Shown here: positions 1-62,697 of the stretch, piece after piece
How the letters are laid out: each line of letters opens with the position of its first letter
How positions within the stretch are numbered: the stretch's first letter is position 1
NCBI GenBank assembly: GCA_943359335.1
Contig: CALRHC010000003.1
Location: 1 to 62,697, forward strand
DNA: 62,697 nucleotides
Source: Candidatus Yanofskybacteria bacterium
GTDB lineage: Bacteria > Patescibacteriota > Minisyncoccia > JACQLN01
Direction: 5' to 3'
The notes under the pieces: generated by a model
The model's database searches: none
Told to the model about the DNA's origin: nothing
Seen by the model: only the letters and a program-made list of their open reading frames with translations
Translations under genes and position numbers: made by a program

Positions 1-924
1 GCTTATATCTATGCCGTTATGACCATTACCACTGTATACACCTCTTCTAGCAAGCTTTGTCATTCCAAATGCCTGTGTAACCCGTGGGTTTTCTTCTGGC
101 CAAACAAATAACTTAGTCCCCTTTGGTGGTAAATTTTTAACTTTAAAATAATTATTAAAATTACCTTGAGTTAAAATTTGTTCTTCTATTTTGGCTAACT
201 CGGAAAATAATAACGCCCTTTCTTTTTCTGTTTTTGATAAAAGTTCCTGATACTTTTTTTCTTCGCCTTTAGTTACTTTAAGCACGGTGTCTTTTCTAGT
301 TTTTTCTTGTTGTTGAGTAGATTTTTGGACGGATAGCTGTGCGTTTTTATTTTCTAATTCTTTTTTATTTTCTTTTAAATCCTCTTCTTTAACTTCTAAG
401 TTATTTTTTAAAACCCGTGTATCCTTAAGAACGTCGTTCATTTTTTCTTGCAAAGCATCTAAATGTTCTGTTTGTTTAACTGCTTCGGTTAGTGTTTTAT
501 ATTTTAAAGCTCGTTCTAATAAGCTTTCTTCGTCGAATTTTCTAATTTCCCTTAAAATACTAGCTAAAACTTCTTGTTTTTCGCCTATACTTAATTGGGT
601 TTTTTCTATATCGGTTTGCGTTTCTTTAATATCTAGACGAGTTATATAAATTTGATTTTCTGTTTTTTTAATCTCTAAATTAAGCTTGCTTATTTGGGAG
701 TTTATTCCATCTATCTCATTTTTTAAAGAAGCGATCTCCCCTTTTTTAGAATCTAAATTTTTTTGGTATTCGGCTATTTTAGCTTCTATTTCGGCAATGT
801 TATTTTGTAAATTTGCCTTTTCATTTTTTAAATTTTCTAACTGATCGGCTTCGGCAAAAATTGGCGCAAAAAACAACGCCAAAAAAATAAAGAATATTTT
901 AAGTCCTTGTTGTCTAAGCTTCAT
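1..924 (-). CDS. Coiled-coil M23-family peptidoglycan endopeptidase (EnvC-like), partial; runs off the window edge
   Basis: Manual translation from ATG 924: MKLRQQGLKIFFIFLALFFAPIFAEADQ signal-like N-terminus, long coiled coil, then ...WPEENPRVTQAFG...GHNGIDIS (start of M23 HxxxD motif). Confidence 0.8.
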   Translation of the reverse strand, partial: MKLRQQGLKIFFIFLALFFAPIFAEADQLENLKNEKANLQNNIAEIEAKIAEYQKNLDSKKGEIASLKNEIDGINSQISKLNLEIKKTENQIYITRLDIKETQTDIEKTQLSIGEKQEVLASILREIRKFDEESLLERALKYKTLTEAVKQTEHLDALQEKMNDVLKDTRVLKNNLEVKEEDLKENKKELENKNAQLSVQKSTQQQEKTRKDTVLKVTKGEEKKYQELLSKTEKERALLFSELAKIEEQILTQGNFNNYFKVKNLPPKGTKLFVWPEENPRVTQAFGMTKLARRGVYSGNGHNGIDIS

Positions 925-2323
925 TTAATTTTCCTAATGCTTTCTTAATTCTATTTATAGATTCTTTTTTACCTAATACATCTAAAATTTCAAATGGGCT
1001 TGGGGATTTTGCCATACCAGACAGAGCTACTCGCAATGGCCACAAAACCTCACCCCTGCCTAGTTCGTTAGCTTTAGGCATAAGTTCTGTTGTGGTTGAA
1101 TCAATATCGAAAGAATCTTCCGGAATACTCTCTAACACGTTTAAAACCACTTCAAGTTTTTCTTTAGTTTTTTCTTTTGAAGATTCTTTCCAACTTAGTA
1201 AACTTGCTTCGTAAATTGGTAGTGCAAAAATAAACCCTGCAAGTTCTTTTACTTCTGAAAATATATTTAATCTTTCTCTAAACAGATGAGCTACTTTTAT
1301 AAGTTGAGCCTCGGTTGGGTTATACATATCTAAATAGGGCGCAATAAACTTAGCGATTTCTGCCGGCACCATATTTTTTATATACTGATTGTTTATAGAA
1401 TTTAATTTTTCGATGTCGAAAATTCCGCCGGCTTTTTGAACTCTGGTTAAATCGAATTCTTTGATTAATTCTTCTATGTTAAATATTTCTTTCTCATCTT
1501 TAGGATGCCAACCAATTAATGCTAAAAAGTTAAGCATAGCTTCTGGTAGGTACCCCAGTTTAGTAAAGTCATTTACAGAAACAGCACCGTGGCGTTTAGA
1601 GAGTTTAGATCTATCGGTCGCCAATATTAAGGGTAAATGTGCGTATTCTGGTTGGTTAAACCCAAGAGCTTCTATTATAAGTATTTGCTTCGGAGTGTTA
1701 GAAAGATGATCTTCGCCTCTTATTATGTGCGTTATCTCTGATTCGTGATCGTCTACTACCACAGCAAAATTATAAAGTGGAGTATCTAGATTTTTAGCTA
1801 ACGAAATGTCGCCCAGTAAGCTGGTGTCGAATTCTACCTCGCCTTTTACTAAGTCTTTAAAGATTATTTTTTTATAAGGAGTTTTTAAGCGAATAATTGC
1901 ATTATTGGTTTTTAGTTTATTTGTTGCTTCTTCACTCGAAATATTTTTATGTTCACATTCATGTTTAAAAGATATTTTTTCTAAAGCTTGGTTTTTTTGT
2001 TCTTCTTCTAATTCTTCTGTTGTATGAAAACAATAAAAAGCTTTTTTACTTTCTAATAATTTTTTTAAGTAATTTGTGTGTATAGAAACTTTTTCGCTTT
2101 GTCTAACTAGTTCGCCTTCCCAATTTAAACCCAACCATTTTAAACCGTTTAAAATATCGGGTTCATATTCTTTTTTTGATCTTTCAATGTCTGTATCTTC
2201 TATTCGCAACAAAAATTCGCCATGATTTTGTTTGGCAAATAAATAATTAAAAAACGCGGTTCGGGCGGTACCCACGTGCATATGGCCTGTTGGGCTAGGG
2301 GCAATGCGGGTTCTAACTTTCAT
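914..2323 (-). CDS. gltX: Glutamate--tRNA ligase
   Basis: RIAPSPTGHMHVGTART (HIGH), RGEDH, KLSKR (KMSKS) motifs. Confidence 0.97.
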   Translation of the reverse strand: MKVRTRIAPSPTGHMHVGTARTAFFNYLFAKQNHGEFLLRIEDTDIERSKKEYEPDILNGLKWLGLNWEGELVRQSEKVSIHTNYLKKLLESKKAFYCFHTTEELEEEQKNQALEKISFKHECEHKNISSEEATNKLKTNNAIIRLKTPYKKIIFKDLVKGEVEFDTSLLGDISLAKNLDTPLYNFAVVVDDHESEITHIIRGEDHLSNTPKQILIIEALGFNQPEYAHLPLILATDRSKLSKRHGAVSVNDFTKLGYLPEAMLNFLALIGWHPKDEKEIFNIEELIKEFDLTRVQKAGGIFDIEKLNSINNQYIKNMVPAEIAKFIAPYLDMYNPTEAQLIKVAHLFRERLNIFSEVKELAGFIFALPIYEASLLSWKESSKEKTKEKLEVVLNVLESIPEDSFDIDSTTTELMPKANELGRGEVLWPLRVALSGMAKSPSPFEILDVLGKKESINRIKKALGKLNEA

Positions 2324-3407
2324 TTTTGGTTAAGTCTAATAATATTTTTGCTAAGGCATCAGCTGCTTCTATTTTACCAAATTTTTTGGCATTTTGGGTC
2401 ATAGAATCAAGTTCTGTATCGCTATTAAGAGTTTTTTCTAAGGTTTCTTTTAGCATGTCTAGTTCTTGTTCTCTTAAAACAATAGTAGCGTGAGTTTTGG
2501 CATATGAAGATGCGTTCACTGGTTGGTCGCCTCCTTTTCTTTCTAATGGAATTAATATACTTGGTTTACCAAAGACAGCTAGTTCAAAAATAGTTCCCGC
2601 ACCGGCGCGTCCAATAGCCAATGTACATAGTATATAAGCAGAAGCAAGTTTTTTTTCTGAAAGTAGTGCAGAAACTTTTAAGTTTTGTTTACCCGTTGTT
2701 TTTTTAGAAATATCTTCAAAATTATTAGCACCCACACTCCAAATAACAAAGTATTTTTCTAATAATGAATCCAAAATTTCTATAACTTTATTGTTTATTC
2801 TTTGTGCGCCTTGGGACCCACCACTTATAAAAATAATCTTTCTATTGGTATGAACATCTAAAATATCACTTGCCTCTTCTTTGTTTAAGTTTATAAAATT
2901 TGTTCGTACAGGGTTACCAGTTAGAAATATATTTTTATTATTAAAATATTTTCTAGCTTCTTCAAATGAAATAGCAATATTATCTGTAACATAGGAAAGA
3001 AATCTATTAGCTAAACCAGGTACAGCATCGGATTCGTGTATAATTGTTTTTTTAAATAAAATATCGGCAGCTAAAACAGGAAGTACACTACCGTAACTTC
3101 CTTTTCCCAAAACAACATCGGGGTTTATAGAATAAACTAAAATTAAAGATTGGAAAAAAGCTATTGGAAGTTTAACTATTTCCCAAATATATTTAAGAGA
3201 AAAATAACGCCTAATTTTGCCTGCAGCAATAATTGTTCGAACCATAACACCTTCTTCGCGTAAAGCATTTAGCGAAAATTCTTCTGGCCCAACAAAGTAG
3301 ATTTCGGCTTTGGGTTCTAGTTGTTTTATGGCTCTGGCTATAGCAACTAAAGGCAAAACATGCCCACCTGTACCACCTCCACAGAGCATTATCCTAGGGT
3401 TTTTCAT
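2313..3407 (-). CDS. murG: UDP-GlcNAc:lipid I GlcNAc transferase
   Basis: GGGTGGH, TGNPVR, GGSQGA, GRAGAGT motifs. Confidence 0.95.
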   Translation of the reverse strand: MKNPRIMLCGGGTGGHVLPLVAIARAIKQLEPKAEIYFVGPEEFSLNALREEGVMVRTIIAAGKIRRYFSLKYIWEIVKLPIAFFQSLILVYSINPDVVLGKGSYGSVLPVLAADILFKKTIIHESDAVPGLANRFLSYVTDNIAISFEEARKYFNNKNIFLTGNPVRTNFINLNKEEASDILDVHTNRKIIFISGGSQGAQRINNKVIEILDSLLEKYFVIWSVGANNFEDISKKTTGKQNLKVSALLSEKKLASAYILCTLAIGRAGAGTIFELAVFGKPSILIPLERKGGDQPVNASSYAKTHATIVLREQELDMLKETLEKTLNSDTELDSMTQNAKKFGKIEAADALAKILLDLTKNES

Positions 3408-3436
3408 ATACCTACTTTAGCAGTATTTTTTGGAAT

Positions 3437-3471
3437 AAAAAAGCAAGCAATCGGTTGCCGATTGCTTGCTT
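3437..3471 (-). terminator. Intrinsic terminator of orphan 3476-4195
   Basis: Perfect 14-bp stem 3441-3454/3458-3471 with 3-nt loop, followed by a T run on the minus strand. Confidence 0.8.
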
Positions 3472-3475
3472 GGGG

Positions 3476-4195
3476 TCATCTTGTTTTTGCTTTGGCTTTT
3501 TCTGCCAACTTATCAAAGTGTTCATTCATTAGATAGGCCATAGCTTCTAGCCTGCCTAGTGTGGAAACATCCCCAAATAGTCCATACAAAAGCTGATCTA
3601 AAATCAAAGTTCTGAGTGGAGATATAGAGTCGAGATTAATCCTGTCTTCATTAAAATCTTGGCGGACCTTTTTTAGAATAAAATTTATATCTGCCAATCT
3701 CGCTGGTTTTTGCCATGCTTCGCCCTGTACACGCACATATTTTTTTACGTGCATAGACAGTTCATTTTCATACTCATTTGGAAGGGTCGGTACATTTAAC
3801 TTATTTGCGACAATAAACCGATATATAACTTCAGGTAGTAGGTTAGAAAATTCTGTTTGAGATTTCCAAACTGAATCGTGCCAAACAGCAGCTCTAAAAA
3901 TGCCTAAGATGATACCTTCTCCAAAAAAAGTTTTGAAATTTGGTAGACAATCAACGACGGCTTTTAACCATATATCTCTTCCTGCAAAACGTATGCAAGC
4001 AGCCTCCGAAATTTTTGCGGATATATTCCAACTTAAATAACTGCATCTATCTACAAGACCTCTAAGCTCGCGATCAGTATCTTTAGAGTTATGATCATGT
4101 TTTTCTAGTATCGAAAAAGCAACTAGTAAATATTGAAGATCTGAGGAATCATCGGAAAATAAAACTTGTCCAGCTTGGATTGCTAAGCTATTCAT
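3476..4195 (-). CDS. Orphan hypothetical protein (weak HD-like RAAVWHD motif)
   Basis: 239-aa ORF with GAGGAG SD, own promoter and own terminator, between ftsW and murG. Confidence 0.7.
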   Translation of the reverse strand: MNSLAIQAGQVLFSDDSSDLQYLLVAFSILEKHDHNSKDTDRELRGLVDRCSYLSWNISAKISEAACIRFAGRDIWLKAVVDCLPNFKTFFGEGIILGIFRAAVWHDSVWKSQTEFSNLLPEVIYRFIVANKLNVPTLPNEYENELSMHVKKYVRVQGEAWQKPARLADINFILKKVRQDFNEDRINLDSISPLRTLILDQLLYGLFGDVSTLGRLEAMAYLMNEHFDKLAEKAKAKTR

Positions 4196-4196
4196 A

Positions 4197-4254
4197 AAAC
4201 TTCTCCTCTCGAAGGTTTATTCCCTCTCGGGAATGTGAGTCTCCTCTCGGAGAC
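4197..4254 (-). repeat. Three tandem CGAGAGG units; two form perfect hairpins with GAGA tetraloops
   Basis: CCTCTCG at 4205, 4223, 4243; perfect 6-bp stems 4219-4224/4229-4234 and 4239-4244/4249-4254. Confidence 0.75.
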
Positions 4255-4274
4255 ATATTAAGGAACTTGGGTTG

Positions 4275-4303
4275 AGCTTAGAATATAAAAACCAGAAGGT
4301 CAA
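4275..4303 (-). promoter_or_regulatory. Sigma70-like promoter
   Basis: TTGACC-17bp-TAAGCT on the minus strand. Confidence 0.55.
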
Positions 4304-4305
4304 AT

Positions 4306-5397
4306 TTAATTTTTCCTAGCGATGTTTGCCACCATACCAATCGCCGCAAGTTCTATCATCAAGGCTGTGCCGCCATAGCTTATAAACGGCAAAGGAATGC
4401 CTGTAAACGGAATCATACCTAAAATGCCTAATGTGTTTATAAATGCTTGTAACCCTATCCAAGCTACTACACCTATAACCAAATATCTTGAAAAAGCGTC
4501 TTTGGAAAGAGAGGCTATTTTAATTCCGCTTAAAATCCAAATTAAGTAAGTTAATAAAACCAATACAGAGCCAATAAAGCCCAATTCTTCCGAAACCACA
4601 GCAAAAACAGAATCTCCAATTGTTTCCGGTAAGTAATTATATTTTTGAATTCCTTTTCCTAATCCTAAGCCGAAAATTTCTCCCGAGCCTATAGCAATTA
4701 AAGCTTGCTTAAGCTGATAACCCGAACCAGCCGTGTCGTTGTTTGGATTGAGGAAAGAGGTAAATCTTTCTCTACGATATGGTTCTACAGCAATTAAGGT
4801 TGCCATTAAAGCTAGGCCAGTTAAAAAAACTAAGCCCATAGTTTTTAAATCGGAACCTGCCACAAAGTACATTACAAAAGCAGTAGAACAAATTACTAAA
4901 AAAGTTCCAAAATCTGGTTGTAAAATTACAAGTCCGCAGATAATGCCTATCCATAACAGAAAAGGAAAAATCATAACAGGTTTTTTAATTTTATCTTTTT
5001 TTGATTCCAACCAATGAGCCAGATATACAACTAGGGCTAATTTTGCAAATTCGGCCGGTTGAAACGAGAACCCAAAAAGACTGATCCATCTTTTAGCACC
5101 GAGTGCTCCAAAACCTATTTTGGGTACAAAAACCAAACACAGTAAAATTATGGCAAGAATCAGTGCAGGTAGCCCAAATTTTTTGAGTATAGATATATCG
5201 ATTTTATAAAAAAAGAAAAAAGCCAAAAGCCCTATACCTAAACCATATATTAGTTGGTGTTTAAAATAATAAAAACTTTCGCCATGATTAGATTGTGATA
5301 GTGGTATAGAAGCATTAGTCATTACAGCTATGCCAAGCAAAACTAAAAAAGCAGTAGCAAATAAAAAAGTTGTTGCTGCTTTATTGTGATTTTTCAT
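4306..5397 (-). CDS. ftsW: SEDS peptidoglycan polymerase FtsW
   Basis: GAKRWI, FQPAEFAK, LQPDFGT, GIPLPFISYGG motifs; dcw context. Confidence 0.93.
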   Translation of the reverse strand: MKNHNKAATTFLFATAFLVLLGIAVMTNASIPLSQSNHGESFYYFKHQLIYGLGIGLLAFFFFYKIDISILKKFGLPALILAIILLCLVFVPKIGFGALGAKRWISLFGFSFQPAEFAKLALVVYLAHWLESKKDKIKKPVMIFPFLLWIGIICGLVILQPDFGTFLVICSTAFVMYFVAGSDLKTMGLVFLTGLALMATLIAVEPYRRERFTSFLNPNNDTAGSGYQLKQALIAIGSGEIFGLGLGKGIQKYNYLPETIGDSVFAVVSEELGFIGSVLVLLTYLIWILSGIKIASLSKDAFSRYLVIGVVAWIGLQAFINTLGILGMIPFTGIPLPFISYGGTALMIELAAIGMVANIARKN

Positions 5398-5398
5398 T

Positions 5399-6979
5399 TT
5401 AAAATCCTTTTTTTAATATTTGTCCTGCCAAAACCCCAGAAAAACCAGATTCATTTAGTGCAACTTTGCCATTTACTAAAACATTTTTAATACCCGAAGG
5501 GTATCTTAACGGGTTTTCGAATGTAGAGTTATCTTTAATATTATTAGGATCAAATATAACAATGTCTGCAAAAAAATCTTTAGCTATAACTCCTCTATTT
5601 TTTAATCCCATCCATTCGGCTGGTTTTGCGGACATTTTATAAACAGCTTCTTCTATGGTTAAAACTTTTTTTTCTTTAACGTAACGCTCCAAAATTTTAG
5701 CAGTTGTACCAAAAGAACGTGGGTGTGGTACTGCACTTCTTTGTTTTGCTTCGTCGTTATAGCCCGAACCATCCGAAGCAATAATACTTGCAGGATGTTT
5801 TAATAATTCTTGAAAAACTGTTTCATCTATATCGTTCCAAAAAACAGTAACTTGATCTCGTGCAGCAAGTAGCAAATTTAAAATAGCTTCGGCACCAGTT
5901 GTGTTTTGGTCACGAGCAATTTGGGCAAGGCTTTTACCTACAAAAAGCTGCCCCAAAGCGCTTGTAGCAATGGTTATTTTTTCGTATGGGTAGTTTTTGC
6001 TTTCTATGTCCCGAACTATTTTTTCGTGTGTGCCACTATTTTTTATTTTTTTAATAAGATCATCTTTACCGCCAACTATTGCCCATTCTGGAAGTAAAAG
6101 ATAAAGAATAACCGCTGAAGCAGTATAAGGGTAAACATCAAAGCTTAAGTTTGTTCCACTTTTTGAAGCTACATCGATCATACGCAAGAGTCTTTCAGCA
6201 GAAGCTACGTTTTTTTCTCCTAGCATTTTTAGGTGGCTTATTTTTGCTTTAACTGGGGCGTGGTGCAGATAACCCAAAACTTCGTTTAGCGAGGCATATA
6301 TTTCTGGGCCCTCGTTTCTTAAATGAAAAGATGCTGCGCCGTTAGAAAATCTGGTTGTGGTTAGTAATTTAATAATTTCTTCTTCGGATGATAATCTTTC
6401 GTGGCTATACGCCAAGCCAATTGATAGCCCGTAAGAGCCCTCAGTTAAAGATCTTTTTAAAAGAGAGATTACCTGTATTTCTTCTTTGGGTGTTAGAGAA
6501 CGAACAGAATCGCCAACAAAATCTCTTCTAATGGTGGCGTGTCCGGTAAGCGTAGCTACATTTATACTAGTTTTTCTTTTTATAAGCGTGCTTAAGAACT
6601 CTGCTGTGCTAGACCAGTTAATATTTGTTCCATAAGTACTGGACCATTTTTGAACAGAAACTAAGGATCCTTTTAGAAGTGGTGCCAAAGATGAACCACA
6701 CTGCCCCATTAAAATGGTGGTTATTCCTTGGCGAACCATGCTTTCTAATATATTGTCGTTTAGAATACTCCCATAACTATCGGAATGATTTTGAACATCT
6801 ATAAAACCTGGAGATACCACCATACCAGAAGCATCTATTTCGGTTTTAGCTTTTGCTTTGGTAAGATTGCCTATTTCAAAAATTTTATCGCCAACAATAC
6901 CAACGTCTGCCTTGTAAGCGAGGCGTTTACCCGTGCCATCGACAATAGAACCATTTTTTATAAGTACGTCAAAAGACAT
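5399..6979 (-). CDS. N-acyl-D-amino-acid deacylase (amidohydrolase family)
   Basis: IDASGMVVSPGFIDVQNHSD, QGITT..GQCG, HPRSFGT, FFADIVIFD motifs. Confidence 0.85.
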   Translation of the reverse strand: MSFDVLIKNGSIVDGTGKRLAYKADVGIVGDKIFEIGNLTKAKAKTEIDASGMVVSPGFIDVQNHSDSYGSILNDNILESMVRQGITTILMGQCGSSLAPLLKGSLVSVQKWSSTYGTNINWSSTAEFLSTLIKRKTSINVATLTGHATIRRDFVGDSVRSLTPKEEIQVISLLKRSLTEGSYGLSIGLAYSHERLSSEEEIIKLLTTTRFSNGAASFHLRNEGPEIYASLNEVLGYLHHAPVKAKISHLKMLGEKNVASAERLLRMIDVASKSGTNLSFDVYPYTASAVILYLLLPEWAIVGGKDDLIKKIKNSGTHEKIVRDIESKNYPYEKITIATSALGQLFVGKSLAQIARDQNTTGAEAILNLLLAARDQVTVFWNDIDETVFQELLKHPASIIASDGSGYNDEAKQRSAVPHPRSFGTTAKILERYVKEKKVLTIEEAVYKMSAKPAEWMGLKNRGVIAKDFFADIVIFDPNNIKDNSTFENPLRYPSGIKNVLVNGKVALNESGFSGVLAGQILKKGF

Positions 6980-7031
6980 TTTTAATTAAAAAATATAAAA
7001 CTAGTACTTTAATACTTATATTTTAACACAT

Positions 7032-8078
7032 TTATTTACCTATTAGCTGAATTATTATTCCAAGTACGGCCATAACAGCCGAAATAATCCAAAATCTTTC
7101 TGTAACTTTAGTTTCGGGCCAGCCTTTGGCTTGGAAGTGGTGATGAATAGGGGCTGAAAGAAATACTTTTTTACCACCGCGCAGTTTTTTACTTATAACT
7201 TGAATAATTACCGAAGCAGATTCAATCATGGGTACAAAAGCTATAAGAGGTAAAACCAAAGCGGCATTGGTAAGTAAAGCAATAACGGCTAAAGTTATGC
7301 CAAGTGGCATAGCTCCCGTGTCGCCCATAAAAAATCTGGCTGGATGTATGTTAAACCACAAGAATGAAAGTAAGGCTCCAACAACCACTGCACAAAAGAC
7401 AGCAAGTTCATACTTACCTTCAAAAAAAGCAATTAAACCATAACTAGCAAAAGCTGTTAGCATTAAGCCTCCAGCCAAACCATCTAAACCATCCGATTCA
7501 TTAACAGAAAAAGACGTTGCCACTATAATAAAAGCAGCAAAAGGAATATACCAATTACCTATGTCGAAATTTCCAAAAAATGGAACCTTAACAGTTGTCC
7601 AATCTAGTTTGTAATGGAACCAAAGGGCTCCAATTATAGCCACAACTGTATAAAGCAATAAACGATGGCGCATTTTTAAACCACCACCTTTTGGACCTAT
7701 CTTAAACACTCCAAGCAGGTCGTCACCCAAACCAATAATTGCTGAAAAAATCATAATGCCTATTGGTAATAGTGTTTGAGGTCTAGATAAAAAACTTAAA
7801 CCAGATGCTAAACTATTCGGCATAAATTCTTTTAGTACAGCGAGCCCAATAATTAAAATTAATGTAGTTAGCCAAATAATTACACCACCCATTGTAGGTG
7901 TACCTTCTTTCCCTTTATGCATAGAAGCAAACACAGGCGCTCCCTCTGTGCGTATTTGTTTGCCTAAGCGATATTTATATAAAATATTTGTCCACCACGG
8001 AGTTAAAACCATTGCCAAAGCAAAAGATCCAAAAGCTAAGGCTAAAATTCTGGCAACTTGAAACGAAGTATCTAGCAT
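7032..8078 (-). CDS. mraY: Phospho-MurNAc-pentapeptide transferase
   Basis: GTPTMGG, GLGDD, DGLDGLA, FMGDTG, APIHHHF motifs. Confidence 0.96.
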   Translation of the reverse strand: MLDTSFQVARILALAFGSFALAMVLTPWWTNILYKYRLGKQIRTEGAPVFASMHKGKEGTPTMGGVIIWLTTLILIIGLAVLKEFMPNSLASGLSFLSRPQTLLPIGIMIFSAIIGLGDDLLGVFKIGPKGGGLKMRHRLLLYTVVAIIGALWFHYKLDWTTVKVPFFGNFDIGNWYIPFAAFIIVATSFSVNESDGLDGLAGGLMLTAFASYGLIAFFEGKYELAVFCAVVVGALLSFLWFNIHPARFFMGDTGAMPLGITLAVIALLTNAALVLPLIAFVPMIESASVIIQVISKKLRGGKKVFLSAPIHHHFQAKGWPETKVTERFWIISAVMAVLGIIIQLIGK

Positions 8079-8079
8079 A

Positions 8080-9075
8080 TTATGGTTGTATGTTATTAGG
8101 CCAAGACCAAGCTTCTTCTACCCATTTTACAGCTTTTCTTATTTGGCTAAAGCGATCGTTAGATCCTAGCACTAAATATATAATTTCTGTATTGTTTGAA
8201 CTTGTTGTTACTAAAACCATATTCCCCAATGCTCTATTTGTAAAACCGGTTTTTCCACCTATAACATTAGTGTATTCGTTTAAAAATGGATTAGTTGATT
8301 TAAAATTATGAATAGCTACAGCGTTTAAAGATTTAGTACTGTAATTTTGCATTTTTAATATATCCCAAATCAAAATATATTTAGGGTTTTCTCTTAAATA
8401 TTTTATGAATTTAGAAAAATCATTGGCTGTACTAAAAGAATTTATATCCTCTAAGCCTGCTGGATCTGTAAAATTAGAATGAAGCAAACCTAGGTCGTTA
8501 AATTTTAAATTCATCATTCTTACAAATTCCCTAACAGGTGCGGCACTAACTTCGGGATTAGTTTGTAATTTTCCACCAACATGTTCGGCCAAAGCATAAG
8601 CAGCATCATTAGAAGATTCTAAAAGCGCTGCCGCTAAAAGATCTTTTATGGTAAGTATCTCACCTTCTTTTAAGTTACCGCTATCTCCTTCGTTTTTGAT
8701 TGCTTTTGCCGAAATTGATGTTGTTTCTAGTGGATCAGCATAATCTAAAACCAAAGCCGCTGTTATAAGTTTAGTTAAAGAAGCTATTGGACGAGGTTCC
8801 TCTGCATTTTTTGAATAATAAATAAAATTCTCTTTAAAATCCCAAATTAGCATCGAGGTTGTGTCTGCTTCTATTTCTGGAATTTCTATATTTCTTTGCG
8901 GGGTAATTTTAACAGCTATTGGTGGAGCTGTTTTTTTATTGGTGTTTAAATCTATGGCAGGAGTATTAAAATATGCGCTAGCCGCCATATATTTTGGTGT
9001 GCCAACTTGGTACGACAAAAGTAGTGTAGGAACAATAACAAACGCACCAATTAAGATATATAAAATTTGTCGCAT
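8080..9075 (-). CDS. D-alanyl-D-alanine carboxypeptidase (peptidase S11)
   Basis: SLTK (SxxK), SSND (SxN), GKTG triad. Confidence 0.9.
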   Translation of the reverse strand: MRQILYILIGAFVIVPTLLLSYQVGTPKYMAASAYFNTPAIDLNTNKKTAPPIAVKITPQRNIEIPEIEADTTSMLIWDFKENFIYYSKNAEEPRPIASLTKLITAALVLDYADPLETTSISAKAIKNEGDSGNLKEGEILTIKDLLAAALLESSNDAAYALAEHVGGKLQTNPEVSAAPVREFVRMMNLKFNDLGLLHSNFTDPAGLEDINSFSTANDFSKFIKYLRENPKYILIWDILKMQNYSTKSLNAVAIHNFKSTNPFLNEYTNVIGGKTGFTNRALGNMVLVTTSSNNTEIIYLVLGSNDRFSQIRKAVKWVEEAWSWPNNIQP

Positions 9076-9623
9076 TAGTTTTGAAGTAGTTTTTCTGTTT
9101 TAAATACCTCCGATTTTAATTCGTTGTATTTTGGTAGTTCGTGTTCTTTTTCTAAACCTAGTTTTTTTAAAGCACCTAAAGATATCTGGTATGTTTGAGG
9201 TTTCGTTGTATCGTTTTTATCTACTAAACCCCTTAATGTTAAATTTCGCAAAGCATAGGTTGAATTTACACCTCTTAATACTTCTACTTCGCTTTTAGAA
9301 ACCGGCCCACGATATGCCACAACAGCCAAAACTTCTAAGCTAGCAGGAGTTAATTCTTCTTGTATCTCGCTTTTTACAAGTTTTTCTATATATACGGAAG
9401 ATTCTTTACTAGAAACTAATTGCCATTTATCGTCTTTGCTAATAAGTTTTATTCCCCTATTTAAAAAATTATTTTTTAAATTTTCCAAAGCTAATAAAAC
9501 ATCATTAGTTGAAGCCAAAGTTATTTCTACCAATTTTTTTATGCTAATACTTTCACCATAAGAAAAAAGCAAGCTTTCTAAAACTTGTTCTAAATTTTCT
9601 ATATTATTTGTTCGTTTTGCCAT
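9075..9623 (-). CDS. scpB: SMC-Scp complex subunit ScpB
   Basis: LTPASLEVLAVVAYRGPVSKSEVEVLRGVNS. Confidence 0.92.
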   Translation of the reverse strand: MAKRTNNIENLEQVLESLLFSYGESISIKKLVEITLASTNDVLLALENLKNNFLNRGIKLISKDDKWQLVSSKESSVYIEKLVKSEIQEELTPASLEVLAVVAYRGPVSKSEVEVLRGVNSTYALRNLTLRGLVDKNDTTKPQTYQISLGALKKLGLEKEHELPKYNELKSEVFKTEKLLQN

Positions 9624-10309
9624 GTTAGTTTTATATCTTCGAAATTTGAAGTTTGTTCAGCTGTAATTTTTGCACGCTTTAATAATTCTAACACGGAAAG
9701 AAATGTTACTAATCTTGCTTCTGGGTTAGTGGAATCGACAATTTGAGAAAAATTTAGTTCTAGTTTTTCTTTAATATTTTTTTCTAAATCTGCTATTTTT
9801 CCTTCCAAAGATACTTTTTCTATAAGCTGAGCCTGAGGAATTCTTTGAGGTAAGGTAATTGTGCTAATTAAGTTTGTTAAAGAATTAAACAAAACTTCAC
9901 TTGTTAATTTTTTAGGAAAATAAAAAACAGGTTCTATGTTGGCTAAGTATGTTCTGTTGTAGTATCTGTTGCCTTGTATATCTAGCTTATGAATTTCTTT
10001 TGCCAGCTCCTTATATTTTTGGTATTCAGCTAGTTGATCTTTTAAACTTTGAATATCTTTTTCTTCTTCTTCGGTAAGTTTTAAAAAAGGCAAAAGAGCA
10101 CGCGATTTTATTAAAGCCAGTCGTCCGGCAATATTTAAAAAATTAGCCATATCTTCCATAGCTAAATTTGCCGAACTTTTTAAATAACCTAAAAATTGGT
10201 CGGCTACTTCGGCTAAAGATATTTCGGTTATTTCTAATTTTTTAGATTCTATAAGCTGGTGCAATAAGTCTAGTGGACCTTCAAATTTGGCTAATTTTAT
10301 TTGGTACAT
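9599..10309 (-). CDS. scpA: Segregation/condensation protein A
   Basis: FEGPLDLL N-terminus, TFLSVLELLK C-terminus; adjacent to scpB. Confidence 0.92.
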   Translation of the reverse strand: MYQIKLAKFEGPLDLLHQLIESKKLEITEISLAEVADQFLGYLKSSANLAMEDMANFLNIAGRLALIKSRALLPFLKLTEEEEKDIQSLKDQLAEYQKYKELAKEIHKLDIQGNRYYNRTYLANIEPVFYFPKKLTSEVLFNSLTNLISTITLPQRIPQAQLIEKVSLEGKIADLEKNIKEKLELNFSQIVDSTNPEARLVTFLSVLELLKRAKITAEQTSNFEDIKLTWQNEQII

Positions 10310-10319
10310 TTCCTAAAAG

Positions 10320-11717
10320 TTATTTTTTATCTAGAATCTTAATACCTAATTCTTTTAACTGTTTTTCCGAAATTTCGGCTGGTGCGTCCATCATTAAATC
10401 GCGGCCATCGCCGGTTTTAGGGAAAGAAAATACTTCGCGAATATTTGGTTCGCCTGTAAGCAATGTAATTAATCTATCCAAACCCCAAGCAATGCCACCA
10501 TGTGGAGGTGCACCATAACCTAAGGCTGTAAGCATGTGCCCAAAATTAGAAGCAATTCTTTCTTCCGAAAAACCCATAATTTCAAAAACCTTTCTTAATG
10601 GTTCTGGTTTGTGGTTACGAATACTGCCACCACCAATTTCGAAACCATTTAAAGCTATATCGTATTGAGTTGTTAAAATTTCACCAATTTTTTCTTTTTT
10701 CATTAACCATTCCATATGTTCATTTTTAGGTTTAGAAAATGGGTTATGAGTAAATGTCCAAGTGTTATCGTCGTTTTTTTCGAAAAACGGAAAGTCTATA
10801 ACCCAGCAAAAAGCTAGTAAGTCTTTATCTTCTTTATCTTTTCGTAAATCGGGCCTGTCGGTTCCGTATTTTTCCATAGCTTCCGCATAGCTAATTCTTG
10901 GGAAAGGAGTTTCTTGGATTTTTTTGTTTGGGAATAGTTCTTTTACTAAACCAATAAGCATAGATTCGTTTTCGGCTATTACATCTTCACGCTCCACAAA
11001 CGACATCTCCATATCCATTTGAGTAAATTCTGGTTGTCTATCGCCTCTTGTGTCTTCATCTCTAAAACAACGAGCAATCTGGAAATACTTTTCAAAACCA
11101 GCAACCATTAACAGTTGTTTGTATTGTTGCGGAGCTTGAGGTAAAGCATAAAATTTTCCATTTTGTAAGCGAGAAGGTACAACATAATCTCGAGCACCTT
11201 CTGGGGTCGATTTTGTTAATATTGGAGTTTCAATTTCTACGAATTCCTTTTCGGCAAGCCAGTTTCTAATAAACTGAATTATTTGAAAACGAGTGCGGAT
11301 ATTTTTTTGTAATCTGTCTCGGCGTAAATCTAAATAGCGGTATTTCATTCGCAAATCCTCGCCTAGTTCTAAGCCATCTGTATCTAAAGCAAAAGGTGGG
11401 GTTACGCATTCGTTTAAAATTTCGAGGGCTGTAACCTGAAGTTCTACCTCGCCTGTAGGAATTTCGGCATTTACCATACCCTTTGGTCGTTCCGAAACTT
11501 GTCCTTCTAAACGCACTACAAAGCCTGTGCGAAGAGTATCGCCTAAACTATGTAGTTCTTTGTTGTTTGGCAAAAAAACACACTGCAAGGTGCCGGTTCT
11601 GTCTTTAACGTCTATAAAGATAAGTTTACCGTGATCTCGCCTACCCCAAATCCAGCCGGAAACACTAACATTTTGCCCCTTGTTTTCGGGGGTTTTAGAT
11701 ATCAAAATTCGTTCCAT
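10320..11717 (-). CDS. aspS: Aspartate--tRNA(Asp/Asn) ligase, short form lacking the GAD insert
   Basis: RDHGKLIF, QIARCFRDED, YGTDRPDLR joined almost directly to WVIDFP, GAPPHGGIAWGLDR. Confidence 0.95.
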   Translation of the reverse strand: MERILISKTPENKGQNVSVSGWIWGRRDHGKLIFIDVKDRTGTLQCVFLPNNKELHSLGDTLRTGFVVRLEGQVSERPKGMVNAEIPTGEVELQVTALEILNECVTPPFALDTDGLELGEDLRMKYRYLDLRRDRLQKNIRTRFQIIQFIRNWLAEKEFVEIETPILTKSTPEGARDYVVPSRLQNGKFYALPQAPQQYKQLLMVAGFEKYFQIARCFRDEDTRGDRQPEFTQMDMEMSFVEREDVIAENESMLIGLVKELFPNKKIQETPFPRISYAEAMEKYGTDRPDLRKDKEDKDLLAFCWVIDFPFFEKNDDNTWTFTHNPFSKPKNEHMEWLMKKEKIGEILTTQYDIALNGFEIGGGSIRNHKPEPLRKVFEIMGFSEERIASNFGHMLTALGYGAPPHGGIAWGLDRLITLLTGEPNIREVFSFPKTGDGRDLMMDAPAEISEKQLKELGIKILDKK

Positions 11718-11773
11718 ATGCCTATATTTTAACCTTTTTTATGGTCCTTATACAAGATTGAAATTATAGTTTA

Positions 11774-12462
11774 TTAAATTGATTTTATTATTTTTAATAT
11801 TTCTTTTTTTGTATTACATGTTATGCCTAATGACATGGACCATGTGGTTTTATTATTTTTTATCACATATTCAGCAGCTTCTTTTCCAAATAAGTGTCCC
11901 ATAACACTAGCCGATTCTTCTATAGATGAGAATTGCAGAGGAACAATTATTCCCTTTTTAATCCAGCTTAAATTACAGTTTCTTGGTGATATAATCCTTG
12001 AACTACGAGAAACTCTCCATTCTTCAAAATTAGGAGCGCGTATACTATCAGGTATATATTTAAACCACATTTCATTTAACTCGTCATTAAAAGTTTCATC
12101 CCATCCTATGGTAAAAAAGTATCCGTCATCGGTTAGTAAGGAAGCAACAGATTTTAATTCTTCAATTACTAATTTTCTATCACTAATTCTACTAGGAAAA
12201 CCAAAACCACTTATTATAAAAGACGATTGTGTTTCTTCTAATAACTTATAAACATTTTTTATTGTTGAATTAGACTCCCGATATTCCAGTCGTACGAATA
12301 CTTATAATCACCAAGGTTTATAAGTAAATTTTTAAGAATATCTTTTTTATCTTTTGAACTATTAATCAGGTTCGCTAGTTCTTTTAGCTTTTTTTCTGAA
12401 AATATTTTTTGACTTAACCTAGAGTAGTTATTTGTAATTATTTCATCTAATATTTTCTCCAT
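11774..12462 (-). pseudogene. Frameshifted hypothetical gene (possible methyltransferase-like fold)
   Basis: 67-aa ORF 12462-12259 overlaps a second frame open 12301-11774 with no ATG until 12070; one extra base would give a 229-aa protein. Confidence 0.55.
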
Positions 12463-13013
12463 TTTTTTATCATAAGTTCTGGCTTACCACAATTTAATTC
12501 TTTATCAACCACAAGGTCTAGAGATTTTATAAAAGTCCTTATATCTTCTTTATCCTTTTTAATATCCTTTGTTGTATTTTTTTTTGATTCAATTTCTAAA
12601 AAAATACCTAATTTTTTAACATCTTCTAAAACTACTTCATATTTTTTATTTTCAAATACATATTTAGTGTTGTCTATCTTAATAAGTTCTTTAAGTCCTA
12701 AGTATCTAATTATTTCTAACATTATTTTTGAGTTTTCTAGAATGGTTTCATGCTCATCCGAATGTATCCATATGTCTTTTTCGAAGTAATCTTTTTTATA
12801 AGTTAAATAAGATTTATTATCTTTAGTTCTTAACCTGAGGCAATTCATTAGACGGCCTTTTTTTTGAGGTTTAAGATCGGGTCTTTTTGGGTCGTAAAAA
12901 TATGTGTCTAATGTTCTTTTTTTCCCAATAAAAACCAAGCTTTTTGACAATACCTTTAAAGCTTGGTTTTTCGAACTTTTAAGGGATACAAGCACCTCTA
13001 CTTCTTGCTTCAT
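12447..13013 (-). CDS. CYTH-domain protein (class IV adenylate cyclase-like)
   Basis: EVEV N-terminal motif, DTYF, LRLR, LTYK, FLEIE. Confidence 0.85.
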   Translation of the reverse strand: MKQEVEVLVSLKSSKNQALKVLSKSLVFIGKKRTLDTYFYDPKRPDLKPQKKGRLMNCLRLRTKDNKSYLTYKKDYFEKDIWIHSDEHETILENSKIMLEIIRYLGLKELIKIDNTKYVFENKKYEVVLEDVKKLGIFLEIESKKNTTKDIKKDKEDIRTFIKSLDLVVDKELNCGKPELMIKKWRKY

Positions 13014-13054
13014 ATATAGAGAAGAGCAAATCTAACTAAAAAAGTAAATAGTGC

Positions 13055-14671
13055 CTATATTTCCAAAAGCTCTAATATTTTTTCTCTGTCTGCAGCCCAT
13101 AAGAAAGTGGAAAGCCGAGGGCCGGTGTCTTTGCCTATTAACAAGTTATATATGTCTTTAAAGAAGCTTCTTTGCAATGGCGCATTTTCTTGGTCGGATA
13201 AGCTGGAATCTTTAGGTATGCTATAAACTAAAAGATCTAATTCTTTTATTGTGGCTTTGCTATTAGAAAGTAATTCTTGTCTTAATTTTATAACTTGTTC
13301 TAATTTACTTTCGGTTAAGGTTTTTATATACTCTGTATTTTTTTCTTCTAGTAGTTTTATTATTTCTTCTTTATTATAAGTTTCGAGCCATGCTCTCGCC
13401 TTCTCGGTTCTTGTGGTAATGGATTCTAGATCGTATTTTAAATCCATACTTTCTAAGACCTGTATAAGTTTATTTTTATCCCACTGTATTATTTGTCCAA
13501 ACGAAACAGCTTGGCGAAAAGGAATCGGTGGTAAAGAATTGTCTACCTTAACACCACTTAGGTTCATAGAATCTTTTTGCCAGTTTTCTAGAGTATTATT
13601 TTTTAGCGCCTCTATGTTTGTATCGAATTCGCTATATTGTTTGTAAATTTCGCTATTAAAAGCAATAGAAAAAGTTTGGGTTGGTAATTTTTGCAAGTAG
13701 ATCCATTTTAAAAGTTCTGGTGTATAAACTTCTAACAATGTTTGAGGTGAAATTGCGTTGCCCTTAGACCCAGACATTTTTGTACCTAAACCTTGTATGC
13801 CTACAAAGTTATATTCCTGAAACACTGGTGGCAAAATATTAAAAATTTCTTTAGCTATTACACTGGAAACATCAAAACTGCTTCCGGGTGAAGCGTGGTC
13901 GTGCCCCGCAGGTTCAAAATTAACGTTTTCTATTTTCCAACGCATTGGCCAATCTACCTTCCAAGAAAGTTTTACAATTCTATCTTTAGTAAAATCGATT
14001 GTTTCTGTATTGCCAGTATCAAAACATTTATATGTAATTTTTGTGCCACTATCGTATTCTAAAACTTTGGTATTATCTTTTCCGGTAAATTTTGAATATA
14101 CAGAAATTGGATAATAGTTTTGCTTGTATTCTTCTGGGTTTATGTTTTTATCTTCCTTCCCTTTTTCTGTCATAAAGGAAAGCAAAACATCCGCAATTTT
14201 TTGACGGTTTTTTAAGGCGTGAACTATTTGCTCGTCGTACTTACCAAGTGCGTATTCTTTGGTTTGGTATCTGTATTCGAGTTCTATGCCAAGCTTTTTC
14301 ATAGAGTTTTCGAATTCTTTTTCAAACTTTTCTGCGTAAGAAGCATATTCTTTTTCTGGGCTAGGCACAGCAGATAAAGGTTTGCCAATATGTTCGGCAA
14401 AAGATTCGTTTAGGCCAGAAGGTATTTTTCTTAAACGGTCGAATTCATCCCAAGAAAAAATAAAGCGTACATTTTTACCTTTTTCTTTTAATTTTTTAGC
14501 AACAGCAAAAGAAGTTATAACATCACGAAAATTTCCAAAGTGAACCACCCCAGAAGGGCTTATACCAGCAGCGCAGGTGTAAATTTTTTCATTAGGAAAC
14601 TTCTCTATAACCTTATCGGCAATAGTATCGGCCCAATGCTTTGTTTCGTCGAGTTTTTTGTTAGCTTCCAT
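13055..14671 (-). CDS. lysS: Lysine--tRNA ligase, class I
   Basis: AAGISPSGVVHFGNFRD, WKVDWPMRW, KMSGSKGN; probable ATG at 14671 (ORF track uses TTG 14680). Confidence 0.93.
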   Translation of the reverse strand: MEANKKLDETKHWADTIADKVIEKFPNEKIYTCAAGISPSGVVHFGNFRDVITSFAVAKKLKEKGKNVRFIFSWDEFDRLRKIPSGLNESFAEHIGKPLSAVPSPEKEYASYAEKFEKEFENSMKKLGIELEYRYQTKEYALGKYDEQIVHALKNRQKIADVLLSFMTEKGKEDKNINPEEYKQNYYPISVYSKFTGKDNTKVLEYDSGTKITYKCFDTGNTETIDFTKDRIVKLSWKVDWPMRWKIENVNFEPAGHDHASPGSSFDVSSVIAKEIFNILPPVFQEYNFVGIQGLGTKMSGSKGNAISPQTLLEVYTPELLKWIYLQKLPTQTFSIAFNSEIYKQYSEFDTNIEALKNNTLENWQKDSMNLSGVKVDNSLPPIPFRQAVSFGQIIQWDKNKLIQVLESMDLKYDLESITTRTEKARAWLETYNKEEIIKLLEEKNTEYIKTLTESKLEQVIKLRQELLSNSKATIKELDLLVYSIPKDSSLSDQENAPLQRSFFKDIYNLLIGKDTGPRLSTFLWAADREKILELLEI

Positions 14672-14714
14672 TGTATACAAATAAGAGCAAATTTATTAAG
14701 AAAAGTAAACTAAC

Positions 14715-16364
14715 CTATTTTGAAGGTTTGGTTGGCTCTATTGGTTTTTGGTTTATATTATTCTTTTTGGCATATTCTTCGGTAGGAATTCTAATACTAA
14801 ACGCACTACCTTTATCTTTACCTTCCGATTCGCCTTGTATTGTTCCTTTATGAGCTTCTGTCATAAGTTTGGCTACATATAAACCTAAACCCGTGCCTTC
14901 GGTATACATTAACCTCCCACCTTCACCGCGTTCAAACTTTCTAAATAATCTAGCTTTGCCTTCTGGGGTCATTCCAACGCCAGTGTCTTTTACTTGGTAA
15001 ATTAAATAATCGTTTTCTAAACGCAAACTAACCGTAACACTGCCGGTTGCCGTGTATTTAATAGAGTTATCTATAAAATTAATAACAACTTGGCGGAGTT
15101 TGTCGGCATCGGCCCAAGCCATTGGCATACCGTGAGGTTTTATCCAGGCAAGTTTTAAGCCCTTATTTTCTGCCATAGATTTTAAGTCGAAAATTGCATC
15201 GTCTATCATCTGACCCATATCTACCGGAGCAAATGTATAAATAATTCTACCGTCTTCTATGCGGTTCAAGTTTAAAAGATCATTAACCAAAACAATTAAG
15301 CGTTCCGAAGATTGAAAAACTTTCTCTAATGTTGTGCTTTGAGTTTCTAAAAGTTTTCCATAACTACCTTCTATCATCATCGAAATATAACCTTTAATGG
15401 CGGTAAGCGGAGTTCGTAATTGGTGTGAAACTATAGAAAGGAATTCCGATTTTGCTCCGTCTACTCTTTTAAGTTCATCGTTAGCCACGGCTAATTGAAT
15501 GCTCATTTTTTCTAGTCTTTCTTTCTGTTCAATTTCTTTAATAACACTTCTGATTAAGAATACTCCGGCAAAAACAGTAAGTATAAATATGCCTCCATTT
15601 ATTACAAAATCTTGTAGTGTGAGAGATGTTGTTGTTCTGATAAGTAAGAAGACCCATATAGAAAATGTTAATAATTCTGTGGAAGCAACCTTGGCATTAA
15701 AAAGTTTATGTTTAAGCATTGCATAACCAAAAAATACCGGAAAGGCTGCTACTAAGAAATTTCCATAAGGTGGTACTGGGACGTTATACCATAAAAAAAA
15801 GTTTGTTAAACCTCCTCCAAAACCAAATATTGATCCTAAGATCACATAAAACACCTGACCTTTAATTTCTAAGGATGATGTTTTATATGCCTTTATTAAT
15901 AGGGTCAAAGCATAAGTAACTAATAAACCGTATACTGAAGCAAGATAGAAGTGATATAAAACACCTGGTTCAGGCCAAAATGGAAAAGATAGTTTAGCTA
16001 TTATGCTTTTGATAAATAATTCCGGAAATATCAAAGAAAGTATTATTATAAGAACAGTCAAAATATAAACTAGTTTTAGAACATGTTTCTCTGTTTCTTT
16101 TTTTAAAATTAAAATAATCCAATGCAAATAAAATGCTGGAATTAGGGTCGAGCCAATAGAAAATATTTTTATCCAAAAAGATGCTGCCCCATAACTAGTA
16201 CTTGATAGCCATTGCCAATATCCAAAGGACCATATAACCATCCCCGTCATCAACAAAAAGAACATTTGATTAACTTTGTCTCGCCAGTTTTTGTAAATAA
16301 TAAACAAAGCAAAGCTTAGAGAAGCTATACCGTTTATTAACCCTGATATGGCAAAAAGTTCCAT
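14715..16364 (-). CDS. Sensor histidine kinase with N-terminal 7TM domain
   Basis: About 7 hydrophobic helices, SHQLRTPLT H-box, NFIDNSIKY N-box, DTGVG and GTGLGL G-boxes. Confidence 0.92.
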   Translation of the reverse strand: MELFAISGLINGIASLSFALFIIYKNWRDKVNQMFFLLMTGMVIWSFGYWQWLSSTSYGAASFWIKIFSIGSTLIPAFYLHWIILILKKETEKHVLKLVYILTVLIIILSLIFPELFIKSIIAKLSFPFWPEPGVLYHFYLASVYGLLVTYALTLLIKAYKTSSLEIKGQVFYVILGSIFGFGGGLTNFFLWYNVPVPPYGNFLVAAFPVFFGYAMLKHKLFNAKVASTELLTFSIWVFLLIRTTTSLTLQDFVINGGIFILTVFAGVFLIRSVIKEIEQKERLEKMSIQLAVANDELKRVDGAKSEFLSIVSHQLRTPLTAIKGYISMMIEGSYGKLLETQSTTLEKVFQSSERLIVLVNDLLNLNRIEDGRIIYTFAPVDMGQMIDDAIFDLKSMAENKGLKLAWIKPHGMPMAWADADKLRQVVINFIDNSIKYTATGSVTVSLRLENDYLIYQVKDTGVGMTPEGKARLFRKFERGEGGRLMYTEGTGLGLYVAKLMTEAHKGTIQGESEGKDKGSAFSIRIPTEEYAKKNNINQKPIEPTKPSK

Positions 16365-17288
16365 CTATTTTCTTGCTAAACCTATAATATGCACCCTCAA
16401 TGGCTCTATTGTTGTTTCTAATTTACTAAAACCAGAGTCTTTTATTAGTTTTATAAAGTCTTCTTTTGTTCGGTAACACATTTTGGGCCAGTCAACGTTT
16501 TCTACAAATTTAATTTCAGAGTTTGGATAAACATTAGCCACAATAAAATAAGAATCTTCTCTAAGTGTATTATTTATTTGAGTTAATATGTTTTTTCCTT
16601 TTTCATAATCAAAATAATCTAATAGACCGACCATTTCTACTATGTCCATTGAGCTTTCCGGAATTAAATCCTTTATATTTGAAGCACTATCATTTATCCA
16701 ATTAAAGTAATTATTTACATTAAACTCTCCAGAAATTTTCTTACCTAATTCTATTGCTCTAGCGTCCTTATCTATATTAGTTACCTTTATATTAATTTCC
16801 GGGTGTTTTTTTAATAAACGACTTACCGTATGAATTATTGCTCTACAGGAACCACCCCCAACCGTAAGTATCGATATTTCAGTTTGACCATTTTTAATCT
16901 TTTGTGAAAGTTCTTCTTCTAAAGCTATTTCAACTATTTTAAGTCTATTTCTTACAGCTTTAAGTTGTGAAATTACATGATGCCAAACAAAGTCAGCGAT
17001 TCCTTGAAGTATTCCACGAGAAAGCAATTTTCTACTATGTCTACTATACATAACCTCTAGTGCGTGCGTTGAGCCAACATTGCCAATTATTTTAGAGGCA
17101 TCTTTACTTGATGCCCCAGCCATTTTTTTTAAAAAAACCTTGGGAATGTTGTTTAGTATCGGTATCGCTATTATTCGAAGTATTTTTATTAGGAAATTAT
17201 GTGCTTCAAATTTTTTGGGGTTTATTGTTATGTTTCTTATTTCCATTTTCTTATCGCTAGTCAGTTTAATATATAAATTATACTTCAA
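16365..17288 (-). CDS. Class I SAM-dependent methyltransferase
   Basis: ILTVGGGSCR motif I, NIDKD, DIVEMVGLLDYF. Confidence 0.75.
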   Translation of the reverse strand: MKYNLYIKLTSDKKMEIRNITINPKKFEAHNFLIKILRIIAIPILNNIPKVFLKKMAGASSKDASKIIGNVGSTHALEVMYSRHSRKLLSRGILQGIADFVWHHVISQLKAVRNRLKIVEIALEEELSQKIKNGQTEISILTVGGGSCRAIIHTVSRLLKKHPEINIKVTNIDKDARAIELGKKISGEFNVNNYFNWINDSASNIKDLIPESSMDIVEMVGLLDYFDYEKGKNILTQINNTLREDSYFIVANVYPNSEIKFVENVDWPKMCYRTKEDFIKLIKDSGFSKLETTIEPLRVHIIGLARK

Positions 17289-17379
17289 AAAACACTAATT
17301 TGACAAACTCCCTTATATATATCAAACTCTATTTATCACGTAGTTCTTTCTAATAACCTCCAAACAAAGGAGATCCATT

Positions 17380-17886
17380 ATGGAGGCAATTCGTGAACAC
17401 CCTGCTATGCAGGCGGAGTTGCAGTATAACCATCTGATTCCGGATCAACTCTGGAATAGGTTGGTTGCCAGGGTCCAGAGAGACAATCCTCTGCTCTCAA
17501 AGGAGACCGCAGAGATGATCATGGATGGTGCACTAGGCTTTCTCAAGCTCTGTGCAGATCACCCAGGCAACGGCTTCGCTCCCTCCAAGATGGTGGACAT
17601 CGGTTGGCACACGTTCCTGATGTACACCAAGGAATACCAGGAGTTTTGCCAGAGAGTGGCAGGAAGATTCATTCATCATGCACCGAATGATGGCGAAGTA
17701 AAAAAGACTGGTGGTATGGCAAAGACGGTTAGGTTTATGAAAAAGACTGGTACGCCTTATGATTTGAGAATTTGGAATATTGATAACCTAAACGAATGTT
17801 ATGGTGGAGATGGTGGTGACGCAGGTGACGATGATGATGGGGGTGATGAATGTGGAGAATGCAATTGTGGAGAATGTCAGGACTGA
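17380..17886 (+). CDS. Glycine-rich-domain (GRDP/DUF1399-like) protein with acidic Gly/Cys tail
   Basis: APSKMVDIGWHTFLMYTKEYQEFCQRVAGRFIHHAP core; AAGGAG SD at 17367-17372; TTGACA at 17300. Confidence 0.7.
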   Translation: MEAIREHPAMQAELQYNHLIPDQLWNRLVARVQRDNPLLSKETAEMIMDGALGFLKLCADHPGNGFAPSKMVDIGWHTFLMYTKEYQEFCQRVAGRFIHHAPNDGEVKKTGGMAKTVRFMKKTGTPYDLRIWNIDNLNECYGGDGGDAGDDDDGGDECGECNCGECQD

Positions 17887-17919
17887 GCCTGTACTTTAAT
17901 ACTCCATTATTTCTATCCA

Positions 17920-18453
17920 TTATCTCCTATAAACCCAGAAAATTCCCTCCTGTTTGATCAAATCAAAATCAAACATAGGAAATCCGGCGCTAGCAATAAT
18001 GGCGCCGGTTTTTAATTCCTTTTTAAATTTATCGGTTAAAAGAGCGTTTACATAGTTAAGTTGAAACAAATAAACCAAATCGTATTGGCTTAAATTTATT
18101 TTCCAAAAATCCCCTCTTATAATATGGGCATTTTTTAAATTCTCACGTTTTATTTTATAACGGCTATACCAAACCAGTAGAGGGTTAAATTCTATGCCGT
18201 AACTTTCAAAACCTTGGCGCGCAAATTCTATAACCACTCGTCCATCGCCCGAACCAATATCTACAATTTTTTTAACATTTTCTTTTTTTGCTATAACCAG
18301 CAGGCCATCTAAAACATCTTTTCTATTTTTTCTATAGGAAGGCATAAAAGGAGCGCCGGTAAATAAAAGTGGTAAACCCAAAAGCAAAAAAGCTATACCT
18401 AGCCCCATTAAAATAATTATTTCTAAAACAATTAAAAAGAAAGTCAACATCAA
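17920..18453 (-). CDS. Membrane-anchored class I SAM methyltransferase
   Basis: N-terminal TM helix, GAPFMPS, VDIGSGDGR, GIEFNP. Confidence 0.85.
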   Translation of the reverse strand: MMLTFFLIVLEIIILMGLGIAFLLLGLPLLFTGAPFMPSYRKNRKDVLDGLLVIAKKENVKKIVDIGSGDGRVVIEFARQGFESYGIEFNPLLVWYSRYKIKRENLKNAHIIRGDFWKINLSQYDLVYLFQLNYVNALLTDKFKKELKTGAIIASAGFPMFDFDLIKQEGIFWVYRR

Positions 18454-19043
18454 CTTAAATTATAAATTTTTTCAGCTAAAAGTTGGGAAACAGTTTCAAT
18501 ATCTTGGCTTTCTGTAAGGTCGTTTAGTTTAAAATATTTGCCAATGCTAAGTGTGGTCTTGCCCTTACTTACGCTTATATAGATTGGAATAATATTAATA
18601 TCTGGCATTTCTATAGCTAAAACCGCAGCGCCTCTTTTAGGGCGTGGGCGTGGTCCATATGTGTGCCTTTCACCTGTAGGAAAAATTAAAAATACCCCGT
18701 TGTTTTTTAAGATCTTTCTTGGTTTATGTAAAGAAATATCTAAACCTTGCCCGTAATAGGAAGGAAAGGTTTGGGTTAATATAAAAAAAGGTTTTAAAAA
18801 TATATTTTTATAGTATCTATCATCTACCATAAAAGTTATTGGCAGATAATTAGAAAAAAATGGAAAAAGTGTGCCAATAATTAAAGGGTCAAAAAAAGTT
18901 TTATGGTTAGATATAATCATTAAGGGTTTGGGTATATTCTTTAAATTTTCTTGTCCAAGAACTTTAAACGAACCAAAAAACCGGCTACAAATAAAAGTAA
19001 CCAGCCAAACTATTCTTTGGAAAATAGCGTAAATAATAACCAT
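18450..19043 (-). CDS. Lysophospholipid acyltransferase (PlsC-like)
   Basis: SNHKTFFD (HxxxxD), IFPTGER. Confidence 0.8.
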   Translation of the reverse strand: MVIIYAIFQRIVWLVTFICSRFFGSFKVLGQENLKNIPKPLMIISNHKTFFDPLIIGTLFPFFSNYLPITFMVDDRYYKNIFLKPFFILTQTFPSYYGQGLDISLHKPRKILKNNGVFLIFPTGERHTYGPRPRPKRGAAVLAIEMPDINIIPIYISVSKGKTTLSIGKYFKLNDLTESQDIETVSQLLAEKIYNLS

Positions 19044-19496
19044 TTATTTATGTTTTAAATGATCTACAAAAAGAGTTCCGTTTAAGTGGTCTACTTCGTG
19101 AAGCATTAATCTTGCTAATATTCCTTTTACACGGATTTTAAATTTTTCTCCTTTTTCATCCATGGCCTTTATTGTTACTTTATCGGCACGTGATAATTCA
19201 TGCCATTCCCCTGGTAAACTTAAACAACCTTCTTCTTCGGGAATAAGTTTTTTAGAAATTTGAGTTATTTCTGGATTAATAAAAACAGTGTGCCCTTCTT
19301 TAGCTATATCTTCTGCAGCTATAAACAAGCGAATATTTTTACCAATTTGAGGCGCCGCTAAACCAACACCGTTTTCAGCGTTTAATAAGGTCTCTTTCAT
19401 TTCTTTAATCAACCTTAAAATTTCCGGTGTAATTTCGGTTATGGTTTCGGATCTTGTTCTAAGTATTTTGTTTTTATCTCCTGTAACTATTTCCAT
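19044..19496 (-). CDS. def: Peptide deformylase
   Basis: GVGLAAPQIG, EGCLS, HEVDH. Confidence 0.97.
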   Translation of the reverse strand: MEIVTGDKNKILRTRSETITEITPEILRLIKEMKETLLNAENGVGLAAPQIGKNIRLFIAAEDIAKEGHTVFINPEITQISKKLIPEEEGCLSLPGEWHELSRADKVTIKAMDEKGEKFKIRVKGILARLMLHEVDHLNGTLFVDHLKHK

Positions 19497-19497
19497 A

Positions 19498-19785
19498 TTA
19501 TTTGGGGAAATTTTTTACTGTTTGTTCTATTGGTCTTTTTACTAATCCTTTTAAAGCGCCAAAAAAATATTTGCCGCGCGCTTCCATTGGTAAGTCATTT
19601 TTTTCTATAACTCTTCTAGCAAGCCCTCTTAAATCGCTTTCATGGTATAACTTAGCGATTCCTAAATATGCGGCAAATCTTTTAGGTTCTTGCATTAAAC
19701 GGGAAATATCCTCGGCTAACAAATGCTCTTTTGAATGAAGCTTTCTATTAACCTTGGTGTTTCTTATTATATCGCCAATACGCAT
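19498..19785 (-). CDS. Hypothetical protein
   Basis: 95-aa ORF abutting def on the same strand. Confidence 0.7.
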   Translation of the reverse strand: MRIGDIIRNTKVNRKLHSKEHLLAEDISRLMQEPKRFAAYLGIAKLYHESDLRGLARRVIEKNDLPMEARGKYFFGALKGLVKRPIEQTVKNFPK

Positions 19786-19850
19786 ATTTGTTTGATTTTA
19801 TAGTAGCAATTTACTGGCTATTTGCAAAACAATTAAGTATAATTTTAAAA

Positions 19851-20789
19851 ATGAAGATAGTTTTTGCAGGGACAAGTGAATTTGCCGTACCCATATTAAA
19901 AGTCATAACTTCTCAAACAAATTGGGATGTTTCTTTGGTTGTTTCCGAACCTGCCAAGCCTTCTGGTAGAAAAAATCTGTTAGTAGACTCCCCTGTCTCT
20001 AAGCTTGCCAAAGAATTAAATTTAAATTTACTAACACCAAATTCTATTAAAGATATTAAAGAAGATATTTTTAAATTAAACGCTGATGTTTTAATAGTTG
20101 TTTCTTACGGGCAAATTTTGCCAAAAGAAATTATTAATTTGCCTAAATACAAAACTATTAACATTCATCCTTCGCTTTTACCGCTCTTGCGCGGGGCTTC
20201 GCCTATCCAAACAGCTTTAAAAGAAGGTTTAACCGAAACTGGTGTTTCTATAATGTTAATAGACGAAAAAATGGATCATGGCCCAATAATTTCACAGGAG
20301 GTTTTTTTAATTAACGAGAAAGAAAATTATTTAACACTCGAATTTCAGTTGGCTCAAATAGCTTCACGTATGCTTATTCGTGATTTACCCGAATATTTTT
20401 TTGGCGAGATTAAACCCCAAGAACAAAACCATGCTGAAGCTACATATACTAAATTAATTAAAAAAGAAGATGGTTTAGTTAATTGGTCAAAGTCGGCTAG
20501 CGAAACATACAACCAATGGCGAGCCTATATAAACTGGCCAAGTGTTTATACATTTTTTAAAGATAAAACTAATACAAAGTCTCGGCTCAAACTTATAGAA
20601 ATAGAAGTTACAAATATAAATCAAAAACCTGTTGGCCAAGTGTTTACAGATGAATCTAAAAATATCTATATTGCCTGTAGTGAAGGTTCTATTAAACTAA
20701 TCAGAGTCCAGCCCGAAAATTCTAAAGTTATATCTGCGAGTGAATTTTTAAATGGCTATAAAGATATTATCGGCCAAGATTTAAATTAA
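19851..20789 (+). CDS. fmt: Methionyl-tRNA formyltransferase
   Basis: MKIVFAGT, INIHPSLLPLLRGASPIQ, MDHGPI; start moved to ATG 19851. Confidence 0.95.
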   Translation: MKIVFAGTSEFAVPILKVITSQTNWDVSLVVSEPAKPSGRKNLLVDSPVSKLAKELNLNLLTPNSIKDIKEDIFKLNADVLIVVSYGQILPKEIINLPKYKTINIHPSLLPLLRGASPIQTALKEGLTETGVSIMLIDEKMDHGPIISQEVFLINEKENYLTLEFQLAQIASRMLIRDLPEYFFGEIKPQEQNHAEATYTKLIKKEDGLVNWSKSASETYNQWRAYINWPSVYTFFKDKTNTKSRLKLIEIEVTNINQKPVGQVFTDESKNIYIACSEGSIKLIRVQPENSKVISASEFLNGYKDIIGQDLN

Positions 20790-21580
20790 TGATGCTTCCT
20801 AAAGATAGAGGTTAAAACAAAAGTTAAAAAGAAAATTCCGGCGCTAACCAAAATTATAGTTGGTCCCGGTGGAGACTGCAGAGTTGTTGTTGTAACCAAT
20901 CCTAATAGAACCGATAGTAAGCCAAAAATCATACTCCAACCCGTCATTGTGCGAATCTGAAAGCTAAATAATTTAGCAGTAGCTGCAGGGATTATTATTA
21001 AAGCACTTATTAACAAGGTTCCAACCAATTTAATTCCCATAGCCACTCCAAGGGAAAGAAGTAATACGAAAACCATTTCGTATTTTTTTACGTTTATTTT
21101 ATCTACTTTAGCTAGATCTGGTGCAAAAGATGTAAATGCAAAACTTCTAAATTTAACGAGCAAAGTAATAATTATTAATGCAGCAAGAACAGTAGACAAT
21201 AAAACATCGCCCCTTGTTAGATTCTCTACCCCGCCTAAAAATGTTTCTAAAAGTTCTTCGGAAGGTATTAACAACGAACCTAAAGCCAAAGATGTTGTAA
21301 AGAAAACTCCTATAATTGCATCTAGTCCTAAATTGGCTTTGCCTTTTAAATAAGAAATAACAAGCCCTGCAAGTAGTGCAAAAACCAGTATACCTAACAG
21401 CGCATTTATTTTAAATGTTATGGAGAGTGCTATGCCAAGAAGAATAATATGGGCCACAGCATCGGAAAGTAAAGCTTCGCGGCGTAGTATTACAAAAACA
21501 CCTATCAATGGCAGCGAAAGCCCTAGTGATAAGCTTATTAGTATTGGATAAATATTATTTAATAATTCTAGCCAGTTCAT
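20786..21580 (-). CDS. Zn/Mn ABC transporter permease (ZnuB-like)
   Basis: SDAVAH, LVGTLLISALIIIPAATA, PPGPTII. Confidence 0.9.
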   Translation of the reverse strand: MNWLELLNNIYPILISLSLGLSLPLIGVFVILRREALLSDAVAHIILLGIALSITFKINALLGILVFALLAGLVISYLKGKANLGLDAIIGVFFTTSLALGSLLIPSEELLETFLGGVENLTRGDVLLSTVLAALIIITLLVKFRSFAFTSFAPDLAKVDKINVKKYEMVFVLLLSLGVAMGIKLVGTLLISALIIIPAATAKLFSFQIRTMTGWSMIFGLLSVLLGLVTTTTLQSPPGPTIILVSAGIFFLTFVLTSIFRKHH

Positions 21581-21656
21581 AAAAAATCTTGTATCTTATA
21601 TCTTGAAGCTTATAACCTAAATTCAAAGAGTTGCGAGTTTCAGGTTACAAGATTCA

Positions 21657-22397
21657 TTATTGATGATCATGTTCTAGGTTGTTTATATGCCTATGAACAG
21701 AAGCATGGTGCCCAAAAACTTCTTGTAATGTTTCCGGTGTTAAAGCCTCTTGTGGTGTTCCTTGGCAAACTAAATCTTTATTTAAACAAACAACCTTAGT
21801 AGCAAAGCGATATACAACAGAAAGTTCGTGAGAAACCATAACCATAGTTAAACCAAGCTTTTTATATAAATCATAAAGTAAATTATAAACAGTTTCTTCG
21901 GTGCTAATATCTATTCCAGCTGCTGGTTCATCAAAAAAAATTATTTTAGGATTTTCTAATAAGCTTCGGGCAATAAGCATTCTTTGCATCTCGCCTTGCG
22001 AAAGATCGCCCAACCTTTCGTTTAGCAGGTGACCTATTTTAACATCGTCTAGTCTTTGCTTTATTTCATCTTCCTTTTTTTTGTTGGGGAACCAAAAATT
22101 TAAATCGTTACCTATTTCAAACAAAAAAAATTCTTTAACTGTTAGAGGAAAACCTTTTTCAAAAGACATTTTTTGAGGCACGTAACTTGTTTCTAGTTTT
22201 TTATGCCAAACAATGTCGCCTGTATAGTTGTCGTTTAATCCTAAAATACTGCGAATAAGTATTGTTTTGCCGGCACCATTAGGGCCAATAATAGCTAAAA
22301 TATCGCCTTCGGAAATATCGAAGGAGACATTTTTTAAAATTTGTTTTTTACCAAAACCAAAACCTAAGTTTTTTACGCTTATTATTTTTTCGGCCAT
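21657..22397 (-). CDS. Zn/Mn ABC transporter ATPase (ZnuC-like)
   Basis: GPNGAGKT, LSQGE, DEP, His-rich tail. Confidence 0.9.
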   Translation of the reverse strand: MAEKIISVKNLGFGFGKKQILKNVSFDISEGDILAIIGPNGAGKTILIRSILGLNDNYTGDIVWHKKLETSYVPQKMSFEKGFPLTVKEFFLFEIGNDLNFWFPNKKKEDEIKQRLDDVKIGHLLNERLGDLSQGEMQRMLIARSLLENPKIIFFDEPAAGIDISTEETVYNLLYDLYKKLGLTMVMVSHELSVVYRFATKVVCLNKDLVCQGTPQEALTPETLQEVFGHHASVHRHINNLEHDHQ

Positions 22398-22409
22398 TGA
22401 TCGTTAAAA

Positions 22410-23021
22410 TTACTGGAACTTTAATGTGTCGGCTACTAAGTTATGGAAGGATCTTTTTTCAAAATTTAAGGTCTCGGAGGCTATAAAATCTGTTTGTAAT
22501 TGTACTACAGATTTACCTTTTAATACATAAGTAATTATAGAGGTTGTTTTTTCTCCTGCAGAGTATTCTTCGCGCCTAATTGCGCCATTTCCATCTATGG
22601 TTATTTTTTCTTCTTTTATTAGATAGAAGCTATTGTTTTTAGCGTTGGCTGTATCTATATCTTTAAGTATGGATTCCACGTCTGTGTATTTTTCTGTTTC
22701 TCTGGCTAACACTTTTAAAATAGTTTTTTGATCTGGACTTTCTACATATAAATTTTCTTCACCCACAAAACCTCCGCCATAGGTTACTCGCCAACCAAAG
22801 GGATATTTAATTTGAAAAAGATTATTTGTTTTTGTTTGGTATAAATACCAGCCAAAAGTTGGATCTTGAACAATACTAGCTGCTTCAGTTTCTATAGGCT
22901 TTGGTTCTTCTTTATAATAAAGAAAAAAAGCACCGGCAAAAACTGCGGCAATAATTATTGCTATTGGAGAAATGCTATTTTCTACTGTTTTTATTTTTTT
23001 TCTCATATCTATAAAGTCCAT
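22410..23021 (-). CDS. Single-TM exported hypothetical protein (PsbP-like fold possible)
   Basis: N-terminal TM helix, FQIKYPFGW motif. Confidence 0.65.
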   Translation of the reverse strand: MDFIDMRKKIKTVENSISPIAIIIAAVFAGAFFLYYKEEPKPIETEAASIVQDPTFGWYLYQTKTNNLFQIKYPFGWRVTYGGGFVGEENLYVESPDQKTILKVLARETEKYTDVESILKDIDTANAKNNSFYLIKEEKITIDGNGAIRREEYSAGEKTTSIITYVLKGKSVVQLQTDFIASETLNFEKRSFHNLVADTLKFQ

Positions 23022-23386
23022 TCACCAGGCCCGTACATGGCAATTAATAAAGCTAAGGCCAGTAAAGATAGATCTAGTTCGTATCCCCCAACCCATTTAT
23101 CTTTGTTAGAAATTTTTCTAACAAAAGTTGCCACCAACATATTAAAAACAATAAGCAGCGCTGGAAGTTGTGTATACACGCCCAAAAGAATGGCGATTCC
23201 GCCAAAAAATTCAACTACAGCTACTATTACAGACATTAGTTCTGGCGCAGGAAAACGCATGCTTTTAAGCCACGGCGCCATACCCATAGGCTTTTTTATT
23301 TTTGGCCAACCATGCAAAATAAACGTTATGCCTAGCACGAATCTAGCAGTAAAAAGCAATAAGTTCTGATAATCAAATAAATCCAT
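23009..23386 (-). CDS. DoxX-family membrane protein
   Basis: RFVLGITFILHGWPK, VEFFGGIAILLG, GGYELDL. Confidence 0.9.
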   Translation of the reverse strand: MDLFDYQNLLLFTARFVLGITFILHGWPKIKKPMGMAPWLKSMRFPAPELMSVIVAVVEFFGGIAILLGVYTQLPALLIVFNMLVATFVRKISNKDKWVGGYELDLSLLALALLIAMYGPGEWTL

Positions 23387-23647
23387 TTGTTTCAGGGATT
23401 CTATAACATTTTACCTGTTCTGGCAACCTAGAAGTATAGTTTTGTTAAGTTGCCTAAACTAATGGTATTTTCCATATTTTGTCTACAAAATTAAATTTAT
23501 TTATTAAATCTCCTATGTTTCTAAGTTTAATTTCGTTATTATAGTGTGTAGTGGGTTTATAATTTTTTTTGCAGTAGATATATTTGTAGCATTAGATACA
23601 ATACTGTAGGCTGTTGATGATACTAGGTTTAAGGTATTTTTTAATAA

Positions 23648-23858
23648 TATGGAACATCAAGTCTTATACAGAAAATATCATTCCGTCGCGCCAGCGATGG
23701 CGCTCTTTAGAAACCCACGGTTTCTAACACTCGCTTCGCTCGCTATTTTCCTCCGCGGGGAAACTACAGTTTCCCCGACCCCTTTCGGCGAGGACGATAT
23801 TTTCTTTTTTAATTTTTAATTATGGAACATCAAGTATTATATAGAAAATATCGTCCTC
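23648..23858 (+). repeat. Structured insertion flanked by a 32-bp direct repeat of the dnaX 5' end
   Basis: 23648-23679 vs 23821-23852 (30/32); internal hairpins; 16-nt arm 23790-23805 complementary to 23843-23858. Confidence 0.9.
23649..23819 (+). CDS. Possible 56-aa leader ORF beginning with the DnaX N-terminal MEHQVLYRKY
   Basis: Open frame ATG 23649 to TAA 23817-23819, ending 2 nt before the dnaX ATG. Confidence 0.35.
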   Translation: MEHQVLYRKYHSVAPAMALFRNPRFLTLASLAIFLRGETTVSPTPFGEDDIFFFNF

Positions 23859-25369
23859 AAACATTTGCCGAAATAGCTGGGCAAGAACACGTGGTTAAAA
23901 CTCTAAAGAATTCTTTAGCAAGCAATAAAATTGCGCATGCTTATCTTTTTGCTGGTCCTAGAGGCAGTGGTAAAACAACCATTGCTCGTTTAATGGCCAA
24001 GGCTTTAAATTGCACGGAGGCGGATGGTTTTAAAAGACCGTGTAACAAATGCGAAAACTGTTTGAGTTTTAACGAAGGTAAGTTTTTAGATCTTATAGAA
24101 ATAGATGCCGCGTCTAACCGTGGAATAGACGAAATTCGCAGTTTACGCGAAAACGTTCGCTTTGGGCCAAGTACTGGTAAATATAAAGTTTATTTAATAG
24201 ACGAGGCCCATATGATAACCAAAGACGCTTTTAACGCTTTTTTAAAAACTTTAGAAGAACCACCGGCATATGCTGTTTTTATTTTAGCCACCACCGAAGC
24301 CCATCGGCTATTACCTACTATAGTTTCTCGTACACAACGCTTCGATTTTAAAAGATTATCTATTAACGAACTTACATCTAGGCTTTCGGAACTCGCCAAA
24401 AAAGAAAAGGTAGAAATAGATGCTGAAGCTTTAAAACTTATTGCACACGAAGCCGATGGCGCCGCTCGTGATGCTGAAGGTTTGTTGGGGCAAATTATTG
24501 CCACCGGCGAGAAAAAAATAACTTTAGAAAATGCCGAAGAACTTTTGGGTTTGTTTTCGCACCGAAAAATTAAGGAATTAGTTTCTTTGGCTTTAGCCAA
24601 AGACCAAGCTGGTGCTTTAAATTGGTTACATAATACTGTTAATGCCGGTTACGATGTTAACCAACTTTTGAAATCTTTAAATCATTATGTTAGAAAACTT
24701 ATAATGATTTCTGTTTCGCCTCAATTAGCCGAAACAGCCAAAGCCGATCTAGCCGAAGAAGATTTTAAACATATGGCGGAGCTAGCTAAAAAAGCACCAA
24801 CTGCAGAACTGGCTAATTGGCTACATGTTTTTTCGCAAGCTAAAAACAATTTTAATAATTATCCTTTACCGCAGATGGCGTTAGAAGTGGCGTTTATTAA
24901 TTTGCTTTCGAATAAAGAATTAGGAATTAAGAATTATGAAAATGCAGAAGGAGTTAAGAATCAAGAATCAAGAATTAAGACAGAAGAAAAAATAATATCT
25001 AAACCAAGCATAGAAAAACCTGTTCTTAATTCATCATTCGTAATTCATAATTCAACTCCTGAAAAACCAAAAGAAATTTCTGTTGTTTCAGAATCAAAAG
25101 ATAATATTTCGGACGCAAATATTTTAGAGTTAGTTAAATCCAAATGGCAAGAAGTAATTACCGAGGTAAGACCTCATAATCATTCTCTCTCTGGGTTTTT
25201 AATGGGCATGAAACCAAAAGAAGCTTCGTCTGCGGTACTCACGCTAAGTACTAAGTATTCTTTTCACAAGGATCGTTTAAGTGAACACAAAAATAAAAAG
25301 ATAATAGAAGACGCGGTAGAAAAAGTTTCCGGCTACAAACTTTCGTTAAATTGTGTTTTGGAAAAATAA
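23822..25369 (+). CDS. dnaX: DNA polymerase III subunit gamma/tau
   Basis: LYRKYRPQTF, GPRGSGKT, EIDAASNRG, IDEAHM, KTLEEPP. Confidence 0.97.
   Translation: MEHQVLYRKYRPQTFAEIAGQEHVVKTLKNSLASNKIAHAYLFAGPRGSGKTTIARLMAKALNCTEADGFKRPCNKCENCLSFNEGKFLDLIEIDAASNRGIDEIRSLRENVRFGPSTGKYKVYLIDEAHMITKDAFNAFLKTLEEPPAYAVFILATTEAHRLLPTIVSRTQRFDFKRLSINELTSRLSELAKKEKVEIDAEALKLIAHEADGAARDAEGLLGQIIATGEKKITLENAEELLGLFSHRKIKELVSLALAKDQAGALNWLHNTVNAGYDVNQLLKSLNHYVRKLIMISVSPQLAETAKADLAEEDFKHMAELAKKAPTAELANWLHVFSQAKNNFNNYPLPQMALEVAFINLLSNKELGIKNYENAEGVKNQESRIKTEEKIISKPSIEKPVLNSSFVIHNSTPEKPKEISVVSESKDNISDANILELVKSKWQEVITEVRPHNHSLSGFLMGMKPKEASSAVLTLSTKYSFHKDRLSEHKNKKIIEDAVEKVSGYKLSLNCVLEK
24917..25054. repeat. In-frame heptamer (GAATYAR-like) repeats with an inverted second arm inside dnaX
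   Basis: GAATTAG/GAATTAA/GAATTAT 24917-24937; GAGTTAA/GAATCAA/GAATCAA/GAATTAA 24951-24978; inverted TTAATTC 25026, TAATTCA 25041 and 25048. Confidence 0.75.
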
Positions 25370-25428
25370 CACCCTTACATTCTCCCTTCTTCGCATAAAG
25401 CTACGGAAGGGCAAGCAAGTTTGTAAGT
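25369..25428. repeat. Nested palindromic element downstream of dnaX
   Basis: CTTACA...GTTTGTAAG outer arms enclosing CCCTTC-TTCGCATAAAGCTACG-GAAGGG hairpin (25384-25411). Confidence 0.55.
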
Positions 25429-25454
25429 ATGAGTTTATTGTGGTTTAAATGATA

Positions 25455-25474
25455 CCCCGTCCGTAAGGGCGGGG
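25455..25474. terminator. GC-rich hairpin between convergent dnaX and obgE (terminator or IS200/IS605-end-like)
   Basis: CCCCGTCC-GTAA-GGGCGGGG. Confidence 0.5.
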
Positions 25475-25478
25475 AGTT

Positions 25479-26516
25479 TCATTTAGTTTCGTCAATTTTT
25501 CTTTGAGCGGCTTCTTTGGCTTTTCTTTCCTTTTCTTCCTTAGCCAATAAAAATAATTTTTCGTCTTGAATTTTGTTTAGAATCTTTTTTACTTCTTCCA
25601 TGCTATCCCAGTTGTGTATAGAAATAGCCACAACGTTTTTGTTTATTTTTTTTATGGCAGTAAGTTTCTTTTTTAGTTCGGCAGGTGTAACTAAATCGGT
25701 TTTAGTTAAAAATAAATATTCTTGTTTGCTAGCTAAACTTTCAGCGTAAGTTTTAAGTTCGTTTCGAATAACCTTATAGTCGTGGGCAATATTTTCGGAT
25801 TCAGCCGAGATTAAGTGAAACAAAATTTTTGTGCGTTCGATATGGCGCAAAAACTTTATTCCCAATCCCTTACCACCCGAAGCCCCTTCTATAATACCTG
25901 GAATATCTGCCAAAATAAGTTCGTAATAAGCACCCAAGCTTGGTTCTAAGGTTGTAAATGGGTAGTTAGCAACTTTGCTATTGGCCCGTGTAACTTCGTT
26001 TATTAAACTAGATTTTCCAGCGTTAGGTAAACCTAACAAACCAACATCAGCAATAAGCTTTAGTTCTAAGCGTATTCTAAAACCTTCCCCTGGTGTACCT
26101 TTTTGAAACTGCATCGGCGAAGTATTGGTAGAGGATCTAAATTTAAAATTTCCCCAGCCACCCTTACCACCTTTAGCAGCTAAAACTTGCTCACCTATTT
26201 TTGTAATTTCGGTGCTTTCGTTTGTATCTAAATTTGTAATAACAGTGCCAATTGGAATTTTTAAAATTGTATCTTCGGTGTCGGCGCCATCGTTATTTTG
26301 ACCTTTACCGTTTTCACCATTTTTAGTTTTTATTTCTTTTTTGTATCTAAATTGAGCTAAAGCATTCAAGTTGGAAATGCCTTCAAAATAAATACTTCCA
26401 CCTTTGCCACCGTCGCCACCAACAGGCCCTAAGCTTTTCATATTTTTATTAAAAGCTACGGCGCCTCTACCGCCGTTACCTGCTTCGATTCTAATTTTTA
26501 CATCGTCTATTAACAT
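25479..26516 (-). CDS. obgE: GTPase ObgE/CgtA
   Basis: GGDGGKGG Obg fold, LELKLIADVGLLGLPNAGKSSL, YPFTTL, DIPG. Confidence 0.97.
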   Translation of the reverse strand: MLIDDVKIRIEAGNGGRGAVAFNKNMKSLGPVGGDGGKGGSIYFEGISNLNALAQFRYKKEIKTKNGENGKGQNNDGADTEDTILKIPIGTVITNLDTNESTEITKIGEQVLAAKGGKGGWGNFKFRSSTNTSPMQFQKGTPGEGFRIRLELKLIADVGLLGLPNAGKSSLINEVTRANSKVANYPFTTLEPSLGAYYELILADIPGIIEGASGGKGLGIKFLRHIERTKILFHLISAESENIAHDYKVIRNELKTYAESLASKQEYLFLTKTDLVTPAELKKKLTAIKKINKNVVAISIHNWDSMEEVKKILNKIQDEKLFLLAKEEKERKAKEAAQRKIDETK

Positions 26517-26531
26517 TGTTTTTGTTGTAAA

Positions 26532-26706
26532 AAAATATTATTCCTCACAGACGACGCGGAGCCTCTTTATTTATAAAATAGTCTTCTCCGCGATGCTGTT
26601 CAGAATAATATTTTCGAACTTCCAAGAATATCGCTTCTTGTAGCATTCACGGAGATGACCGAATGTATAATTGAGAGGACTCCGTGTCGCTACAAGAAGC
26701 GATATT
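26532..26706. repeat. Inverted pair of long REP-like hairpins
   Basis: 12-bp stem 26532-26543/26603-26614 with inner 7 bp; 18-bp stem 26627-26644/26689-26706 with inner 7 bp; cores are inverted homologues. Confidence 0.8.
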
Positions 26707-26716
26707 AAATAATAAA

Positions 26717-27925
26717 TTAATCGATAAAGGTTAAAGCTTTACCCATTTTGTCGCCACGTCCTGTTCGGCCAATTCTGTGTACATAGTCTTCGTATGTATT
26801 AGGTAGGTCGAAGTTAATAACGTGAGAAACATCTGGAATGTCTAAACCTCTGGCTGCTACGTCTGTAGCCACTAGCACCTGTACGCGATTATTTTTAAAA
26901 GCGGTAAGTGCGCGTTGTCTGCCTGAGTGGTTTTTATCTCCATGAATGGAATCTGCTTTAAATCCTCTTTCAGCTAAGGCTTTAGAAAGTTTTTCTACAC
27001 CATGTTTGGTGCGTCCAAAAACTAGAACCTTGTTAAATTCTTTTTGTATAAGTAATTCGTGTAAAACCTCTATTTTATTTTTTCCTCCGCCAATTTTTAC
27101 TACGTCTTGGTCAACGTTTTTAGCGGTGTCTCGTGTTTTAACGGAAATACGTACTGGGTCTTTTAAGAATTCGTGTATAAGGCGTTCAATTTCTGGTGAA
27201 AGTGTGGCCGAAAAGAAAAGCGTGTGCCTGTCTTTCGGCATACCAGCCATAACGAAACGCATATCGTGTATAAAACCCATATCTAACATCCTATCGGCCT
27301 CGTCTAAAACGATTGTTTTAAATTCGTTTAAGCGAATCATTCTGCGTTCTATAAGATCCTTCAATCTACCTGGCGTACCAATTATAAAATGGTTACGAAG
27401 TTTAAGTTCGGAAATTTGGCGGCTAACACTCATACCACCAACACAGCAAACAGAAAACATTTGTAAGCCTTTAACTAAAGACTTAAATTCGGAATCTATT
27501 TGAATCGCGAGTTCACGAGTAGGCACAACAACTAAAACTTTATCGTTGTTATTGGCCAAATAAACTTTGTTTATTAAAGGAATTAAAAATGCAGCGGTTT
27601 TACCAGTTCCGGTATTGGCTATACCAACAACATCTTTACCTTCCAAAATAAGTGGAATGGTTTGATCTTGTATAGGTGTTGGTAATTTATAACCTTTATT
27701 TAATACGTTGCTTTTTAGTTTATGATCTATTTCAAAACTTTGAAACTTGTGTTCGGGCGTATATTCTACGTTTTCTACAGCGGTTACGGCTTTGCTAATA
27801 AACTTAGCTGGGTTTATATATTGACCTATTTGACCGTTGCCTCGTCTATTCGGAGGACGGCTGGTATTATTAAACCTTCTAACAGGAAAAGGCCTTCTAG
27901 GGCCTCTATTACTGAAGCTTCTCAT
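26717..27925 (-). CDS. DEAD-box RNA helicase
   Basis: PTPIQ, ANTGTGKT, PTRELA, DEADRM, SAT, HRIGRTGR. Confidence 0.97.
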   Translation of the reverse strand: MRSFSNRGPRRPFPVRRFNNTSRPPNRRGNGQIGQYINPAKFISKAVTAVENVEYTPEHKFQSFEIDHKLKSNVLNKGYKLPTPIQDQTIPLILEGKDVVGIANTGTGKTAAFLIPLINKVYLANNNDKVLVVVPTRELAIQIDSEFKSLVKGLQMFSVCCVGGMSVSRQISELKLRNHFIIGTPGRLKDLIERRMIRLNEFKTIVLDEADRMLDMGFIHDMRFVMAGMPKDRHTLFFSATLSPEIERLIHEFLKDPVRISVKTRDTAKNVDQDVVKIGGGKNKIEVLHELLIQKEFNKVLVFGRTKHGVEKLSKALAERGFKADSIHGDKNHSGRQRALTAFKNNRVQVLVATDVAARGLDIPDVSHVINFDLPNTYEDYVHRIGRTGRGDKMGKALTFID

Positions 27926-28052
27926 ATAATGCTTTGGGCCTCATGAGTTTCCAGACAAAAGCCCTTAAGCTTATATTTTTAGGTATTATTCTGCGTATTT
28001 GCAGTAACGCCTCTAAACGTCAAAAACCGATGAGATATTAAATTATTTACCT

Positions 28053-28081
28053 ATTATATACCAAAGGGGTTTCTGTGTCAA
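28053..28081 (-). promoter_or_regulatory. Perfect-consensus sigma70 promoter of the DEAD-box gene
   Basis: TTGACA-17bp-TATAAT on the minus strand, about 120 nt upstream of the ATG. Confidence 0.85.
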
Positions 28082-28099
28082 CTATGGGCTAGAATGGCT

Positions 28100-28318
28100 C
28101 TAAAGCTTGCTTATTTCGTTAAGGTCTTTGTCTGGGGCATAAAGAATAATAAGGCCCAAAACAATGCCTCCAATAGCACTTATGGCGTGGTTGCCATTGG
28201 CAAACAGTATGTCTATTTCGTCTAATGCATACCAAACACCTCGCCAGATAAGCACTAAGCCAATAACAATAGATAAGTTTCTGGCAAAATAAGATATTAT
28301 ATTTTTATTTTTCTTCAT
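28100..28318 (-). CDS. Small 2-TM membrane protein
   Basis: 72 aa, LVLIWRGVWYALD motif. Confidence 0.75.
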   Translation of the reverse strand: MKKNKNIISYFARNLSIVIGLVLIWRGVWYALDEIDILFANGNHAISAIGGIVLGLIILYAPDKDLNEISKL

Positions 28319-28321
28319 ATT

Positions 28322-29050
28322 TTATTTAAATTTATTGATTAAATTTTCTTCTAAATCAATCGAAGCCCTATAGCCCGAATCTAGAATAAGGGTTGATATT
28401 TTTTTATCATAACCAAAAATTATTGCGAGACCAATCAAAAGAAATATTATCCCCATGATTTTTTTGTAAAAATTTATGTTTTTTATATTCTCTCCTAATT
28501 TATTTACTAAAGTTGAACCTAAATATGCAATTAAATATAACGAAATTGACAAACCGATTACGAATCCTAGTAAGTAAAAAATTCCTAAAGATATTTTGGA
28601 TGGTAAAACAGTAGCTAAAATGAATAGGTAAGTAGGACTGCATGTTGTAAAAATAGGACCGAGAGATAACCCTATCATTATATTTCCTACAAGGTTATTC
28701 TTTGTATAACCAGTTCCTAAAAACTTGTTTGAAGATTGGTTAACTTTATTTACTAAATAAAAATTATTCCATACATTTGGAAACATGGTAATTAAACCCA
28801 ATAAGACTACTATAGTTCCAGAAAATATTTGCCAAAATCTTTCTGGGATGTTAAGAAAAAAAGTTCCAGATTTTATAATTAACGTAAATAAAACAATAGA
28901 AATACAAAGAGAAATAATTATAGCATTACTTCTTTTAGAAACTTTAGTACTGTCACTATTAGAATTTATAACCATTGGCAACAAAGGAAGAATACATGGA
29001 GCCAAAACAGTTAATATACCAGCAAAAATAGAAATTAAGAAAAAAATCAT
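28322..29050 (-). CDS. CcdA/DsbD-type disulfide-exchange membrane protein
   Basis: GILTVLAPCILPLLP and FTTCSP cysteine motifs; probable ATG at 29050. Confidence 0.88.
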   Translation of the reverse strand: MIFFLISIFAGILTVLAPCILPLLPMVINSNSDSTKVSKRSNAIIISLCISIVLFTLIIKSGTFFLNIPERFWQIFSGTIVVLLGLITMFPNVWNNFYLVNKVNQSSNKFLGTGYTKNNLVGNIMIGLSLGPIFTTCSPTYLFILATVLPSKISLGIFYLLGFVIGLSISLYLIAYLGSTLVNKLGENIKNINFYKKIMGIIFLLIGLAIIFGYDKKISTLILDSGYRASIDLEENLINKFK

Positions 29051-29054
29051 TAAA

Positions 29055-29498
29055 TTATAATTGTGAAATAATGGTATCAATAGTTAGTCCTCCACTCCAT
29101 TTTTTTATAATATTACCATTACTATCAACAACAACTAATGTATGTTGTATGGTAACATTGTATTTCTTTTTTAACTCCGATTCTTTATCGTAATCCACCT
29201 TTAAAATAACAACATCATCTGGAATTTTGGTTAAATTTTTATTTATATTTTTATCTAAAGCTCGACAAGTTGGGCACCATCCTGCATGAAAAAATAAAAT
29301 AATCTTTTTATTTTCCGATAAAGATATTTTCTCTGGTAGATATACTTCATAACTACCTACGTTTTTTAAGTTGCTTAATTCTAGTGCACTGGTTGTTGAT
29401 GGTATAGATTTATTATTTTCAGAATTTTTTGAAAAAAATAAATACCAACAACTAGTTAATAAAATTGCTAATAACGTAATTAATAATGTTTTTTTCAT
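29055..29498 (-). CDS. Membrane-anchored thioredoxin-family protein
   Basis: HAGWCPTC; adjacent to the CcdA-like gene. Confidence 0.9.
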   Translation of the reverse strand: MKKTLLITLLAILLTSCWYLFFSKNSENNKSIPSTTSALELSNLKNVGSYEVYLPEKISLSENKKIILFFHAGWCPTCRALDKNINKNLTKIPDDVVILKVDYDKESELKKKYNVTIQHTLVVVDSNGNIIKKWSGGLTIDTIISQL

Positions 29499-29512
29499 AT
29501 ATTTTACTTTTA

Positions 29513-30202
29513 TTATTTTTTACACTCACCTGCTACGTGAGAATTTACTAATTGGTTTTTACAAGCTTCGCACGAACTAGAAAAAGTTTCTTTAATTGGG
29601 TTACATGGCGCTTTTATGCACTGTATTTGAACTTCTGCGCAAACAGGAGCATAAACTTGCGCACAAAATTCTGCACCTCGCTGTTCTTTGGTGCATAAAG
29701 TTGGGTTCACGGCAATAATTGGTTTTTCCACTGTAACTAGTTTATTATTTTCTACTTTAAAATATTTAGAAACGCCAAGCGAGGGTCTAGTAGTCATGGG
29801 TTCACTAGGGTATCTGTCGGCGTAGTTTACAATAATTTCGCTGTTTCTATATTCAGTTGTTTGCGGAGCAATTCTATCGCCAATAAAAATTGTATTTGCA
29901 CCTTCGTAACCGCCGTCTTTACCTAAGGCTAAAGCAATATAATAAAATGTTCCGTTGTCGCCTGTTTGGGAAGTTAAAAGAAAAGCTATATCTTCTACGC
30001 CATCGGCATTAAAATCTGCTTTAATTTCGTTACCAAAATATTTAGTAGTTGAACCTAATTTTATTTGCTCGTTTTCTAAAGTATAAGTTGCGTCTTTATA
30101 AGAAATTGGCGTTGGCTGATTTTTTGTAAGCGAATTTTTATGCCAAAATGCGCCGATTGTAAAAACAATAGCTACACCAATAAGGATATAGATTTTTTTC
30201 AT
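29513..30202 (-). CDS. Exported protein with C-terminal Kazal-like Cys-rich domain
   Basis: Probable start MKKIYILIG at 30202; CAQVYAPVC...CIKAPC...TFSSSCEAC. Confidence 0.7.
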   Translation of the reverse strand: MKKIYILIGVAIVFTIGAFWHKNSLTKNQPTPISYKDATYTLENEQIKLGSTTKYFGNEIKADFNADGVEDIAFLLTSQTGDNGTFYYIALALGKDGGYEGANTIFIGDRIAPQTTEYRNSEIIVNYADRYPSEPMTTRPSLGVSKYFKVENNKLVTVEKPIIAVNPTLCTKEQRGAEFCAQVYAPVCAEVQIQCIKAPCNPIKETFSSSCEACKNQLVNSHVAGECKK

Positions 30203-30227
30203 TATGTTTATATTATATCTTTTATAA

Positions 30228-30259
30228 ATAAAAACGCCCAGCAGGTTCGCTGGGTCGTT
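30228..30259 (-). terminator. Intrinsic terminator
   Basis: CCCAGC/GCTGGG stem 30237-30254 plus T run on the minus strand. Confidence 0.6.
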
Positions 30260-30269
30260 AGATAAGGGA

Positions 30270-30494
30270 TTAGTCGGCCCATGTCGCCATGAGTTTTCCG
30301 CAGTAGCAGTAATAGCCGTGAATTCTTTCGTCGTAATGCGAATGATCGCAAGTTTCCTTAGGCAAATCATCTACAGATATGAGTCTGCCATTCATGATTG
30401 CCAGTTTTGGACGCTGTCCTTGTCCTAAATCTATTAATGTTACACCAGGAATTTGTGGTATATCGTCAAATGCAATTCCATCTCTGTTTTTCAT
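30270..30494 (-). CDS. Orphan 74-aa protein with Cys/His-rich C-terminus
   Basis: GAGGAG SD, own promoter and terminator; CDHSH...H..YCYC. Confidence 0.7.
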   Translation of the reverse strand: MKNRDGIAFDDIPQIPGVTLIDLGQGQRPKLAIMNGRLISVDDLPKETCDHSHYDERIHGYYCYCGKLMATWAD

Positions 30495-30541
30495 TATGTT
30501 TTCTCCTCTTTTGGTCTCTTATTAAGAAAGGACTGAAGGAT

Positions 30542-30570
30542 ATAATATAACCGACAAACTTTTACGTCAA
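30542..30570 (-). promoter_or_regulatory. Sigma70-like promoter
   Basis: TTGACG-17bp-TATTAT. Confidence 0.7.
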
Positions 30571-30573
30571 ATA

Positions 30574-30608
30574 AAAAATCCCCCCGACGCAAGGTCGGGG
30601 GGATTTTT
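30574..30608. terminator. Strong (bidirectional-type) intrinsic terminator
   Basis: AAAAATCCCCCCGAC-GCAAG-GTCGGGGGGATTTTT, 15-bp inverted repeat. Confidence 0.85.
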
Positions 30609-30613
30609 AGTAG

Positions 30614-30694
30614 CTAACGTTGTCTTCTTTTTTTATCTTTACCTTTCTTAAATTTCTTTTTTCCTTTTACTTCACCTTTTTTCTTTTTTGCCAT
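30614..30694 (-). CDS. 26-aa extremely basic peptide
   Basis: MAKKKKGEVKGKKKFKKGKDKKRRQR; stop lies 6 nt before the terminator; upstream TATAAT. Confidence 0.55.
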   Translation of the reverse strand: MAKKKKGEVKGKKKFKKGKDKKRRQR

Positions 30695-30765
30695 TTAAAT
30701 TAATAGAAACGTTATTAATAGTAAGCTAGTATGTTCGCCTTTAATCCATTATGCCTTAATTATAA

Positions 30766-30812
30766 CACTTCGTTCTACTGAACTCAGTACTTCGTCACCT
30801 CCGTTCCTCAGC
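30766..30812. repeat. Two tandem ACTTCG-N-CTCAG REP-like units overlapping the GIY-YIG 3' end
   Basis: CACTTCG 30766..CTCAG 30783; ACTTCG 30789..CTCAG 30807; same motif at 58768-58812. Confidence 0.5.
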
Positions 30813-31046
30813 ACTAATCAAAGATAACTTTTTTAACCTAGACCAGCCTTTTATTTCAGCTTCTCTTTTAGAAGCTAAAGATCTATTTTTTTGTTTTTCT
30901 TTATAAATAACTCTTAAAACTTTTCTGGCTCTGGTATAACTTCCACCCTTTCCAGCTTTGTGTTCTGCAAACCGCCTCTCTACATTTGTAGTTATTCCTG
31001 TATAGAGCGATCCATCTTTGCATTTAATTATATAAACAAAATACAT
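30795..31046 (-). CDS. Stand-alone GIY-YIG nuclease
   Basis: YFVYIIKCKDGSLYTGITTNVERRFAEH...KREAEIK. Confidence 0.92.
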   Translation of the reverse strand: MYFVYIIKCKDGSLYTGITTNVERRFAEHKAGKGGSYTRARKVLRVIYKEKQKNRSLASKREAEIKGWSRLKKLSLISAEERR

Positions 31047-31055
31047 TAGGCGAGC

Positions 31056-31850
31056 CTATTCGAGCTTTTTTGTTTCGTTTTTAAAACCAGTAAAGGATTT
31101 TAAAATTTCTAAAGGCACAGTAAACACTACAGTGTTAGATTGATCAGAAGAAATATCGTTAATAGATTGCAATGTGCGTAAATGCAAAGCGCCGTCTACC
31201 GCGCCTAAAATTTTAGCGGCTTCGGCCATATTTTGGGCGGCGGCAAGTTCACCTTCGGAATTTATTATGACTGCTCTTTTTTCGCGTTCGGCTTCGGCTT
31301 GTTTGCCAATGGTTCGTTCCATATCGGCGTGCAAGCTAATATCTTTTAGTTCTACATTATTTACTTTCAAGCCCCAAGCAGTGGTTTCGGTGTCTACAAT
31401 TTCTTTGATTCTATCGGCTAGTTTTTCGCGGTGTGCCAAAAGTTCGTCTAAAGAAACTTCGCCCACAATGTTTCGCATAGTGGTTTGAGCATACTGGGAA
31501 ATAGCGTAACGAAAATCTTCAACTTCTATAATAGCTTTTTCGGCTGATTGGACTTTGTAATATATAACCGCGTTTACTGTTACCGAAACATTATCGCGGG
31601 TGATAGCTTTTTGATCTGGCACATCTACGGCTTTTACACGCATATCTACCTTATGGTAGCTCTGGAAAATTGGAATAACAATTCGCCAACCCGGTTCTAT
31701 AATTTGGCTAAACCGCCCCATAGTAAATTTAACTCCACGTTCGTACTGGTTTATCTGCTTAAGACAGGCTACTAAAATGGCAAAAACAATCGCCCCAATA
31801 ATTACGTATATCATAACTGGAAGCATACTCTCTGTAAGGGTAGATAGCAA
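31056..31850 (-). CDS. SPFH/band 7 (stomatin-like) protein
   Basis: QYERGVKF, AITRDNVSV, AQTTMRNIVG, QAEAEREKRA. Confidence 0.93.
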   Translation of the reverse strand: MLSTLTESMLPVMIYVIIGAIVFAILVACLKQINQYERGVKFTMGRFSQIIEPGWRIVIPIFQSYHKVDMRVKAVDVPDQKAITRDNVSVTVNAVIYYKVQSAEKAIIEVEDFRYAISQYAQTTMRNIVGEVSLDELLAHREKLADRIKEIVDTETTAWGLKVNNVELKDISLHADMERTIGKQAEAEREKRAVIINSEGELAAAQNMAEAAKILGAVDGALHLRTLQSINDISSDQSNTVVFTVPLEILKSFTGFKNETKKLE

Positions 31851-32165
31851 CTATCTAGAGGCGATGGCTTTGAGTTCTACTTTGGCGTTAAGAGGTAAAG
31901 ATTTTACTGTAACTGTGGTGCGGGTTGGGTAGGGTTCGGTAAATTGTTTAGCGTAAACTTGGTTAACCAAAAACGCAGTAACGTCTATAACATTTTCTAA
32001 ACCTAAACCGTTTTGTTTTAGAATTTCGGCAATGTTGGCGACAGCTTGAATAACTTGGTCTTCTAAACTTTCGGAAACCAATTTCCCCTCTTTCTGCCCT
32101 ACCTGCCCAGAAATAAAAATTAAATCTCCTACTTGTTTAAATTGGCTTAATGGAAAGTTAGGCAT
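31851..32165 (-). CDS. RidA/YjgF-family protein
   Basis: FISGQVG, YPTRTTVTVKSLPLNAKVE. Confidence 0.85.
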   Translation of the reverse strand: MPNFPLSQFKQVGDLIFISGQVGQKEGKLVSESLEDQVIQAVANIAEILKQNGLGLENVIDVTAFLVNQVYAKQFTEPYPTRTTVTVKSLPLNAKVELKAIASR

Positions 32166-32174
32166 TTTTTTAAA

Positions 32175-32318
32175 TTAATCATCGTTGTTTTTGTCTGGAA
32201 ACATTTCATTCAGTTTTTCTTTTATTTCGTATAAACTATTTGCAATTCCATTAATAATCTGGAAAACTGCTATTCCTAAAAGGATTATTGTCACTAATAA
32301 AAAATAAATTATCGTCAT
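32175..32318 (-). CDS. 47-aa single-TM protein (below the ORF-track cutoff)
   Basis: MTIIYFLLVTIILLGIAVFQIINGIANSLYEIKEKLNEMFPDKNNDD. Confidence 0.5.
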   Translation of the reverse strand: MTIIYFLLVTIILLGIAVFQIINGIANSLYEIKEKLNEMFPDKNNDD

Positions 32319-32349
32319 TTTGTTGTAGACTTTTTATTAAAGTTTTGAA

Positions 32350-32568
32350 TTATTTAAGTAGGTCAATCAATTTATTATTTACCTTATACTGTAAGCCTTC
32401 TTTCTCAGGGTCAGGAACAAGTATATGTGAATCTTTGATAACATCGCTTACAGTATTATTATATTTTCTGACATTAAGGAGATCTTCTGTTAATTTTTTA
32501 ACTTCTAAATGTAGAATCAAAATCCAAATAAATAGAATCCCAATAATAAATAAACTTATTATGATCAT
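32350..32568 (-). CDS. Small single-TM hypothetical protein
   Basis: 72 aa, hydrophobic N-terminus, co-oriented with neighbours. Confidence 0.6.
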   Translation of the reverse strand: MIIISLFIIGILFIWILILHLEVKKLTEDLLNVRKYNNTVSDVIKDSHILVPDPEKEGLQYKVNNKLIDLLK

Positions 32569-32606
32569 AGTAAATATTTATAAAATTATTTTTTTAACAA
32601 TTACCT

Positions 32607-32816
32607 TTATTTTATGGTAGCCTTAAATAATTTTTTAATACCCATATAAACTCCCCTTAAAAAATAAAAGATTCCAAAAACGTACAAAATTATAGTCAGA
32701 GGAAGAAACACAGGAATACTGTATTTTGAGATTTGAAACCCAAAAATTGAAAGTAAAATACCTAAAACAATATATTCATACCATGATTTATTAAAATTTA
32801 ATCTAAAATTTTTCAT
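32607..32816 (-). CDS. Small 2-TM hypothetical protein
   Basis: 69 aa, two hydrophobic segments. Confidence 0.6.
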   Translation of the reverse strand: MKNFRLNFNKSWYEYIVLGILLSIFGFQISKYSIPVFLPLTIILYVFGIFYFLRGVYMGIKKLFKATIK

Positions 32817-32838
32817 ACAATATAGAGATTTATTGATT

Positions 32839-33366
32839 TTATATCTCTTTCTTCTCTTTTAAGAATTTTTCTATTCCGTTAATAAAATTTTCTAGATAGG
32901 GTTCAATTACAAAAACTTTCTTAATATTTTGCTTATGTAAAAGTAATCCCTTGGTTGTATCAACACCCATCTTTTTAAAGTCATTAATTGAGCTTGGTTC
33001 ATAAAATACAAAAACTCCTGTCTCAGGGCCACGGATTGAATATTGATGACATAGGCCGTGTCTAAATGATTCATAGATGTCTGGGAAGTCCTCTAAGATT
33101 TTATTATAACTCATATAAGAACCTAAGAAAGTATTGAAACATTTTTTTTTATTTAAACTTTCTTTTTTAACGTTAGGATTATTAAAACTTAAAATTTCTC
33201 TTCCTATAATTTCTGTATAACAAATCAATCCTAAAGCAACAAGGTAGCTACCTTGAGGTCGCCCTTTTTCATAATACATACCGCCAATCAAGTCTTTTAC
33301 CATCCACGAATAAGGTTTGGGCCAATCGAAACATTTCTTATATTTATTTTTTAATAGTTTATTCAA
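32839..33366 (-). CDS. Hypothetical protein with HEPN-like RxxxxH motif
   Basis: LVALGLICYTE helix and YESFRHGLCHQY. Confidence 0.6.
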   Translation of the reverse strand: MNKLLKNKYKKCFDWPKPYSWMVKDLIGGMYYEKGRPQGSYLVALGLICYTEIIGREILSFNNPNVKKESLNKKKCFNTFLGSYMSYNKILEDFPDIYESFRHGLCHQYSIRGPETGVFVFYEPSSINDFKKMGVDTTKGLLLHKQNIKKVFVIEPYLENFINGIEKFLKEKKEI

Positions 33367-33377
33367 TATTTATAAGA

Positions 33378-34019
33378 TTAAAGTTGTGCTATTTTTTTTA
33401 ACTCAGAGAGAATTGTGGAATGATAAATTGTTTCCACACGTTGACTTATGAGATCAAGGCGTCCTTTCCATGGAGCTGGCATTATGAATTGCATGACTTT
33501 ATTAGTTGGGTTTTGACCTGTTATGGTTACCCCTGACTCCTGAATAATATTTTTTTGAATTGAACTACTGATTTCTCCTTGAAATGTTAAATTTGAAATA
33601 TCTTTAATTAATCCATCGAGATATTCTCCCGTAGAATAGAGATCGCTAATTTTATCTAATTCATCATTATCTAAATCTCCTACAAAATAATGGATATTTT
33701 TATTCCAACTGTTTGTTGCAATAATTTTCTTAGCAAATTGATAAGCACCTTGTTCTTTATATATTCTAATTATAGATTCAGCTCTTCTGATTTCTTGTAG
33801 TATGAGTCTAGCGGCATCCCGCTTGTTATCAAACCTTTGTTGAGTATAAATATAAAAAGCCAGCCCCCCAGTAATAAATGTTATTGAGGCAAAGAAAAAA
33901 TTTGATTTTGCAAAATCTGGATATTCTTTATAAATAAACCAACTAAAAATAATATAGAAAACTACTATTAGAATATATGGATTAACAGCTCTTCTTATTT
34001 TTAGATTAAAATTTTTCAT
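33378..34019 (-). CDS. Hypothetical membrane protein (2 N-terminal TM helices + helical domain)
   Basis: 213 aa; start overlaps the ClpP-like stop (ATGA). Confidence 0.7.
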   Translation of the reverse strand: MKNFNLKIRRAVNPYILIVVFYIIFSWFIYKEYPDFAKSNFFFASITFITGGLAFYIYTQQRFDNKRDAARLILQEIRRAESIIRIYKEQGAYQFAKKIIATNSWNKNIHYFVGDLDNDELDKISDLYSTGEYLDGLIKDISNLTFQGEISSSIQKNIIQESGVTITGQNPTNKVMQFIMPAPWKGRLDLISQRVETIYHSTILSELKKIAQL

Positions 34020-34576
34020 TGTTGCAACATTATTGTAACGACCTGAGAGTTTTCTGGAAATAACTCTGTTTTAATTTCTTGTACTAATCCCCAATCTTTG
34101 GCTTGTTCAGGATTTAGAGTTGTTCTATCTAGCATGGCTTGGGTCATTTCGTTTTCAGTTTTCCCTGTGTTAGCAGACATAATTTTAGCTATATTTTCTA
34201 TGTCTATTCTTATTCCCTTCAATCTCTCTTCTAATTGTGGTTCTTCTAAACTAAATTTACCTTCGAACTGCGCAGAGACGCCGTGTATCAAAAACCTTGC
34301 TTGAGGTGAAGAACAACGTATTTTTCCAGCGCAATAAATAACAACCCCTATTGAATCCACACTTCCAAAATTATGTGTAGTTAATTCTTCAACGGGAAGT
34401 CCTTTGAGATAGTTATAAATGCTTATACCATGAAAAACACTACCACCAGGTGTTGACAATAGTAAGATAATTTTTTTAATTCCACGATTCACAGCATCAT
34501 CAACAACACTCATTAGAGCGTTAGCTGTCTTATCAATTACTGGAGCAAAAAATTTTATAACAAGGGGTTGATCCAT
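34016..34576 (-). CDS. ClpP-like serine protease
   Basis: LSTPGGSVFHGISIYNYL, GSVDSIG (catalytic Ser), RFLIHG (His), LNPEQAKDWGLV. Confidence 0.88.
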   Translation of the reverse strand: MDQPLVIKFFAPVIDKTANALMSVVDDAVNRGIKKIILLLSTPGGSVFHGISIYNYLKGLPVEELTTHNFGSVDSIGVVIYCAGKIRCSSPQARFLIHGVSAQFEGKFSLEEPQLEERLKGIRIDIENIAKIMSANTGKTENEMTQAMLDRTTLNPEQAKDWGLVQEIKTELFPENSQVVTIMLQQ

Positions 34577-34618
34577 AAATACTATTTATCATGATACTTT
34601 AGATATTTGCAAGTTAAT

Positions 34619-35896
34619 TTAGCAACTGTTTCCCGCGACGTAGCCAGTTGTCCAGCAGAGTTGCAAGCTGTAGCCGCCGGAGGGGCGGTTTATGTTTAGC
34701 ATGTCGCCTATTAAATAAAGCTGGGGCAATATGCGCGATTGCATTGTTTTAAAATCTACTTCGTTTAATACTACTCCACCACTCGAAACCACCGCTTTAT
34801 CTTTACCTAATAAACCTTCTACGTTCAAAATAACATTTTTTAAAAGCAAAACAAGTGTTTTGCGTTCGGCTGTTTTTACACTATGGTTAAATGTTTCACC
34901 GTCTATGCCGGCAAGTTCTAAAATAGGTTCTACCATTGCTGGGGCTACAAGCATAGAAAGCACGTTTTTTATTTTCTTGTTGCTGTGTTCGGTTAAAATT
35001 GTTTGAAACTTTGTTTTTAAGGCAGAAGGGTCTAGGTTTGGAAAAAGATCTAACTTTATAATTACATCTGCATTTTCGGCGTAATCTGCGCCTTCGTCTG
35101 TGTTTAAAAGTTCGCCTACTTCCCTGCTCATATTTAAAACCGTAGGGCCACTTATTCCAACGTGCGTGAAAAGCATTTTACCTCTATGTGTGTTTTGTTT
35201 TTCTTGGCCTTTATAGATGATTAATTTAACATCGGCGAGAGTTATACCTGCCAATTTTTTTGCCCATTCGTTTTTTAATGTAATAGGCACAAGCGCTACA
35301 TCGTTTTCTATTACTGTGTGGCCTAAATCTTTAAACCATTTAAAACCTTCACCAGTTGAACCTGTTTCTGGGCGAGATGTTCCGCCAGTTGCCACAATAC
35401 ATTTATGCGCGTTTATTATTTTTTTATCGGCAAGAGTTATAGAAAACTGTTTTAAGGTTTCATCAAAAACTATTTTTGTAACTGCGGAATTTGTTTTAAC
35501 TTTTACCCCGCTATCTTTTAAATATTTAACCAAAACATCAAAAACAGTTTTGGCTTTGTTAGAAACTGGAAACATTCTGCCTTCGTTTTCTTCTTTCATT
35601 TCCATTCCACGTTGTTTAAAAAAGTTTATGGTTTCGGTTACACCAAACTGCGAAAAAGCCGAAAACAAAAATTTATCGCTTTCTTTATATTTAGCCAACA
35701 TTTGCCTAACAATAGGTTTGTTGTTTGTTACATTACACCTGCCACCGCCTGTAATTAAAAGTTTTTTACCCAGAGTTGGGTTTTTTTCTAGCAGTAAAAC
35801 ATTCTGGCCTTTTTCGGCGGCTCTACCCGCGGCTATCATACCCGCCGGCCCACCACCTATTACTACAACATCATAAATTGTCTGGTTAGAGTTCAT
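34619..35896 (-). CDS. HI0933/YhiN-family flavoprotein
   Basis: GGGPAG, KKLLITGGGRCNVTN, LFTHVGISGP, GGYSLQ. Confidence 0.93.
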   Translation of the reverse strand: MNSNQTIYDVVVIGGGPAGMIAAGRAAEKGQNVLLLEKNPTLGKKLLITGGGRCNVTNNKPIVRQMLAKYKESDKFLFSAFSQFGVTETINFFKQRGMEMKEENEGRMFPVSNKAKTVFDVLVKYLKDSGVKVKTNSAVTKIVFDETLKQFSITLADKKIINAHKCIVATGGTSRPETGSTGEGFKWFKDLGHTVIENDVALVPITLKNEWAKKLAGITLADVKLIIYKGQEKQNTHRGKMLFTHVGISGPTVLNMSREVGELLNTDEGADYAENADVIIKLDLFPNLDPSALKTKFQTILTEHSNKKIKNVLSMLVAPAMVEPILELAGIDGETFNHSVKTAERKTLVLLLKNVILNVEGLLGKDKAVVSSGGVVLNEVDFKTMQSRILPQLYLIGDMLNINRPSGGYSLQLCWTTGYVAGNSC

Positions 35897-35902
35897 TATT
35901 TT

Positions 35903-35947
35903 TCTATCGAAGTCTCACCGAGCTTAGCTCGGCTTTGCTTCAATATA
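35903..35947. repeat. Degenerate TCTATCGAAGT palindrome with nested CCGAGC-TTA-GCTCGG hairpin
   Basis: Left arm identical to 56345-56355; nested stem 35918-35932. Confidence 0.5.
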
Positions 35948-35962
35948 TCAGAGCACATCTAG

Positions 35963-35996
35963 AACACCCTTACAAACTTGAGATTGTTGGGGTGTT
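35963..35996. terminator. Hairpin after the ABC-F gene
   Basis: AACACCC 35963-35969 / GGGTGTT 35990-35996; shares CTTACAAACTTG with the inverted motif near 25420. Confidence 0.4.
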
Positions 35997-37449
35997 ATTG
36001 TTCTAAATCTAAAGTTTCGTCGATGCGGATTTGAGCCACGAATTCGGGAACGTGGCTAACTAAAATCATTGCGCCTTCGTATTGGTCTAAGGCTTTAGCA
36101 ATTATAGGAATGTGCCGAAAGTTTATGTGGTTGGTAGGTTCGTCTAGAATAAGCAAACCTGGGCGTTCTAAAACTAATCGAGCAAATGCCACTAAACCTT
36201 TTTGCCCTTCGGAAAGCGTACCAATTTTGCTATGCATATGTTCTTTGGTAATTAAAAAACCAGCTGCAATGGAACGAAGTTCTTCTTGGCTAGTTTCGTG
36301 TGTAGTTACTGCAGAGAGTGATTCGTAAACTGTGTCGTTAAAATTAAGTGTAGAAAAATCTTGCCTGTAATAACCTACTTTTACACCGCTCGCAATTTTT
36401 GCGCCTTTGGCTTGGCCCGAAGCTAAACGTTCTAGTAATGTGCTTTTGCCAATTCCGTTTGGGCCTTTTAAAAGTAAATGCATTTTTTTCTTTAAAGATA
36501 TTTCTACTTTCTTTTCTACAACCTTGTGGTTAACCATTACACCAAGCGAAGTTATAGCAAGCGCTTCGCCCACAAAATCTGTTTGGTTAGGAATAGTAAA
36601 AGGCCGAATGGTTTTATCTTCTTTTCTTACATCTACCATTTCGTCTTCCATTTCGGCGGCTTTTTCGCGCATGCGTTTAGCTACCGCACGCAATTGCCCA
36701 CCTTTGTTGGCAAAAAAGTTAGATTTATCTTTATTTTCTTGAATCTGTTTGGCTAACTGTGCGTTTTTTCTGTTTTCTTTTTCTATGCGGGCGGTAATAT
36801 CTTTTAATACATCGTTATAATTACCTACATACCATTCTAATTTTTGAGTATGAACATCTAGATACAAAACGCCTTCGGTAAAGGAATTTAAAAAATCGGC
36901 ATCGTGCGAAATAACGATACAAGTTTTTTGGTAATTAATTAAAAATTTTGTTAAGTGTTCTATGCCGTGTTTGTCTAAATTGTTGGTAGGTTCGTCTAGT
37001 AAAAGTAAGTCTGGATTTTGAATAAGTGCAAAAGCTAAAAGAAGCCGAGCCTGCTGGCCACCGGAAAGTGTTTTAATTATTTTGTCGTGCTTGGCTACAA
37101 GGTTAACGGCTTCTAAAACCTCGTCTATTTTTGGGTCTATGTCGTAAACTTTTTTGGCAAATGCTTTAGCAAAAAATTCGCTTACGGTTAAATCAAGTTC
37201 GTTTTGCGGAATAACTTGGCGTGCAATAGCAATAGAAACACCTTGGCCAATAACCACACTGCCACTTTCGGGTTTGTAGGCACCAGTAATTAAACCAAAT
37301 ATAGTGCTTTTACCCGCGCCGTTTTGACCCATTAAAGTTATTTTGGCTCCGCGGCGCACCGAAAAAGTCGCCTCGTCTAGAAGGCGCTTGCCGTATGAAT
37401 GTTCGAACGAAACCTCATCGAACCTTAGTATTACTTCATCTCGAGCCAT
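35995..37449 (-). CDS. ABC-F family ATPase
   Basis: Two NBDs (GQNGAGKS/LSGGQ/DEPTNNLD; GPNGIGKS/LSEGQ/DEPTNH), no TM domain. Confidence 0.93.
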   Translation of the reverse strand: MARDEVILRFDEVSFEHSYGKRLLDEATFSVRRGAKITLMGQNGAGKSTIFGLITGAYKPESGSVVIGQGVSIAIARQVIPQNELDLTVSEFFAKAFAKKVYDIDPKIDEVLEAVNLVAKHDKIIKTLSGGQQARLLLAFALIQNPDLLLLDEPTNNLDKHGIEHLTKFLINYQKTCIVISHDADFLNSFTEGVLYLDVHTQKLEWYVGNYNDVLKDITARIEKENRKNAQLAKQIQENKDKSNFFANKGGQLRAVAKRMREKAAEMEDEMVDVRKEDKTIRPFTIPNQTDFVGEALAITSLGVMVNHKVVEKKVEISLKKKMHLLLKGPNGIGKSTLLERLASGQAKGAKIASGVKVGYYRQDFSTLNFNDTVYESLSAVTTHETSQEELRSIAAGFLITKEHMHSKIGTLSEGQKGLVAFARLVLERPGLLILDEPTNHINFRHIPIIAKALDQYEGAMILVSHVPEFVAQIRIDETLDLEQ

Positions 37450-37534
37450 AGTGCTTTACAGAATAGCGTATTTATTAGGAAATAGAAAGTTTTTTTGAGT
37501 TTTTTGGCTTATTTTGCTAAGATTATATGAATAT

Positions 37535-37605
37535 TGCGGGATCGTCTAATGGTAGGACATCGCCCTTTGAAGGCGAGTATCTTGGTTCGAATCCAGGTCC
37601 CGCAG
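37535..37605 (+). tRNA. tRNA-Gln (UUG), CCA not encoded
   Basis: Acceptor TGCGGGA/TCCCGCA, anticodon arm TCGCC-CT-TTG-AA-GGCGA, T-loop TTCGAAT. Confidence 0.95.
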
Positions 37606-37607
37606 CT

Positions 37608-38714
37608 ATGTTTAGCGGGTTTTTGTATAGAGGTATTGCGAAGAAGATTCTGTTTTTGTTTCCAGCAGATACTATTCACGAATTATTCCTTAAAATAGGA
37701 AAGCAACTCGGGCGTTTTAGTTTTGTTAAAGATTTTTTGGCTAAAATCTGGGTTTATAGTAATCATATTTTAGAACAAAATCTAGTTGGACTTACTTTTA
37801 AAAATCCTGTTGGTTTGTCTGCTGGGTTCGATTACAATGCCGATTTAGTAGAAATCTTACCAAGTATCGGCTTTGGTTTTAATACCGCAGGCACACTCAC
37901 CTACGAAGCTTACAAAGGCAATTCGCCACCTATGCTTAGTAGGCTACCAAAATCAAAATCTTTGCTCGTTAACAAGGGCTTTAAAAACAAAGGTGTAACA
38001 AAAATTCTTAACAATATTAAACCAAATTCAAATACACTAGGTATTAGTATTGGGGCTACGAACAAACCATATTCTACTTTCGAAGAAATGGTAGAGAACT
38101 TGATTGAGGGCTTTCGCGATGCCGAAAATTTTAATAACTTTTTTTATTACGAACTAAATATTAGTTGCCCTAATTTGCAGAATATTCAAAACTTAAATAA
38201 CAAACTAGATTCTCCTTCTGGTTTAAAACAAGCTCTCGATAAACTCGAAACCCTTAACATCAAACGCCCTGTGTTTATTAAGATGCCTTTAGAAAGAACA
38301 GAAGAAGATATAAAAGAACTTATAGATGTAGCTAGGCCATTTTCTTTTATAAAAGGTTTAATATTTTCTAACCTAGTTAAAGATCGCACTAATCCAGCTT
38401 TTAATATCGAAGAAGTTAAAAAAGCGGGCAAAGGTGGTTTTAGTGGTAAACCGGTCGAAGAAAAATCTAACCAATTATTGCGCTTTGCTTACAAACTATG
38501 CCACGATAGGTTTTTGCTTATTGGAGTGGGTGGAATTTTTACGGCCGAAGATGCCTATAAAAAAATCCTTGCCGGTGCATCGGTGGTGCAATTAATTACA
38601 GGAATGATTTTTATGGGTCCACAGCAAATTGGTTTAATAAACAAAGGGTTGGTTACGTTATTAAAAAAAGACGGTTATAAAAATATTAGAGAAGCGGTTG
38701 GTGCGCAAACTTAA
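37608..38714 (+). CDS. pyrD: Dihydroorotate dehydrogenase (quinone, class 2)
   Basis: FKNPVGLSAGFD, ELNISCPN, GGFSGKP, IGVGGI, ASVVQLITG; start moved past the tRNA. Confidence 0.92.
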   Translation: MFSGFLYRGIAKKILFLFPADTIHELFLKIGKQLGRFSFVKDFLAKIWVYSNHILEQNLVGLTFKNPVGLSAGFDYNADLVEILPSIGFGFNTAGTLTYEAYKGNSPPMLSRLPKSKSLLVNKGFKNKGVTKILNNIKPNSNTLGISIGATNKPYSTFEEMVENLIEGFRDAENFNNFFYYELNISCPNLQNIQNLNNKLDSPSGLKQALDKLETLNIKRPVFIKMPLERTEEDIKELIDVARPFSFIKGLIFSNLVKDRTNPAFNIEEVKKAGKGGFSGKPVEEKSNQLLRFAYKLCHDRFLLIGVGGIFTAEDAYKKILAGASVVQLITGMIFMGPQQIGLINKGLVTLLKKDGYKNIREAVGAQT

Positions 38715-38722
38715 AATAACAA

Positions 38723-39211
38723 ATGGAATACTTAATTTTAATAACTTTTGGATTTTTTCTGGTCTATTCGTTTTTGTTTTATTTGTTTCCTTTGTTTTTT
38801 AAAAATATTATCCCTTCATCTAAAGAATTTTCTTTTGTTTCTTTATTTTATATATTAATTTCCTGTTTAGTTGCTTTCACCGCCAGCTTTAGCGTAAAAG
38901 ATTTAGATTTAAGTAATAGAATTTTACATACATTCGGCGGAGGTTTTATAACCTTTCTTGTTTGTTTTTTGGTGGTTAAAAATACAAAATTACAAATTAG
39001 CCGTTTCCAGTTTTTTACTTTTAGTTTTTTGGTTGTAATCTCTTTGGGCGCCGCAAACGAAATTTTAGAATACTTTTTGCAAAATTATTTAAACTTTTCT
39101 TTTGCTAAAAGCGCGAACGATACTTGGCTAGATCTTATTAGTAACACCGTAGGCGCATTAATTGCTGGTGTTATATTTGTACCGTTTACAAACAAATCTC
39201 AAAAAATATAA
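38723..39211 (+). CDS. Membrane protein (DUF2238/VanZ-like)
   Basis: ILHTFGG, GAANEILEY, DTWLDLISN. Confidence 0.7.
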   Translation: MEYLILITFGFFLVYSFLFYLFPLFFKNIIPSSKEFSFVSLFYILISCLVAFTASFSVKDLDLSNRILHTFGGGFITFLVCFLVVKNTKLQISRFQFFTFSFLVVISLGAANEILEYFLQNYLNFSFAKSANDTWLDLISNTVGALIAGVIFVPFTNKSQKI

Positions 39212-39335
39212 GTTATGTAGGTATGCCCCGTAGTAGAATTTCCAAATTTTCTTTGTGACATTTTACTAAGGGAATATATATTAATTTTGATATTTTAACA
39301 TTATTTTTGTATCTGTATATATTATAAATAATTTT

Positions 39336-40394
39336 CTATATAGATTTCTTTATTTTTCTGGCCAAGTTGAATAATTTATAAAGCACAGGCTTTATAACCA
39401 CATCAACATTGCCAATATATTCAAACTCCTCTCCCTTAAAACGTCTTTTAAACGTTGTTAACGAAACCCAGAGCTTCTCGTCTATGCCTCCAAGATCATA
39501 ATATTTAAAACCCATCTTTTTAGATTCTTTTATTCCATACCAATGCAGATAAGTAGTTATTTTAGAGGGAAGCTCTAACGTTGCCGAAGCACCAAACAAA
39601 TAGGTAGCGGTACCACTAAAAAATAAAACCATATTAATAGCCCCAATTCTTTCTTCGTGTTTACCCACAAAAAAGCATATGGCTAATTCATTGTTCTTGG
39701 CTTCTTTAACACCAAGTGCAATTTTTTGTATAGTTTCAAAATAAGCTATATTAGGGAAAATATGCTTGTTTTTGTTTCTGTAGCTTGTATCTTTAGCTAA
39801 ATTAAAAAACTGGTTTAATTCCTCTGTATTTAAGAATTCTTTTGTTTCTACGGTCACGTTCTTTCTTTCGGCTTTTCTAACATTAGCTCTATTAGACGGG
39901 TGGAATTCGGCTAAAATTTCTTCTTCGGTTTTATTTAAATTAATAGCTAAATTATGGCGCGGTTGAATATAATATTCTGGAAAAGAAACTGCTAGACCCT
40001 TTATTTTAAATCTCTCTTTTATTGGTGGTTCAAATCTTACAAAAATAAACTGCGGGAAATTTTCTTTAACCCAAACTTGTAGCGATTTAAAAAGTTCATC
40101 TATTTTTTCGGTTGTATTAAAAAAATTTATATCGAGTACCGGACCCCGAGGACTGTAACCGTAAACTTGCTTTAAAGGTAGGTTACAGTAAACCAAAGTA
40201 AATAAACCAACTATATTTTCGTTTAAACTTATTTTAAAACGCTCGGTTTTTCGCCCCAGCGCAGTTTGAAAATTACCCCATTCCCACGACGCCATAAAAG
40301 CACCTACGGGCGGGTAGTTTTTTGCAACAAAACTATTCCAAACTTCTTTTTCACTATCGATAACTGCTTTTATTTTGATTTCACTATTTAACAT
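39336..40394 (-). CDS. FemABX-family peptidoglycan bridge aminoacyltransferase
   Basis: FMASWEWG, YSPRGP, FVRFEP, YYDLGG, FKRRF. Confidence 0.88.
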   Translation of the reverse strand: MLNSEIKIKAVIDSEKEVWNSFVAKNYPPVGAFMASWEWGNFQTALGRKTERFKISLNENIVGLFTLVYCNLPLKQVYGYSPRGPVLDINFFNTTEKIDELFKSLQVWVKENFPQFIFVRFEPPIKERFKIKGLAVSFPEYYIQPRHNLAINLNKTEEEILAEFHPSNRANVRKAERKNVTVETKEFLNTEELNQFFNLAKDTSYRNKNKHIFPNIAYFETIQKIALGVKEAKNNELAICFFVGKHEERIGAINMVLFFSGTATYLFGASATLELPSKITTYLHWYGIKESKKMGFKYYDLGGIDEKLWVSLTTFKRRFKGEEFEYIGNVDVVIKPVLYKLFNLARKIKKSI

Positions 40395-40866
40395 TGTTCA
40401 AAAAAACACTATCGCCTATTTTTATATTATTTTTTTTACTAAACCCAGCATTAACTTCTAAAACATAGTTGGCTTTTTTGGTAGGCAAATAGAATTTAGG
40501 CTTAGCCGGATCAAGCTTGTTAGAAACATTATGGCTAATATCTATTATCTTATTGTTGTTTATCCAAATAATATCTATGGGAAAATGCATATCGGGCATC
40601 CAAAAACGGTAATAATCAGCTATGTTAAAAATAAACAGCATCCCATTTTTTAAATCTAAGCTTAAACGCCCAGATAAGCCCTTTTGAACCTCGACTTCTG
40701 TACGCATAACCTCTACCGGAATTTCTAGTTTGTTAATTGTTACTGATGGAATTACTGGTTTTATAATTTCCGCTGCATATTCTATATTTGTCGGAATATT
40801 TTGATTCCAAACAAAAGCTAAGGCAATACCCGTAAAAATTAAACCAATTAAAACATATTTTCGCAT
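40384..40866 (-). CDS. DUF192-family protein
   Basis: KGLSGR, GMLF, FWMPDMHFPIDIIWI, YVLEVNAG. Confidence 0.9.
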   Translation of the reverse strand: MRKYVLIGLIFTGIALAFVWNQNIPTNIEYAAEIIKPVIPSVTINKLEIPVEVMRTEVEVQKGLSGRLSLDLKNGMLFIFNIADYYRFWMPDMHFPIDIIWINNNKIIDISHNVSNKLDPAKPKFYLPTKKANYVLEVNAGFSKKNNIKIGDSVFLNNVK

Positions 40867-41011
40867 AAATATTTCTTTTGCATTATAGCATCAAACCTAG
40901 ATTTTTAAACAAAAAAGGGCTAATCTTGAGCTATTGATATGGAACCTCTAGCGTCTAAAATCCGCCCGAAAAACCATCTTGGCGCTGGGGCAATAAAAAA
41001 AATAAATAAAT

Positions 41012-41566
41012 ATGAAAAGAGTTTTTATAGTTCACGGCTATGATGCTACGCCAGACGATAATTGGTTTCCTTGGCTCAAAAAACAATTAGAAGAAAGGGG
41101 TTTTGATGTTATTGTTCCTCAAATGCCTGAAGCTGCTACACCGAGCCTAGAAAAATGGCTCACGCATCTTCAACAGCTTGTTGGCAAATGCGATGAAAAT
41201 ACTTTTTTAGTAGGACACAGTTTGGGAACTATAACCTGTTTAAAATTTTTAGAAACTTTACCCGAAAACCAAAAAGCTGGGGGTGTTGTTTTAGTTGCAG
41301 GTTTTTCCGAAGATATTAATTTTTCTCCATTATATAGCTTTACTGAAAAACCGTTAAACTATAAGAAAGTTAAAGACTCTGTAAAAAATATTGTTGCCAT
41401 ACACTCAACCGACGATATGGCTGTGCCTTATAGATTTGCAGAAATTATCCAAGATAAATTAAATGCAAAGTTAATAACACTTCAGGGCTTGGGCCACATC
41501 AATGCCTCAAATGGCTGTTTCGAACTTCCAGAAGCCTTAAATGCTATACTCCATTTTAATGATTAA
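41012..41566 (+). CDS. RBBP9/YdeN alpha/beta hydrolase
   Basis: FIVHGY, NWFPWL, GHSLG, HSTDD, GHIN. Confidence 0.92.
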   Translation: MKRVFIVHGYDATPDDNWFPWLKKQLEERGFDVIVPQMPEAATPSLEKWLTHLQQLVGKCDENTFLVGHSLGTITCLKFLETLPENQKAGGVVLVAGFSEDINFSPLYSFTEKPLNYKKVKDSVKNIVAIHSTDDMAVPYRFAEIIQDKLNAKLITLQGLGHINASNGCFELPEALNAILHFND

Positions 41567-43127
41567 AGAAAAACTAAATAAAATATTGCCGATAGTAGCG
41601 TTGTTTGTTCTAGCTGCTTTTTTTGCTTTTTACTACCCACCCACTGTTGGCATAGACAACTACTACCATATTAGACATGCATGGATTTACCAAACCCAAG
41701 GAATGTTTAATAGCGATTTTCCTTGGTTAGAAAATTCGATCATTGGAAAACTAGGTGGCGATATTTGGTATGGTTTTCATATATTGCTTATTCCCTTCAC
41801 TTTTTTTAAAGATTTACTTTTAGGAATTAAATTTGCAACTGTAATTGTTACGTTTCTAGCGCTATTTGCTGTTTATATTGTATTTAAAAAATTTAATATA
41901 CGCTGGCCATTTCTCTGGACTATATTTTTCTTTTTTTCTGTACCCGATGTTCATTTTAGATTAATGATGCTTCGCCCACATGTTTTAACACTTGCCTTAC
42001 TGCTTATAATATTTTATCTGCTAATAGAAAAAAGATCGGGTAAACATATTTTTATTGCTTCGACTTTAGCTTCGTTTATACATATTTCTTTATTATGGCT
42101 ACCTATACTTGTAGCCTTTGTTGTTTTTATTTGTCAAAAGATATTCGAAAAACGCTGGGAAATTAAAAATAATCTTTATTTATTTGCCGGTTTAATTTTT
42201 GGCGCAATTTTAAGGCCAAATGCATTTAGTTCTTTAAAAATTGCCTATATTCAAGTCGTTCAATTAAGTTTAGAAAAATTAAACAATGCGCCCCTAAGAT
42301 TTGGCACAGAACTTCGTCCTGGAAACAGTCTAAGTATATTTGTATGGGAAATTTTACCAATATCTTTGATTGTTATCGCAAGTATCGTCGGTTTAATAAT
42401 TTTTCTAAAAAAGAAAAAAACGAACCTAGAGAACCAAGAAAAAACGCTTATTTCGAGCTTAGTTACTTTCTATATAATGTTTGGAGTATTGTTTTATGCC
42501 TTTGCTCGTCGTACCGCCGATATTTGGGTTTTGTTTTCTGTGTTACTGGCTGCAGTAGCTTTTTCTATAGTTTTTAAAAACAAAGAAGTATATTTAAAGT
42601 TTAAAAAAATATCTTTAACCATATTTTTTATAGCTATAATTGTTTTTGGGGTTCAAACGCTAAGAATTGTTTCTGGTTATCTTTCTGGTTTGCCACCACA
42701 GGATATGTTTAAAGAACCGGCGGAATGGCTTAAAGAAAATAGCCAAAAAGGAGATATTGTTTTTAATACCCGTTGGGATAATTTCTCTTTTATGTTTTTT
42801 TGGAACCAACATAACCATTTTATAAATGGTATGGATCCTATATTTGAATATTCAAATAACCAAAGCTTATACCTACAGCATTACTTTCTAGAAATAGATA
42901 AAATTTTAATGGTGAATGGTGAAGCTTATACCTGTGGGGCCAATCCTTGTAATGAAAGTTCAGTAAGCACGGTTTACGATTCTTTAAGGAACAATTTTAA
43001 AGCTAAATATATATTTGTAGAACCCGCCAGAAACCCTAAGCTCTATAAGTTTTTAGATTCTAATAAACATTTCGATAAAGTTTTTGATACTAAAAATGGT
43101 CTAGAAGTTCTTTTTAAAGTTTTATAA
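41541..43127 (+). CDS. Polytopic membrane protein, GT-C glycosyltransferase-like
   Basis: DNYYH near the N-terminus, many TM helices, C-terminal soluble domain; real start may be 41559. Confidence 0.7.
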   Translation: MLYSILMIKEKLNKILPIVALFVLAAFFAFYYPPTVGIDNYYHIRHAWIYQTQGMFNSDFPWLENSIIGKLGGDIWYGFHILLIPFTFFKDLLLGIKFATVIVTFLALFAVYIVFKKFNIRWPFLWTIFFFFSVPDVHFRLMMLRPHVLTLALLLIIFYLLIEKRSGKHIFIASTLASFIHISLLWLPILVAFVVFICQKIFEKRWEIKNNLYLFAGLIFGAILRPNAFSSLKIAYIQVVQLSLEKLNNAPLRFGTELRPGNSLSIFVWEILPISLIVIASIVGLIIFLKKKKTNLENQEKTLISSLVTFYIMFGVLFYAFARRTADIWVLFSVLLAAVAFSIVFKNKEVYLKFKKISLTIFFIAIIVFGVQTLRIVSGYLSGLPPQDMFKEPAEWLKENSQKGDIVFNTRWDNFSFMFFWNQHNHFINGMDPIFEYSNNQSLYLQHYFLEIDKILMVNGEAYTCGANPCNESSVSTVYDSLRNNFKAKYIFVEPARNPKLYKFLDSNKHFDKVFDTKNGLEVLFKVL

Positions 43128-43130
43128 AAA

Positions 43131-43158
43131 AATATCACACCATTTTAGATGTGATATT
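43131..43158. terminator. Bidirectional terminator between convergent genes
   Basis: AATATCACA/TGTGATATT 9-bp stem. Confidence 0.6.
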
Positions 43159-43173
43159 GGACAAACTAGGTTC

Positions 43174-44103
43174 CTAACTGTTTTTGTATTTTTCGTAAAT
43201 CATCTTAGCCGCATAAATATCTTGAACAGCTAATCCTGTAAAATAAGCAACTCTTACGCCATCGGTAAGCTTTAGTTTATCTAAAGAAGCATCGCCAATA
43301 TTAGCTATCTGGCCGTCTATTTTTGCAAAATTTATATCTTGATAATATCCATCGGCAAGGGCCTTTTTAAATTCACCACTTTTTTTACATTGCTCTTCGT
43401 TATCTGGAACAACAACTGCATTCGTCATTATTTCTTTATCGAGCTGAGTTGTGCGAGAATCTCCACCTAGAACCGATATAAAAACATTTGGCTCTAGATC
43501 TTTTAAAAAAAGTATAGCTTCCGGAGTTGGAACAGCGGTTAAAATAGCACTCGCACCATATACAGCCGAAGCAACAGAATCATGAGTAATAATATTTACA
43601 GGCAAATGACTTAATTCAGCTTTAAATTTTTCTCTATTTTCTACATTACGACTATAAATATTTATAGTTGTTATTCCCAGCTCAACAGCACACAAAGCTA
43701 AACTTTTAGAAATTTTACCTGTGCCTAGTATAGTAATAGTTTTAATTTGAGGTGCAAAATATTTTAAACCAAGCACACCAGCAGCACCTGTGCGCATATT
43801 GGTTATATATTCAGCATCAAATTCTATTACTACACCATTTTTTAACTCTAATTTTATTACGGCAGTTCTTTGTCCTAGTTTTCCCTTAGAATCAGATGGC
43901 ATTTCCTCTATAAACTTATAACCAGAATACCCTGCAACACTAGCTGGCATTTTTAAAGTAAACTTACCAAAATCGTCCAGATTCTGTTCGCGAGGCAACA
44001 TTTCTACTTTTCCTTGTCCATATAACCTAAAGGCTTCATCGCAATTAGCCAAAAAATCTGCTGCAGAAAAATTTTTCTCTATAAAATCTATTGGGATTTT
44101 CAT
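43174..44103 (-). CDS. Ornithine cyclodeaminase/mu-crystallin family protein
   Basis: ITNMRTGAAG, ILGTGKI, FTGLAVQD; probable start MKIPIDF at 44103. Confidence 0.88.
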   Translation of the reverse strand: MKIPIDFIEKNFSAADFLANCDEAFRLYGQGKVEMLPREQNLDDFGKFTLKMPASVAGYSGYKFIEEMPSDSKGKLGQRTAVIKLELKNGVVIEFDAEYITNMRTGAAGVLGLKYFAPQIKTITILGTGKISKSLALCAVELGITTINIYSRNVENREKFKAELSHLPVNIITHDSVASAVYGASAILTAVPTPEAILFLKDLEPNVFISVLGGDSRTTQLDKEIMTNAVVVPDNEEQCKKSGEFKKALADGYYQDINFAKIDGQIANIGDASLDKLKLTDGVRVAYFTGLAVQDIYAAKMIYEKYKNS

Positions 44104-44203
44104 TTTTCTCCTTTTGCCCTTTATTATAGCAATTTTTAAAATTGATAAAAGAACCACAAGCATAATGCCATCACCTTCCTTAAAAAGCAATTAAACAAAA
44201 AAA

Positions 44204-44226
44204 CTCTCCGAAGTTATATCGGAGAG
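44204..44226 (-). terminator. Intrinsic terminator of orphan 44235-45842
   Basis: CTCTCCGA-AGTTATA-TCGGAGAG plus T run on the minus strand. Confidence 0.75.
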
Positions 44227-44234
44227 GTTTTAAA

Positions 44235-45842
44235 TTAATGTTGTTTTTTTCCTTTCATATATGTATCTACAAAATGCTGTATATAGTTTGGTATTACGGT
44301 AAGAATACTTCCCAGCATAGCTTTATAACTTCTTTTATCCATAAGCCCAATCGCTCTTGGTACCTCAACTCTATAGTGAGGATGGGGCTTTACTGTATTT
44401 TTAAGACCAACGGCCCAGCACATCTGCTTGGACTGTCTGCCATGATAAAAAGCACTACTCATGGATACTATTCCAGAATCTGGAGCAAGAAGTTGAGAAA
44501 AAGTTCCTTGCCTTCTTTCCCACATAATCCAAACCAAAGGATAAAGTTCGGGCACACTATTTCCGCCCATAGAAATAGCGCAAAGTTTTTCCGCCAACCT
44601 TATAATAGAAGGAGGTTTAGGAATCTTGTCGTTCAAAACCAAATCCCTTCTATCAAATTCCAAAATTGTTCCTGCGGGAAAAACAGAATGAGCGTTAAAC
44701 AAAGCTGTTAGTACATAAGAATAAAGAGGTAAACCCATGTTTACGTGTCTATGTGGTTCATACAACGTTGGTCCATCGTAATACCTTGTTGCTATCTCCT
44801 CGGCAACAATTCTTTTGGAAATTCCTTTAGAAACTTTTCCAGAAAAATCTTCTGTTATAGCTAAAACCAAAGCCGAGCGCATCAAAGAAACATCTACTTT
44901 TTCTATTACCGAAGGGTCATCCTCATTTCTTTCATAAGCATAATGGTTTATCCAATCAATACGGCTATGATTAAGAATTAAAATCTCGACACCTTCAGGA
45001 AGTGTATCTTTATACTTTCTTATTGTGGCAAAAATTGCTGCACTTCTTAATTCATGGTTCTCACCTTGCCAACCACCCCAAAACGCACTAGGCATAAAGA
45101 AAGCAGCTAGAAACATTCTCACAACTTCAGTATGCTCAAACTTTAAAGATACGTCGTACACAAAAGCAGAGTGTTCTCTTTTATATAGCCTGTTAAAAGA
45201 ATTAATCACTCTTAAAACATCAAAAGAGAACTGTGTAGACTCTCTAGCTTCATCTTCGGTTGGTTTAGAAAGTTCATCGATTTCTCGCAAAATAGAACCA
45301 TTCCCATTTTCAAGATCGTAAAAAGCTTCCATAACCGCTGGTCCAAAATCTTCAATTGCGGTACCCAGTGCCACCACTTTCTCTACCATTACCTTATCTT
45401 CTATTTCGGCAGGATCTGTAAATCCTACATCAGAAAATTGAGCACAAAACTCTACCGCAGCCCTGTATATGGCAACAGCCGTAGCCTGAAGAACTTCGGC
45501 TTTCTTTTTTGCTTCAACACGAACATCTTCGTTATCTTTCCATTTCCTTATCGCTGCAATCTTTAAGGTATTTAGGTTTCTATCATTTCTTAAAGATTCT
45601 TCAACTAGAATAACCACCAAGCTGTGTATACCATGGTTACGAAAAATAGCGAGTTTACTCGTATCTAGCTCTACACCTTCTTGAATAAGAGGAATAGCAT
45701 TATTTTTTGGATTATTTACTTTTTCTGCAACAAAAACCAAAGATTTTTCACTAGACTCTTTATCAAAGAGTCTTCCTATTTCCTCCAAAGACAATCGCCC
45801 AATTGCTATGCCCTCCAACTGATTTAAGCCATTAGGATCCAC
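44235..45842 (-). CDS. Orphan 535-aa protein, weakly resembling a degenerate HD-GYP protein
   Basis: GTG 45842 after AAGGAG SD; LIQEGVEL N-terminal segment and VFPAGTILE segment; no intact HD or GYP motif. Confidence 0.65.
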   Translation of the reverse strand: MDPNGLNQLEGIAIGRLSLEEIGRLFDKESSEKSLVFVAEKVNNPKNNAIPLIQEGVELDTSKLAIFRNHGIHSLVVILVEESLRNDRNLNTLKIAAIRKWKDNEDVRVEAKKKAEVLQATAVAIYRAAVEFCAQFSDVGFTDPAEIEDKVMVEKVVALGTAIEDFGPAVMEAFYDLENGNGSILREIDELSKPTEDEARESTQFSFDVLRVINSFNRLYKREHSAFVYDVSLKFEHTEVVRMFLAAFFMPSAFWGGWQGENHELRSAAIFATIRKYKDTLPEGVEILILNHSRIDWINHYAYERNEDDPSVIEKVDVSLMRSALVLAITEDFSGKVSKGISKRIVAEEIATRYYDGPTLYEPHRHVNMGLPLYSYVLTALFNAHSVFPAGTILEFDRRDLVLNDKIPKPPSIIRLAEKLCAISMGGNSVPELYPLVWIMWERRQGTFSQLLAPDSGIVSMSSAFYHGRQSKQMCWAVGLKNTVKPHPHYRVEVPRAIGLMDKRSYKAMLGSILTVIPNYIQHFVDTYMKGKKQH

Positions 45843-45886
45843 TATTTTAGCTCCTTTGTAGATTGTGATTTTAAAGTACCAAAAAC

Positions 45887-45915
45887 ATAATGACACTTAC
45901 AAGAAAAGTCGTCAA
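45887..45915 (-). promoter_or_regulatory. Sigma70-like promoter
   Basis: TTGACG-17bp-CATTAT. Confidence 0.55.
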
Positions 45916-45937
45916 ATTATATTATCTCTTAAAAAAA

Positions 45938-46546
45938 TTAGCTAACTTGGGTAGGGGGTCTTTTTTTAAACACAATAAACTTCATCCCCAAAAAATTCCA
46001 TGTTAAGACCAAAAAAACAGAGCTTAATGCTGCAATATTATCCCAAAGTTTAGCCGAAATTCCATCTGGCGCACCAACCACATCTACCATATAAAAAGCC
46101 CAGCCAACATTTAATAAAGCGCTACCAGAAACAACAAGAAGAAATAATAAAAAATTGCCTTGTTTTTGAAACGTCCAGTTTTTGTTCCAAAAAAAACTAT
46201 TTATAACAGCACAAACAAAAGAAATAAATTTGAAAACCGCAAAATAAAATCCATGTGTAATGTTTGTTATATATATTAAAAAATTTAAAACACCTAAATC
46301 TAAAAAGGTGTTAGATAAGCCCACCACAAAGAATTTTCCAAATTGGTAAACAAAAGGCCTCCAGACTTGTGAAATCTTATATGTGGCATACAAACCCAAA
46401 ACAAAAAGTGGAGATAAAATAAATGGTAACCAATATTTGTTTATTGGCAATTTAAAATCTAAATTTTTAATAATTACCAATAGCATTATAGAAACAAAAA
46501 AACCTAAGAATAGCACCTTTAAAGCGTCTTTTTTAGTAAAGTTCAT
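45938..46546 (-). CDS. GtrA-family flippase-like protein
   Basis: QFGKFFVVGLSNTFLD, NSFFWNKNWTF, WNFLGMKFIVF. Confidence 0.9.
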   Translation of the reverse strand: MNFTKKDALKVLFLGFFVSIMLLVIIKNLDFKLPINKYWLPFILSPLFVLGLYATYKISQVWRPFVYQFGKFFVVGLSNTFLDLGVLNFLIYITNITHGFYFAVFKFISFVCAVINSFFWNKNWTFQKQGNFLLFLLVVSGSALLNVGWAFYMVDVVGAPDGISAKLWDNIAALSSVFLVLTWNFLGMKFIVFKKRPPTQVS

Positions 46547-46582
46547 TTAAATATTATTTTCTTATAATCAAAAACAAATAAC

Positions 46583-49039
46583 TCATAGATTAAATTTTGG
46601 TTCGTTTGGCTGGGGTTGAGCCTGCTCTAACGATGGCCCTAATCTGGCCCGTGCTAATATTTCTTGCTCTACCACCTCTCTCTCTTTGCCATAAGTCATA
46701 CGAGATAAATTCTTAACAACCTTTATGGTTTCGGCGTTCCCCTGAACTGGTGGGTATGTTTTCAAATTAAAAGGGCGTGATGTTTGCCCTTTAAACATAA
46801 GTTTAACATAGGCATTATGGTTATCTAAATTTAATAAATCTCGTTCGTTAAAGAGCGGGGCTAGTTGTGGTTTTAAAAATTCAGCGTCTTCCACACCAAT
46901 TCTAAACATAATCATGGTGCCAACGTTACCAAAAACCGCCGCCTTAATTTTATCGGTAAGTTGCGCAATAAATTGGTGTGCCATTATCATGCTTAAACGA
47001 TATTTTCTAGCTTCGGAAAGAATAGTAGCAATAGAATCGGTGGTAAAATTTTGAAATTCATCTAAATATAAATAAAAATCTACCCTTTCCGATTCATTCA
47101 TGTAAGCCCGCCTCATTGCAGTCAATTGGAGTTTACCCACTATCATTAAACCTAAAAGATTAGCGTTAACATCACCAACCTTACCCTTAGAAAGATTAGC
47201 TAAGAGTATTTTTTTATTATTCATAACGTCGGCAAAATTTATTCCGGATTTTGCTTGGCCTATAATATTTCGCATCATGCCGTTTTCTATAAACCTACCA
47301 ACCTTAGAAACCAAATAGCCCAACATTTCCGATTTATGAAAATCGCTGGTTTGAGCCATTTCTTTTTCCCAAAAAGATTTAACAATTGGATCTGTAACCT
47401 TAGCTACCTTCTTTTTTTGAAACTCTTTATCGGTAAAAATTCTTGGAATTTCTACCAGAGTTCCGGGGTCGGCTTCGTCGGCCATTAAAGTAAGCATGGC
47501 ATTTCGCATATTGTGTTCAAACATTGGCCCCATTGTTTCTGGTGGAAACAATTTGTAAAAAATCGACATCATTTCCTGAACCACAAAATCACGCTCTTCG
47601 GCACTGGCCGCTTCTAACATATTTATACCAATTGGGCGTTCAATATCGGCAGGATCAAATAAAATTACATCTTTCCATCGATGCTGTGGAATATGCGACA
47701 AAGTATATTCAACTAAGTCGCCATGCGGATCCAAAACAGCAATACCATTACCCATTTCTACATCTTGGCGAATCATTTCTTGTAACAACGTAGATTTACC
47801 TGTTCCGGTTTGACCAATAACATAAGAATGGCGTCTGCGATCATCTGGCGCTATTCTTACAATTACTTGTTGCGAGCGAAATTCATTCCAACCCAAATAT
47901 GGCCCATCGTTCATACCCCACGGCGCTGGAGCCGAACGAGCCTTTAACCATTTTATTTTTGGTACTTTTATACCAGTATGCGGTAAATGATAAATACTCG
48001 TAAGTTCTTCGGAACTTAAAATTATCTTTTTTTCTTCGTCGAAAAGCCTAAAACTAAATTCAAAAATAGCATCTTTTGTTTTTTCTTTGCTTCGTGAAAA
48101 ATCGTTAACGTTTGGTAAAGCAAATTGGTTAAAAGAAGTTTCAAAATCTTTTAATATGAGTTCGGCACGCTCTTCTGTTGGCGCCGATGCCACCATACGA
48201 ATATTAACTTCAAAATTAGGTTTTGAAGCATGGTTATCGATAGCTTTTATAACTACTTGGTCTTGATTAGTTAAAGGAGGAAGAGTATCGGGTTTTGGTT
48301 TTTTAAAAAAAAGTTCATTTACTAGCCAGTTTCTTTTGGCTTCCTTTAAAGCCCTCTCGAAAGGTAAACCTAACTGCATTTTCTTGGTAACCTTTAAAGC
48401 TGTTTTGTTAAACTTTTTTGACACCGGCCTCATTAAAACCTGCATTACAGCGCCTTCACCATCTGTAAGTTTAGAAAACTGTGTAGTAATTTCGTTTAAC
48501 GGGTCAACTTCTAATTCTTGATACGACCTTATAGGCAAAAAAGAACTGCGGCGTGTCATTAAATAAGAAGCAGCCACACCACCACCGTGTTCGGGTGTAA
48601 AAATATTATAATCTGGAACAGGTTCTACTACAGCTTCCGAAGAAACAGAATGAACTGCTCTTACAAGCATATCGCGGTATCGCGAAGGTACAGAAACATA
48701 AAACCTAATTTCATTTTTTACATAAGCTATTTCCCAAACTAAATAGGGTTGGCCAAATTCAAAAATTCTCCACCCACCACCCTCTTTCATGGAAGCAAAC
48801 ACAGAATATAATTGTTCCATCGGCAAAGTTCTTTCTTTATCTGTTTTAGGTTTTTGCCCAGGTTCTAAATATTCGTCTTGAGGAATCAAAATCAAAAAAA
48901 GCTCCATATTAAGACCACGAGCAACACGCCCACGATTCTTAATGGAACTTGCAACAAAATAAAAAACAATAAGCCCGGCTATAAATAAGCCGAACAACAA
49001 ACTTACACTTGAAAGAAATCCCGATAAAATTTCTGACAT
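46583..49039 (-). CDS. VirD4/TraG-like (HerA/FtsK superfamily, DUF87) membrane ATPase
   Basis: RRHSYVIGQTGTGKS, LDPHGD, LYLDEFQ, SEARKY, AVFGNVGT. Confidence 0.9.
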   Translation of the reverse strand: MSEILSGFLSSVSLLFGLFIAGLIVFYFVASSIKNRGRVARGLNMELFLILIPQDEYLEPGQKPKTDKERTLPMEQLYSVFASMKEGGGWRIFEFGQPYLVWEIAYVKNEIRFYVSVPSRYRDMLVRAVHSVSSEAVVEPVPDYNIFTPEHGGGVAASYLMTRRSSFLPIRSYQELEVDPLNEITTQFSKLTDGEGAVMQVLMRPVSKKFNKTALKVTKKMQLGLPFERALKEAKRNWLVNELFFKKPKPDTLPPLTNQDQVVIKAIDNHASKPNFEVNIRMVASAPTEERAELILKDFETSFNQFALPNVNDFSRSKEKTKDAIFEFSFRLFDEEKKIILSSEELTSIYHLPHTGIKVPKIKWLKARSAPAPWGMNDGPYLGWNEFRSQQVIVRIAPDDRRRHSYVIGQTGTGKSTLLQEMIRQDVEMGNGIAVLDPHGDLVEYTLSHIPQHRWKDVILFDPADIERPIGINMLEAASAEERDFVVQEMMSIFYKLFPPETMGPMFEHNMRNAMLTLMADEADPGTLVEIPRIFTDKEFQKKKVAKVTDPIVKSFWEKEMAQTSDFHKSEMLGYLVSKVGRFIENGMMRNIIGQAKSGINFADVMNNKKILLANLSKGKVGDVNANLLGLMIVGKLQLTAMRRAYMNESERVDFYLYLDEFQNFTTDSIATILSEARKYRLSMIMAHQFIAQLTDKIKAAVFGNVGTMIMFRIGVEDAEFLKPQLAPLFNERDLLNLDNHNAYVKLMFKGQTSRPFNLKTYPPVQGNAETIKVVKNLSRMTYGKEREVVEQEILARARLGPSLEQAQPQPNEPKFNL

Positions 49040-49045
49040 TAGTTC

Positions 49046-49124
49046 TCGCTAATATACAAATTTACGCGAATATGGCTAATAAAAATCCATTCGCTATATT
49101 AGCTTTGATTAGCCATATTAGCGA
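49046..49124. repeat. GCTAATAT-based palindromic repeat cluster upstream of the VirD4-like gene
   Basis: 12-bp IR 49069-49080/49108-49119 and an alternative 10-bp IR 49046-49055/49115-49124. Confidence 0.7.
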
Positions 49125-49128
49125 AAAG

Positions 49129-49542
49129 TTAAAGTTTTTCGATTTTGCCCAACTCTTCCAGTTTTACTCTAAAATCTGGATCGTCTATTAATTCATCGTG
49201 AAGTTTATCTTCTAACCAAGGATCATTCATACCCTTAACCATACGAATCGCTTTTTCTAAACTATCTTTTTGGGCCACTTCTTTTAAATGCATTAATTTT
49301 TCCTCTTGAGGTAAATGATCTACATCTGCAATCTCTTGAACAATTTCTTCTTCGGGGTACGTGTTTGCCACTTCTTCGGCATAATCATTTTGATTACTAA
49401 CATTAGGCGAAGGGGTTTCGCCAAGTTCTTGCGGTAAAGATTCAGGAGCTATTTCTGTTCCAACACTTTCTTGAGGCGCCAAAACTTCGGGCGCAGTCTC
49501 AACTTCGGGGTTTAATATACTTTCTTTAGAAATTTCATCCAT
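49129..49542 (-). CDS. Acidic hypothetical protein
   Basis: 137 aa, Glu/Pro-rich N-terminus, DPWLEDKLHDEL C-terminal motif. Confidence 0.75.
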   Translation of the reverse strand: MDEISKESILNPEVETAPEVLAPQESVGTEIAPESLPQELGETPSPNVSNQNDYAEEVANTYPEEEIVQEIADVDHLPQEEKLMHLKEVAQKDSLEKAIRMVKGMNDPWLEDKLHDELIDDPDFRVKLEELGKIEKL

Positions 49543-49545
49543 AAG

Positions 49546-51129
49546 ATGATATTATTATATCATAATTTAAGCTCTCAAATGAAAAAAACAACTCTTTTGG
49601 TTTTGTTGGGCATTCTAGCAATATCTATATTTTTTAGATTCTACAATATAAAAGAAACCCCTCCTGGTTTATACCCAGACGAAGCTGTTAATGGCGTAAA
49701 TGCCCAAGACGCCTTAGAAAACCATAATTGGAAAGTATTTTACCCCGAAAATTATGGTCGCGAAGGATTGTTTATAAACCTTCAATCTATAAGCGTTAAT
49801 CATTTTGGCGCTTACCCTTGGGCATTAAGAGTGGTTTCCGGAATATTCGGTGTTCTTACTGTTTTTGGCCTATTTTTATTAACTCGAGTTTTATGGGGCG
49901 ACCGCATAGCTTTGCTTTCTAGTTATATGATGGCTATAAGTTTTTGGGCGGTTAATTTTTCGCGCATAGGCTTTCGGGCCATAATGTTGCCTTTTGTTTT
50001 GGTATGGGCGTTTTACTTTTTTTGGAGCGGAATTTTAAAACAAAATAAATATTTAATTATAATTGCAGGTTTAATTTATGGCTTAGGATTCCACACTTAT
50101 ATTTCTTGGCGATTATCTCCGTTTCTTGTTCTTTTGGTTTTTATAATGCTTCTTGTTAAAAAAGACTACAATAAAAAGTTTATTTTAAAATCTATTTTAT
50201 GGTTTTCTATAGCAGGTTTTTTAATAATGGCGCCACTCGCTATTTATTACTTAAACAATATTCCCGATTTTTTTGGCCGAGCTAGCGACGTTTCTATTTT
50301 TAAATCGGCGTCTCCTATAAAAGCTTTTACTGAATCTACCTTAAAAACACTTGGAATGTTTAACTATTCTGGCGATACCAACTGGCGACACAACCTTTCG
50401 GGTAGGCCCGAACTTTTTTGGCCGTTTGGCATAGGTTTTATTGTTGGCCTCGCTTTAGCAATAAGAAGATTTACTTCGGATAGAAATTTCTTTTTAATTT
50501 CTTGGTTTTTTGTAATGCTGTTGCCAAATTTTTTAGCGCCAGAAGGCGCGCCGCATGCTTTGCGTGCACTTGGCGCCATGCCGGCGGTGTTTATACTTTC
50601 TGCTATTGGTTTAAATAGTTTTTATATATTTATTCAAAATAAACTAGACAGCAAATTAAAAAAGGTAGATGATCAAAAATTAATAAAAAAAATTCAGCGT
50701 ATTAAAAAAGAATTTTCTTATTTATGTTTACTGGTTTTGGTTTTATGTGGAATCTGGGAATTTAGAACTTATTTTGTTGTATGGGCAAATAAAATGCAGG
50801 TTATAGATAATTTTGAAACTCGCCTAACCCACATAGCCGATTATTTAAACGGTTTAAACCCTAACACTAAAAAATACGTAATAGTAAACGAAACCGGATC
50901 CATAATAAAAGGTGTTTCTATTCAAGCTCAACCAATTATGTTTTTGGCGAGCAAACAAGATGTAAAATATTTAAACTTAAATGAAATTGATTCTATTCCT
51001 TTGTATTTAACCGACGCCACTATAGTTTTAACAAAATACGACAAAGAATTATTTAAAAAAATAATGGCAAATTATCCAAACGCCCACGAAGCCAACTTAA
51101 TAACCTTTAAAGCAATTAGAATACAATGA
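49546..51129 (+). CDS. GT-C (ArnT/PMT-like) glycosyltransferase
   Basis: PPGLYPDEA, NFSRIGFR, many TM helices; start may be 49579. Confidence 0.88.
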   Translation: MILLYHNLSSQMKKTTLLVLLGILAISIFFRFYNIKETPPGLYPDEAVNGVNAQDALENHNWKVFYPENYGREGLFINLQSISVNHFGAYPWALRVVSGIFGVLTVFGLFLLTRVLWGDRIALLSSYMMAISFWAVNFSRIGFRAIMLPFVLVWAFYFFWSGILKQNKYLIIIAGLIYGLGFHTYISWRLSPFLVLLVFIMLLVKKDYNKKFILKSILWFSIAGFLIMAPLAIYYLNNIPDFFGRASDVSIFKSASPIKAFTESTLKTLGMFNYSGDTNWRHNLSGRPELFWPFGIGFIVGLALAIRRFTSDRNFFLISWFFVMLLPNFLAPEGAPHALRALGAMPAVFILSAIGLNSFYIFIQNKLDSKLKKVDDQKLIKKIQRIKKEFSYLCLLVLVLCGIWEFRTYFVVWANKMQVIDNFETRLTHIADYLNGLNPNTKKYVIVNETGSIIKGVSIQAQPIMFLASKQDVKYLNLNEIDSIPLYLTDATIVLTKYDKELFKKIMANYPNAHEANLITFKAIRIQ

Positions 51130-52844
51130 AAAATTTAAAATATAATGTTCTTGCTGGGTTAATAATAATTTCTGCTTTGGCCTTGGCCATATTTTCGGTT
51201 AAGGGAGATTCCGTAACTACAGATGAATCACCCCACGTTACAGCTGGGTATTCTTACTTAACGCAAAAAGATATGCGTTTAAACCCAGAACACCCACCCT
51301 TAATGAAGGATCTTGCTGGGATTCCTCTTTTATTTAAAAACATAAAAATAGACACCGAACATTATTCTTGGAAAACCGATATTAACGGCCAGTGGACATT
51401 TGGTACTCATTTTCTATATGAAAGCGGAAACAACCCAGACGAATTAATTTTTAATGCACGCCTTGCCGTAATGCTTATTTTTGTTTTGCTAGGAATTTTT
51501 GTTTATATATGGACAAAAGAAAGATACGGCGCCAAAACAGGCTTATTAGGTTTGTTTTTAACAGTATTTTCGCCAAACATTATTGCGCATGGTCGCTACG
51601 TAACTACCGATGTCGCCGCTGCCTTTGCTTTTGTTTTGGGTAGTTACTTTTTTGTTAAATATATAACCCACCAAACAACCAAGAACTTAATATTTGCCGG
51701 TATTGCTTTTGGCATTGCTCAACTATTAAAATTTTCTTTAATTATTTTAGTGCCATTGTTTGTTTTTACTGGTTTAGTTTATTGGCTGGTTTCTAAAAAA
51801 ATATCTTTTATTAAATTAGTATCTAGCTTAGCCGGAATATTTGTTATTGGCGCCTTAGTTATTTGGCCTGTGTATGAATTTCATGTATATAAATATCCAC
51901 CCCAAAGGCAAAAGATGGACACACAATTTGCTTTAAGGTCTTACCAAGTTAAACCACTAGCCGATGCGGTTATTTGGGCAGCAGATAAACCATTGCTTCG
52001 CCCTTACGCGCAATATTCTTTAGGCTTACTAATGGTTTTTCAACGCACTGGCGGAGGCAACACCACATATTTTATGGGCGATGTTTCTAACATTGCTTGG
52101 AAAAGCTACTTCCCAACAGTTTATGCTTTAAAAGAAACTATCCCTGCCTTAGCTTTAATATTAATTGCGCTTTTGTTAGGAATAAAAAAAATCTCACAAA
52201 ATTGGAAAAGAAAAGCTAAATGGTTTACAGAAAATTTTACCGAATTTGTTTGGCTCAGTTTTATAATAATTTATTGGGCGTTAAGCATTAAAGGAAACTT
52301 AAATATTGGTGTACGGCATGTCCTGCCAACCTTTCCTTTTATATATATGCTTACAGCTGGGCAAATTAGTGGTTGGGTAAAAACTGGAATAAAACCAATA
52401 AAAGTTTTGGTGGTTTGTATTTTTTCTGTTTGGCTTGGTATGGAAACAATAAGCACTTACCCATACTATCTTAGTTACTATAACGAACTGGCTGGTGGGC
52501 CAGATAATGGTTATAAATATGCGGTGGATTCCAATTTAGATTGGGGGCAAGATTTAAAACGTTTAACCCAATACGTTAACGAAAATAATATAGACAAAAT
52601 AAAACTGGATTACTTTGGTGGTGGTAACCCAGAATATTATTTAGGCAACAAATACGAACGCTTAGATGCTCACAACACTTCGCAACGCCACGGCTGGCTA
52701 GCAGTTTCTGCTTCACTCCTCCAAAACGGCAGAGCCACTGCAACCAAAAACTTTCAAGGCGATACAACTTCTTATAAATGGCTAGATGCTTACACTCCCG
52801 TAGCCAAAATTGGTTATTCTATATTTGTTTATAGAATTGATTAG
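51126..52844 (+). CDS. GT-C (family 39/83-like) glycosyltransferase
   Basis: TTDESPH, NPEHPPLMK, HGRYVTTD, VDSNLDWGQDL. Confidence 0.88.
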   Translation: MKNLKYNVLAGLIIISALALAIFSVKGDSVTTDESPHVTAGYSYLTQKDMRLNPEHPPLMKDLAGIPLLFKNIKIDTEHYSWKTDINGQWTFGTHFLYESGNNPDELIFNARLAVMLIFVLLGIFVYIWTKERYGAKTGLLGLFLTVFSPNIIAHGRYVTTDVAAAFAFVLGSYFFVKYITHQTTKNLIFAGIAFGIAQLLKFSLIILVPLFVFTGLVYWLVSKKISFIKLVSSLAGIFVIGALVIWPVYEFHVYKYPPQRQKMDTQFALRSYQVKPLADAVIWAADKPLLRPYAQYSLGLLMVFQRTGGGNTTYFMGDVSNIAWKSYFPTVYALKETIPALALILIALLLGIKKISQNWKRKAKWFTENFTEFVWLSFIIIYWALSIKGNLNIGVRHVLPTFPFIYMLTAGQISGWVKTGIKPIKVLVVCIFSVWLGMETISTYPYYLSYYNELAGGPDNGYKYAVDSNLDWGQDLKRLTQYVNENNIDKIKLDYFGGGNPEYYLGNKYERLDAHNTSQRHGWLAVSASLLQNGRATATKNFQGDTTSYKWLDAYTPVAKIGYSIFVYRID

Positions 52845-52860
52845 TGAGAATTGATATGCT

Positions 52861-53727
52861 TTAATAACCTATCTTAAATTTTAACTTGAATTTATTTTGA
52901 TACTGGTATTCATGTAGTTTTTCAATAAAATTTGATTTTTCATTATAAAATTTCCGAGGTACAAAAAAATCTTTTATCTTTTCATTTAACCAAATAGAAA
53001 TTTTCTCACAAAAAGATAGAAGCAAGAAGAAAGATAGGGTTACTAGAGGGTTTGCAACAGTAAATTCAGCGATCCATTTATATCGCGTAAACAAAATTGC
53101 CACTAAAAAAGCAAAAAACAAACCGATAAAAAGTGTGTTTCTGAAAATCAAAAAATATTTAAAAAAAGGATCTATATTGTTTATTTTCTCTTCTGAGTAA
53201 GTTTGTTTCTGGTTAAAATTAAATTTATCAACTGCAGTTTCTACACGATCGTAGTGTTTATCTGAAAGCCAAAAAATAAATTTTAAAATGAAGTTGGCAG
53301 TTGAATTAGCTTTACGTTTCCAGGAAAGTCGATCTGATAAATGGTTAAAAGTTAAAATACGAACAAATTCATTCATTGTAAAATTTTTATTTGTCACCTG
53401 ATGAATTATTTTTTTTGAATTTTTATCAAATTTAAACTCTCCAACGTCTGATATAAAATTTGTAACTTTTTTATTATATTCTTCACCATCTGTTATTACA
53501 TACTCAACATCTTTATCTCTACTTTGGGGCTTAGTCATATCCACACCATAAAAAAAACCTTTGTCGAGATCGCCAATTTTTATAAACATTCGTCTACCAT
53601 CCTTATGGTAAGGAGAATTTTTAGGATACTTCCTAATTAACGAAAAACCAATATCATTTCTGAATGCGGTGATAGATTCATCATCTTCTTCCATTGTATA
53701 CAGTTCTTTGAATTCTTCACTGTTCAT
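52861..53727 (-). CDS. Hypothetical protein with 2 C-terminal TM helices
   Basis: 288 aa; start overlaps the upstream stop (ATGA). Confidence 0.75.
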   Translation of the reverse strand: MNSEEFKELYTMEEDDESITAFRNDIGFSLIRKYPKNSPYHKDGRRMFIKIGDLDKGFFYGVDMTKPQSRDKDVEYVITDGEEYNKKVTNFISDVGEFKFDKNSKKIIHQVTNKNFTMNEFVRILTFNHLSDRLSWKRKANSTANFILKFIFWLSDKHYDRVETAVDKFNFNQKQTYSEEKINNIDPFFKYFLIFRNTLFIGLFFAFLVAILFTRYKWIAEFTVANPLVTLSFFLLLSFCEKISIWLNEKIKDFFVPRKFYNEKSNFIEKLHEYQYQNKFKLKFKIGY

Positions 53728-54836
53728 ATTTTTGAAAAACCATTATCTTGACCGATGACTATCAATTTTTGATCTTTAACTGTTGCAACGCCTAAATCCA
53801 AGGAATTAATAAATTTTACATATGAAGTATCCTTGGGTTCTTGTGATGGAACTAACAAATTATAAGATTCTTTAAATGTTATTCCTTTTTCTTTTTTAAA
53901 TTTATCAATCTCAAAGTAATCGTATTCAAAAAGCTGTACAATACCCTTGCGGGCTTGAACTCGAAAATTTCTATTTTCCGTACTCTTTACTTCAAAAAGA
54001 AATGACTTTGATTCGTTGTGTGCAAATAAATCAACGTGCTTATTTGAGAGAGTTGCGTAACCCTTGTCACGGAAAATATTTATAAGCTCTTGCAAAACTG
54101 TATGATGTGATAATTCAGCACGCGCCAAAATATCATTATCTCTTGTTATGTGAGAATATGGTTTAACTATTATTCTTTTATTTAGTTCTTCTAAAAATCT
54201 CAAAGAAGCTGCCGAGCGCAGTGTTTCTGTGGCACTGTGGACTTCAGCCATATCTGATAACTTTTCTTCGTTTTTGATTTGACCTCTTAATGAGTGGCCA
54301 GAATATAGATAAAGAGGCCTATCTTGAAATAAAATCTGTTTAGCTACATCAAAAGACACGCTAGAAAAACTACCCATTTGAGGGAATCCTTTAATATTAG
54401 CTATAGGAATTCGATTCACCAATAATTTATCAATTAGTTTTTCTGTTTTTGCATCATTTTTAGGCTCAGGCGACTCCCATATTGCTGGATCAAGTATTTC
54501 ACTAAACAAATATACCTCAGTTAACGGTACTAACAGCGGCCACCTGTTTACTTTATTTTTTATCTCGTAATGCCAGAGAGGTGCTTCCTTTATAGAGAAA
54601 TCGAAACCGACAACCCCAATTCCAATAATTCCCGAAACAGCATTATTGAATGCAGACGTTTGTGAACCGGTACTATGGATAAAAAACACATCTCCAGTTT
54701 GAATATTTTTCCAACGTTCTCTGTGATGTTCCTCTAATCCCCATGTCCAATATTTTAACGCCGTTAACCAGTGTTCTGGCGGCCCCGTAAATCTATAAAA
54801 TCGTTTAGCGTTAAGTGCACTTTTTAAATCAATCAT
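53724..54836 (-). CDS. EVE/PUA-like domain fused to PD-(D/E)XK nuclease (putative modification-dependent endonuclease)
   Basis: EHW..WTWG..W.NIQTGDVFF..GIIGIG..W..RWP (EVE-like); VDLFA..FEVKS..KGIVQLFEY (nuclease). Confidence 0.7.
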   Translation of the reverse strand: MIDLKSALNAKRFYRFTGPPEHWLTALKYWTWGLEEHHRERWKNIQTGDVFFIHSTGSQTSAFNNAVSGIIGIGVVGFDFSIKEAPLWHYEIKNKVNRWPLLVPLTEVYLFSEILDPAIWESPEPKNDAKTEKLIDKLLVNRIPIANIKGFPQMGSFSSVSFDVAKQILFQDRPLYLYSGHSLRGQIKNEEKLSDMAEVHSATETLRSAASLRFLEELNKRIIVKPYSHITRDNDILARAELSHHTVLQELINIFRDKGYATLSNKHVDLFAHNESKSFLFEVKSTENRNFRVQARKGIVQLFEYDYFEIDKFKKEKGITFKESYNLLVPSQEPKDTSYVKFINSLDLGVATVKDQKLIVIGQDNGFSKI

Positions 54837-55180
54837 AATTTATTGTATTTTATATATTTTCCCTTTGCTTTTTCAACAGGATATTTTTCTTCATTCTTTA
54901 AAATCTTATTTTCGAGCGCCTCTAAAACATCAATCTTGAGATCATTACTCATCAGAAGTACCCAATACAAAACATCAGCCAATTCTTCTCCAATATCAGA
55001 TTTATTCGTTACTATATATTTCTCCATCTCTTCCTTGCTCTTCCACTGGAAATGCTCCATAACTTCAGTTGCTTCTAAGACCAAAGACAGTGCAACATCC
55101 TTGGGGTTATGAAATTGCTTCCAATCTCGTGCGTCGCGAAAAGCGATAATTCTTTTTGTTAAATCATTAATATTTTTCAT
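54833..55180 (-). CDS. MazG-like (dCTPP1/RS21-C6-type) nucleotide pyrophosphohydrolase
   Basis: RDWKQFHNPKD..LVLEATEVMEHFQW..EELADV..KNEEKYP. Confidence 0.93.
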   Translation of the reverse strand: MKNINDLTKRIIAFRDARDWKQFHNPKDVALSLVLEATEVMEHFQWKSKEEMEKYIVTNKSDIGEELADVLYWVLLMSNDLKIDVLEALENKILKNEEKYPVEKAKGKYIKYNKL

Positions 55181-55184
55181 AAGT

Positions 55185-55292
55185 TTATTTAAACTTATAA
55201 TACACCTTATTCTGTATGCGTAAATCTAAATAGTCTAATAATGCGGTTGGGCCGGATTTTTTAATCTCAACTTTTGTTTCTGATTCGTTCAT
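55185..55292 (-). pseudogene. Displaced duplicate 3' end of the ftsQ-like gene (35-aa ORF)
   Basis: MNESETK + VEIKKSGPTALLDYLDLRIQNKVYYKFK; 66/68 nt identical between 55204-55271 and 56391-56458. Confidence 0.85.
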
Positions 55293-55293
55293 A

Positions 55294-56151
55294 TTATCTT
55301 TTCCTTCCCCCACCCTTCAAAGATTTCTGATTTTTAAAATTATCTTTTGATATTACTTTTTTACCTGTCTGTATCTCAATGTCTTTTCTGGTTCTGCCAG
55401 CAACGCCTCCACCAACCATTGCATCTCTTTTGAGATCGTCTAATCCACGAGAATCTTTTTCTGAAGTTATTTTTGTCGTGGTCGCCTCACCCAACATGGT
55501 CAGAATAAGTTCTATATCTCCCATATGATCACGCAAATTATCACCAGCTTTTTTATCAAGATTTTTATAATCCATATACTCTTTAGCGCTTTTATCAAAA
55601 GTTGCTTTGTATATTTCATCAGTCAGAATTGCATATTCAAAGCCTTTCGACACTCCACGCTCTTTCCATTCGTCAGTCAGCGTATTTCTAACTGCAATAC
55701 CACGCATACGCTTATCAACCCACTCCTTTGGATACCCCTTTTTGTCATATATTTCCTTTGCTCTTGTTACGGCAAGCTCAGGATTCTGAATTTCCTCAAT
55801 ACGCTCTTGCCCAACTCGAGCGAGCCATTGTTTAAATGGCTCAGCTTTTGGTGATGGTATTGATTGGATAATGCGGAAAGTACCCTGTAAATTAGACACG
55901 TCCGTCAGATAAGACTTACCATCGGAAGACTGCAATTTCAGTTGTCCGATTTTATCGGACAACTCGCTTCCTTCATCTTTTAGCTTTCTTTTTAAATCAT
56001 CCCAGTATTTTCTTGGTCTTTCACTTCCAGATAAGATAGCTATGATGTCAATTACTGAAAAATACCACTCTTCATTATGCCAAGCTCTACGAACCTCTTT
56101 TTCTTCAAAAATCGTCGGATGCATATTAGTTTGTGTTGATTTCTTTTTCAT
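55294..56151 (-). CDS. Bro-N domain (antirepressor-like) protein
   Basis: VRRAWHNEEWYFSVIDII..PRKYW, RIIQSIPSPKAEPFKQWLA, NLRDHM. Confidence 0.9.
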   Translation of the reverse strand: MKKKSTQTNMHPTIFEEKEVRRAWHNEEWYFSVIDIIAILSGSERPRKYWDDLKRKLKDEGSELSDKIGQLKLQSSDGKSYLTDVSNLQGTFRIIQSIPSPKAEPFKQWLARVGQERIEEIQNPELAVTRAKEIYDKKGYPKEWVDKRMRGIAVRNTLTDEWKERGVSKGFEYAILTDEIYKATFDKSAKEYMDYKNLDKKAGDNLRDHMGDIELILTMLGEATTTKITSEKDSRGLDDLKRDAMVGGGVAGRTRKDIEIQTGKKVISKDNFKNQKSLKGGGRKR

Positions 56152-56186
56152 AATTATCTCAAAAACTTGCTATTTTCCTAAATTTG

Positions 56187-56369
56187 AGTTGTTGCATTTT
56201 TTGCAACAGTTGATTTTTCATCAAGTTATTTTTTTATTTTTGAACTATCCGGAAATTCCGGATAACTGAATTTTTACCAAGTTTTTTTCCTTCTTTTTGA
56301 ACTATTCGGAAATTCCGAATAGTTGCCTTTCTATTTAACTCCTATCTATCGAAGTTCCACTTCGATAGA
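56187..56369. repeat. Array of four palindromes; three encode RhuM-type motif variants on the minus strand
   Basis: IRs 56190-56208, 56246-56264, 56300-56324, 56345-56369. Confidence 0.8.
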
Positions 56370-56371
56370 AG

Positions 56372-56980
56372 CTACCTGAATTTGTAGTATACCTTATTCT
56401 GTATGCGTAAATCTAAATAGTCTAACAATGCGGTTGGGCCGGATTTTTTAATTTCAACCAACGATTGTTTTAATGTTTCTAAGGTTTTGTATATATTCTC
56501 GCTTAAGTTTAAACGCAAAACCCAACCTTCGCTTGTTGTAAAATCAAAATCGGAATAGTTGGAATCTTCGGTTTTGGTTTCTACTAGTTCTATTTTAAAA
56601 TTATTAGCTAGCTCCTCTTTTAAAAAATTTATTTTGCCTAAAATTTTAGGGTCTAGTAACTTTTCGCCAACTTTAAGTTCTTTGTTGGTTTTATCTTCCA
56701 CAACCAAAACCAAGTTCCCACTGGTTTTAGCGCCTTCGTTAAAAGAAACTCCATCTTTATTTAACCAAAAACAACTTGTGCTTTGGCATAAAACGGCAGA
56801 TAGTGTTTTATCTATAGAATTTTCCTCTTTTACTTCGTCACTAACGGTATGCTTTTTAAAATAAAAGAATACACCAGTGATTAAAGCTATGGTTAAAAAC
56901 AAAACAGGCCCTGCATAACTAGGGACTTTTACTTTTGAAAAAACATTTTCTTTTTGGGCAGGACGGAATTTTTCAGCCAT
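56372..56980 (-). CDS. FtsQ/DivIB-like cell division protein (short form)
   Basis: Single TM helix, then C..CFWLNKDG and C-terminal LDYLDLRIQNKVYYK. Confidence 0.6.
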   Translation of the reverse strand: MAEKFRPAQKENVFSKVKVPSYAGPVLFLTIALITGVFFYFKKHTVSDEVKEENSIDKTLSAVLCQSTSCFWLNKDGVSFNEGAKTSGNLVLVVEDKTNKELKVGEKLLDPKILGKINFLKEELANNFKIELVETKTEDSNYSDFDFTTSEGWVLRLNLSENIYKTLETLKQSLVEIKKSGPTALLDYLDLRIQNKVYYKFR

Positions 56981-56994
56981 TTTTTAAGTCAAAA

Positions 56995-57112
56995 CCCTAA
57001 ACTCTAAGCACTAAATCCTAAATAAACTCTAATCTTCAAAATTTTAAAACCCCAAACTGTTTAGAACTTAGAATTTAGAACTTGTTTAGAGTTTAGATAT
57101 TAGAGCTTAGAA
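56995..57112. repeat. Two-armed inverted heptamer repeat (xxCTAAx / TTTAGAx)
   Basis: 4 units 56995-57022 and 7 inverted units 57060-57112. Confidence 0.8.
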
Positions 57113-57113
57113 T

Positions 57114-58370
57114 TTAAGACTTTGGATTTATCGATTTAAAAGTAAGATACCTCTGCAAATTCTTAGGAATCACCACCGAACCATCTTCCTTTTGGTTATT
57201 TTCTAATATAGCAATTATAGCGCGTGAAGTGGCTACAGCTGTGCCGTTTAATGTGTGGGCAAAATCCGATTCGCCATTTGGCAAACGGTATTTAATATTT
57301 AAATTTCTGGCTTGGTAATCTGTAGTGTTAGAAGTAGATGTAACTTCGCCCCATTCGCCTCGGCCGGGCATCCAAGCTTCTAGGTCGTATTTAGCGGCGG
57401 CTTGCGCGCCTAAATCGCCAGTACACATTTCTAAAACACGGTAAGGAATATTTAAACCTTGGAAAATTCTTTCTTCCAAACGTAAAATCTCGGCATGCAT
57501 ATTTTTAGATTCTTCGGGTGTGGTATAGGCAAACATTTCTACCTTGGTAAATTGGTGTACCCTATAAAGCCCTTTAGAATATTTTCCGTATGCGCCAGCT
57601 TCGCGGCGGAAACAATGCGAAAGCCCAGCATATTTTTTTGGTAAAACTTTTGAATCTAAAATTTCATCGGAATGGTAAGCGGCTAAAGCAACTTCACTGG
57701 TAGCAATTAAACCTAAATCGGAATCTGTAATTTCGTATGTTTGAGCTTCGTCGCCTTTTGGCAAATAACCCGTACCTAAATAATATTTGGAACGCGCCAT
57801 ATCGGGCGTAAACAAAACTTCGAAACCTTCTTCGCGTAGTAAATCTAGTGTGTAAGTTATTATGGCAAGCTCCAGCATTGCGCCTTCGTTTTTTAAATAG
57901 AAAAATTGGCTACCGGCAACCTTAGCACCAGCTTCAAAATCGACAATGCCTAACTTTTCGGCTAGTTCCAAATGATCCTTTGGTTTAAAAGAAAATTCGG
58001 GAATGTTTCCCACGACTCTTAATTCTTTATTACCTTTATCGCCCTCGCCTTCCACCACATCATCAAAAGCAGGGTTTGGAATTTGCGAAAACTTTGCAGA
58101 AAGATCGCTCTCTACAACATCTAGTTCTTTTTCTTTAACCTTTATTTTTTCTTTTAAGCTTCTGCCTTTTTCACGGTCTTCTTCGGAAGCGTCTTTGCCT
58201 AAAGATGCAATTTCTTTTCCACTACGGCGAAACTCTTCGGTTTCTTGTATTAAAGCGCGGCGGCGCTTATCCATTTCTAAAATTTCGTCAACATCAATTT
58301 TATAACCCTTCCTACGAATGGCTTCTTTTATATAGTCTGGCTTTTCACGAAGTAATTTAATGTCGATCAT
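57114..58370 (-). CDS. serS: Serine--tRNA ligase
   Basis: MIDIKLLR, LIATSE, CFRREAG, GLYRVHQFTKVE, HTLNGT. Confidence 0.97.
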   Translation of the reverse strand: MIDIKLLREKPDYIKEAIRRKGYKIDVDEILEMDKRRRALIQETEEFRRSGKEIASLGKDASEEDREKGRSLKEKIKVKEKELDVVESDLSAKFSQIPNPAFDDVVEGEGDKGNKELRVVGNIPEFSFKPKDHLELAEKLGIVDFEAGAKVAGSQFFYLKNEGAMLELAIITYTLDLLREEGFEVLFTPDMARSKYYLGTGYLPKGDEAQTYEITDSDLGLIATSEVALAAYHSDEILDSKVLPKKYAGLSHCFRREAGAYGKYSKGLYRVHQFTKVEMFAYTTPEESKNMHAEILRLEERIFQGLNIPYRVLEMCTGDLGAQAAAKYDLEAWMPGRGEWGEVTSTSNTTDYQARNLNIKYRLPNGESDFAHTLNGTAVATSRAIIAILENNQKEDGSVVIPKNLQRYLTFKSINPKS

Positions 58371-58381
58371 ATTATTTATAT

Positions 58382-58410
58382 ATTCTAGCTTTTAAAGCAC
58401 CTTGGGTCAA
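58382..58410 (-). promoter_or_regulatory. serS promoter
   Basis: TTGACC-17bp-TAGAAT ending 11 nt before the ATG (near-leaderless). Confidence 0.7.
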
Positions 58411-58412
58411 AG

Positions 58413-58442
58413 AAAAAACCGCGGAGAAAGTTATCTCCGCGG
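58413..58442 (-). terminator. Intrinsic terminator
   Basis: CCGCGGAGA-AAGTTA-TCTCCGCGG plus T6 on the minus strand. Confidence 0.8.
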
Positions 58443-58467
58443 CCGAAACTGGGGGGATCCTCCTCGA

Positions 58468-58653
58468 TTATCCCGAGAAGGGTTGTTGATCTTGTTGGGT
58501 GTCCTTGGGCAAGAACTGGCGGATCTCTTCCACAGGCGCACGTTGCGCAGGATCAATATGAGAGAAACTCGAGCGAAGCGTAGCAAGCTCTCCGATCGAG
58601 AGATCGCGGCGTTGCTCGCTACTGCTAAAGATACTGCCCAAACTATTATCCAT
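58468..58653 (-). CDS. GC-rich orphan 61-aa ORF (or part of a structured RNA)
   Basis: GGGGAG SD-like site, upstream promoter, downstream terminator. Confidence 0.45.
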   Translation of the reverse strand: MDNSLGSIFSSSEQRRDLSIGELATLRSSFSHIDPAQRAPVEEIRQFLPKDTQQDQQPFSG

Positions 58654-58719
58654 ACGGCCTTCTCCCCAGAAGGTGAGTGGATGGGATGATTAAGGAACAC
58701 TAGACTAGCTAGTTTTTAT

Positions 58720-58747
58720 ATTATACAAGACCTGCAAAAATTGGCAA
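58720..58747 (-). promoter_or_regulatory. Sigma70-like promoter
   Basis: TTGCCA-16bp-TATAAT. Confidence 0.6.
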
Positions 58748-58766
58748 ACCTCATTATTATAACGTG

Positions 58767-58815
58767 ACACTTCGACTCGCAGACCTGTCTGCCGACAGGC
58801 AGGCTCTCTCAGTGT
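58767..58815. repeat. ACTTCG..CTCAG element with nested CCTGTCTGCCGACAGGCAGG palindrome
   Basis: Outer ACACT/AGTGT arms; nested imperfect palindrome 58784-58803. Confidence 0.6.
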
Positions 58816-58862
58816 ATTTTTACTTTATTTTTTATATACACTAAAGAAAGTAAAAATAAAAT

Positions 58863-58882
58863 ACCGAGTCCATAGACTCGGT
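58863..58882 (-). terminator. Intrinsic terminator
   Basis: ACCGAGTC-CATA-GACTCGGT plus T-rich tail on the minus strand. Confidence 0.75.
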
Positions 58883-58891
58883 TAATTCTCT

Positions 58892-59074
58892 TCACATGGG
58901 AGCTAATTCCACACCTCTAACTATCATGGTTTTGCCCTCTACGGTTACTACATATGTTTCGTCATCATCTATTGCCCGAACCTCTTCATCGGCTACAACA
59001 CAGGGCTTTCTTAAGCCATTGTGTGATTCATCAACGTAAAAGCATTTCCTATCTCTACCAAGATACTTAGCCAT
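58892..59074 (-). CDS. Orphan 60-aa protein
   Basis: AGGGGAG SD, own promoter and terminator. Confidence 0.7.
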   Translation of the reverse strand: MAKYLGRDRKCFYVDESHNGLRKPCVVADEEVRAIDDDETYVVTVEGKTMIVRGVELAPM

Positions 59075-59102
59075 ATTAACTCCCCTGTTTAATATGGAAA
59101 CT

Positions 59103-59130
59103 AAAAAGGAACAGCTTTACTACTGTTCCT
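59103..59130 (-). terminator. greA terminator
   Basis: AGGAACAG/CTGTTCCT 8-bp stem plus T run. Confidence 0.7.
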
Positions 59131-59159
59131 ATTCTAGCAGAGCTCTACTTAATAGCCAA
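59131..59159 (-). promoter_or_regulatory. Promoter of orphan 58892-59074 overlapping the greA stop
   Basis: TTGGCT-17bp-TAGAAT. Confidence 0.5.
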
Positions 59160-59615
59160 GATCTTATATTTTAATTTACCCATTGGAGTTACGGCTTCAA
59201 CATCTTCGCCTGGTAGTCTAAAAAGAAATGCTTTACCTAGCGGAGATTCGTTCGATATTTTATTTTGCATAGGGTCGGCACCATTAGAACCCACAATAGT
59301 ATAAGTTATTTTCTCGCCTTTTTCATTTTTAACTTCTATTGTATCGCCTACTTCTATAGCAACTCTGGCACCGGCTTTATTTTTGTTTTCGTCTATAATA
59401 ACGGCAGTTTTTACCAATTCTTCTAGTTCTCTTATTCTGCCTTCGTTAAACGCCTGAGCCTCGCGTGATTCTAAATATTCAGCGTTTTCGGAAAGATCTC
59501 CCAACGATTTAGCTTCTTCGATGCGTTCCGCAATTTCATGACGCTTAACTGTTTTTAATTCGTGCAATTCTTTTTTAAAAGCTTCTAAATCGCCTTGAGA
59601 AATATATTTTTGCAT
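59145..59615 (-). CDS. greA: Transcription elongation factor GreA
   Basis: GDLSENAEY, ISNESPLGKA; probable ATG at 59615. Confidence 0.95.
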   Translation of the reverse strand: MQKYISQGDLEAFKKELHELKTVKRHEIAERIEEAKSLGDLSENAEYLESREAQAFNEGRIRELEELVKTAVIIDENKNKAGARVAIEVGDTIEVKNEKGEKITYTIVGSNGADPMQNKISNESPLGKAFLFRLPGEDVEAVTPMGKLKYKILAIK

Positions 59616-59650
59616 TTTTTTATTATTATAAAACACCAATATTATTGGTG

Positions 59651-60490
59651 TTAGTTTTTAAATTTAGTTGAATACTTAAATAATTTTGCTACATTGGAAA
59701 AAAGCCGAGCTACCGTAATTGGTCCTACACCGCCTGGAACTGGAGTAATTAATGAAATTTTGTCTTTCACAGATTCTAAGTCTACATCACCTACTATGTT
59801 TCCGTCAAGGATGGAAAACCCAGCATCTATAACCACCGAACCATCTTTTACCATATCGCTTTTAATAAGATTAGCCTCCCCAACAGCACTTATAATAATA
59901 TCCGAACACAAAGAAATATGCTTAGCATCTTCTTTTGGCGTGTCTTTATCTATTACGGCTACTGTCGCTCCTTCCTTTATAAGCATTGGCACTAAGAATC
60001 TTCCTACGAGCCTGCCATAGCCAAACAAAGCTACTTTTTTACCCAACAAACTAATATTTTCTTCTTTAAAAACATCTAAAATAGCTTCGGCAGTTGGTGG
60101 GTTAATCAAAGAATGCCCATTAAAAAAAGCGCCAACCGATCTATCACATAACAGATCGGGATCTTTCTCTGGCAGTATAACATTTAAAATAGAGTTATTA
60201 ATTTCTGCAGGTAACGGCATTTGAACCACTACAGCAGAAACACTTTCCATTTTTACTATTTTATTTAAATATTCTCTAGCTTTTGAAAAGTCGTCCTTAG
60301 AATAATTATAATCATTAAAACCAAAACCCAAACTTTCAGCTGTTTTTCTTTTTTGAACAATATAAGAAGAATTATTTTTTTCGTCGCCAAAACTAATTAC
60401 AGCCAGATTTGGTTTTTGTGGCCAAGAATTAGTTTCTTTTTTTATGCTATCTAAAATTTTATTAGCTAGTTGTTTACCATCAAATATCAT
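59651..60490 (-). CDS. folD: Methylene-THF dehydrogenase/cyclohydrolase
   Basis: MIFDGK, VQMPLP, GYGRLVG, ITPVPGGVGPIT. Confidence 0.93.
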   Translation of the reverse strand: MIFDGKQLANKILDSIKKETNSWPQKPNLAVISFGDEKNNSSYIVQKRKTAESLGFGFNDYNYSKDDFSKAREYLNKIVKMESVSAVVVQMPLPAEINNSILNVILPEKDPDLLCDRSVGAFFNGHSLINPPTAEAILDVFKEENISLLGKKVALFGYGRLVGRFLVPMLIKEGATVAVIDKDTPKEDAKHISLCSDIIISAVGEANLIKSDMVKDGSVVIDAGFSILDGNIVGDVDLESVKDKISLITPVPGGVGPITVARLFSNVAKLFKYSTKFKN

Positions 60491-60494
60491 CTTT

Positions 60495-60522
60495 TTTAGG
60501 GTTTAGGGTTTAGAATTTAGAG
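60495..60522. repeat. Four tandem TTTAGRR heptamers
   Basis: TTTAGGG TTTAGGG TTTAGAA TTTAGAG. Confidence 0.7.
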
Positions 60523-60524
60523 TT

Positions 60525-62414
60525 TTATCTATGCATATACCATTCTAACACTTCTCGTGCTATTGGTGCTGCTATGCTCGAGCCTTCCCCACCGTTTTCC
60601 ACCAAAACTATTAAAACAATTTCTGGATTTTCGTATGGTGCAAAAACAGAAAACCAAGCATGTGTATTATTTCCCACACCGGTTTGTGCCGTCCCTGTTT
60701 TTCCACCAGCGCTCCCTGGTAAAGCCGAAAGAGAACGCCCCGAACCAGAAACAATTGTTTCGTGCATAGCGCGCCTAATTATTTCTAAAGATTCTTGGTC
60801 TACAAAATTTTTACTTAAAACTTCTGGCTCTATATTTTTTATAACCTTACCCGAAGCGTCGGTTATATTTTTAACAACTCTGGGCTTAAACAATGTACCG
60901 TGGTTTGCAATTGCCGAAGTAGCTAAAGCTAATTGAAGTGGAGTTGATTGAACAAACCCCTGCCCAATAGACATGTTATAAGTATCACCAGAAAACCAAC
61001 CTTCGCGTTTGTTTAAACGTTTCCAGTTTGGCGTTGGAATAAAACCATCGGCCTCACCTGGTAAATCTATTTCTGTTAATTTTGAAAAACCAAAAAGTTT
61101 ATAATATTCTGCCAATTTTTCTGGCCCTAAACCCGGAATATCACCATAACCTCCGCCAACGGTGTAAAAGAAAATATTAGAAGACATAGCGATAGCTTTA
61201 TATATATCTACTATTCCTAAAATCTTCCAACCTTTAAAAATCTGGTTGCCAACAGTTATAAAACCTTTATCGTTTATTAAAGTTTTATCGGTGACAATTT
61301 TTTCTTGAAGCGCACCTATACCAATAAAAGGTTTAACTGTGGAACCTGGCGGATACACTCCGCCTATAACACGATTAAACATTGGCTGGCTATTACTTTC
61401 AAAAAGATTTTTAAAAGTTTCTGGGCTTAAACGTGTTGTAAAAACATTGCTATCGAATAACGGAAAACTCTGCAAAGCTAAAACTCCACCACCTCTTGGA
61501 TCAATCGCAATCGCTGCTGCCCTATTTAAACCAATTGCACCCAAATGCCGACTCATAACTTCTGTTAGCTTGGCCTGTAAATCGGCATCTAAAAACAAAT
61601 TTAAATTATTACCAGCAACGGCTGGTTTTGTGCCAACCACTCTACCTATTCCACCATGAGCATAACTTTCTAGCATTGTTACACCTTTTTGGCCTCTTAA
61701 ATAATCTTGATATTCAAACTCTAAACCATTTTTACCGATAATATCTGTAAGTAAAAAATCACTATTATCTTTTACATTTTTTTCTGTAACTCTGCCTGTA
61801 TAACCCAAAACATGACTAAATACTCCCCTGCCTTCATATTCTCTTTTAAAATTTTCTTCTAAACGAAAACCTTGCAAATTTTCTATTTGGCTTTTAAAAG
61901 CTAAAAGTTCATTATGATCTAAGTTTTCTAAAACAAGAATAGGGCGAAAAGAAAACCTGTTTATATCTTGAAACTGTTTTTTTATAGTATCTTCGGATTG
62001 TTGTAAAAGTTCACTTAATATTTTTACTATTTTTTCTTGAGATGATTTATCTCTTGGTAATTCTGCTGGAATCATAACCAAGTTAAAAGACAAAGCATTT
62101 TTAACTAACGCTTTACCCTTAGAATCGTAAACTATTCCCCTAGGTGCACGATCCCAAATTTCTTTTATATAGTTAGCCTTGGCCAAAGCTATATATTCTT
62201 TGTTTTTAAAAATAACTATATATAAATTTCTAAACAAAACCACACTAAAAGCAAGAAGTAATACTAAACCTAGTTTTTTTATAGCCGAATTAGAAATATT
62301 TTTAGAAATTCTGTCTTCCCATTTAAAACCACTCTCCGAAATTTGATGATTATCGAAAAAAACTTCGTCTATTTCTAAATGATCCAGATCTTTAATTATT
62401 TTCTTTTTAAACAT
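60525..62414 (-). CDS. mrdA: Penicillin-binding protein 2
   Basis: APRG, YPPGSTVK (SxxK), SSN (SxN), GKTGTAQ. Confidence 0.93.
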   Translation of the reverse strand: MFKKKIIKDLDHLEIDEVFFDNHQISESGFKWEDRISKNISNSAIKKLGLVLLLAFSVVLFRNLYIVIFKNKEYIALAKANYIKEIWDRAPRGIVYDSKGKALVKNALSFNLVMIPAELPRDKSSQEKIVKILSELLQQSEDTIKKQFQDINRFSFRPILVLENLDHNELLAFKSQIENLQGFRLEENFKREYEGRGVFSHVLGYTGRVTEKNVKDNSDFLLTDIIGKNGLEFEYQDYLRGQKGVTMLESYAHGGIGRVVGTKPAVAGNNLNLFLDADLQAKLTEVMSRHLGAIGLNRAAAIAIDPRGGGVLALQSFPLFDSNVFTTRLSPETFKNLFESNSQPMFNRVIGGVYPPGSTVKPFIGIGALQEKIVTDKTLINDKGFITVGNQIFKGWKILGIVDIYKAIAMSSNIFFYTVGGGYGDIPGLGPEKLAEYYKLFGFSKLTEIDLPGEADGFIPTPNWKRLNKREGWFSGDTYNMSIGQGFVQSTPLQLALATSAIANHGTLFKPRVVKNITDASGKVIKNIEPEVLSKNFVDQESLEIIRRAMHETIVSGSGRSLSALPGSAGGKTGTAQTGVGNNTHAWFSVFAPYENPEIVLIVLVENGGEGSSIAAPIAREVLEWYMHR

Positions 62415-62697
62415 TATTAAATTCCCTGCCTAAAAACTTATTAAACAAAAAGCTAGCCACCGCAGATGTAACAATTAAAAATGTTGTTGTGCCAATTCTG
62501 TTTATGCCTTCATTTATATTACCTAAACCCAAAGCCCAATTTAAAGAAAATATAGTTGCGTAAAAAACTAAAACTCCAAACCCAGAAAAGGCTAAAGTTT
62601 GCCAAGCCGAGCGGTGAAAAAAATTAACAAGAAACCATCTTTCATAAACAAGCATTAGCATTAATGCTAAAAATATTACACCCAAATTAAAAGATGT
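62407..62697 (-). CDS. Membrane protein, probably MreD-like; 5' part lies outside the window
   Basis: Hydrophobic ORF open to the window edge, directly upstream of PBP2. Confidence 0.45.
   Translation of the reverse strand, partial: TSFNLGVIFLALMLMLVYERWFLVNFFHRSAWQTLAFSGFGVLVFYATIFSLNWALGLGNINEGINRIGTTTFLIVTSAVASFLFNKFLGREFNNV

Follow-up and report, generated by a model that had tools for sequence, protein, structure and literature searches.

Integrative and miniature elements at gene ends

Mobile elements with tyrosine integrases take as their targets the 3′ ends of tRNA, ribosomal and other housekeeping genes and, more rarely, 5′ ends (PMC5704250). One of their flanking direct repeats holds the gene end, and the gene is left undisrupted. 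In CIMEs, attL and attR are kept while the integrase is absent (PMC5704250). The insert described here lies at the start of dnaX in a Candidatus Yanofskybacteria bacterium, on contig CALRHC010000003.1. We analysed a stretch of 62,697 nt of this contig (the window), and all features given below are on its forward strand. The insert is probably a non-autonomous integrative element, and the gene that it targets stays whole. With IMEs, ICEs, prophages and CIMEs it shares the classes of target, a repeat that contains a gene end, and tandem accretion. The T-loop and the anticodon loop are the classical sublocations used by tRNA-targeting integrases. Unlike CIMEs, the element is only about 140–210 nt long, and it has a uniform, strongly conserved and structured core rather than the content of a decayed island. 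It also differs in carrying an inverted copy of its target beside the core, in its repeats of 16–68 nt and in the apparent absence of a duplicated overlap after the relic repeat, and neither an autonomous relative nor an integrase was found in the loci around its copies.

In integron attC sites and in the attP site of the CTX phage, an inverted repeat, imperfect or perfect, can fold into a hairpin that reproduces a duplex recombination site. The dnaX locus reads, in order, a first repeat copy (DR1), the element, an inverted target-site copy (X′), a spacer and a second repeat copy (DR2), and it thereby resembles attC cassettes in combining a boundary direct repeat with an internal inverted copy. 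Unlike in attC and the CTX attP, the stem consists of the host gene's own sequence and is different at every target. Neither an R-box (GTTRRRY) nor a dif-like motif is visible in the element sequence.

The miniature elements of the IS200/IS605 group (PATEs) and the REPIN/RAYT elements neither duplicate their target nor rebuild a gene. Like them, the element is small, non-coding and hairpin-rich, and lacks classical terminal inverted repeats. It was not assigned to these groups because its target repeats are long and its left-flank ends differ among copies (ATATC, GACGCG, GGGGA and TAGGA). No common target tetranucleotide was seen across the subtypes. Near two copies, L129 and L162, there are IS200-like (Y1_Tnp) genes, and a fragment occurs near L090. 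A RAYT or IS200-like mobiliser was rejected, since both Y1_Tnp genes lie between perfect palindromes of their own, unrelated to the core. Classical MITEs encode their own terminal inverted repeats and duplicate a short, fixed length of the target. Among them, the Correia and Rickettsia palindromic elements land in or beside genes, where they can be read through by ribosomes and can alter the expression of neighbours. The element is likewise a short, non-autonomous repeat readable by ribosomes, but its arms are host sequence that varies by target and its duplications measure 16–68 nt, and it was therefore not classified as a MITE. A guide logic like that of TnpB was also set aside, as no common motif could be read from the sequence beside the targets of the arm.

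Structure of the dnaX locus

The dnaX gene (23822–25369) encodes the gamma/tau subunit of DNA polymerase III (515 aa) and, judging from its ORF, its Pfam domains and the names of its homologues, is an intact host gene. The initial annotation had reported that its start is duplicated, and this was confirmed: DR1 (23648–23679) and DR2 (23821–23852) are 32 nt long, lie 173 nt apart and are identical at 30 of 32 positions (blastn-short within the window, E = 4e-8). Each copy begins 1 nt upstream of its ATG. Both mismatches (GTC/GTA and TAC/TAT) are synonymous, and MEHQVLYRKY is read from either copy. DR1 is a relic that extends from the T before the ATG to the first base of codon 11, so the element is flanked by a relic of dnaX nucleotides 1–31 on one side and by a complete second copy on the other. 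This second copy, DR2, is the functional start. It runs on into the rest of the gene, so dnaX is intact, and its N-terminus, MEHQVLYRKYRPQTF, matches those of relatives with empty sites. The inner edge of the repeat, where relic copy and element join, falls at the point equivalent to the 23852/23853 junction.

The insert has a G+C content of 55%, against 34% for the window. It begins with a left arm (23680–23702) that varies among family members and among dnaX lineages. The GNRA hairpin GCGCCA-GCGA-TGGCGC was found there as annotated (23688–23703), but it is not conserved in the relatives L001 and L179. The conserved core of the family follows (23703–23787) and is recognised by our covariance model R1 with 61.9 bits (E = 7e-14). 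It comprises hairpin hp2 (23707–23727, 9 bp), an optional middle segment (23728–23743), a linker ending in TTTTCCTCCG (23744–23755), hairpin hp3 (23756–23777, 10 bp) and the tail ACCCCTTTCG (23778–23787). X′ (23790–23805) is complementary at 16 of 16 positions to dnaX codons 8–13 (X2, 23843–23858; E = 0.003), which are the last 10 nt of the repeat and 6 nt of the gene beyond it. The AT-rich spacer (23806–23820) varies between family members and holds the stop codon of an upstream ORF (uORF). It putatively also carries whatever initiation signals dnaX now uses.

The arm X′ also pairs at 10 of 10 positions with the first repeat copy (23670–23679). This 10-bp stem closes the insert as the annotation had stated, but it is accompanied by two short, interrupted runs and does not make a clean cloverleaf. 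Folded alone, the insert reaches −57 kcal/mol with the closing stem (z = −7.2; 0 of 200 shuffles as good). When dnaX codons 1–19 are added, the minimum-energy fold pairs the arm with codons 8–13 instead (−75.2 kcal/mol, z = −7.4). Since the two minimum-energy folds have different arm partners, mutually exclusive pairings exist on paper. Everything that the annotation described is present, far beyond chance.

Besides the dnaX copy, no further copy of the element was detected in the window with blastn-short or with a covariance search run with filters off. An assembly artefact had been named as a possible source of the duplication. The architecture recurs at dnaX in L001, L093 and L132, which have one common sequence, and again in L178 and L179; because these assemblies are independent, the duplication is not an artefact. 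Hainich groundwater metagenomes are the source of L093, L132 and L178.

Distribution and conservation of the element family

Comparison across metagenome contigs places the insert (23680–23820) in a dispersed family of small, structured, non-coding DNA elements. The family is apparently undescribed: a limited full-text literature search found no published description, and an earlier one is possible. A search of metagenome contigs with the 20-nt hairpin hp3 gave 96 exact matches, which represent 56 sequence contexts with the same flanking core, and R1 matches to these contexts scored 43–95 bits. The core measures about 70–85 nt and consists of the covarying hp2, an optional hairpin, the linker TCCTCCAC, hp3 (CGGGGAAACTACAGTTTCCCCG) and the tail ACCCC(C/T)TTCG. 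In the family alignment, hp2 shows compensatory changes in 8 of its 9 pairs, and 95% of cells are paired. Its covariation score was 0.278 against 0.078 in shuffles (0 of 500 as high). Some genomes hold several copies of the core. A search of Rfam 15 at the gathering threshold with the window and 40 loci returned tRNAs only, and at the dnaX locus nothing meaningful appeared at E values up to 10. A phage or plasmid origin was rejected, as no blastn match to the element was found among 50,697 phage and 72,556 plasmid records.

Many members share one layout, with a relic gene end (DR1), the core, X′, a non-conserved spacer and the functional gene end (DR2). The initial annotation had suggested checking whether other copies, too, sit at gene termini where the gene end is duplicated and an arm is complementary to the local gene, and this is what we found. 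All 21 family contexts that we tabulated possess an equivalent of X′, 11–34 nt long. Its match to the functional copy equals or exceeds that to the relic copy, and it often runs 1–9 nt past the repeat into the gene.

Judged by the genes that flank the copies, the element is not specific to dnaX; it occupies the termini of housekeeping genes in ultra-small bacteria (Patescibacteria/CPR). It was found at the 5′ end of fusA (63-nt repeat, arm complementary at 13 of 15 positions), at the 3′ end of lepA (43-nt repeat, starting 3 nt outside the stop codon), at the 3′ end of rpsI, and at the 3′ ends of tRNA genes for Glu, Arg, Ser, Thr, Gln, Ile, Asp and Met. Of the 17 copies beside tRNA genes, 14 have the right side of the element towards the tRNA 3′ end, with the core antisense to the gene. 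Repeats at tRNAs measure 16–68 nt, and the target gene is intact each time. The outer repeat edge lies 0–3 nt outside the gene terminus in at least seven targets. The core was also found at a locus next to secA, with the target CAATG[C/T]GGAGGACGGGTGCGAGCTCCAAAG; this target has no Rfam match, and a 69-aa ORF there has no Pfam match. Tandem or remnant copies at one tRNA (L106 and L165) resemble accretion at att sites. The two fusA repeats differ at 15 positions. These differences involve all four bases and are not adenine-specific, and a diversity-generating retroelement was therefore rejected.

The duplicated start of an essential replication gene can be explained as the mark of a recurrent element that leaves the same mark at fusA, lepA, rpsI and tRNAs. 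The genomes of Patescibacteria are tiny, and few mobile elements have been described from them. A gene-end element that spares essential genes, is better conserved than synonymous sites and occurs as filled and empty alleles would offer a new handle on the movement of DNA in this group.

Filled and empty dnaX sites

Empty sites, which the annotation had suggested looking for in relatives, were recovered. Four close dnaX relatives are filled (the window, L178, L179 and L001) and three, with DnaX 74–80% identical, are cleanly empty (L180, L181 and L182). The empty sites read straight across the point equivalent to 23852/23853. Their upstream gaps are 16–86 nt long, and a model search with filters off found no core in them; nor was the core found at 79 other dnaX loci. 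In L179, DR1 is joined to the native upstream flank, which is identical at 38 of 38 positions to the sequence preceding the dnaX ATG in L181, where the site is empty. One dnaX clade has the insert, and its nearest outgroups lack it. With L180 sister to L001, the DnaX tree implies either one gain and one precise loss or two gains.

In older copies (L081 and L179), 19 of the 22 differences between DR1 and DR2 are synonymous by our codon count, as expected for two functional alleles. Lineage-specific codons are common to both repeats, with MEHQ in the window and MENL in L001. As the insertion looks old, this sharing needs gene conversion or repeated re-insertion.

Insertion of the element

As an alternative to a switch, the initial annotation had put forward a non-autonomous mobile element with a terminal stem made of target sequence, and the comparative data show just this. 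We suggest that the element may enter by Campbell-type recombination between a gene-end copy that it carries and the chromosomal gene. The enzyme would be supplied in trans and would most likely be a tyrosine-type site-specific recombinase; alternatively, the element might spread by homologous recombination following DNA uptake. The perfect X′/X2 inverted repeat would be part of its recombination site and not a sensor. An element that carries the gene end would account for repeat edges that fall within a few nucleotides of a start codon, a stop codon or a tRNA 3′ end, and for the survival of the gene.

No mobilising enzyme, whether recombinase, transposase or reverse transcriptase, was found linked to the element. 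There was no recurrent recombinase among the ORFs within 3 kb of the 56 contexts (about 0.7 Mb around copies) and no larger autonomous or cargo-carrying relative, and the upstream repeat has no distant partner within 9 kb. A recombinase acting in trans would point to integrases and minimal att sites as possible genetic tools for these organisms, for which hardly any exist at present.

Some details of the junctions may be recorded separately. DR1 and DR2 agree up to their inner ends, and the next 6 nt are not duplicated after DR1 (ATTCCG versus GTCCTC); a tyrosine-recombinase crossover would predict a duplicated overlap, which is not seen in these 6 nt. A classical att site does not explain an arm that reaches past the repeat and tracks lineage-specific synonymous changes. 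Template-switch and staggered-cut models were worked through on paper, and none yielded both the arm and a boundary at the gene terminus.

The uORF and translation of dnaX

The uORF is the old dnaX start reading through the element. As annotated, it spans 23649–23819 (56 aa) and its TAA (23817–23819) ends 2 nt before the dnaX ATG at 23822. It is open in all four dnaX lineages despite indels of +3 and −9 nt, and also in the fusA-associated copy L081. The stop lies 2 nt before the ATG in the window, L178 and L179, overlaps the ATG in L001, and precedes the fusA ATG by 11 nt in L081. The peptide is not conserved as a protein, since substitutions inside the element are mostly non-synonymous. Its sole database match, a 65-aa protein (P0001), turned out to be the fusA-associated copy of the element, and the uORF was therefore rejected as a conserved protein.

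Ribosomes may still initiate at the old initiation region, now the start of the uORF, unfold the element as they pass through it and terminate 2 nt short of the rebuilt ATG. Because termination would fall so close to this ATG, we propose that dnaX could be translated by termination-reinitiation. Without uORF traffic, the arm could pair with codons 8–13. We infer such translational coupling of uORF and dnaX from the geometry of the locus, and a secondary effect of the element on dnaX translation is possible. The locus offers a testable case in which translation of an essential gene may depend on reinitiation after a relic uORF.

The element might have gone further, having arrived as a mobile element and now being kept because the uORF and the alternative arm pairings tune DnaX synthesis to translation capacity. 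The insert is 81–87% conserved, compared with 69–73% at synonymous sites (dnaX third codon positions). Its reading frame has survived both indels with the stop adjoining the ATG, the two alternative folds are strong, and the arm has stayed perfectly complementary through the synonymous Arg-11 codons CGT (window), CGG (L001) and CGC (L179). These observations fit domestication, which we nevertheless consider rather unlikely. L180, the sister of L001, manages without the insert, as do L181 and L182, and the same arm logic is found on the opposite strand at the 3′ ends of tRNAs, lepA and rpsI, where an argument at the mRNA level does not apply. Moreover, the X′/X2 helix begins 22 nt past the ATG, so the start codon would not be occluded; the footprint of an initiating ribosome typically ends before that point. 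As for the kept frame, the chance that two insertion events were both in frame is about 1/9.

Possible copying of the target at insertion

The preferred reading, an integrative element that brings the gene end with it, may also be set against one in which the element travels without a gene copy. The arm and the second gene end would then be synthesised from the target each time, for example by target-primed synthesis or template switching, and the arm might guide the next insertion. Such copying would account for an arm with a perfect match to the local gene, down to lineage-specific synonymous bases and to bases beyond the relic repeat, for repeats that are 100% identical in several copies (L001, L116, L165 and L094), and for spacers that differ between copies. 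In their left arms and cores, the elements at a Glu tRNA (L116) and an Arg tRNA (L165) are closely similar, at about 91% as estimated by eye. Near-identical elements at different tRNAs are awkward for gene ends carried along within a lineage, and favour copying from the target at insertion. Yet we judge the model unlikely. Copying should be blind to start and stop codons, whereas the repeats end 0–3 nt outside them over lengths of 16–63 nt; the mostly synonymous differences between DR1 and DR2 in older copies point to two functional alleles; and a partner polymerase or reverse transcriptase was not seen.

A speculative extension, which we likewise rate as having a low probability, is a new kind of mobile element whose choice of target is written in nucleic acid, with X′ (11–34 nt), which fits the intact target perfectly on both sides of the insertion point, acting as a DNA or RNA guide. 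The second gene end would then be made or maintained by copying the target. If the arm does set the destination, the element would be a very compact and naturally retargetable insertion system. A scaffold of about 70 nt with a rewritable arm could colonise any conserved gene end harmlessly, and could spread across species with the target gene as its only homology, for instance after DNA uptake. In such an element the arm could, in addition, shield the second copy while recombination takes place.

RNA-based readings of the insert

One of the two readings in the initial annotation was an RNA switch controlling dnaX. This is not supported as the primary nature of the insert, given the core at unrelated genes, the three empty relatives and the lack of an Rfam match, but it may be a consequence of the insertion. 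What survives of it in the relatives is the open uORF that ends at or near the ATG, together with the complementarity of the arm. In uORF-coupled leaders and attenuators, too, an upstream ORF ends at the main ORF start and helices exclude each other. Unlike such leaders, the insert is recent, is common to unrelated genes and is dispensed with by relatives, and neither sensing codons nor a ligand pocket can be pointed out. A riboswitch or attenuator that evolved in place at dnaX, with the duplication as the source of its leader peptide, would suit the strong structure, the uORF and the alternative pairings. We consider it very improbable. The distribution of the core among the sequenced loci already contradicts it: the core is common to fusA, lepA, rpsI, tRNAs and the secA-adjacent locus, in both orientations, and is absent from 79 other dnaX loci and the three close relatives. 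Class membership was rejected on the same grounds, as the core is not confined to sense 5′ leaders of related genes and is not retained in orthologues.

An ordinary housekeeping RNA gene, such as the SRP RNA gene ffs, which often lies upstream of dnaX in bacteria, would match the G+C-rich insert, the closing stem and a downstream T-run, but has next to no probability, because SRP RNA, 6S RNA, tmRNA and RNase P gave no match at E values up to 10, no domain-IV motif is visible, some genomes contain the core more than once, and close relatives lack it upstream of dnaX.

Spurious proteins and a subfamily with fixed ends

Gene callers turn the relics left by the element into spurious small proteins, such as the 56-aa uORF product and the 65-aa P0001. 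One subfamily acts as a miniature element would, with fixed ends and a high copy number. Its 208-nt unit occurs 27 times with constant spacing between its ends (GTAAAC...TCATTAA) and shows no clear duplication. No empty copies of the hairpin pair that flanks it were seen in the fetched loci. The 20 copies of this subfamily that we compared are 98–99% identical across unrelated flanks.

The duplicated dnaX start

The start of dnaX (23822..25369, forward strand) is present twice, as a 32-nt direct repeat at 23648-23679 and 23821-23852. As the initial annotation had described, the copies are 30/32 identical, 173 nt apart, and both encode MEHQVLYRKY, each beginning one base upstream of its ATG. 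Its account of the insert between them was also accurate. The insert has 55% G+C, against 34% for the window, and contains perfect hairpins at 23707-23727 (hp2) and 23756-23777 (hp3). The 3′ arm of the insert (23790-23805) is complementary at all 16 nt to dnaX codons 8-13 (23843-23858) and at 10/10 positions to the end of the first repeat copy. Chance is excluded as the origin of the repeat and the arm, since blastn-short within the window gave E = 4e-8 and E = 0.003, respectively. An SRP RNA gene often precedes dnaX; Rfam gave no credible match of any kind for the insert even at E up to 10, and the Rfam search of the whole window recovered a single tRNA and nothing else.

Two alternative structures were predicted, in line with the original proposal. 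Folded alone, the insert (-57 kcal/mol, z = -7.2) is closed by a stem of copy 1 and the arm. With the first 19 dnaX codons added, the best predicted fold pairs the arm with dnaX (-75.2 kcal/mol, z = -7.4). In the latter, the tail of the element, TTTCGGC (23783-23789), is complementary to GCCGAAA in dnaX codons 16-18 (23867-23873), lengthening the predicted helix over an 8-nt bulge. This match may be due to chance, because 6 bp of it are retained in one relative (L001) but not in another (L179).

The reported 56-aa upstream ORF (uORF) is present at 23649-23819, its stop 2 nt upstream of the dnaX ATG. Its peptide had only one match in the protein database, a 65-aa "protein" (P0001, L081:3001-3198) from a locus between rpsG and the EF-G gene. 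The core recurs at this locus with about 95% identity, at the start of fusA, and a 63-nt duplication of that gene start flanks it. The two fusA repeat copies differ at 15 positions, 13 of them synonymous by our count, and the arm following the core is complementary at 13/15 positions to the AHIDA codons. P0001 is an artefact, a relic fusA start read into the element, and the uORF of the window is the same sort of spurious gene call. BLAST found no second copy in the window, nor did an unfiltered covariance-model search, and phage and plasmid collections gave no match to the insert.

A dispersed family at gene ends

Querying metagenomes with the 20-nt hp3 sequence yielded 96 loci, representing 56 sequence contexts. 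Common to all of them was a core (23703-23787 in the window) of hp2 with a conserved tip (AACC-NNN-GGTT), an optional extra hairpin, a linker (..TCCTCCAC), hp3 and a tail (GACCCC(C/T)TTCG). A covariance model built from 16 short forms recovered family copies at 43-95 bits. In a 46-copy alignment, compensatory double changes occurred in 8/9 hp2 pairs and 95% of cells were paired, covariation that far exceeded shuffled and slid controls. This result covers hp2, hp3 being the search key and hence outside the test. No Rfam family matched the element, and a limited literature search found no published description.

At least 21 contexts at gene termini shared one layout, which comprised a relic copy of the gene end (DR1), a variable left arm, the core, an arm that is an inverted copy of the target (X′), a non-conserved spacer and the functional gene-end copy (DR2) leading into the gene. 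With the core dispersed over many gene ends, an origin as a dedicated dnaX RNA switch, one of the two readings first offered, is unsupported. The data support the other, a non-autonomous element whose stem derives from its target, and extend it to a whole family.

Targets were the 5′ ends of dnaX and fusA, the 3′ ends of lepA and rpsI, the 3′ ends of tRNA-Glu, Arg, Ser, Thr, Gln, Ile, Asp and Met, and a conserved stretch lying between secA and a gene for a membrane protein. The right side of the element consistently faced the gene (14/17 tRNA-adjacent copies fit), with the element co-oriented with the gene at 5′ ends and opposite at 3′ ends. The direct repeats were 16-68 nt long, and in at least seven targets their outer edge was 0-3 nt beyond the gene terminus, whether start codon, stop codon or tRNA 3′ end. 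In tRNA-Glu, Arg and Thr, the tRNAs inspected in detail, the inner edge fell between positions 59 and 60 of the T-loop. X′ (11-34 nt) began 0-2 nt past the tail and spanned the inner end of the repeat, often continuing 1-9 nt further. In no tabulated context did it match the relic better than the functional copy. The secA-locus element (L112:10300-10545) was kept between secA and a large membrane-protein gene, with equivalent copies in L086, L100, L114, L117, L129, L134, L140 and L162, and flanking proteins 39-94% identical among themselves. Its target, CAATG[C/T]GGAGGACGGGTGCGAGCTCCAAAG, had no Rfam match and a 69-aa ORF without a Pfam match.

Filled and empty dnaX loci

A GTDB scan with DnaX detected one close relative with the same architecture, L001 (a Patescibacteria MAG, 80% identity). 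Its two dnaX-start copies are 32/32 identical to each other, and both depart from those of the window at the same positions (GAAAATTTA versus GAACATCAA). Graded dnaX relatives were then taken from a protein search and the contigs of L178-L182 fetched. The insert was present in L178 (DnaX 89% identity) and L179 (83%). Empty sites, for which the initial annotation had proposed a search, were found in L180 (80%), L181 (74%) and L182 (75%), where the unfiltered model detected nothing and the upstream gene ended 16-86 nt before an uninterrupted dnaX start. The element was also absent from all 79 more distant dnaX loci examined. In the DnaX tree the filled sites formed a clade with one empty member, L180, sister to L001, which implies either one old gain and one precise loss or two gains.

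The arm covaries with the gene. In L001 it reads GAGGCCG... opposite a CGG Arg-11 codon, in the window GAGGACG... opposite CGT, and in L179 GCG opposite CGC; three synonymous Arg-11 states are matched, at a base outside the relic repeat. The native upstream flank of L179 adjoins DR1 and is 38/38 identical to the flank of the L181 empty site; DR1 is therefore the displaced original dnaX start. Of the 7 differences between DR1 and DR2 in L179, 6 are synonymous (19/22 when pooled with fusA, by our count), and such differences look like those between two functional alleles rather than a decaying relic. By eye L179 is a mosaic, similar to the window and L001 from mid-DR1 to about +45 of dnaX and to L181 beyond; in this small sample the pattern is only suggestive of a filled allele that recombination has carried from one lineage to another. 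Identity between lineages is 81-87% for the insert and 69-73% for dnaX third codon positions, and upstream of DR1 the lineages essentially cannot be aligned. The insert is therefore under constraint or undergoes repeated renewal.

The uORF is open in all four filled lineages despite +3 and -9 nt indels, and its peptide sequence is not conserved. Its stop lies 2 nt upstream of the ATG in three lineages, overlaps the ATG in L001, and lies 11 nt upstream in the fusA copy.

A divergent 387-aa DUF4015 gene lies between a DoxX-like gene and dnaX in L001 (compare about 2500-2830), L179 (148-1311), L181 (309-1472) and L182 (321-1484), and is missing from the window (compare 23387-23647), L178 and L180. 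The window retains a short remnant (23585-23640, matching L001:2678-2735), and the right edge of the deletion adjoins the relic dnaX start. The MAG GCA_030697795.1 is the source of both L179 and L181, two different dnaX loci on separate contigs (DnaX identity to the window 83% and 74%), one filled and one empty; this bin probably mixes two related organisms.

Nature and proposed mobilisation of the element

The dnaX insert belongs to a dispersed family of structured elements and lies between relic and functional gene-end copies; filled and empty alleles exist among relatives, and its arm covaries with the gene. We infer a non-autonomous, integrative element, best described as a miniature one that restores gene ends; should its arm turn out to direct insertion, it could be something more. 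Several observations point to mobility, the filled and empty dnaX sites among them. One subfamily was a 208-nt unit with fixed ends and constant end-to-end spacing in 27 occurrences; 20 compared copies were 98-99% identical across unrelated flanks. Tandem and remnant copies were found at single tRNAs (L106, L165).

We favour mobilisation in trans by a site-specific recombinase because the target classes are exactly those listed for tyrosine-integrase elements, in which the gene end is part of one flanking repeat and whose integrase-less derivatives (CIMEs) retain only attL and attR (PMC5704250). The functional or relic gene-end copy would travel with the element or be exchanged by recombination. 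This would account for repeats that end at the gene terminus and for the synonymous differences seen in old ones. At dnaX, ribosomes would initiate in the former start region, read through the element and begin anew at the rebuilt ATG, so that dnaX would be translated by reinitiation after the uORF.

Several points do not fit, and because of them a target-templated, possibly guide-directed mechanism stays in contention. Among genes near the copies no enzyme partner was found, nor was an autonomous relative found; very similar elements occur at different tRNAs, the arm runs beyond the repeat and follows lineage-specific bases, and in the window and L001 the two repeat copies show concerted evolution though the insertion looks old. 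We could devise no template-switch or staggered-cut scheme that gives the arm as well as a boundary at the gene terminus. The alternative to a recombinase acting in trans is that the element spreads through homologous recombination following DNA uptake. IS200-like genes near two copies were rejected as mobilisers, as they carry their own palindromes. These Pfam Y1_Tnp genes (L129:1177-1904, L162:852-1639) each lie between a perfect 33-35-nt palindrome pair, a RAYT/REP-like arrangement in the same intergenic hotspot as the element and unrelated to it.

In L106:1915-2323 (and in L142) two tandem element copies, one degenerate (30 bits), occur at tRNA-Gln, split by a 45-nt partial tRNA with CGG, not CAG, at the anticodon position. 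The spacers are alike; therefore spacer and tRNA end were duplicated as a unit. Upstream of the intact tRNA-Arg element of L165 is a third partial tRNA 3′ end (2518-2550), followed by a short hairpin (TGTGCTCTCGGTA-TGAGA-TACCGAG), which looks like an older insertion that lost its core. A palindromic repeat of ~100 nt (GGGACTGTTGCCGAAT...ATTCGGCAACAGTCCCC) is inserted in hp2 of three copies of the 208-nt subfamily (L087:about 9000-9110, L098 and L174). It also occurs solo beside other copies, in the right flanks of L110 and L127, and is probably another miniature mobile element.

Follow-up and report, generated by a model that had tools for sequence, protein, structure and literature searches.

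The locus described here raises the question of how a single gene, with no integrase of its own, comes to lie behind a cell-division gene and between two copies of that gene's 3′ end. It was found in a 62,697-nt contig of Candidatus Yanofskybacteria, the whole of which was analysed and is called the window below; features are on the minus strand unless noted. In Escherichia coli, e14 and phage 21 integrate in the 3′ end of a protein gene, icd, and supply a surrogate tail, and a first-pass annotation of the window read the arrangement as one insertion made by that route.

The 3′ end of an ftsQ-like gene is present twice

The host gene (56372–56980) is an ORF of 202 aa with an N-terminal membrane helix and an FtsQ-type beta domain, and its product is FtsQ-like by predicted fold. 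The Pfam profile FtsQ_DivIB_C (PF03799) scores 19.8 bits against a cut-off of 21, and a sequence profile search of the PDB with this protein gave no match. Residues 25–43 form a helix in the AF2 model, and pLDDT is 81–90 in the C-terminal half; the model's nine top Foldseek matches in the PDB (8p1u_E, 8bh1_C, 6h9o and 2vh1 among them) are all FtsQ, with probabilities of 0.98–1.00 and an rmsd of 2.9 Å across ~90 columns. The duplicated segment, which we call the tail, covers in this model the C-terminal part of the last helix and the final two beta-strands of the FtsQ fold, which explains why it has to be rebuilt.

Within the gene, the tail comprises the last 28 codons and the stop (56372–56458), and its last 21 nt are termed variant A (GTATACTACAAATTCAGGTAG). 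The displaced copy (55185–55271) has 28 codons followed by TAA and ends in the 21 nt termed variant B. A repeat finder run on the window reports an 80-nt direct repeat with 93% identity (55192–55271 and 56379–56458, spacing 1187 nt), of which a 68-nt core (55204–55271 and 56391–56458) is equal at 66 positions and mismatched at two. A codon-by-codon comparison gives (L/K)VEIKKSGPTALLDYLDLRIQNKVYYKF(R/K)* for the two copies, with synonymous changes in seven sense codons (E, L, V, Y, Y, K and F), one amino-acid replacement (R/K) and TAG and TAA as the stops. The annotation had described the repeat in these terms, with only the terminal residue altered, and had the host ORF kept whole; both descriptions hold, the ftsQ-like reading frame being intact.

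An assembly artefact, which the annotation named as one outcome that would overturn its reading, is ruled out by two assemblies and by unitig depths. An independent contig (ENA k141) shows the same gene order as the NCBI MAG contig. The depth of the cassette unitig in two lake-water runs is close to that of its flanks (8.5 versus 9.3–9.7 and 12.4 versus 12.6–12.8), and a 35-nt unitig common to both tail copies has about twice this depth. The cassette is essentially fixed in both lake samples, as judged from assembled contigs, in which crossovers within the shared 35-mer create no new 31-mers. A 1212-nt Logan contig (L004), considered as a possible circle, proved to be merely the unitig between k-mers common to both tail copies. 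Elsewhere in the window, nhmmer found no further decayed tail copies; Rfam and tRNA scans gave no match at the locus, and the base composition of the island is the same as that of its flanks.

The Bro-N cassette

Between the two tails lie a palindrome-rich leader and one gene. The leader (56152–56371) contains a 57-nt tandem unit (56213–56269 and 56270–56326) and the palindromes P1 (56346–56368), P2 (56300–56324), P2′ (56243–56267) and P3 (56187–56211). P1–P3 do not recur across the 62.7-kb window, and P2 and P3 are kept upstream of Bro-N in two related contigs (L008 and L005); judged from sequence, these palindromes are probably operators. The gene (55294–56151) encodes a Bro-N protein of 285 aa (Pfam Bro-N, 2.7e-11) that matches the PADLOC family PDC-S13 over its full length, residues 10–279 aligning to profile positions 5–273 of 286 (E 2e-115). 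PDC families are candidate defence genes whose function was experimentally untested in the study describing them (bioRxiv 10.1101/2024.01.29.577857). As the annotation stated, the segment lacks an integrase: Bro-N is its sole gene. Neither hsdM nor hsdS occurs near it, nor is there a surrounding type I restriction–modification (R-M), BREX or DISARM operon; all that lies behind Bro-N is a 21-nt hsdR start. Homologues of Bro-N are frequent in IMG/VR, but their contexts differ, and both the tail and the stub described below are absent from that database; a link to phage was rejected.

The displaced tail is fused to the start of hsdR

The annotation treated the displaced copy as simply the old 3′ end of the gene. 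It is instead a chimera, the tail being preceded in frame by the first codons of a type I hsdR gene (ATG and six more). The stub (55272–55293) consists of a T followed by ATG AAC GAA TCA GAA ACA AAA (MNESETK), and of 107 genome matches to its 18-mer TATGAACGAATCAGAAAC, 71 are HsdR-like ORFs that begin with exactly this sequence (MNESETRAEYIDPKLK...). Stub and tail together form a 35-codon ORF (55185–55292; ATG at 55292–55290, TAA at 55187–55185). Its start lies 1 nt past the stop of Bro-N and its end 4 nt short of the ATG of a MazG-like gene at 55180, a position that the annotation had given correctly. The same stub–tail junction is found in copies t3, t4 and t5 of the L008 array, in L129 and in L219. 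Used as a protein query for further arrays, the small ORF matched Hainich contigs only.

One proposal for the origin of the stub, that each cassette brought its own from an R-M operon, was rejected. It fails for Bro-N, where none of the best 160 homologues is followed by an hsdR start, and the junction is identical in four copies. At other loci, RhuM-Fic and a 96-aa gene do lie directly upstream of an intact hsdR, and these Patescibacteria genomes are enriched in short hsdR 5′ stubs. The layout also recurs at two other Patescibacteria loci, behind unrelated host genes in L062 and L054, each with a gene tail, cassettes and an hsdR stub fused to a duplicate of that tail.

The boundary could be kept for expression or for a small protein, with the 35-codon ORF handing ribosomes on to the next gene, or its peptide mimicking the partner-binding strands of FtsQ, and recombination being incidental. 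All seven displaced copies examined are open frames that start 1 nt past the upstream stop, in most of them the stop falls 0–4 nt before the next start or overlaps it, and the differences between copies are mostly synonymous, as this proposal would have it. The synonymous differences match real ftsQ-like alleles, however, and may predate displacement. In five of the seven copies S is replaced at codon 7 by L, P or F, and one copy has F in place of Y; these changes are absent from all gene copies, which suggests relaxed constraint. Moreover, the next gene begins 41 nt past the tail stop in L129 and L219, and the stub is out of frame at the analogous L062 junction. We regard this explanation, which is compatible with the recombination model favoured below, as improbable.

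A hotspot for defence genes

The genes downstream of the displaced tail span 52861–55180 and comprise the MazG-like gene (54833–55180), a 370-aa gene (53724–54836) and a 288-aa gene (52861–53727), with neighbours overlapping by 4 nt. These genes, the distal part of the island, are absent from all relatives. A PDB sequence search with the 370-aa protein gave no match, and the three genes have no PADLOC match, so that they form only a putative ‘defence operon’. Beyond them, a convergent PMT_2 glycosyltransferase gene (51126–52844, plus strand) forms the conserved far border of the variable region.

The annotation had suggested looking for an empty site in which the ftsQ-like gene is followed directly by MazG. 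An empty site does exist, but the neighbour is the convergent PMT_2 gene: seven contigs (L131, L132, L133 and L135–L138), whose ftsQ-like proteins are 46–56% identical to that of the window, have serS, ftsQ-like and PMT_2 with nothing between the last two. The MazG operon is thus also island DNA. Close relatives (85–89% identical) each carry different genes between ftsQ-like and PMT_2, and we take the convergent ftsQ-like/PMT_2 junction to be a hotspot for defence genes in this clade of Patescibacteria, which is of genus rank.

Cassettes are gained, lost and transferred at tail copies

The window holds one unit of a recurrent array, not the product of a single integration event as had been supposed. 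The array in L008, a close relative, has five tail copies (8499–8606, 11092–11169, 12145–12237, 13195–13287 and 14374–14466), which separate AbiEi/Eii, RhuM-Fic (PDC-S23), KilA-N (PDC-S22), Bro-N (PDC-S13) and a type II R-M system. The first four are all on the ftsQ-like strand and are mostly single-gene cassettes. Variant A and the palindrome that follows it in the window match copy t3, which lies upstream of the KilA-N cassette in L008, at 97% identity. The unit of Bro-N, stub and tail has MazG as its downstream neighbour in the window, one methylase in L008 and another in L129. The whole picture is drawn from about six lineages of metagenome-assembled contigs.

Presence and absence of the cassette is seen in L219, whose flanks are 97–99% identical to L008 and L129. 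Here KilA-N is followed by one hybrid tail and then by the L129-type methylase; exactly the 1179-nt Bro-N cassette is missing, with breakpoints in the tails. The claim that the 1.2-kb segment of Bro-N and palindromes is a discrete insertable unit bounded by ftsQ-like tails is thereby supported.

Transfer between lineages is evident from the distribution of sequence identity. Positions 55281–55630 of the window are identical to L129 and L008 at 342 of 350 nt, the 3′ part of Bro-N with the boundary being ~98% identical between these lineages, versus 80–88% for serS, ftsQ-like, greA and folD. The fall in identity is abrupt past the tail stop and gradual inside Bro-N. Relative to L008, the Bro-N gene is a mosaic in which the first 60 nt and the last ~320 nt are 97–100% identical and nt 61–300 are 52–65% identical. 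The tails are mosaic as well. The displaced copies in L008 have 2–4 differences from the window alleles versus 9–11 from L008's own gene tail, t4 and t5 of L129 are homogenised, and t5 of L129 and t5 of L008 have near-identical flanks with eight differences in the central 30 nt.

These observations bear on the view that the locus is a static relic, that is, an old tandem duplication with a dead tail copy and immobile cassettes, in which genomes differ by deletions only. The equal depth of cassette and flanks in both lake samples would agree with it, as would the average divergence of the whole Bro-N gene from L008, which equals that of core genes. The average masks the ~350-nt tract at 98%, however, and a related idea, that the cassette dates back to the species split, was dropped once a sliding comparison had revealed this tract. 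Three different downstream neighbours of one unit, a cassette-less variant among strains 97–99% identical and tail alleles in the L008 array that are not L008's own also stand against a static locus. This view is largely refuted, and we give it very little weight.

Is there a dedicated recombinase?

The cassettes could instead be integrase-less remnants or satellites of a single family of integrative elements that use the ftsQ-like tail as an att site and a recombinase acting in trans from elsewhere, newcomers pushing older insertions outwards much as in arrays of the integron type. Direct repeats of the target 3′ end do flank each unit, all displaced copies carry one conserved ‘arm’ (the stub), cassette order fits accretion with the newest nearest the gene and L219 provides a precise empty site. 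ICEs, IMEs and CIMEs (PMC5704250) and tycheposons (bioRxiv 10.1101/2020.12.28.424599) are documented cases of tandem accretion with partial copies of the target.

A search for recombinase genes in the cassettes and within ~8 kb of them, however, found none in any of six lineages (the window, L003, L007, L008, L014 and L220, all from incomplete genomes), and there is no room for an integrase in the cassettes because the stop of each cassette gene abuts the stub. Nor was a related integrase-bearing ICE or IME found at the same site among the six lineages recovered, a small sample. Neither a hairpin nor a clear dyad is present in the repeat; when each strand of each copy was folded in silico as single-strand DNA, the z-scores versus shuffles were −0.11 to −0.64, and attC-like folding was ruled out, since stability is no better than that of the shuffles. 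A dif/Xer-like site in the tail, sought by eye, amounts to a loose AT-rich likeness with the wrong spacing. The ‘arm’ is a fragment of the hsdR gene. Finally, breakpoints vary, and the mosaic copies and gene-conversion patches argue against a fixed crossover. The tract of high identity to the Hainich arrays ends leftward inside Bro-N and not at a site. A route like that of e14 and phage 21, as first suggested, implies an integrase and a fixed crossover and is not supported by these results; site-specific integration in general appears unlikely.

DISCUSSION

A model based on homologous recombination

We consider homologous recombination, with the tail acting as a portable homology arm, to be the best explanation of the locus, at somewhat better than even odds. 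In this model, cassettes at the ftsQ-proximal end of the hotspot are separated by a boundary of ~108 nt, the hsdR start (ATG and six codons) fused to the last 28 ftsQ-like codons; the cassette of the window would be the palindrome-rich leader with the Bro-N/PDC-S13 gene. Recombination between gene tail and boundary, or between two boundaries, would insert, delete, replace or reorder cassettes, and since every boundary carries a full tail copy, an intact ftsQ-like frame would always be restored. The enzyme would be the ordinary, RecA-type recombination machinery of the cell, acting on DNA of related cells after its uptake; the left arm would be long and lie in serS/ftsQ-like or a cassette, and the right arm would be short and lie in a tail copy. 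The first stub–tail junction would have arisen by one illegitimate join and then spread. Each downstream gene would again lie 0–4 nt behind the stop of a translated tail, so the array may be one translationally coupled chain.

Several points weigh against the model. The cassette shows no variation in presence to speak of in the two lake samples, a recombinase may be encoded elsewhere in these incomplete genomes and the lineages number only about six. The homology is only 68–108 nt long, which is short for efficient RecA recombination, and the model leaves unexplained why RhuM-Fic, KilA-N and Bro-N, which are unrelated genes, all abut the identical stub–tail junction.

Comparison with known systems

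A literature search for such an arrangement in Patescibacteria found nothing. Several systems known elsewhere resemble the locus in part. As with e14 and phage 21, the insert lies between direct repeats of the target's 3′ end, the protein is kept and the differences are mostly synonymous. Here, however, there is no integrase or excisionase, the insert is a single 1.2-kb gene cassette rather than a prophage, there are arrays with as many as five copies, an hsdR start is joined to the displaced copy and breakpoints vary.

Integrons are defined by intI, attI, Pc and attC hairpins, and sedentary chromosomal integrons hold defence genes. Co-oriented, mostly single-gene cassettes, a repeated boundary and a position nearest the fixed end that is probably best expressed are common to both, but our locus, with serS and ftsQ-like at its head, lacks intI, attI and Pc and has host coding sequence as its boundary in place of an attC hairpin. 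Campbell-type insertion-duplication and homology-facilitated illegitimate recombination are mainly laboratory phenomena of naturally transformable bacteria. They too leave a long target duplication of variable length (87–250 nt here) around foreign DNA, with one junction homologous and the other illegitimate, whereas the duplicated segment here seems to be a reusable boundary of a natural cassette array.

CIMEs are decayed ICEs or IMEs moved by a related integrase-bearing neighbour (PMC5704250). Their tandem accretion is similar in that integrase-less segments with att-like copies of the target end are stacked at one site, but none of our arrays has an integrase-bearing neighbour or a decayed integrase. 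The tycheposons of Prochlorococcus target tRNA genes and carry tyrosine recombinases (bioRxiv 10.1101/2020.12.28.424599). A streamlined genome, growth from the proximal end, partial target copies between insertions and variability that peaks beside the target are shared features, whereas here the target is a protein-coding tail and a recombinase is not seen. Genes embedded in type I R-M, BREX and DISARM operons have also been described, in a paper that leaves the mechanism of embedding open (bioRxiv 10.1101/2024.01.29.577857). Our cassette genes belong to PDC-S13, PDC-S22 and PDC-S23/S05 and each boundary opens with an hsdR start, but hsdM, hsdS and an intact hsdR are missing and the cassettes lie behind a cell-division gene.

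Implications

For the questions of how defence genes travel in tiny genomes with few recognisable mobile elements, and how genes become embedded in R-M operons, this locus offers a testable anatomy, in which single-gene defence candidates follow an essential division gene whose own tail, in repeated copies, separates them, and natural variants show gain, loss, reordering and inter-lineage transfer exactly at the tail copies. It is possible, though we put it forward only tentatively, that Patescibacteria move defence-gene cassettes without a dedicated recombinase, using a portable host-gene 3′ end as the recombination site and an illegitimate fusion to an hsdR start as the boundary, and that this is a general route from type I R-M operons to positions behind essential genes. 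If ordinary homologous recombination suffices, a cassette array could start from any short gene end that has been duplicated, and such arrays would escape searches for integrases or attC sites. Small ORFs that resemble gene tails can be cassette boundaries and not pseudogenes, a caution for annotators.

Arrangement of the locus and the duplicated tail

Every gene of the locus from serS (57114–58370) to a 288-aa gene is carried on the minus strand. The ftsQ-like gene (202 aa, 56372–56980) is followed by a palindrome-rich spacer of 220 nt, the Bro-N gene (285 aa, 55294–56151), a 35-codon ORF (55185–55292), the MazG-like gene (54833–55180) and overlapping genes of 370 and 288 aa; the PMT_2 gene (51126–52844, plus strand) is convergent with the others. 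A repeat finder identifies a direct repeat of 80 nt (93%) at 55192–55271 and 56379–56458, with two mismatched positions in a 68-nt core. Compared by codon, the two copies of the ftsQ-like tail (its last 28 codons) show seven synonymous changes, one R/K change and differing stop codons. Two independent assemblies share this arrangement. In two lake-water runs the cassette unitig is as deep as its flanks, and the 35-mer common to both copies, within which crossovers create no new k-mers, reaches about twice that depth. The tail repeat that the first-pass annotation placed around a Bro-N cassette is confirmed.

Upstream of Bro-N, palindromes P2, P2′ and P3 (56243–56368) score as terminator-like on the plus strand, which is antisense to the genes here, and P2 and P2′ carry matched changes in both arms (ATTCGG/CCGAAT versus ATCCGG/CCGGAT). 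The serS/ftsQ-like spacer (56981–57113) consists of short TAGAA/TTAGA-type repeats and includes a 14-nt inverted repeat (56997–57010/57083–57096); the corresponding spacers of relatives are different, likewise odd and of low complexity. Between serS and a 60-aa ORF, about 500 nt (58400–58890) have a G+C content of 0.44 versus about 0.35, contain a strong terminator-like hairpin (58417–58444), have no Rfam match and might represent an unannotated RNA or the relic of a decayed gene.

The integration site and its contents

An empty site had been expected to show the ftsQ-like gene followed directly by MazG. Instead, in seven contigs whose ftsQ-like proteins are 46–56% identical, the convergent PMT_2 gene comes directly after the ftsQ-like gene, and positions 52861–56371, MazG-like operon included, are therefore island DNA. 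In close relatives (85–89% identical), the content between ftsQ-like and PMT_2 genes differs in each case: RhuM-Fic-DpnI_C and a SocA-type pair (L007); MerR, DUF4325 and NYN genes (L014); Bro-N, NYN, RadC and a type II R-M system (L005 plus L220) or a long array (L008). L005 and L220 are contigs of the same MAG, with the assembly breaking within the Bro-N gene, which lies between direct repeats of its own 5′ leader, each about 55 nt long (L005 6775–6835/L220 848–905); after its stop codon only TATGAAC remains of the hsdR-derived stub described below, with no tail copy following. A gene for a DUF87/TraG/VirD4-type protein (815–818 aa; 46583–49039 in the window, also in L007, L131, L133 and L135) lies a few kilobases past PMT_2 in all relatives, whether or not they have an island, and thus belongs to the core neighbourhood rather than to a mobile element.

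Adjacent genes in the MazG-like/370-aa/288-aa set (52861–55180) overlap by 4 nt. Searches with the 370-aa protein give nothing beyond faint indications of a PUA/EVE-like N-terminus and of an Hjc-like nuclease, with no PADLOC or PDB match and no close relative among the loci compared. The three genes may constitute an undescribed defence system.

The host gene

The ftsQ-like protein scores just under the Pfam FtsQ_DivIB_C cut-off, and a profile search against PDB sequences gave no match. A structure model built with 15 homologues as input is confident in its C-terminal half (pLDDT 81–90), and its best nine PDB matches are all FtsQ, divisome complexes among them. The duplicated codons encode the end of the last predicted helix and the last two strands. 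In Escherichia coli FtsQ, the C-terminal strands bind FtsB; loss of the tail would therefore not be tolerated by the cell.

Cassettes and their movement

L008, a 69-kb contig from the Hainich aquifer, has five tail copies, the first being the true gene end; copies 2–5 (t2–t5) separate AbiEi/AbiEii with a 96-aa gene, RhuM-Fic, KilA-N, Bro-N and a type II methylase with a nuclease. PADLOC assigns three single-gene cassettes to PDC-S23/S05, PDC-S22 and PDC-S13, the last matching the window Bro-N at 2e-115. These families are candidate genes, defined by being embedded in type I R-M, BREX or DISARM operons (bioRxiv 10.1101/2024.01.29.577857). Over its 5′ region, the KilA-N ORF shares 91% DNA identity with an internal segment of Bro-N in L008 (12259–12358 versus 13631–13731), the same stretch in which the window (55881–56080) and L008 Bro-N genes are just 52–65% identical; domain-sized pieces seem to have been exchanged between cassettes. 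Remnants of the last codons of a tail lie ~25 nt upstream of the Bro-N start in L008 (GTGTATTATAAGTTTAGATAA, 13460–13480) and in the window (AAATTTAGG, about 56174–56186), which suggests that the palindrome modules entered afterwards, separating a tail from the Bro-N gene.

The unit of Bro-N, stub and tail is followed by MazG in the window, an EcoRI-type methylase in L008 and an N6_N4 methylase in L129. In L219, also from the Hainich aquifer, KilA-N leads through one hybrid tail to the N6_N4 methylase; exactly the 1179-nt Bro-N cassette is missing, and both sides are 97–99% identical to other contigs. Window positions 55281–55630, the 3′ part of Bro-N and the stub, match the Hainich arrays at 342 of 350 nt. 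An initial reading of the cassette as simply inherited, taken from whole-gene average identity, is corrected by this tract, since serS, ftsQ-like, greA and folD are only 80–88% identical to their Hainich counterparts. Against L129 the tract continues across the tail and ends at the stop codon, and its left edge fades gradually within Bro-N.

An hsdR start joined to the tail

All displaced copies other than L008 t2 read TATGAACGAATCAGAAAC, one base, AAA and the tail. In a scan of 185,579 species genomes the 18-mer TATGAACGAATCAGAAAC had 107 matches. In 71 of them it opens an HsdR-like ORF (MNESETRAEYIDPKLKASGWG...), chiefly from Patescibacteria; the 35-codon ORF is thus a chimera in which an hsdR start runs in frame into the tail of the ftsQ-like gene. 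The earlier reading of this ORF as the displaced tail holds for its tail part, but it is not simply the old 3′ end, as its first codons are those of hsdR. The stub–tail junction is identical in the window, L008 t3–t5, L129 and L219, so it probably arose once and was then propagated; the shorter stub of L008 t2 could reflect either a second junction or a deletion that came later. An intact hsdR lies directly downstream of RhuM-Fic and of the 96-aa gene in other genomes; none follows Bro-N homologues in 80 genomic or 80 viral-contig cases.

Comparable layouts occur elsewhere. In L062 (Moraniibacteriota), a 250-nt direct repeat (98.4%; 3595–3844 and 5698–5947), comprising the final 160 nt of the gene for a 134-aa membrane protein and 90 nt downstream, encloses a T5orf172 gene, a Fic gene and a stub of hsdR (MNESETN). 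Its Fic–stub part is 88% identical to a locus with intact hsdR, the similarity stopping at the stub. The L062 case shares the layout of the window and looks recent, although its stub is out of frame and that of the window is in frame. In L054, an hsdS tail and spacer are repeated (86%; 239–344 and 5476–5581) around Fic, a full hsdR, a Panacea-type pair (an HTH-Panacea gene and a 116-aa gene) and a 14-codon hsdR stub in frame with the hsdS tail. A similar stub is joined to an hsdS-like tail in L120.

The ORF is truncated within 60 codons in 15 of the 71 HsdR-like starts, at 60–299 codons in 7 and at 300–699 in none; breakpoints thus cluster at the far 5′ end of hsdR. With the L062 and L054 layouts, these counts make short hsdR stubs a recurrent scar, some marking target duplications. 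Type I hsdR is cut after 9–57 codons at many Patescibacteria loci among the TATGAACGAATCAGAAAC matches (L017–L123), for example L025, L029, L039, L045, L049, L052, L064, L074, L076, L089, L090, L105, L120 and L121.

Mechanism and classification

The tail copies are mosaics. L008 t5 and L129 t5 share flanks and have eight differences in the central 30 nt; L129 t4 and t5 are homogenised; the displaced L008 copies are closer to the window alleles than to L008's own gene tail, and variant A (a form of the last 21 nt) with palindrome P1 is common to the window gene copy and L008 t3. Such mosaics are, as judged from sequence, marks of homologous recombination and gene conversion rather than of a fixed crossover. 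Movement of the cassettes by a recombinase acting in trans seems unlikely to us: the repeat folds no better than shuffled sequence, and the integrase-less character proposed in the first-pass annotation stands, with recombinase genes absent from all cassettes and from about 8 kb around every array. From about six lineages represented by metagenome contigs, we favour homologous recombination, in which related DNA would come in and recombine with a tail copy serving as the short right-hand homology arm; the sharp right and diffuse left edges of the transferred tract fit this role.

The locus behaves like tandem accretion at a gene 3′ end (PMC5704250), tycheposon islands (bioRxiv 10.1101/2020.12.28.424599) and integron arrays, but the defining test of each fails here because both an integrase and attC are absent. 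The locus fits best as a variant of target-end duplication at an integration hotspot, with a boundary element of unusual make-up.
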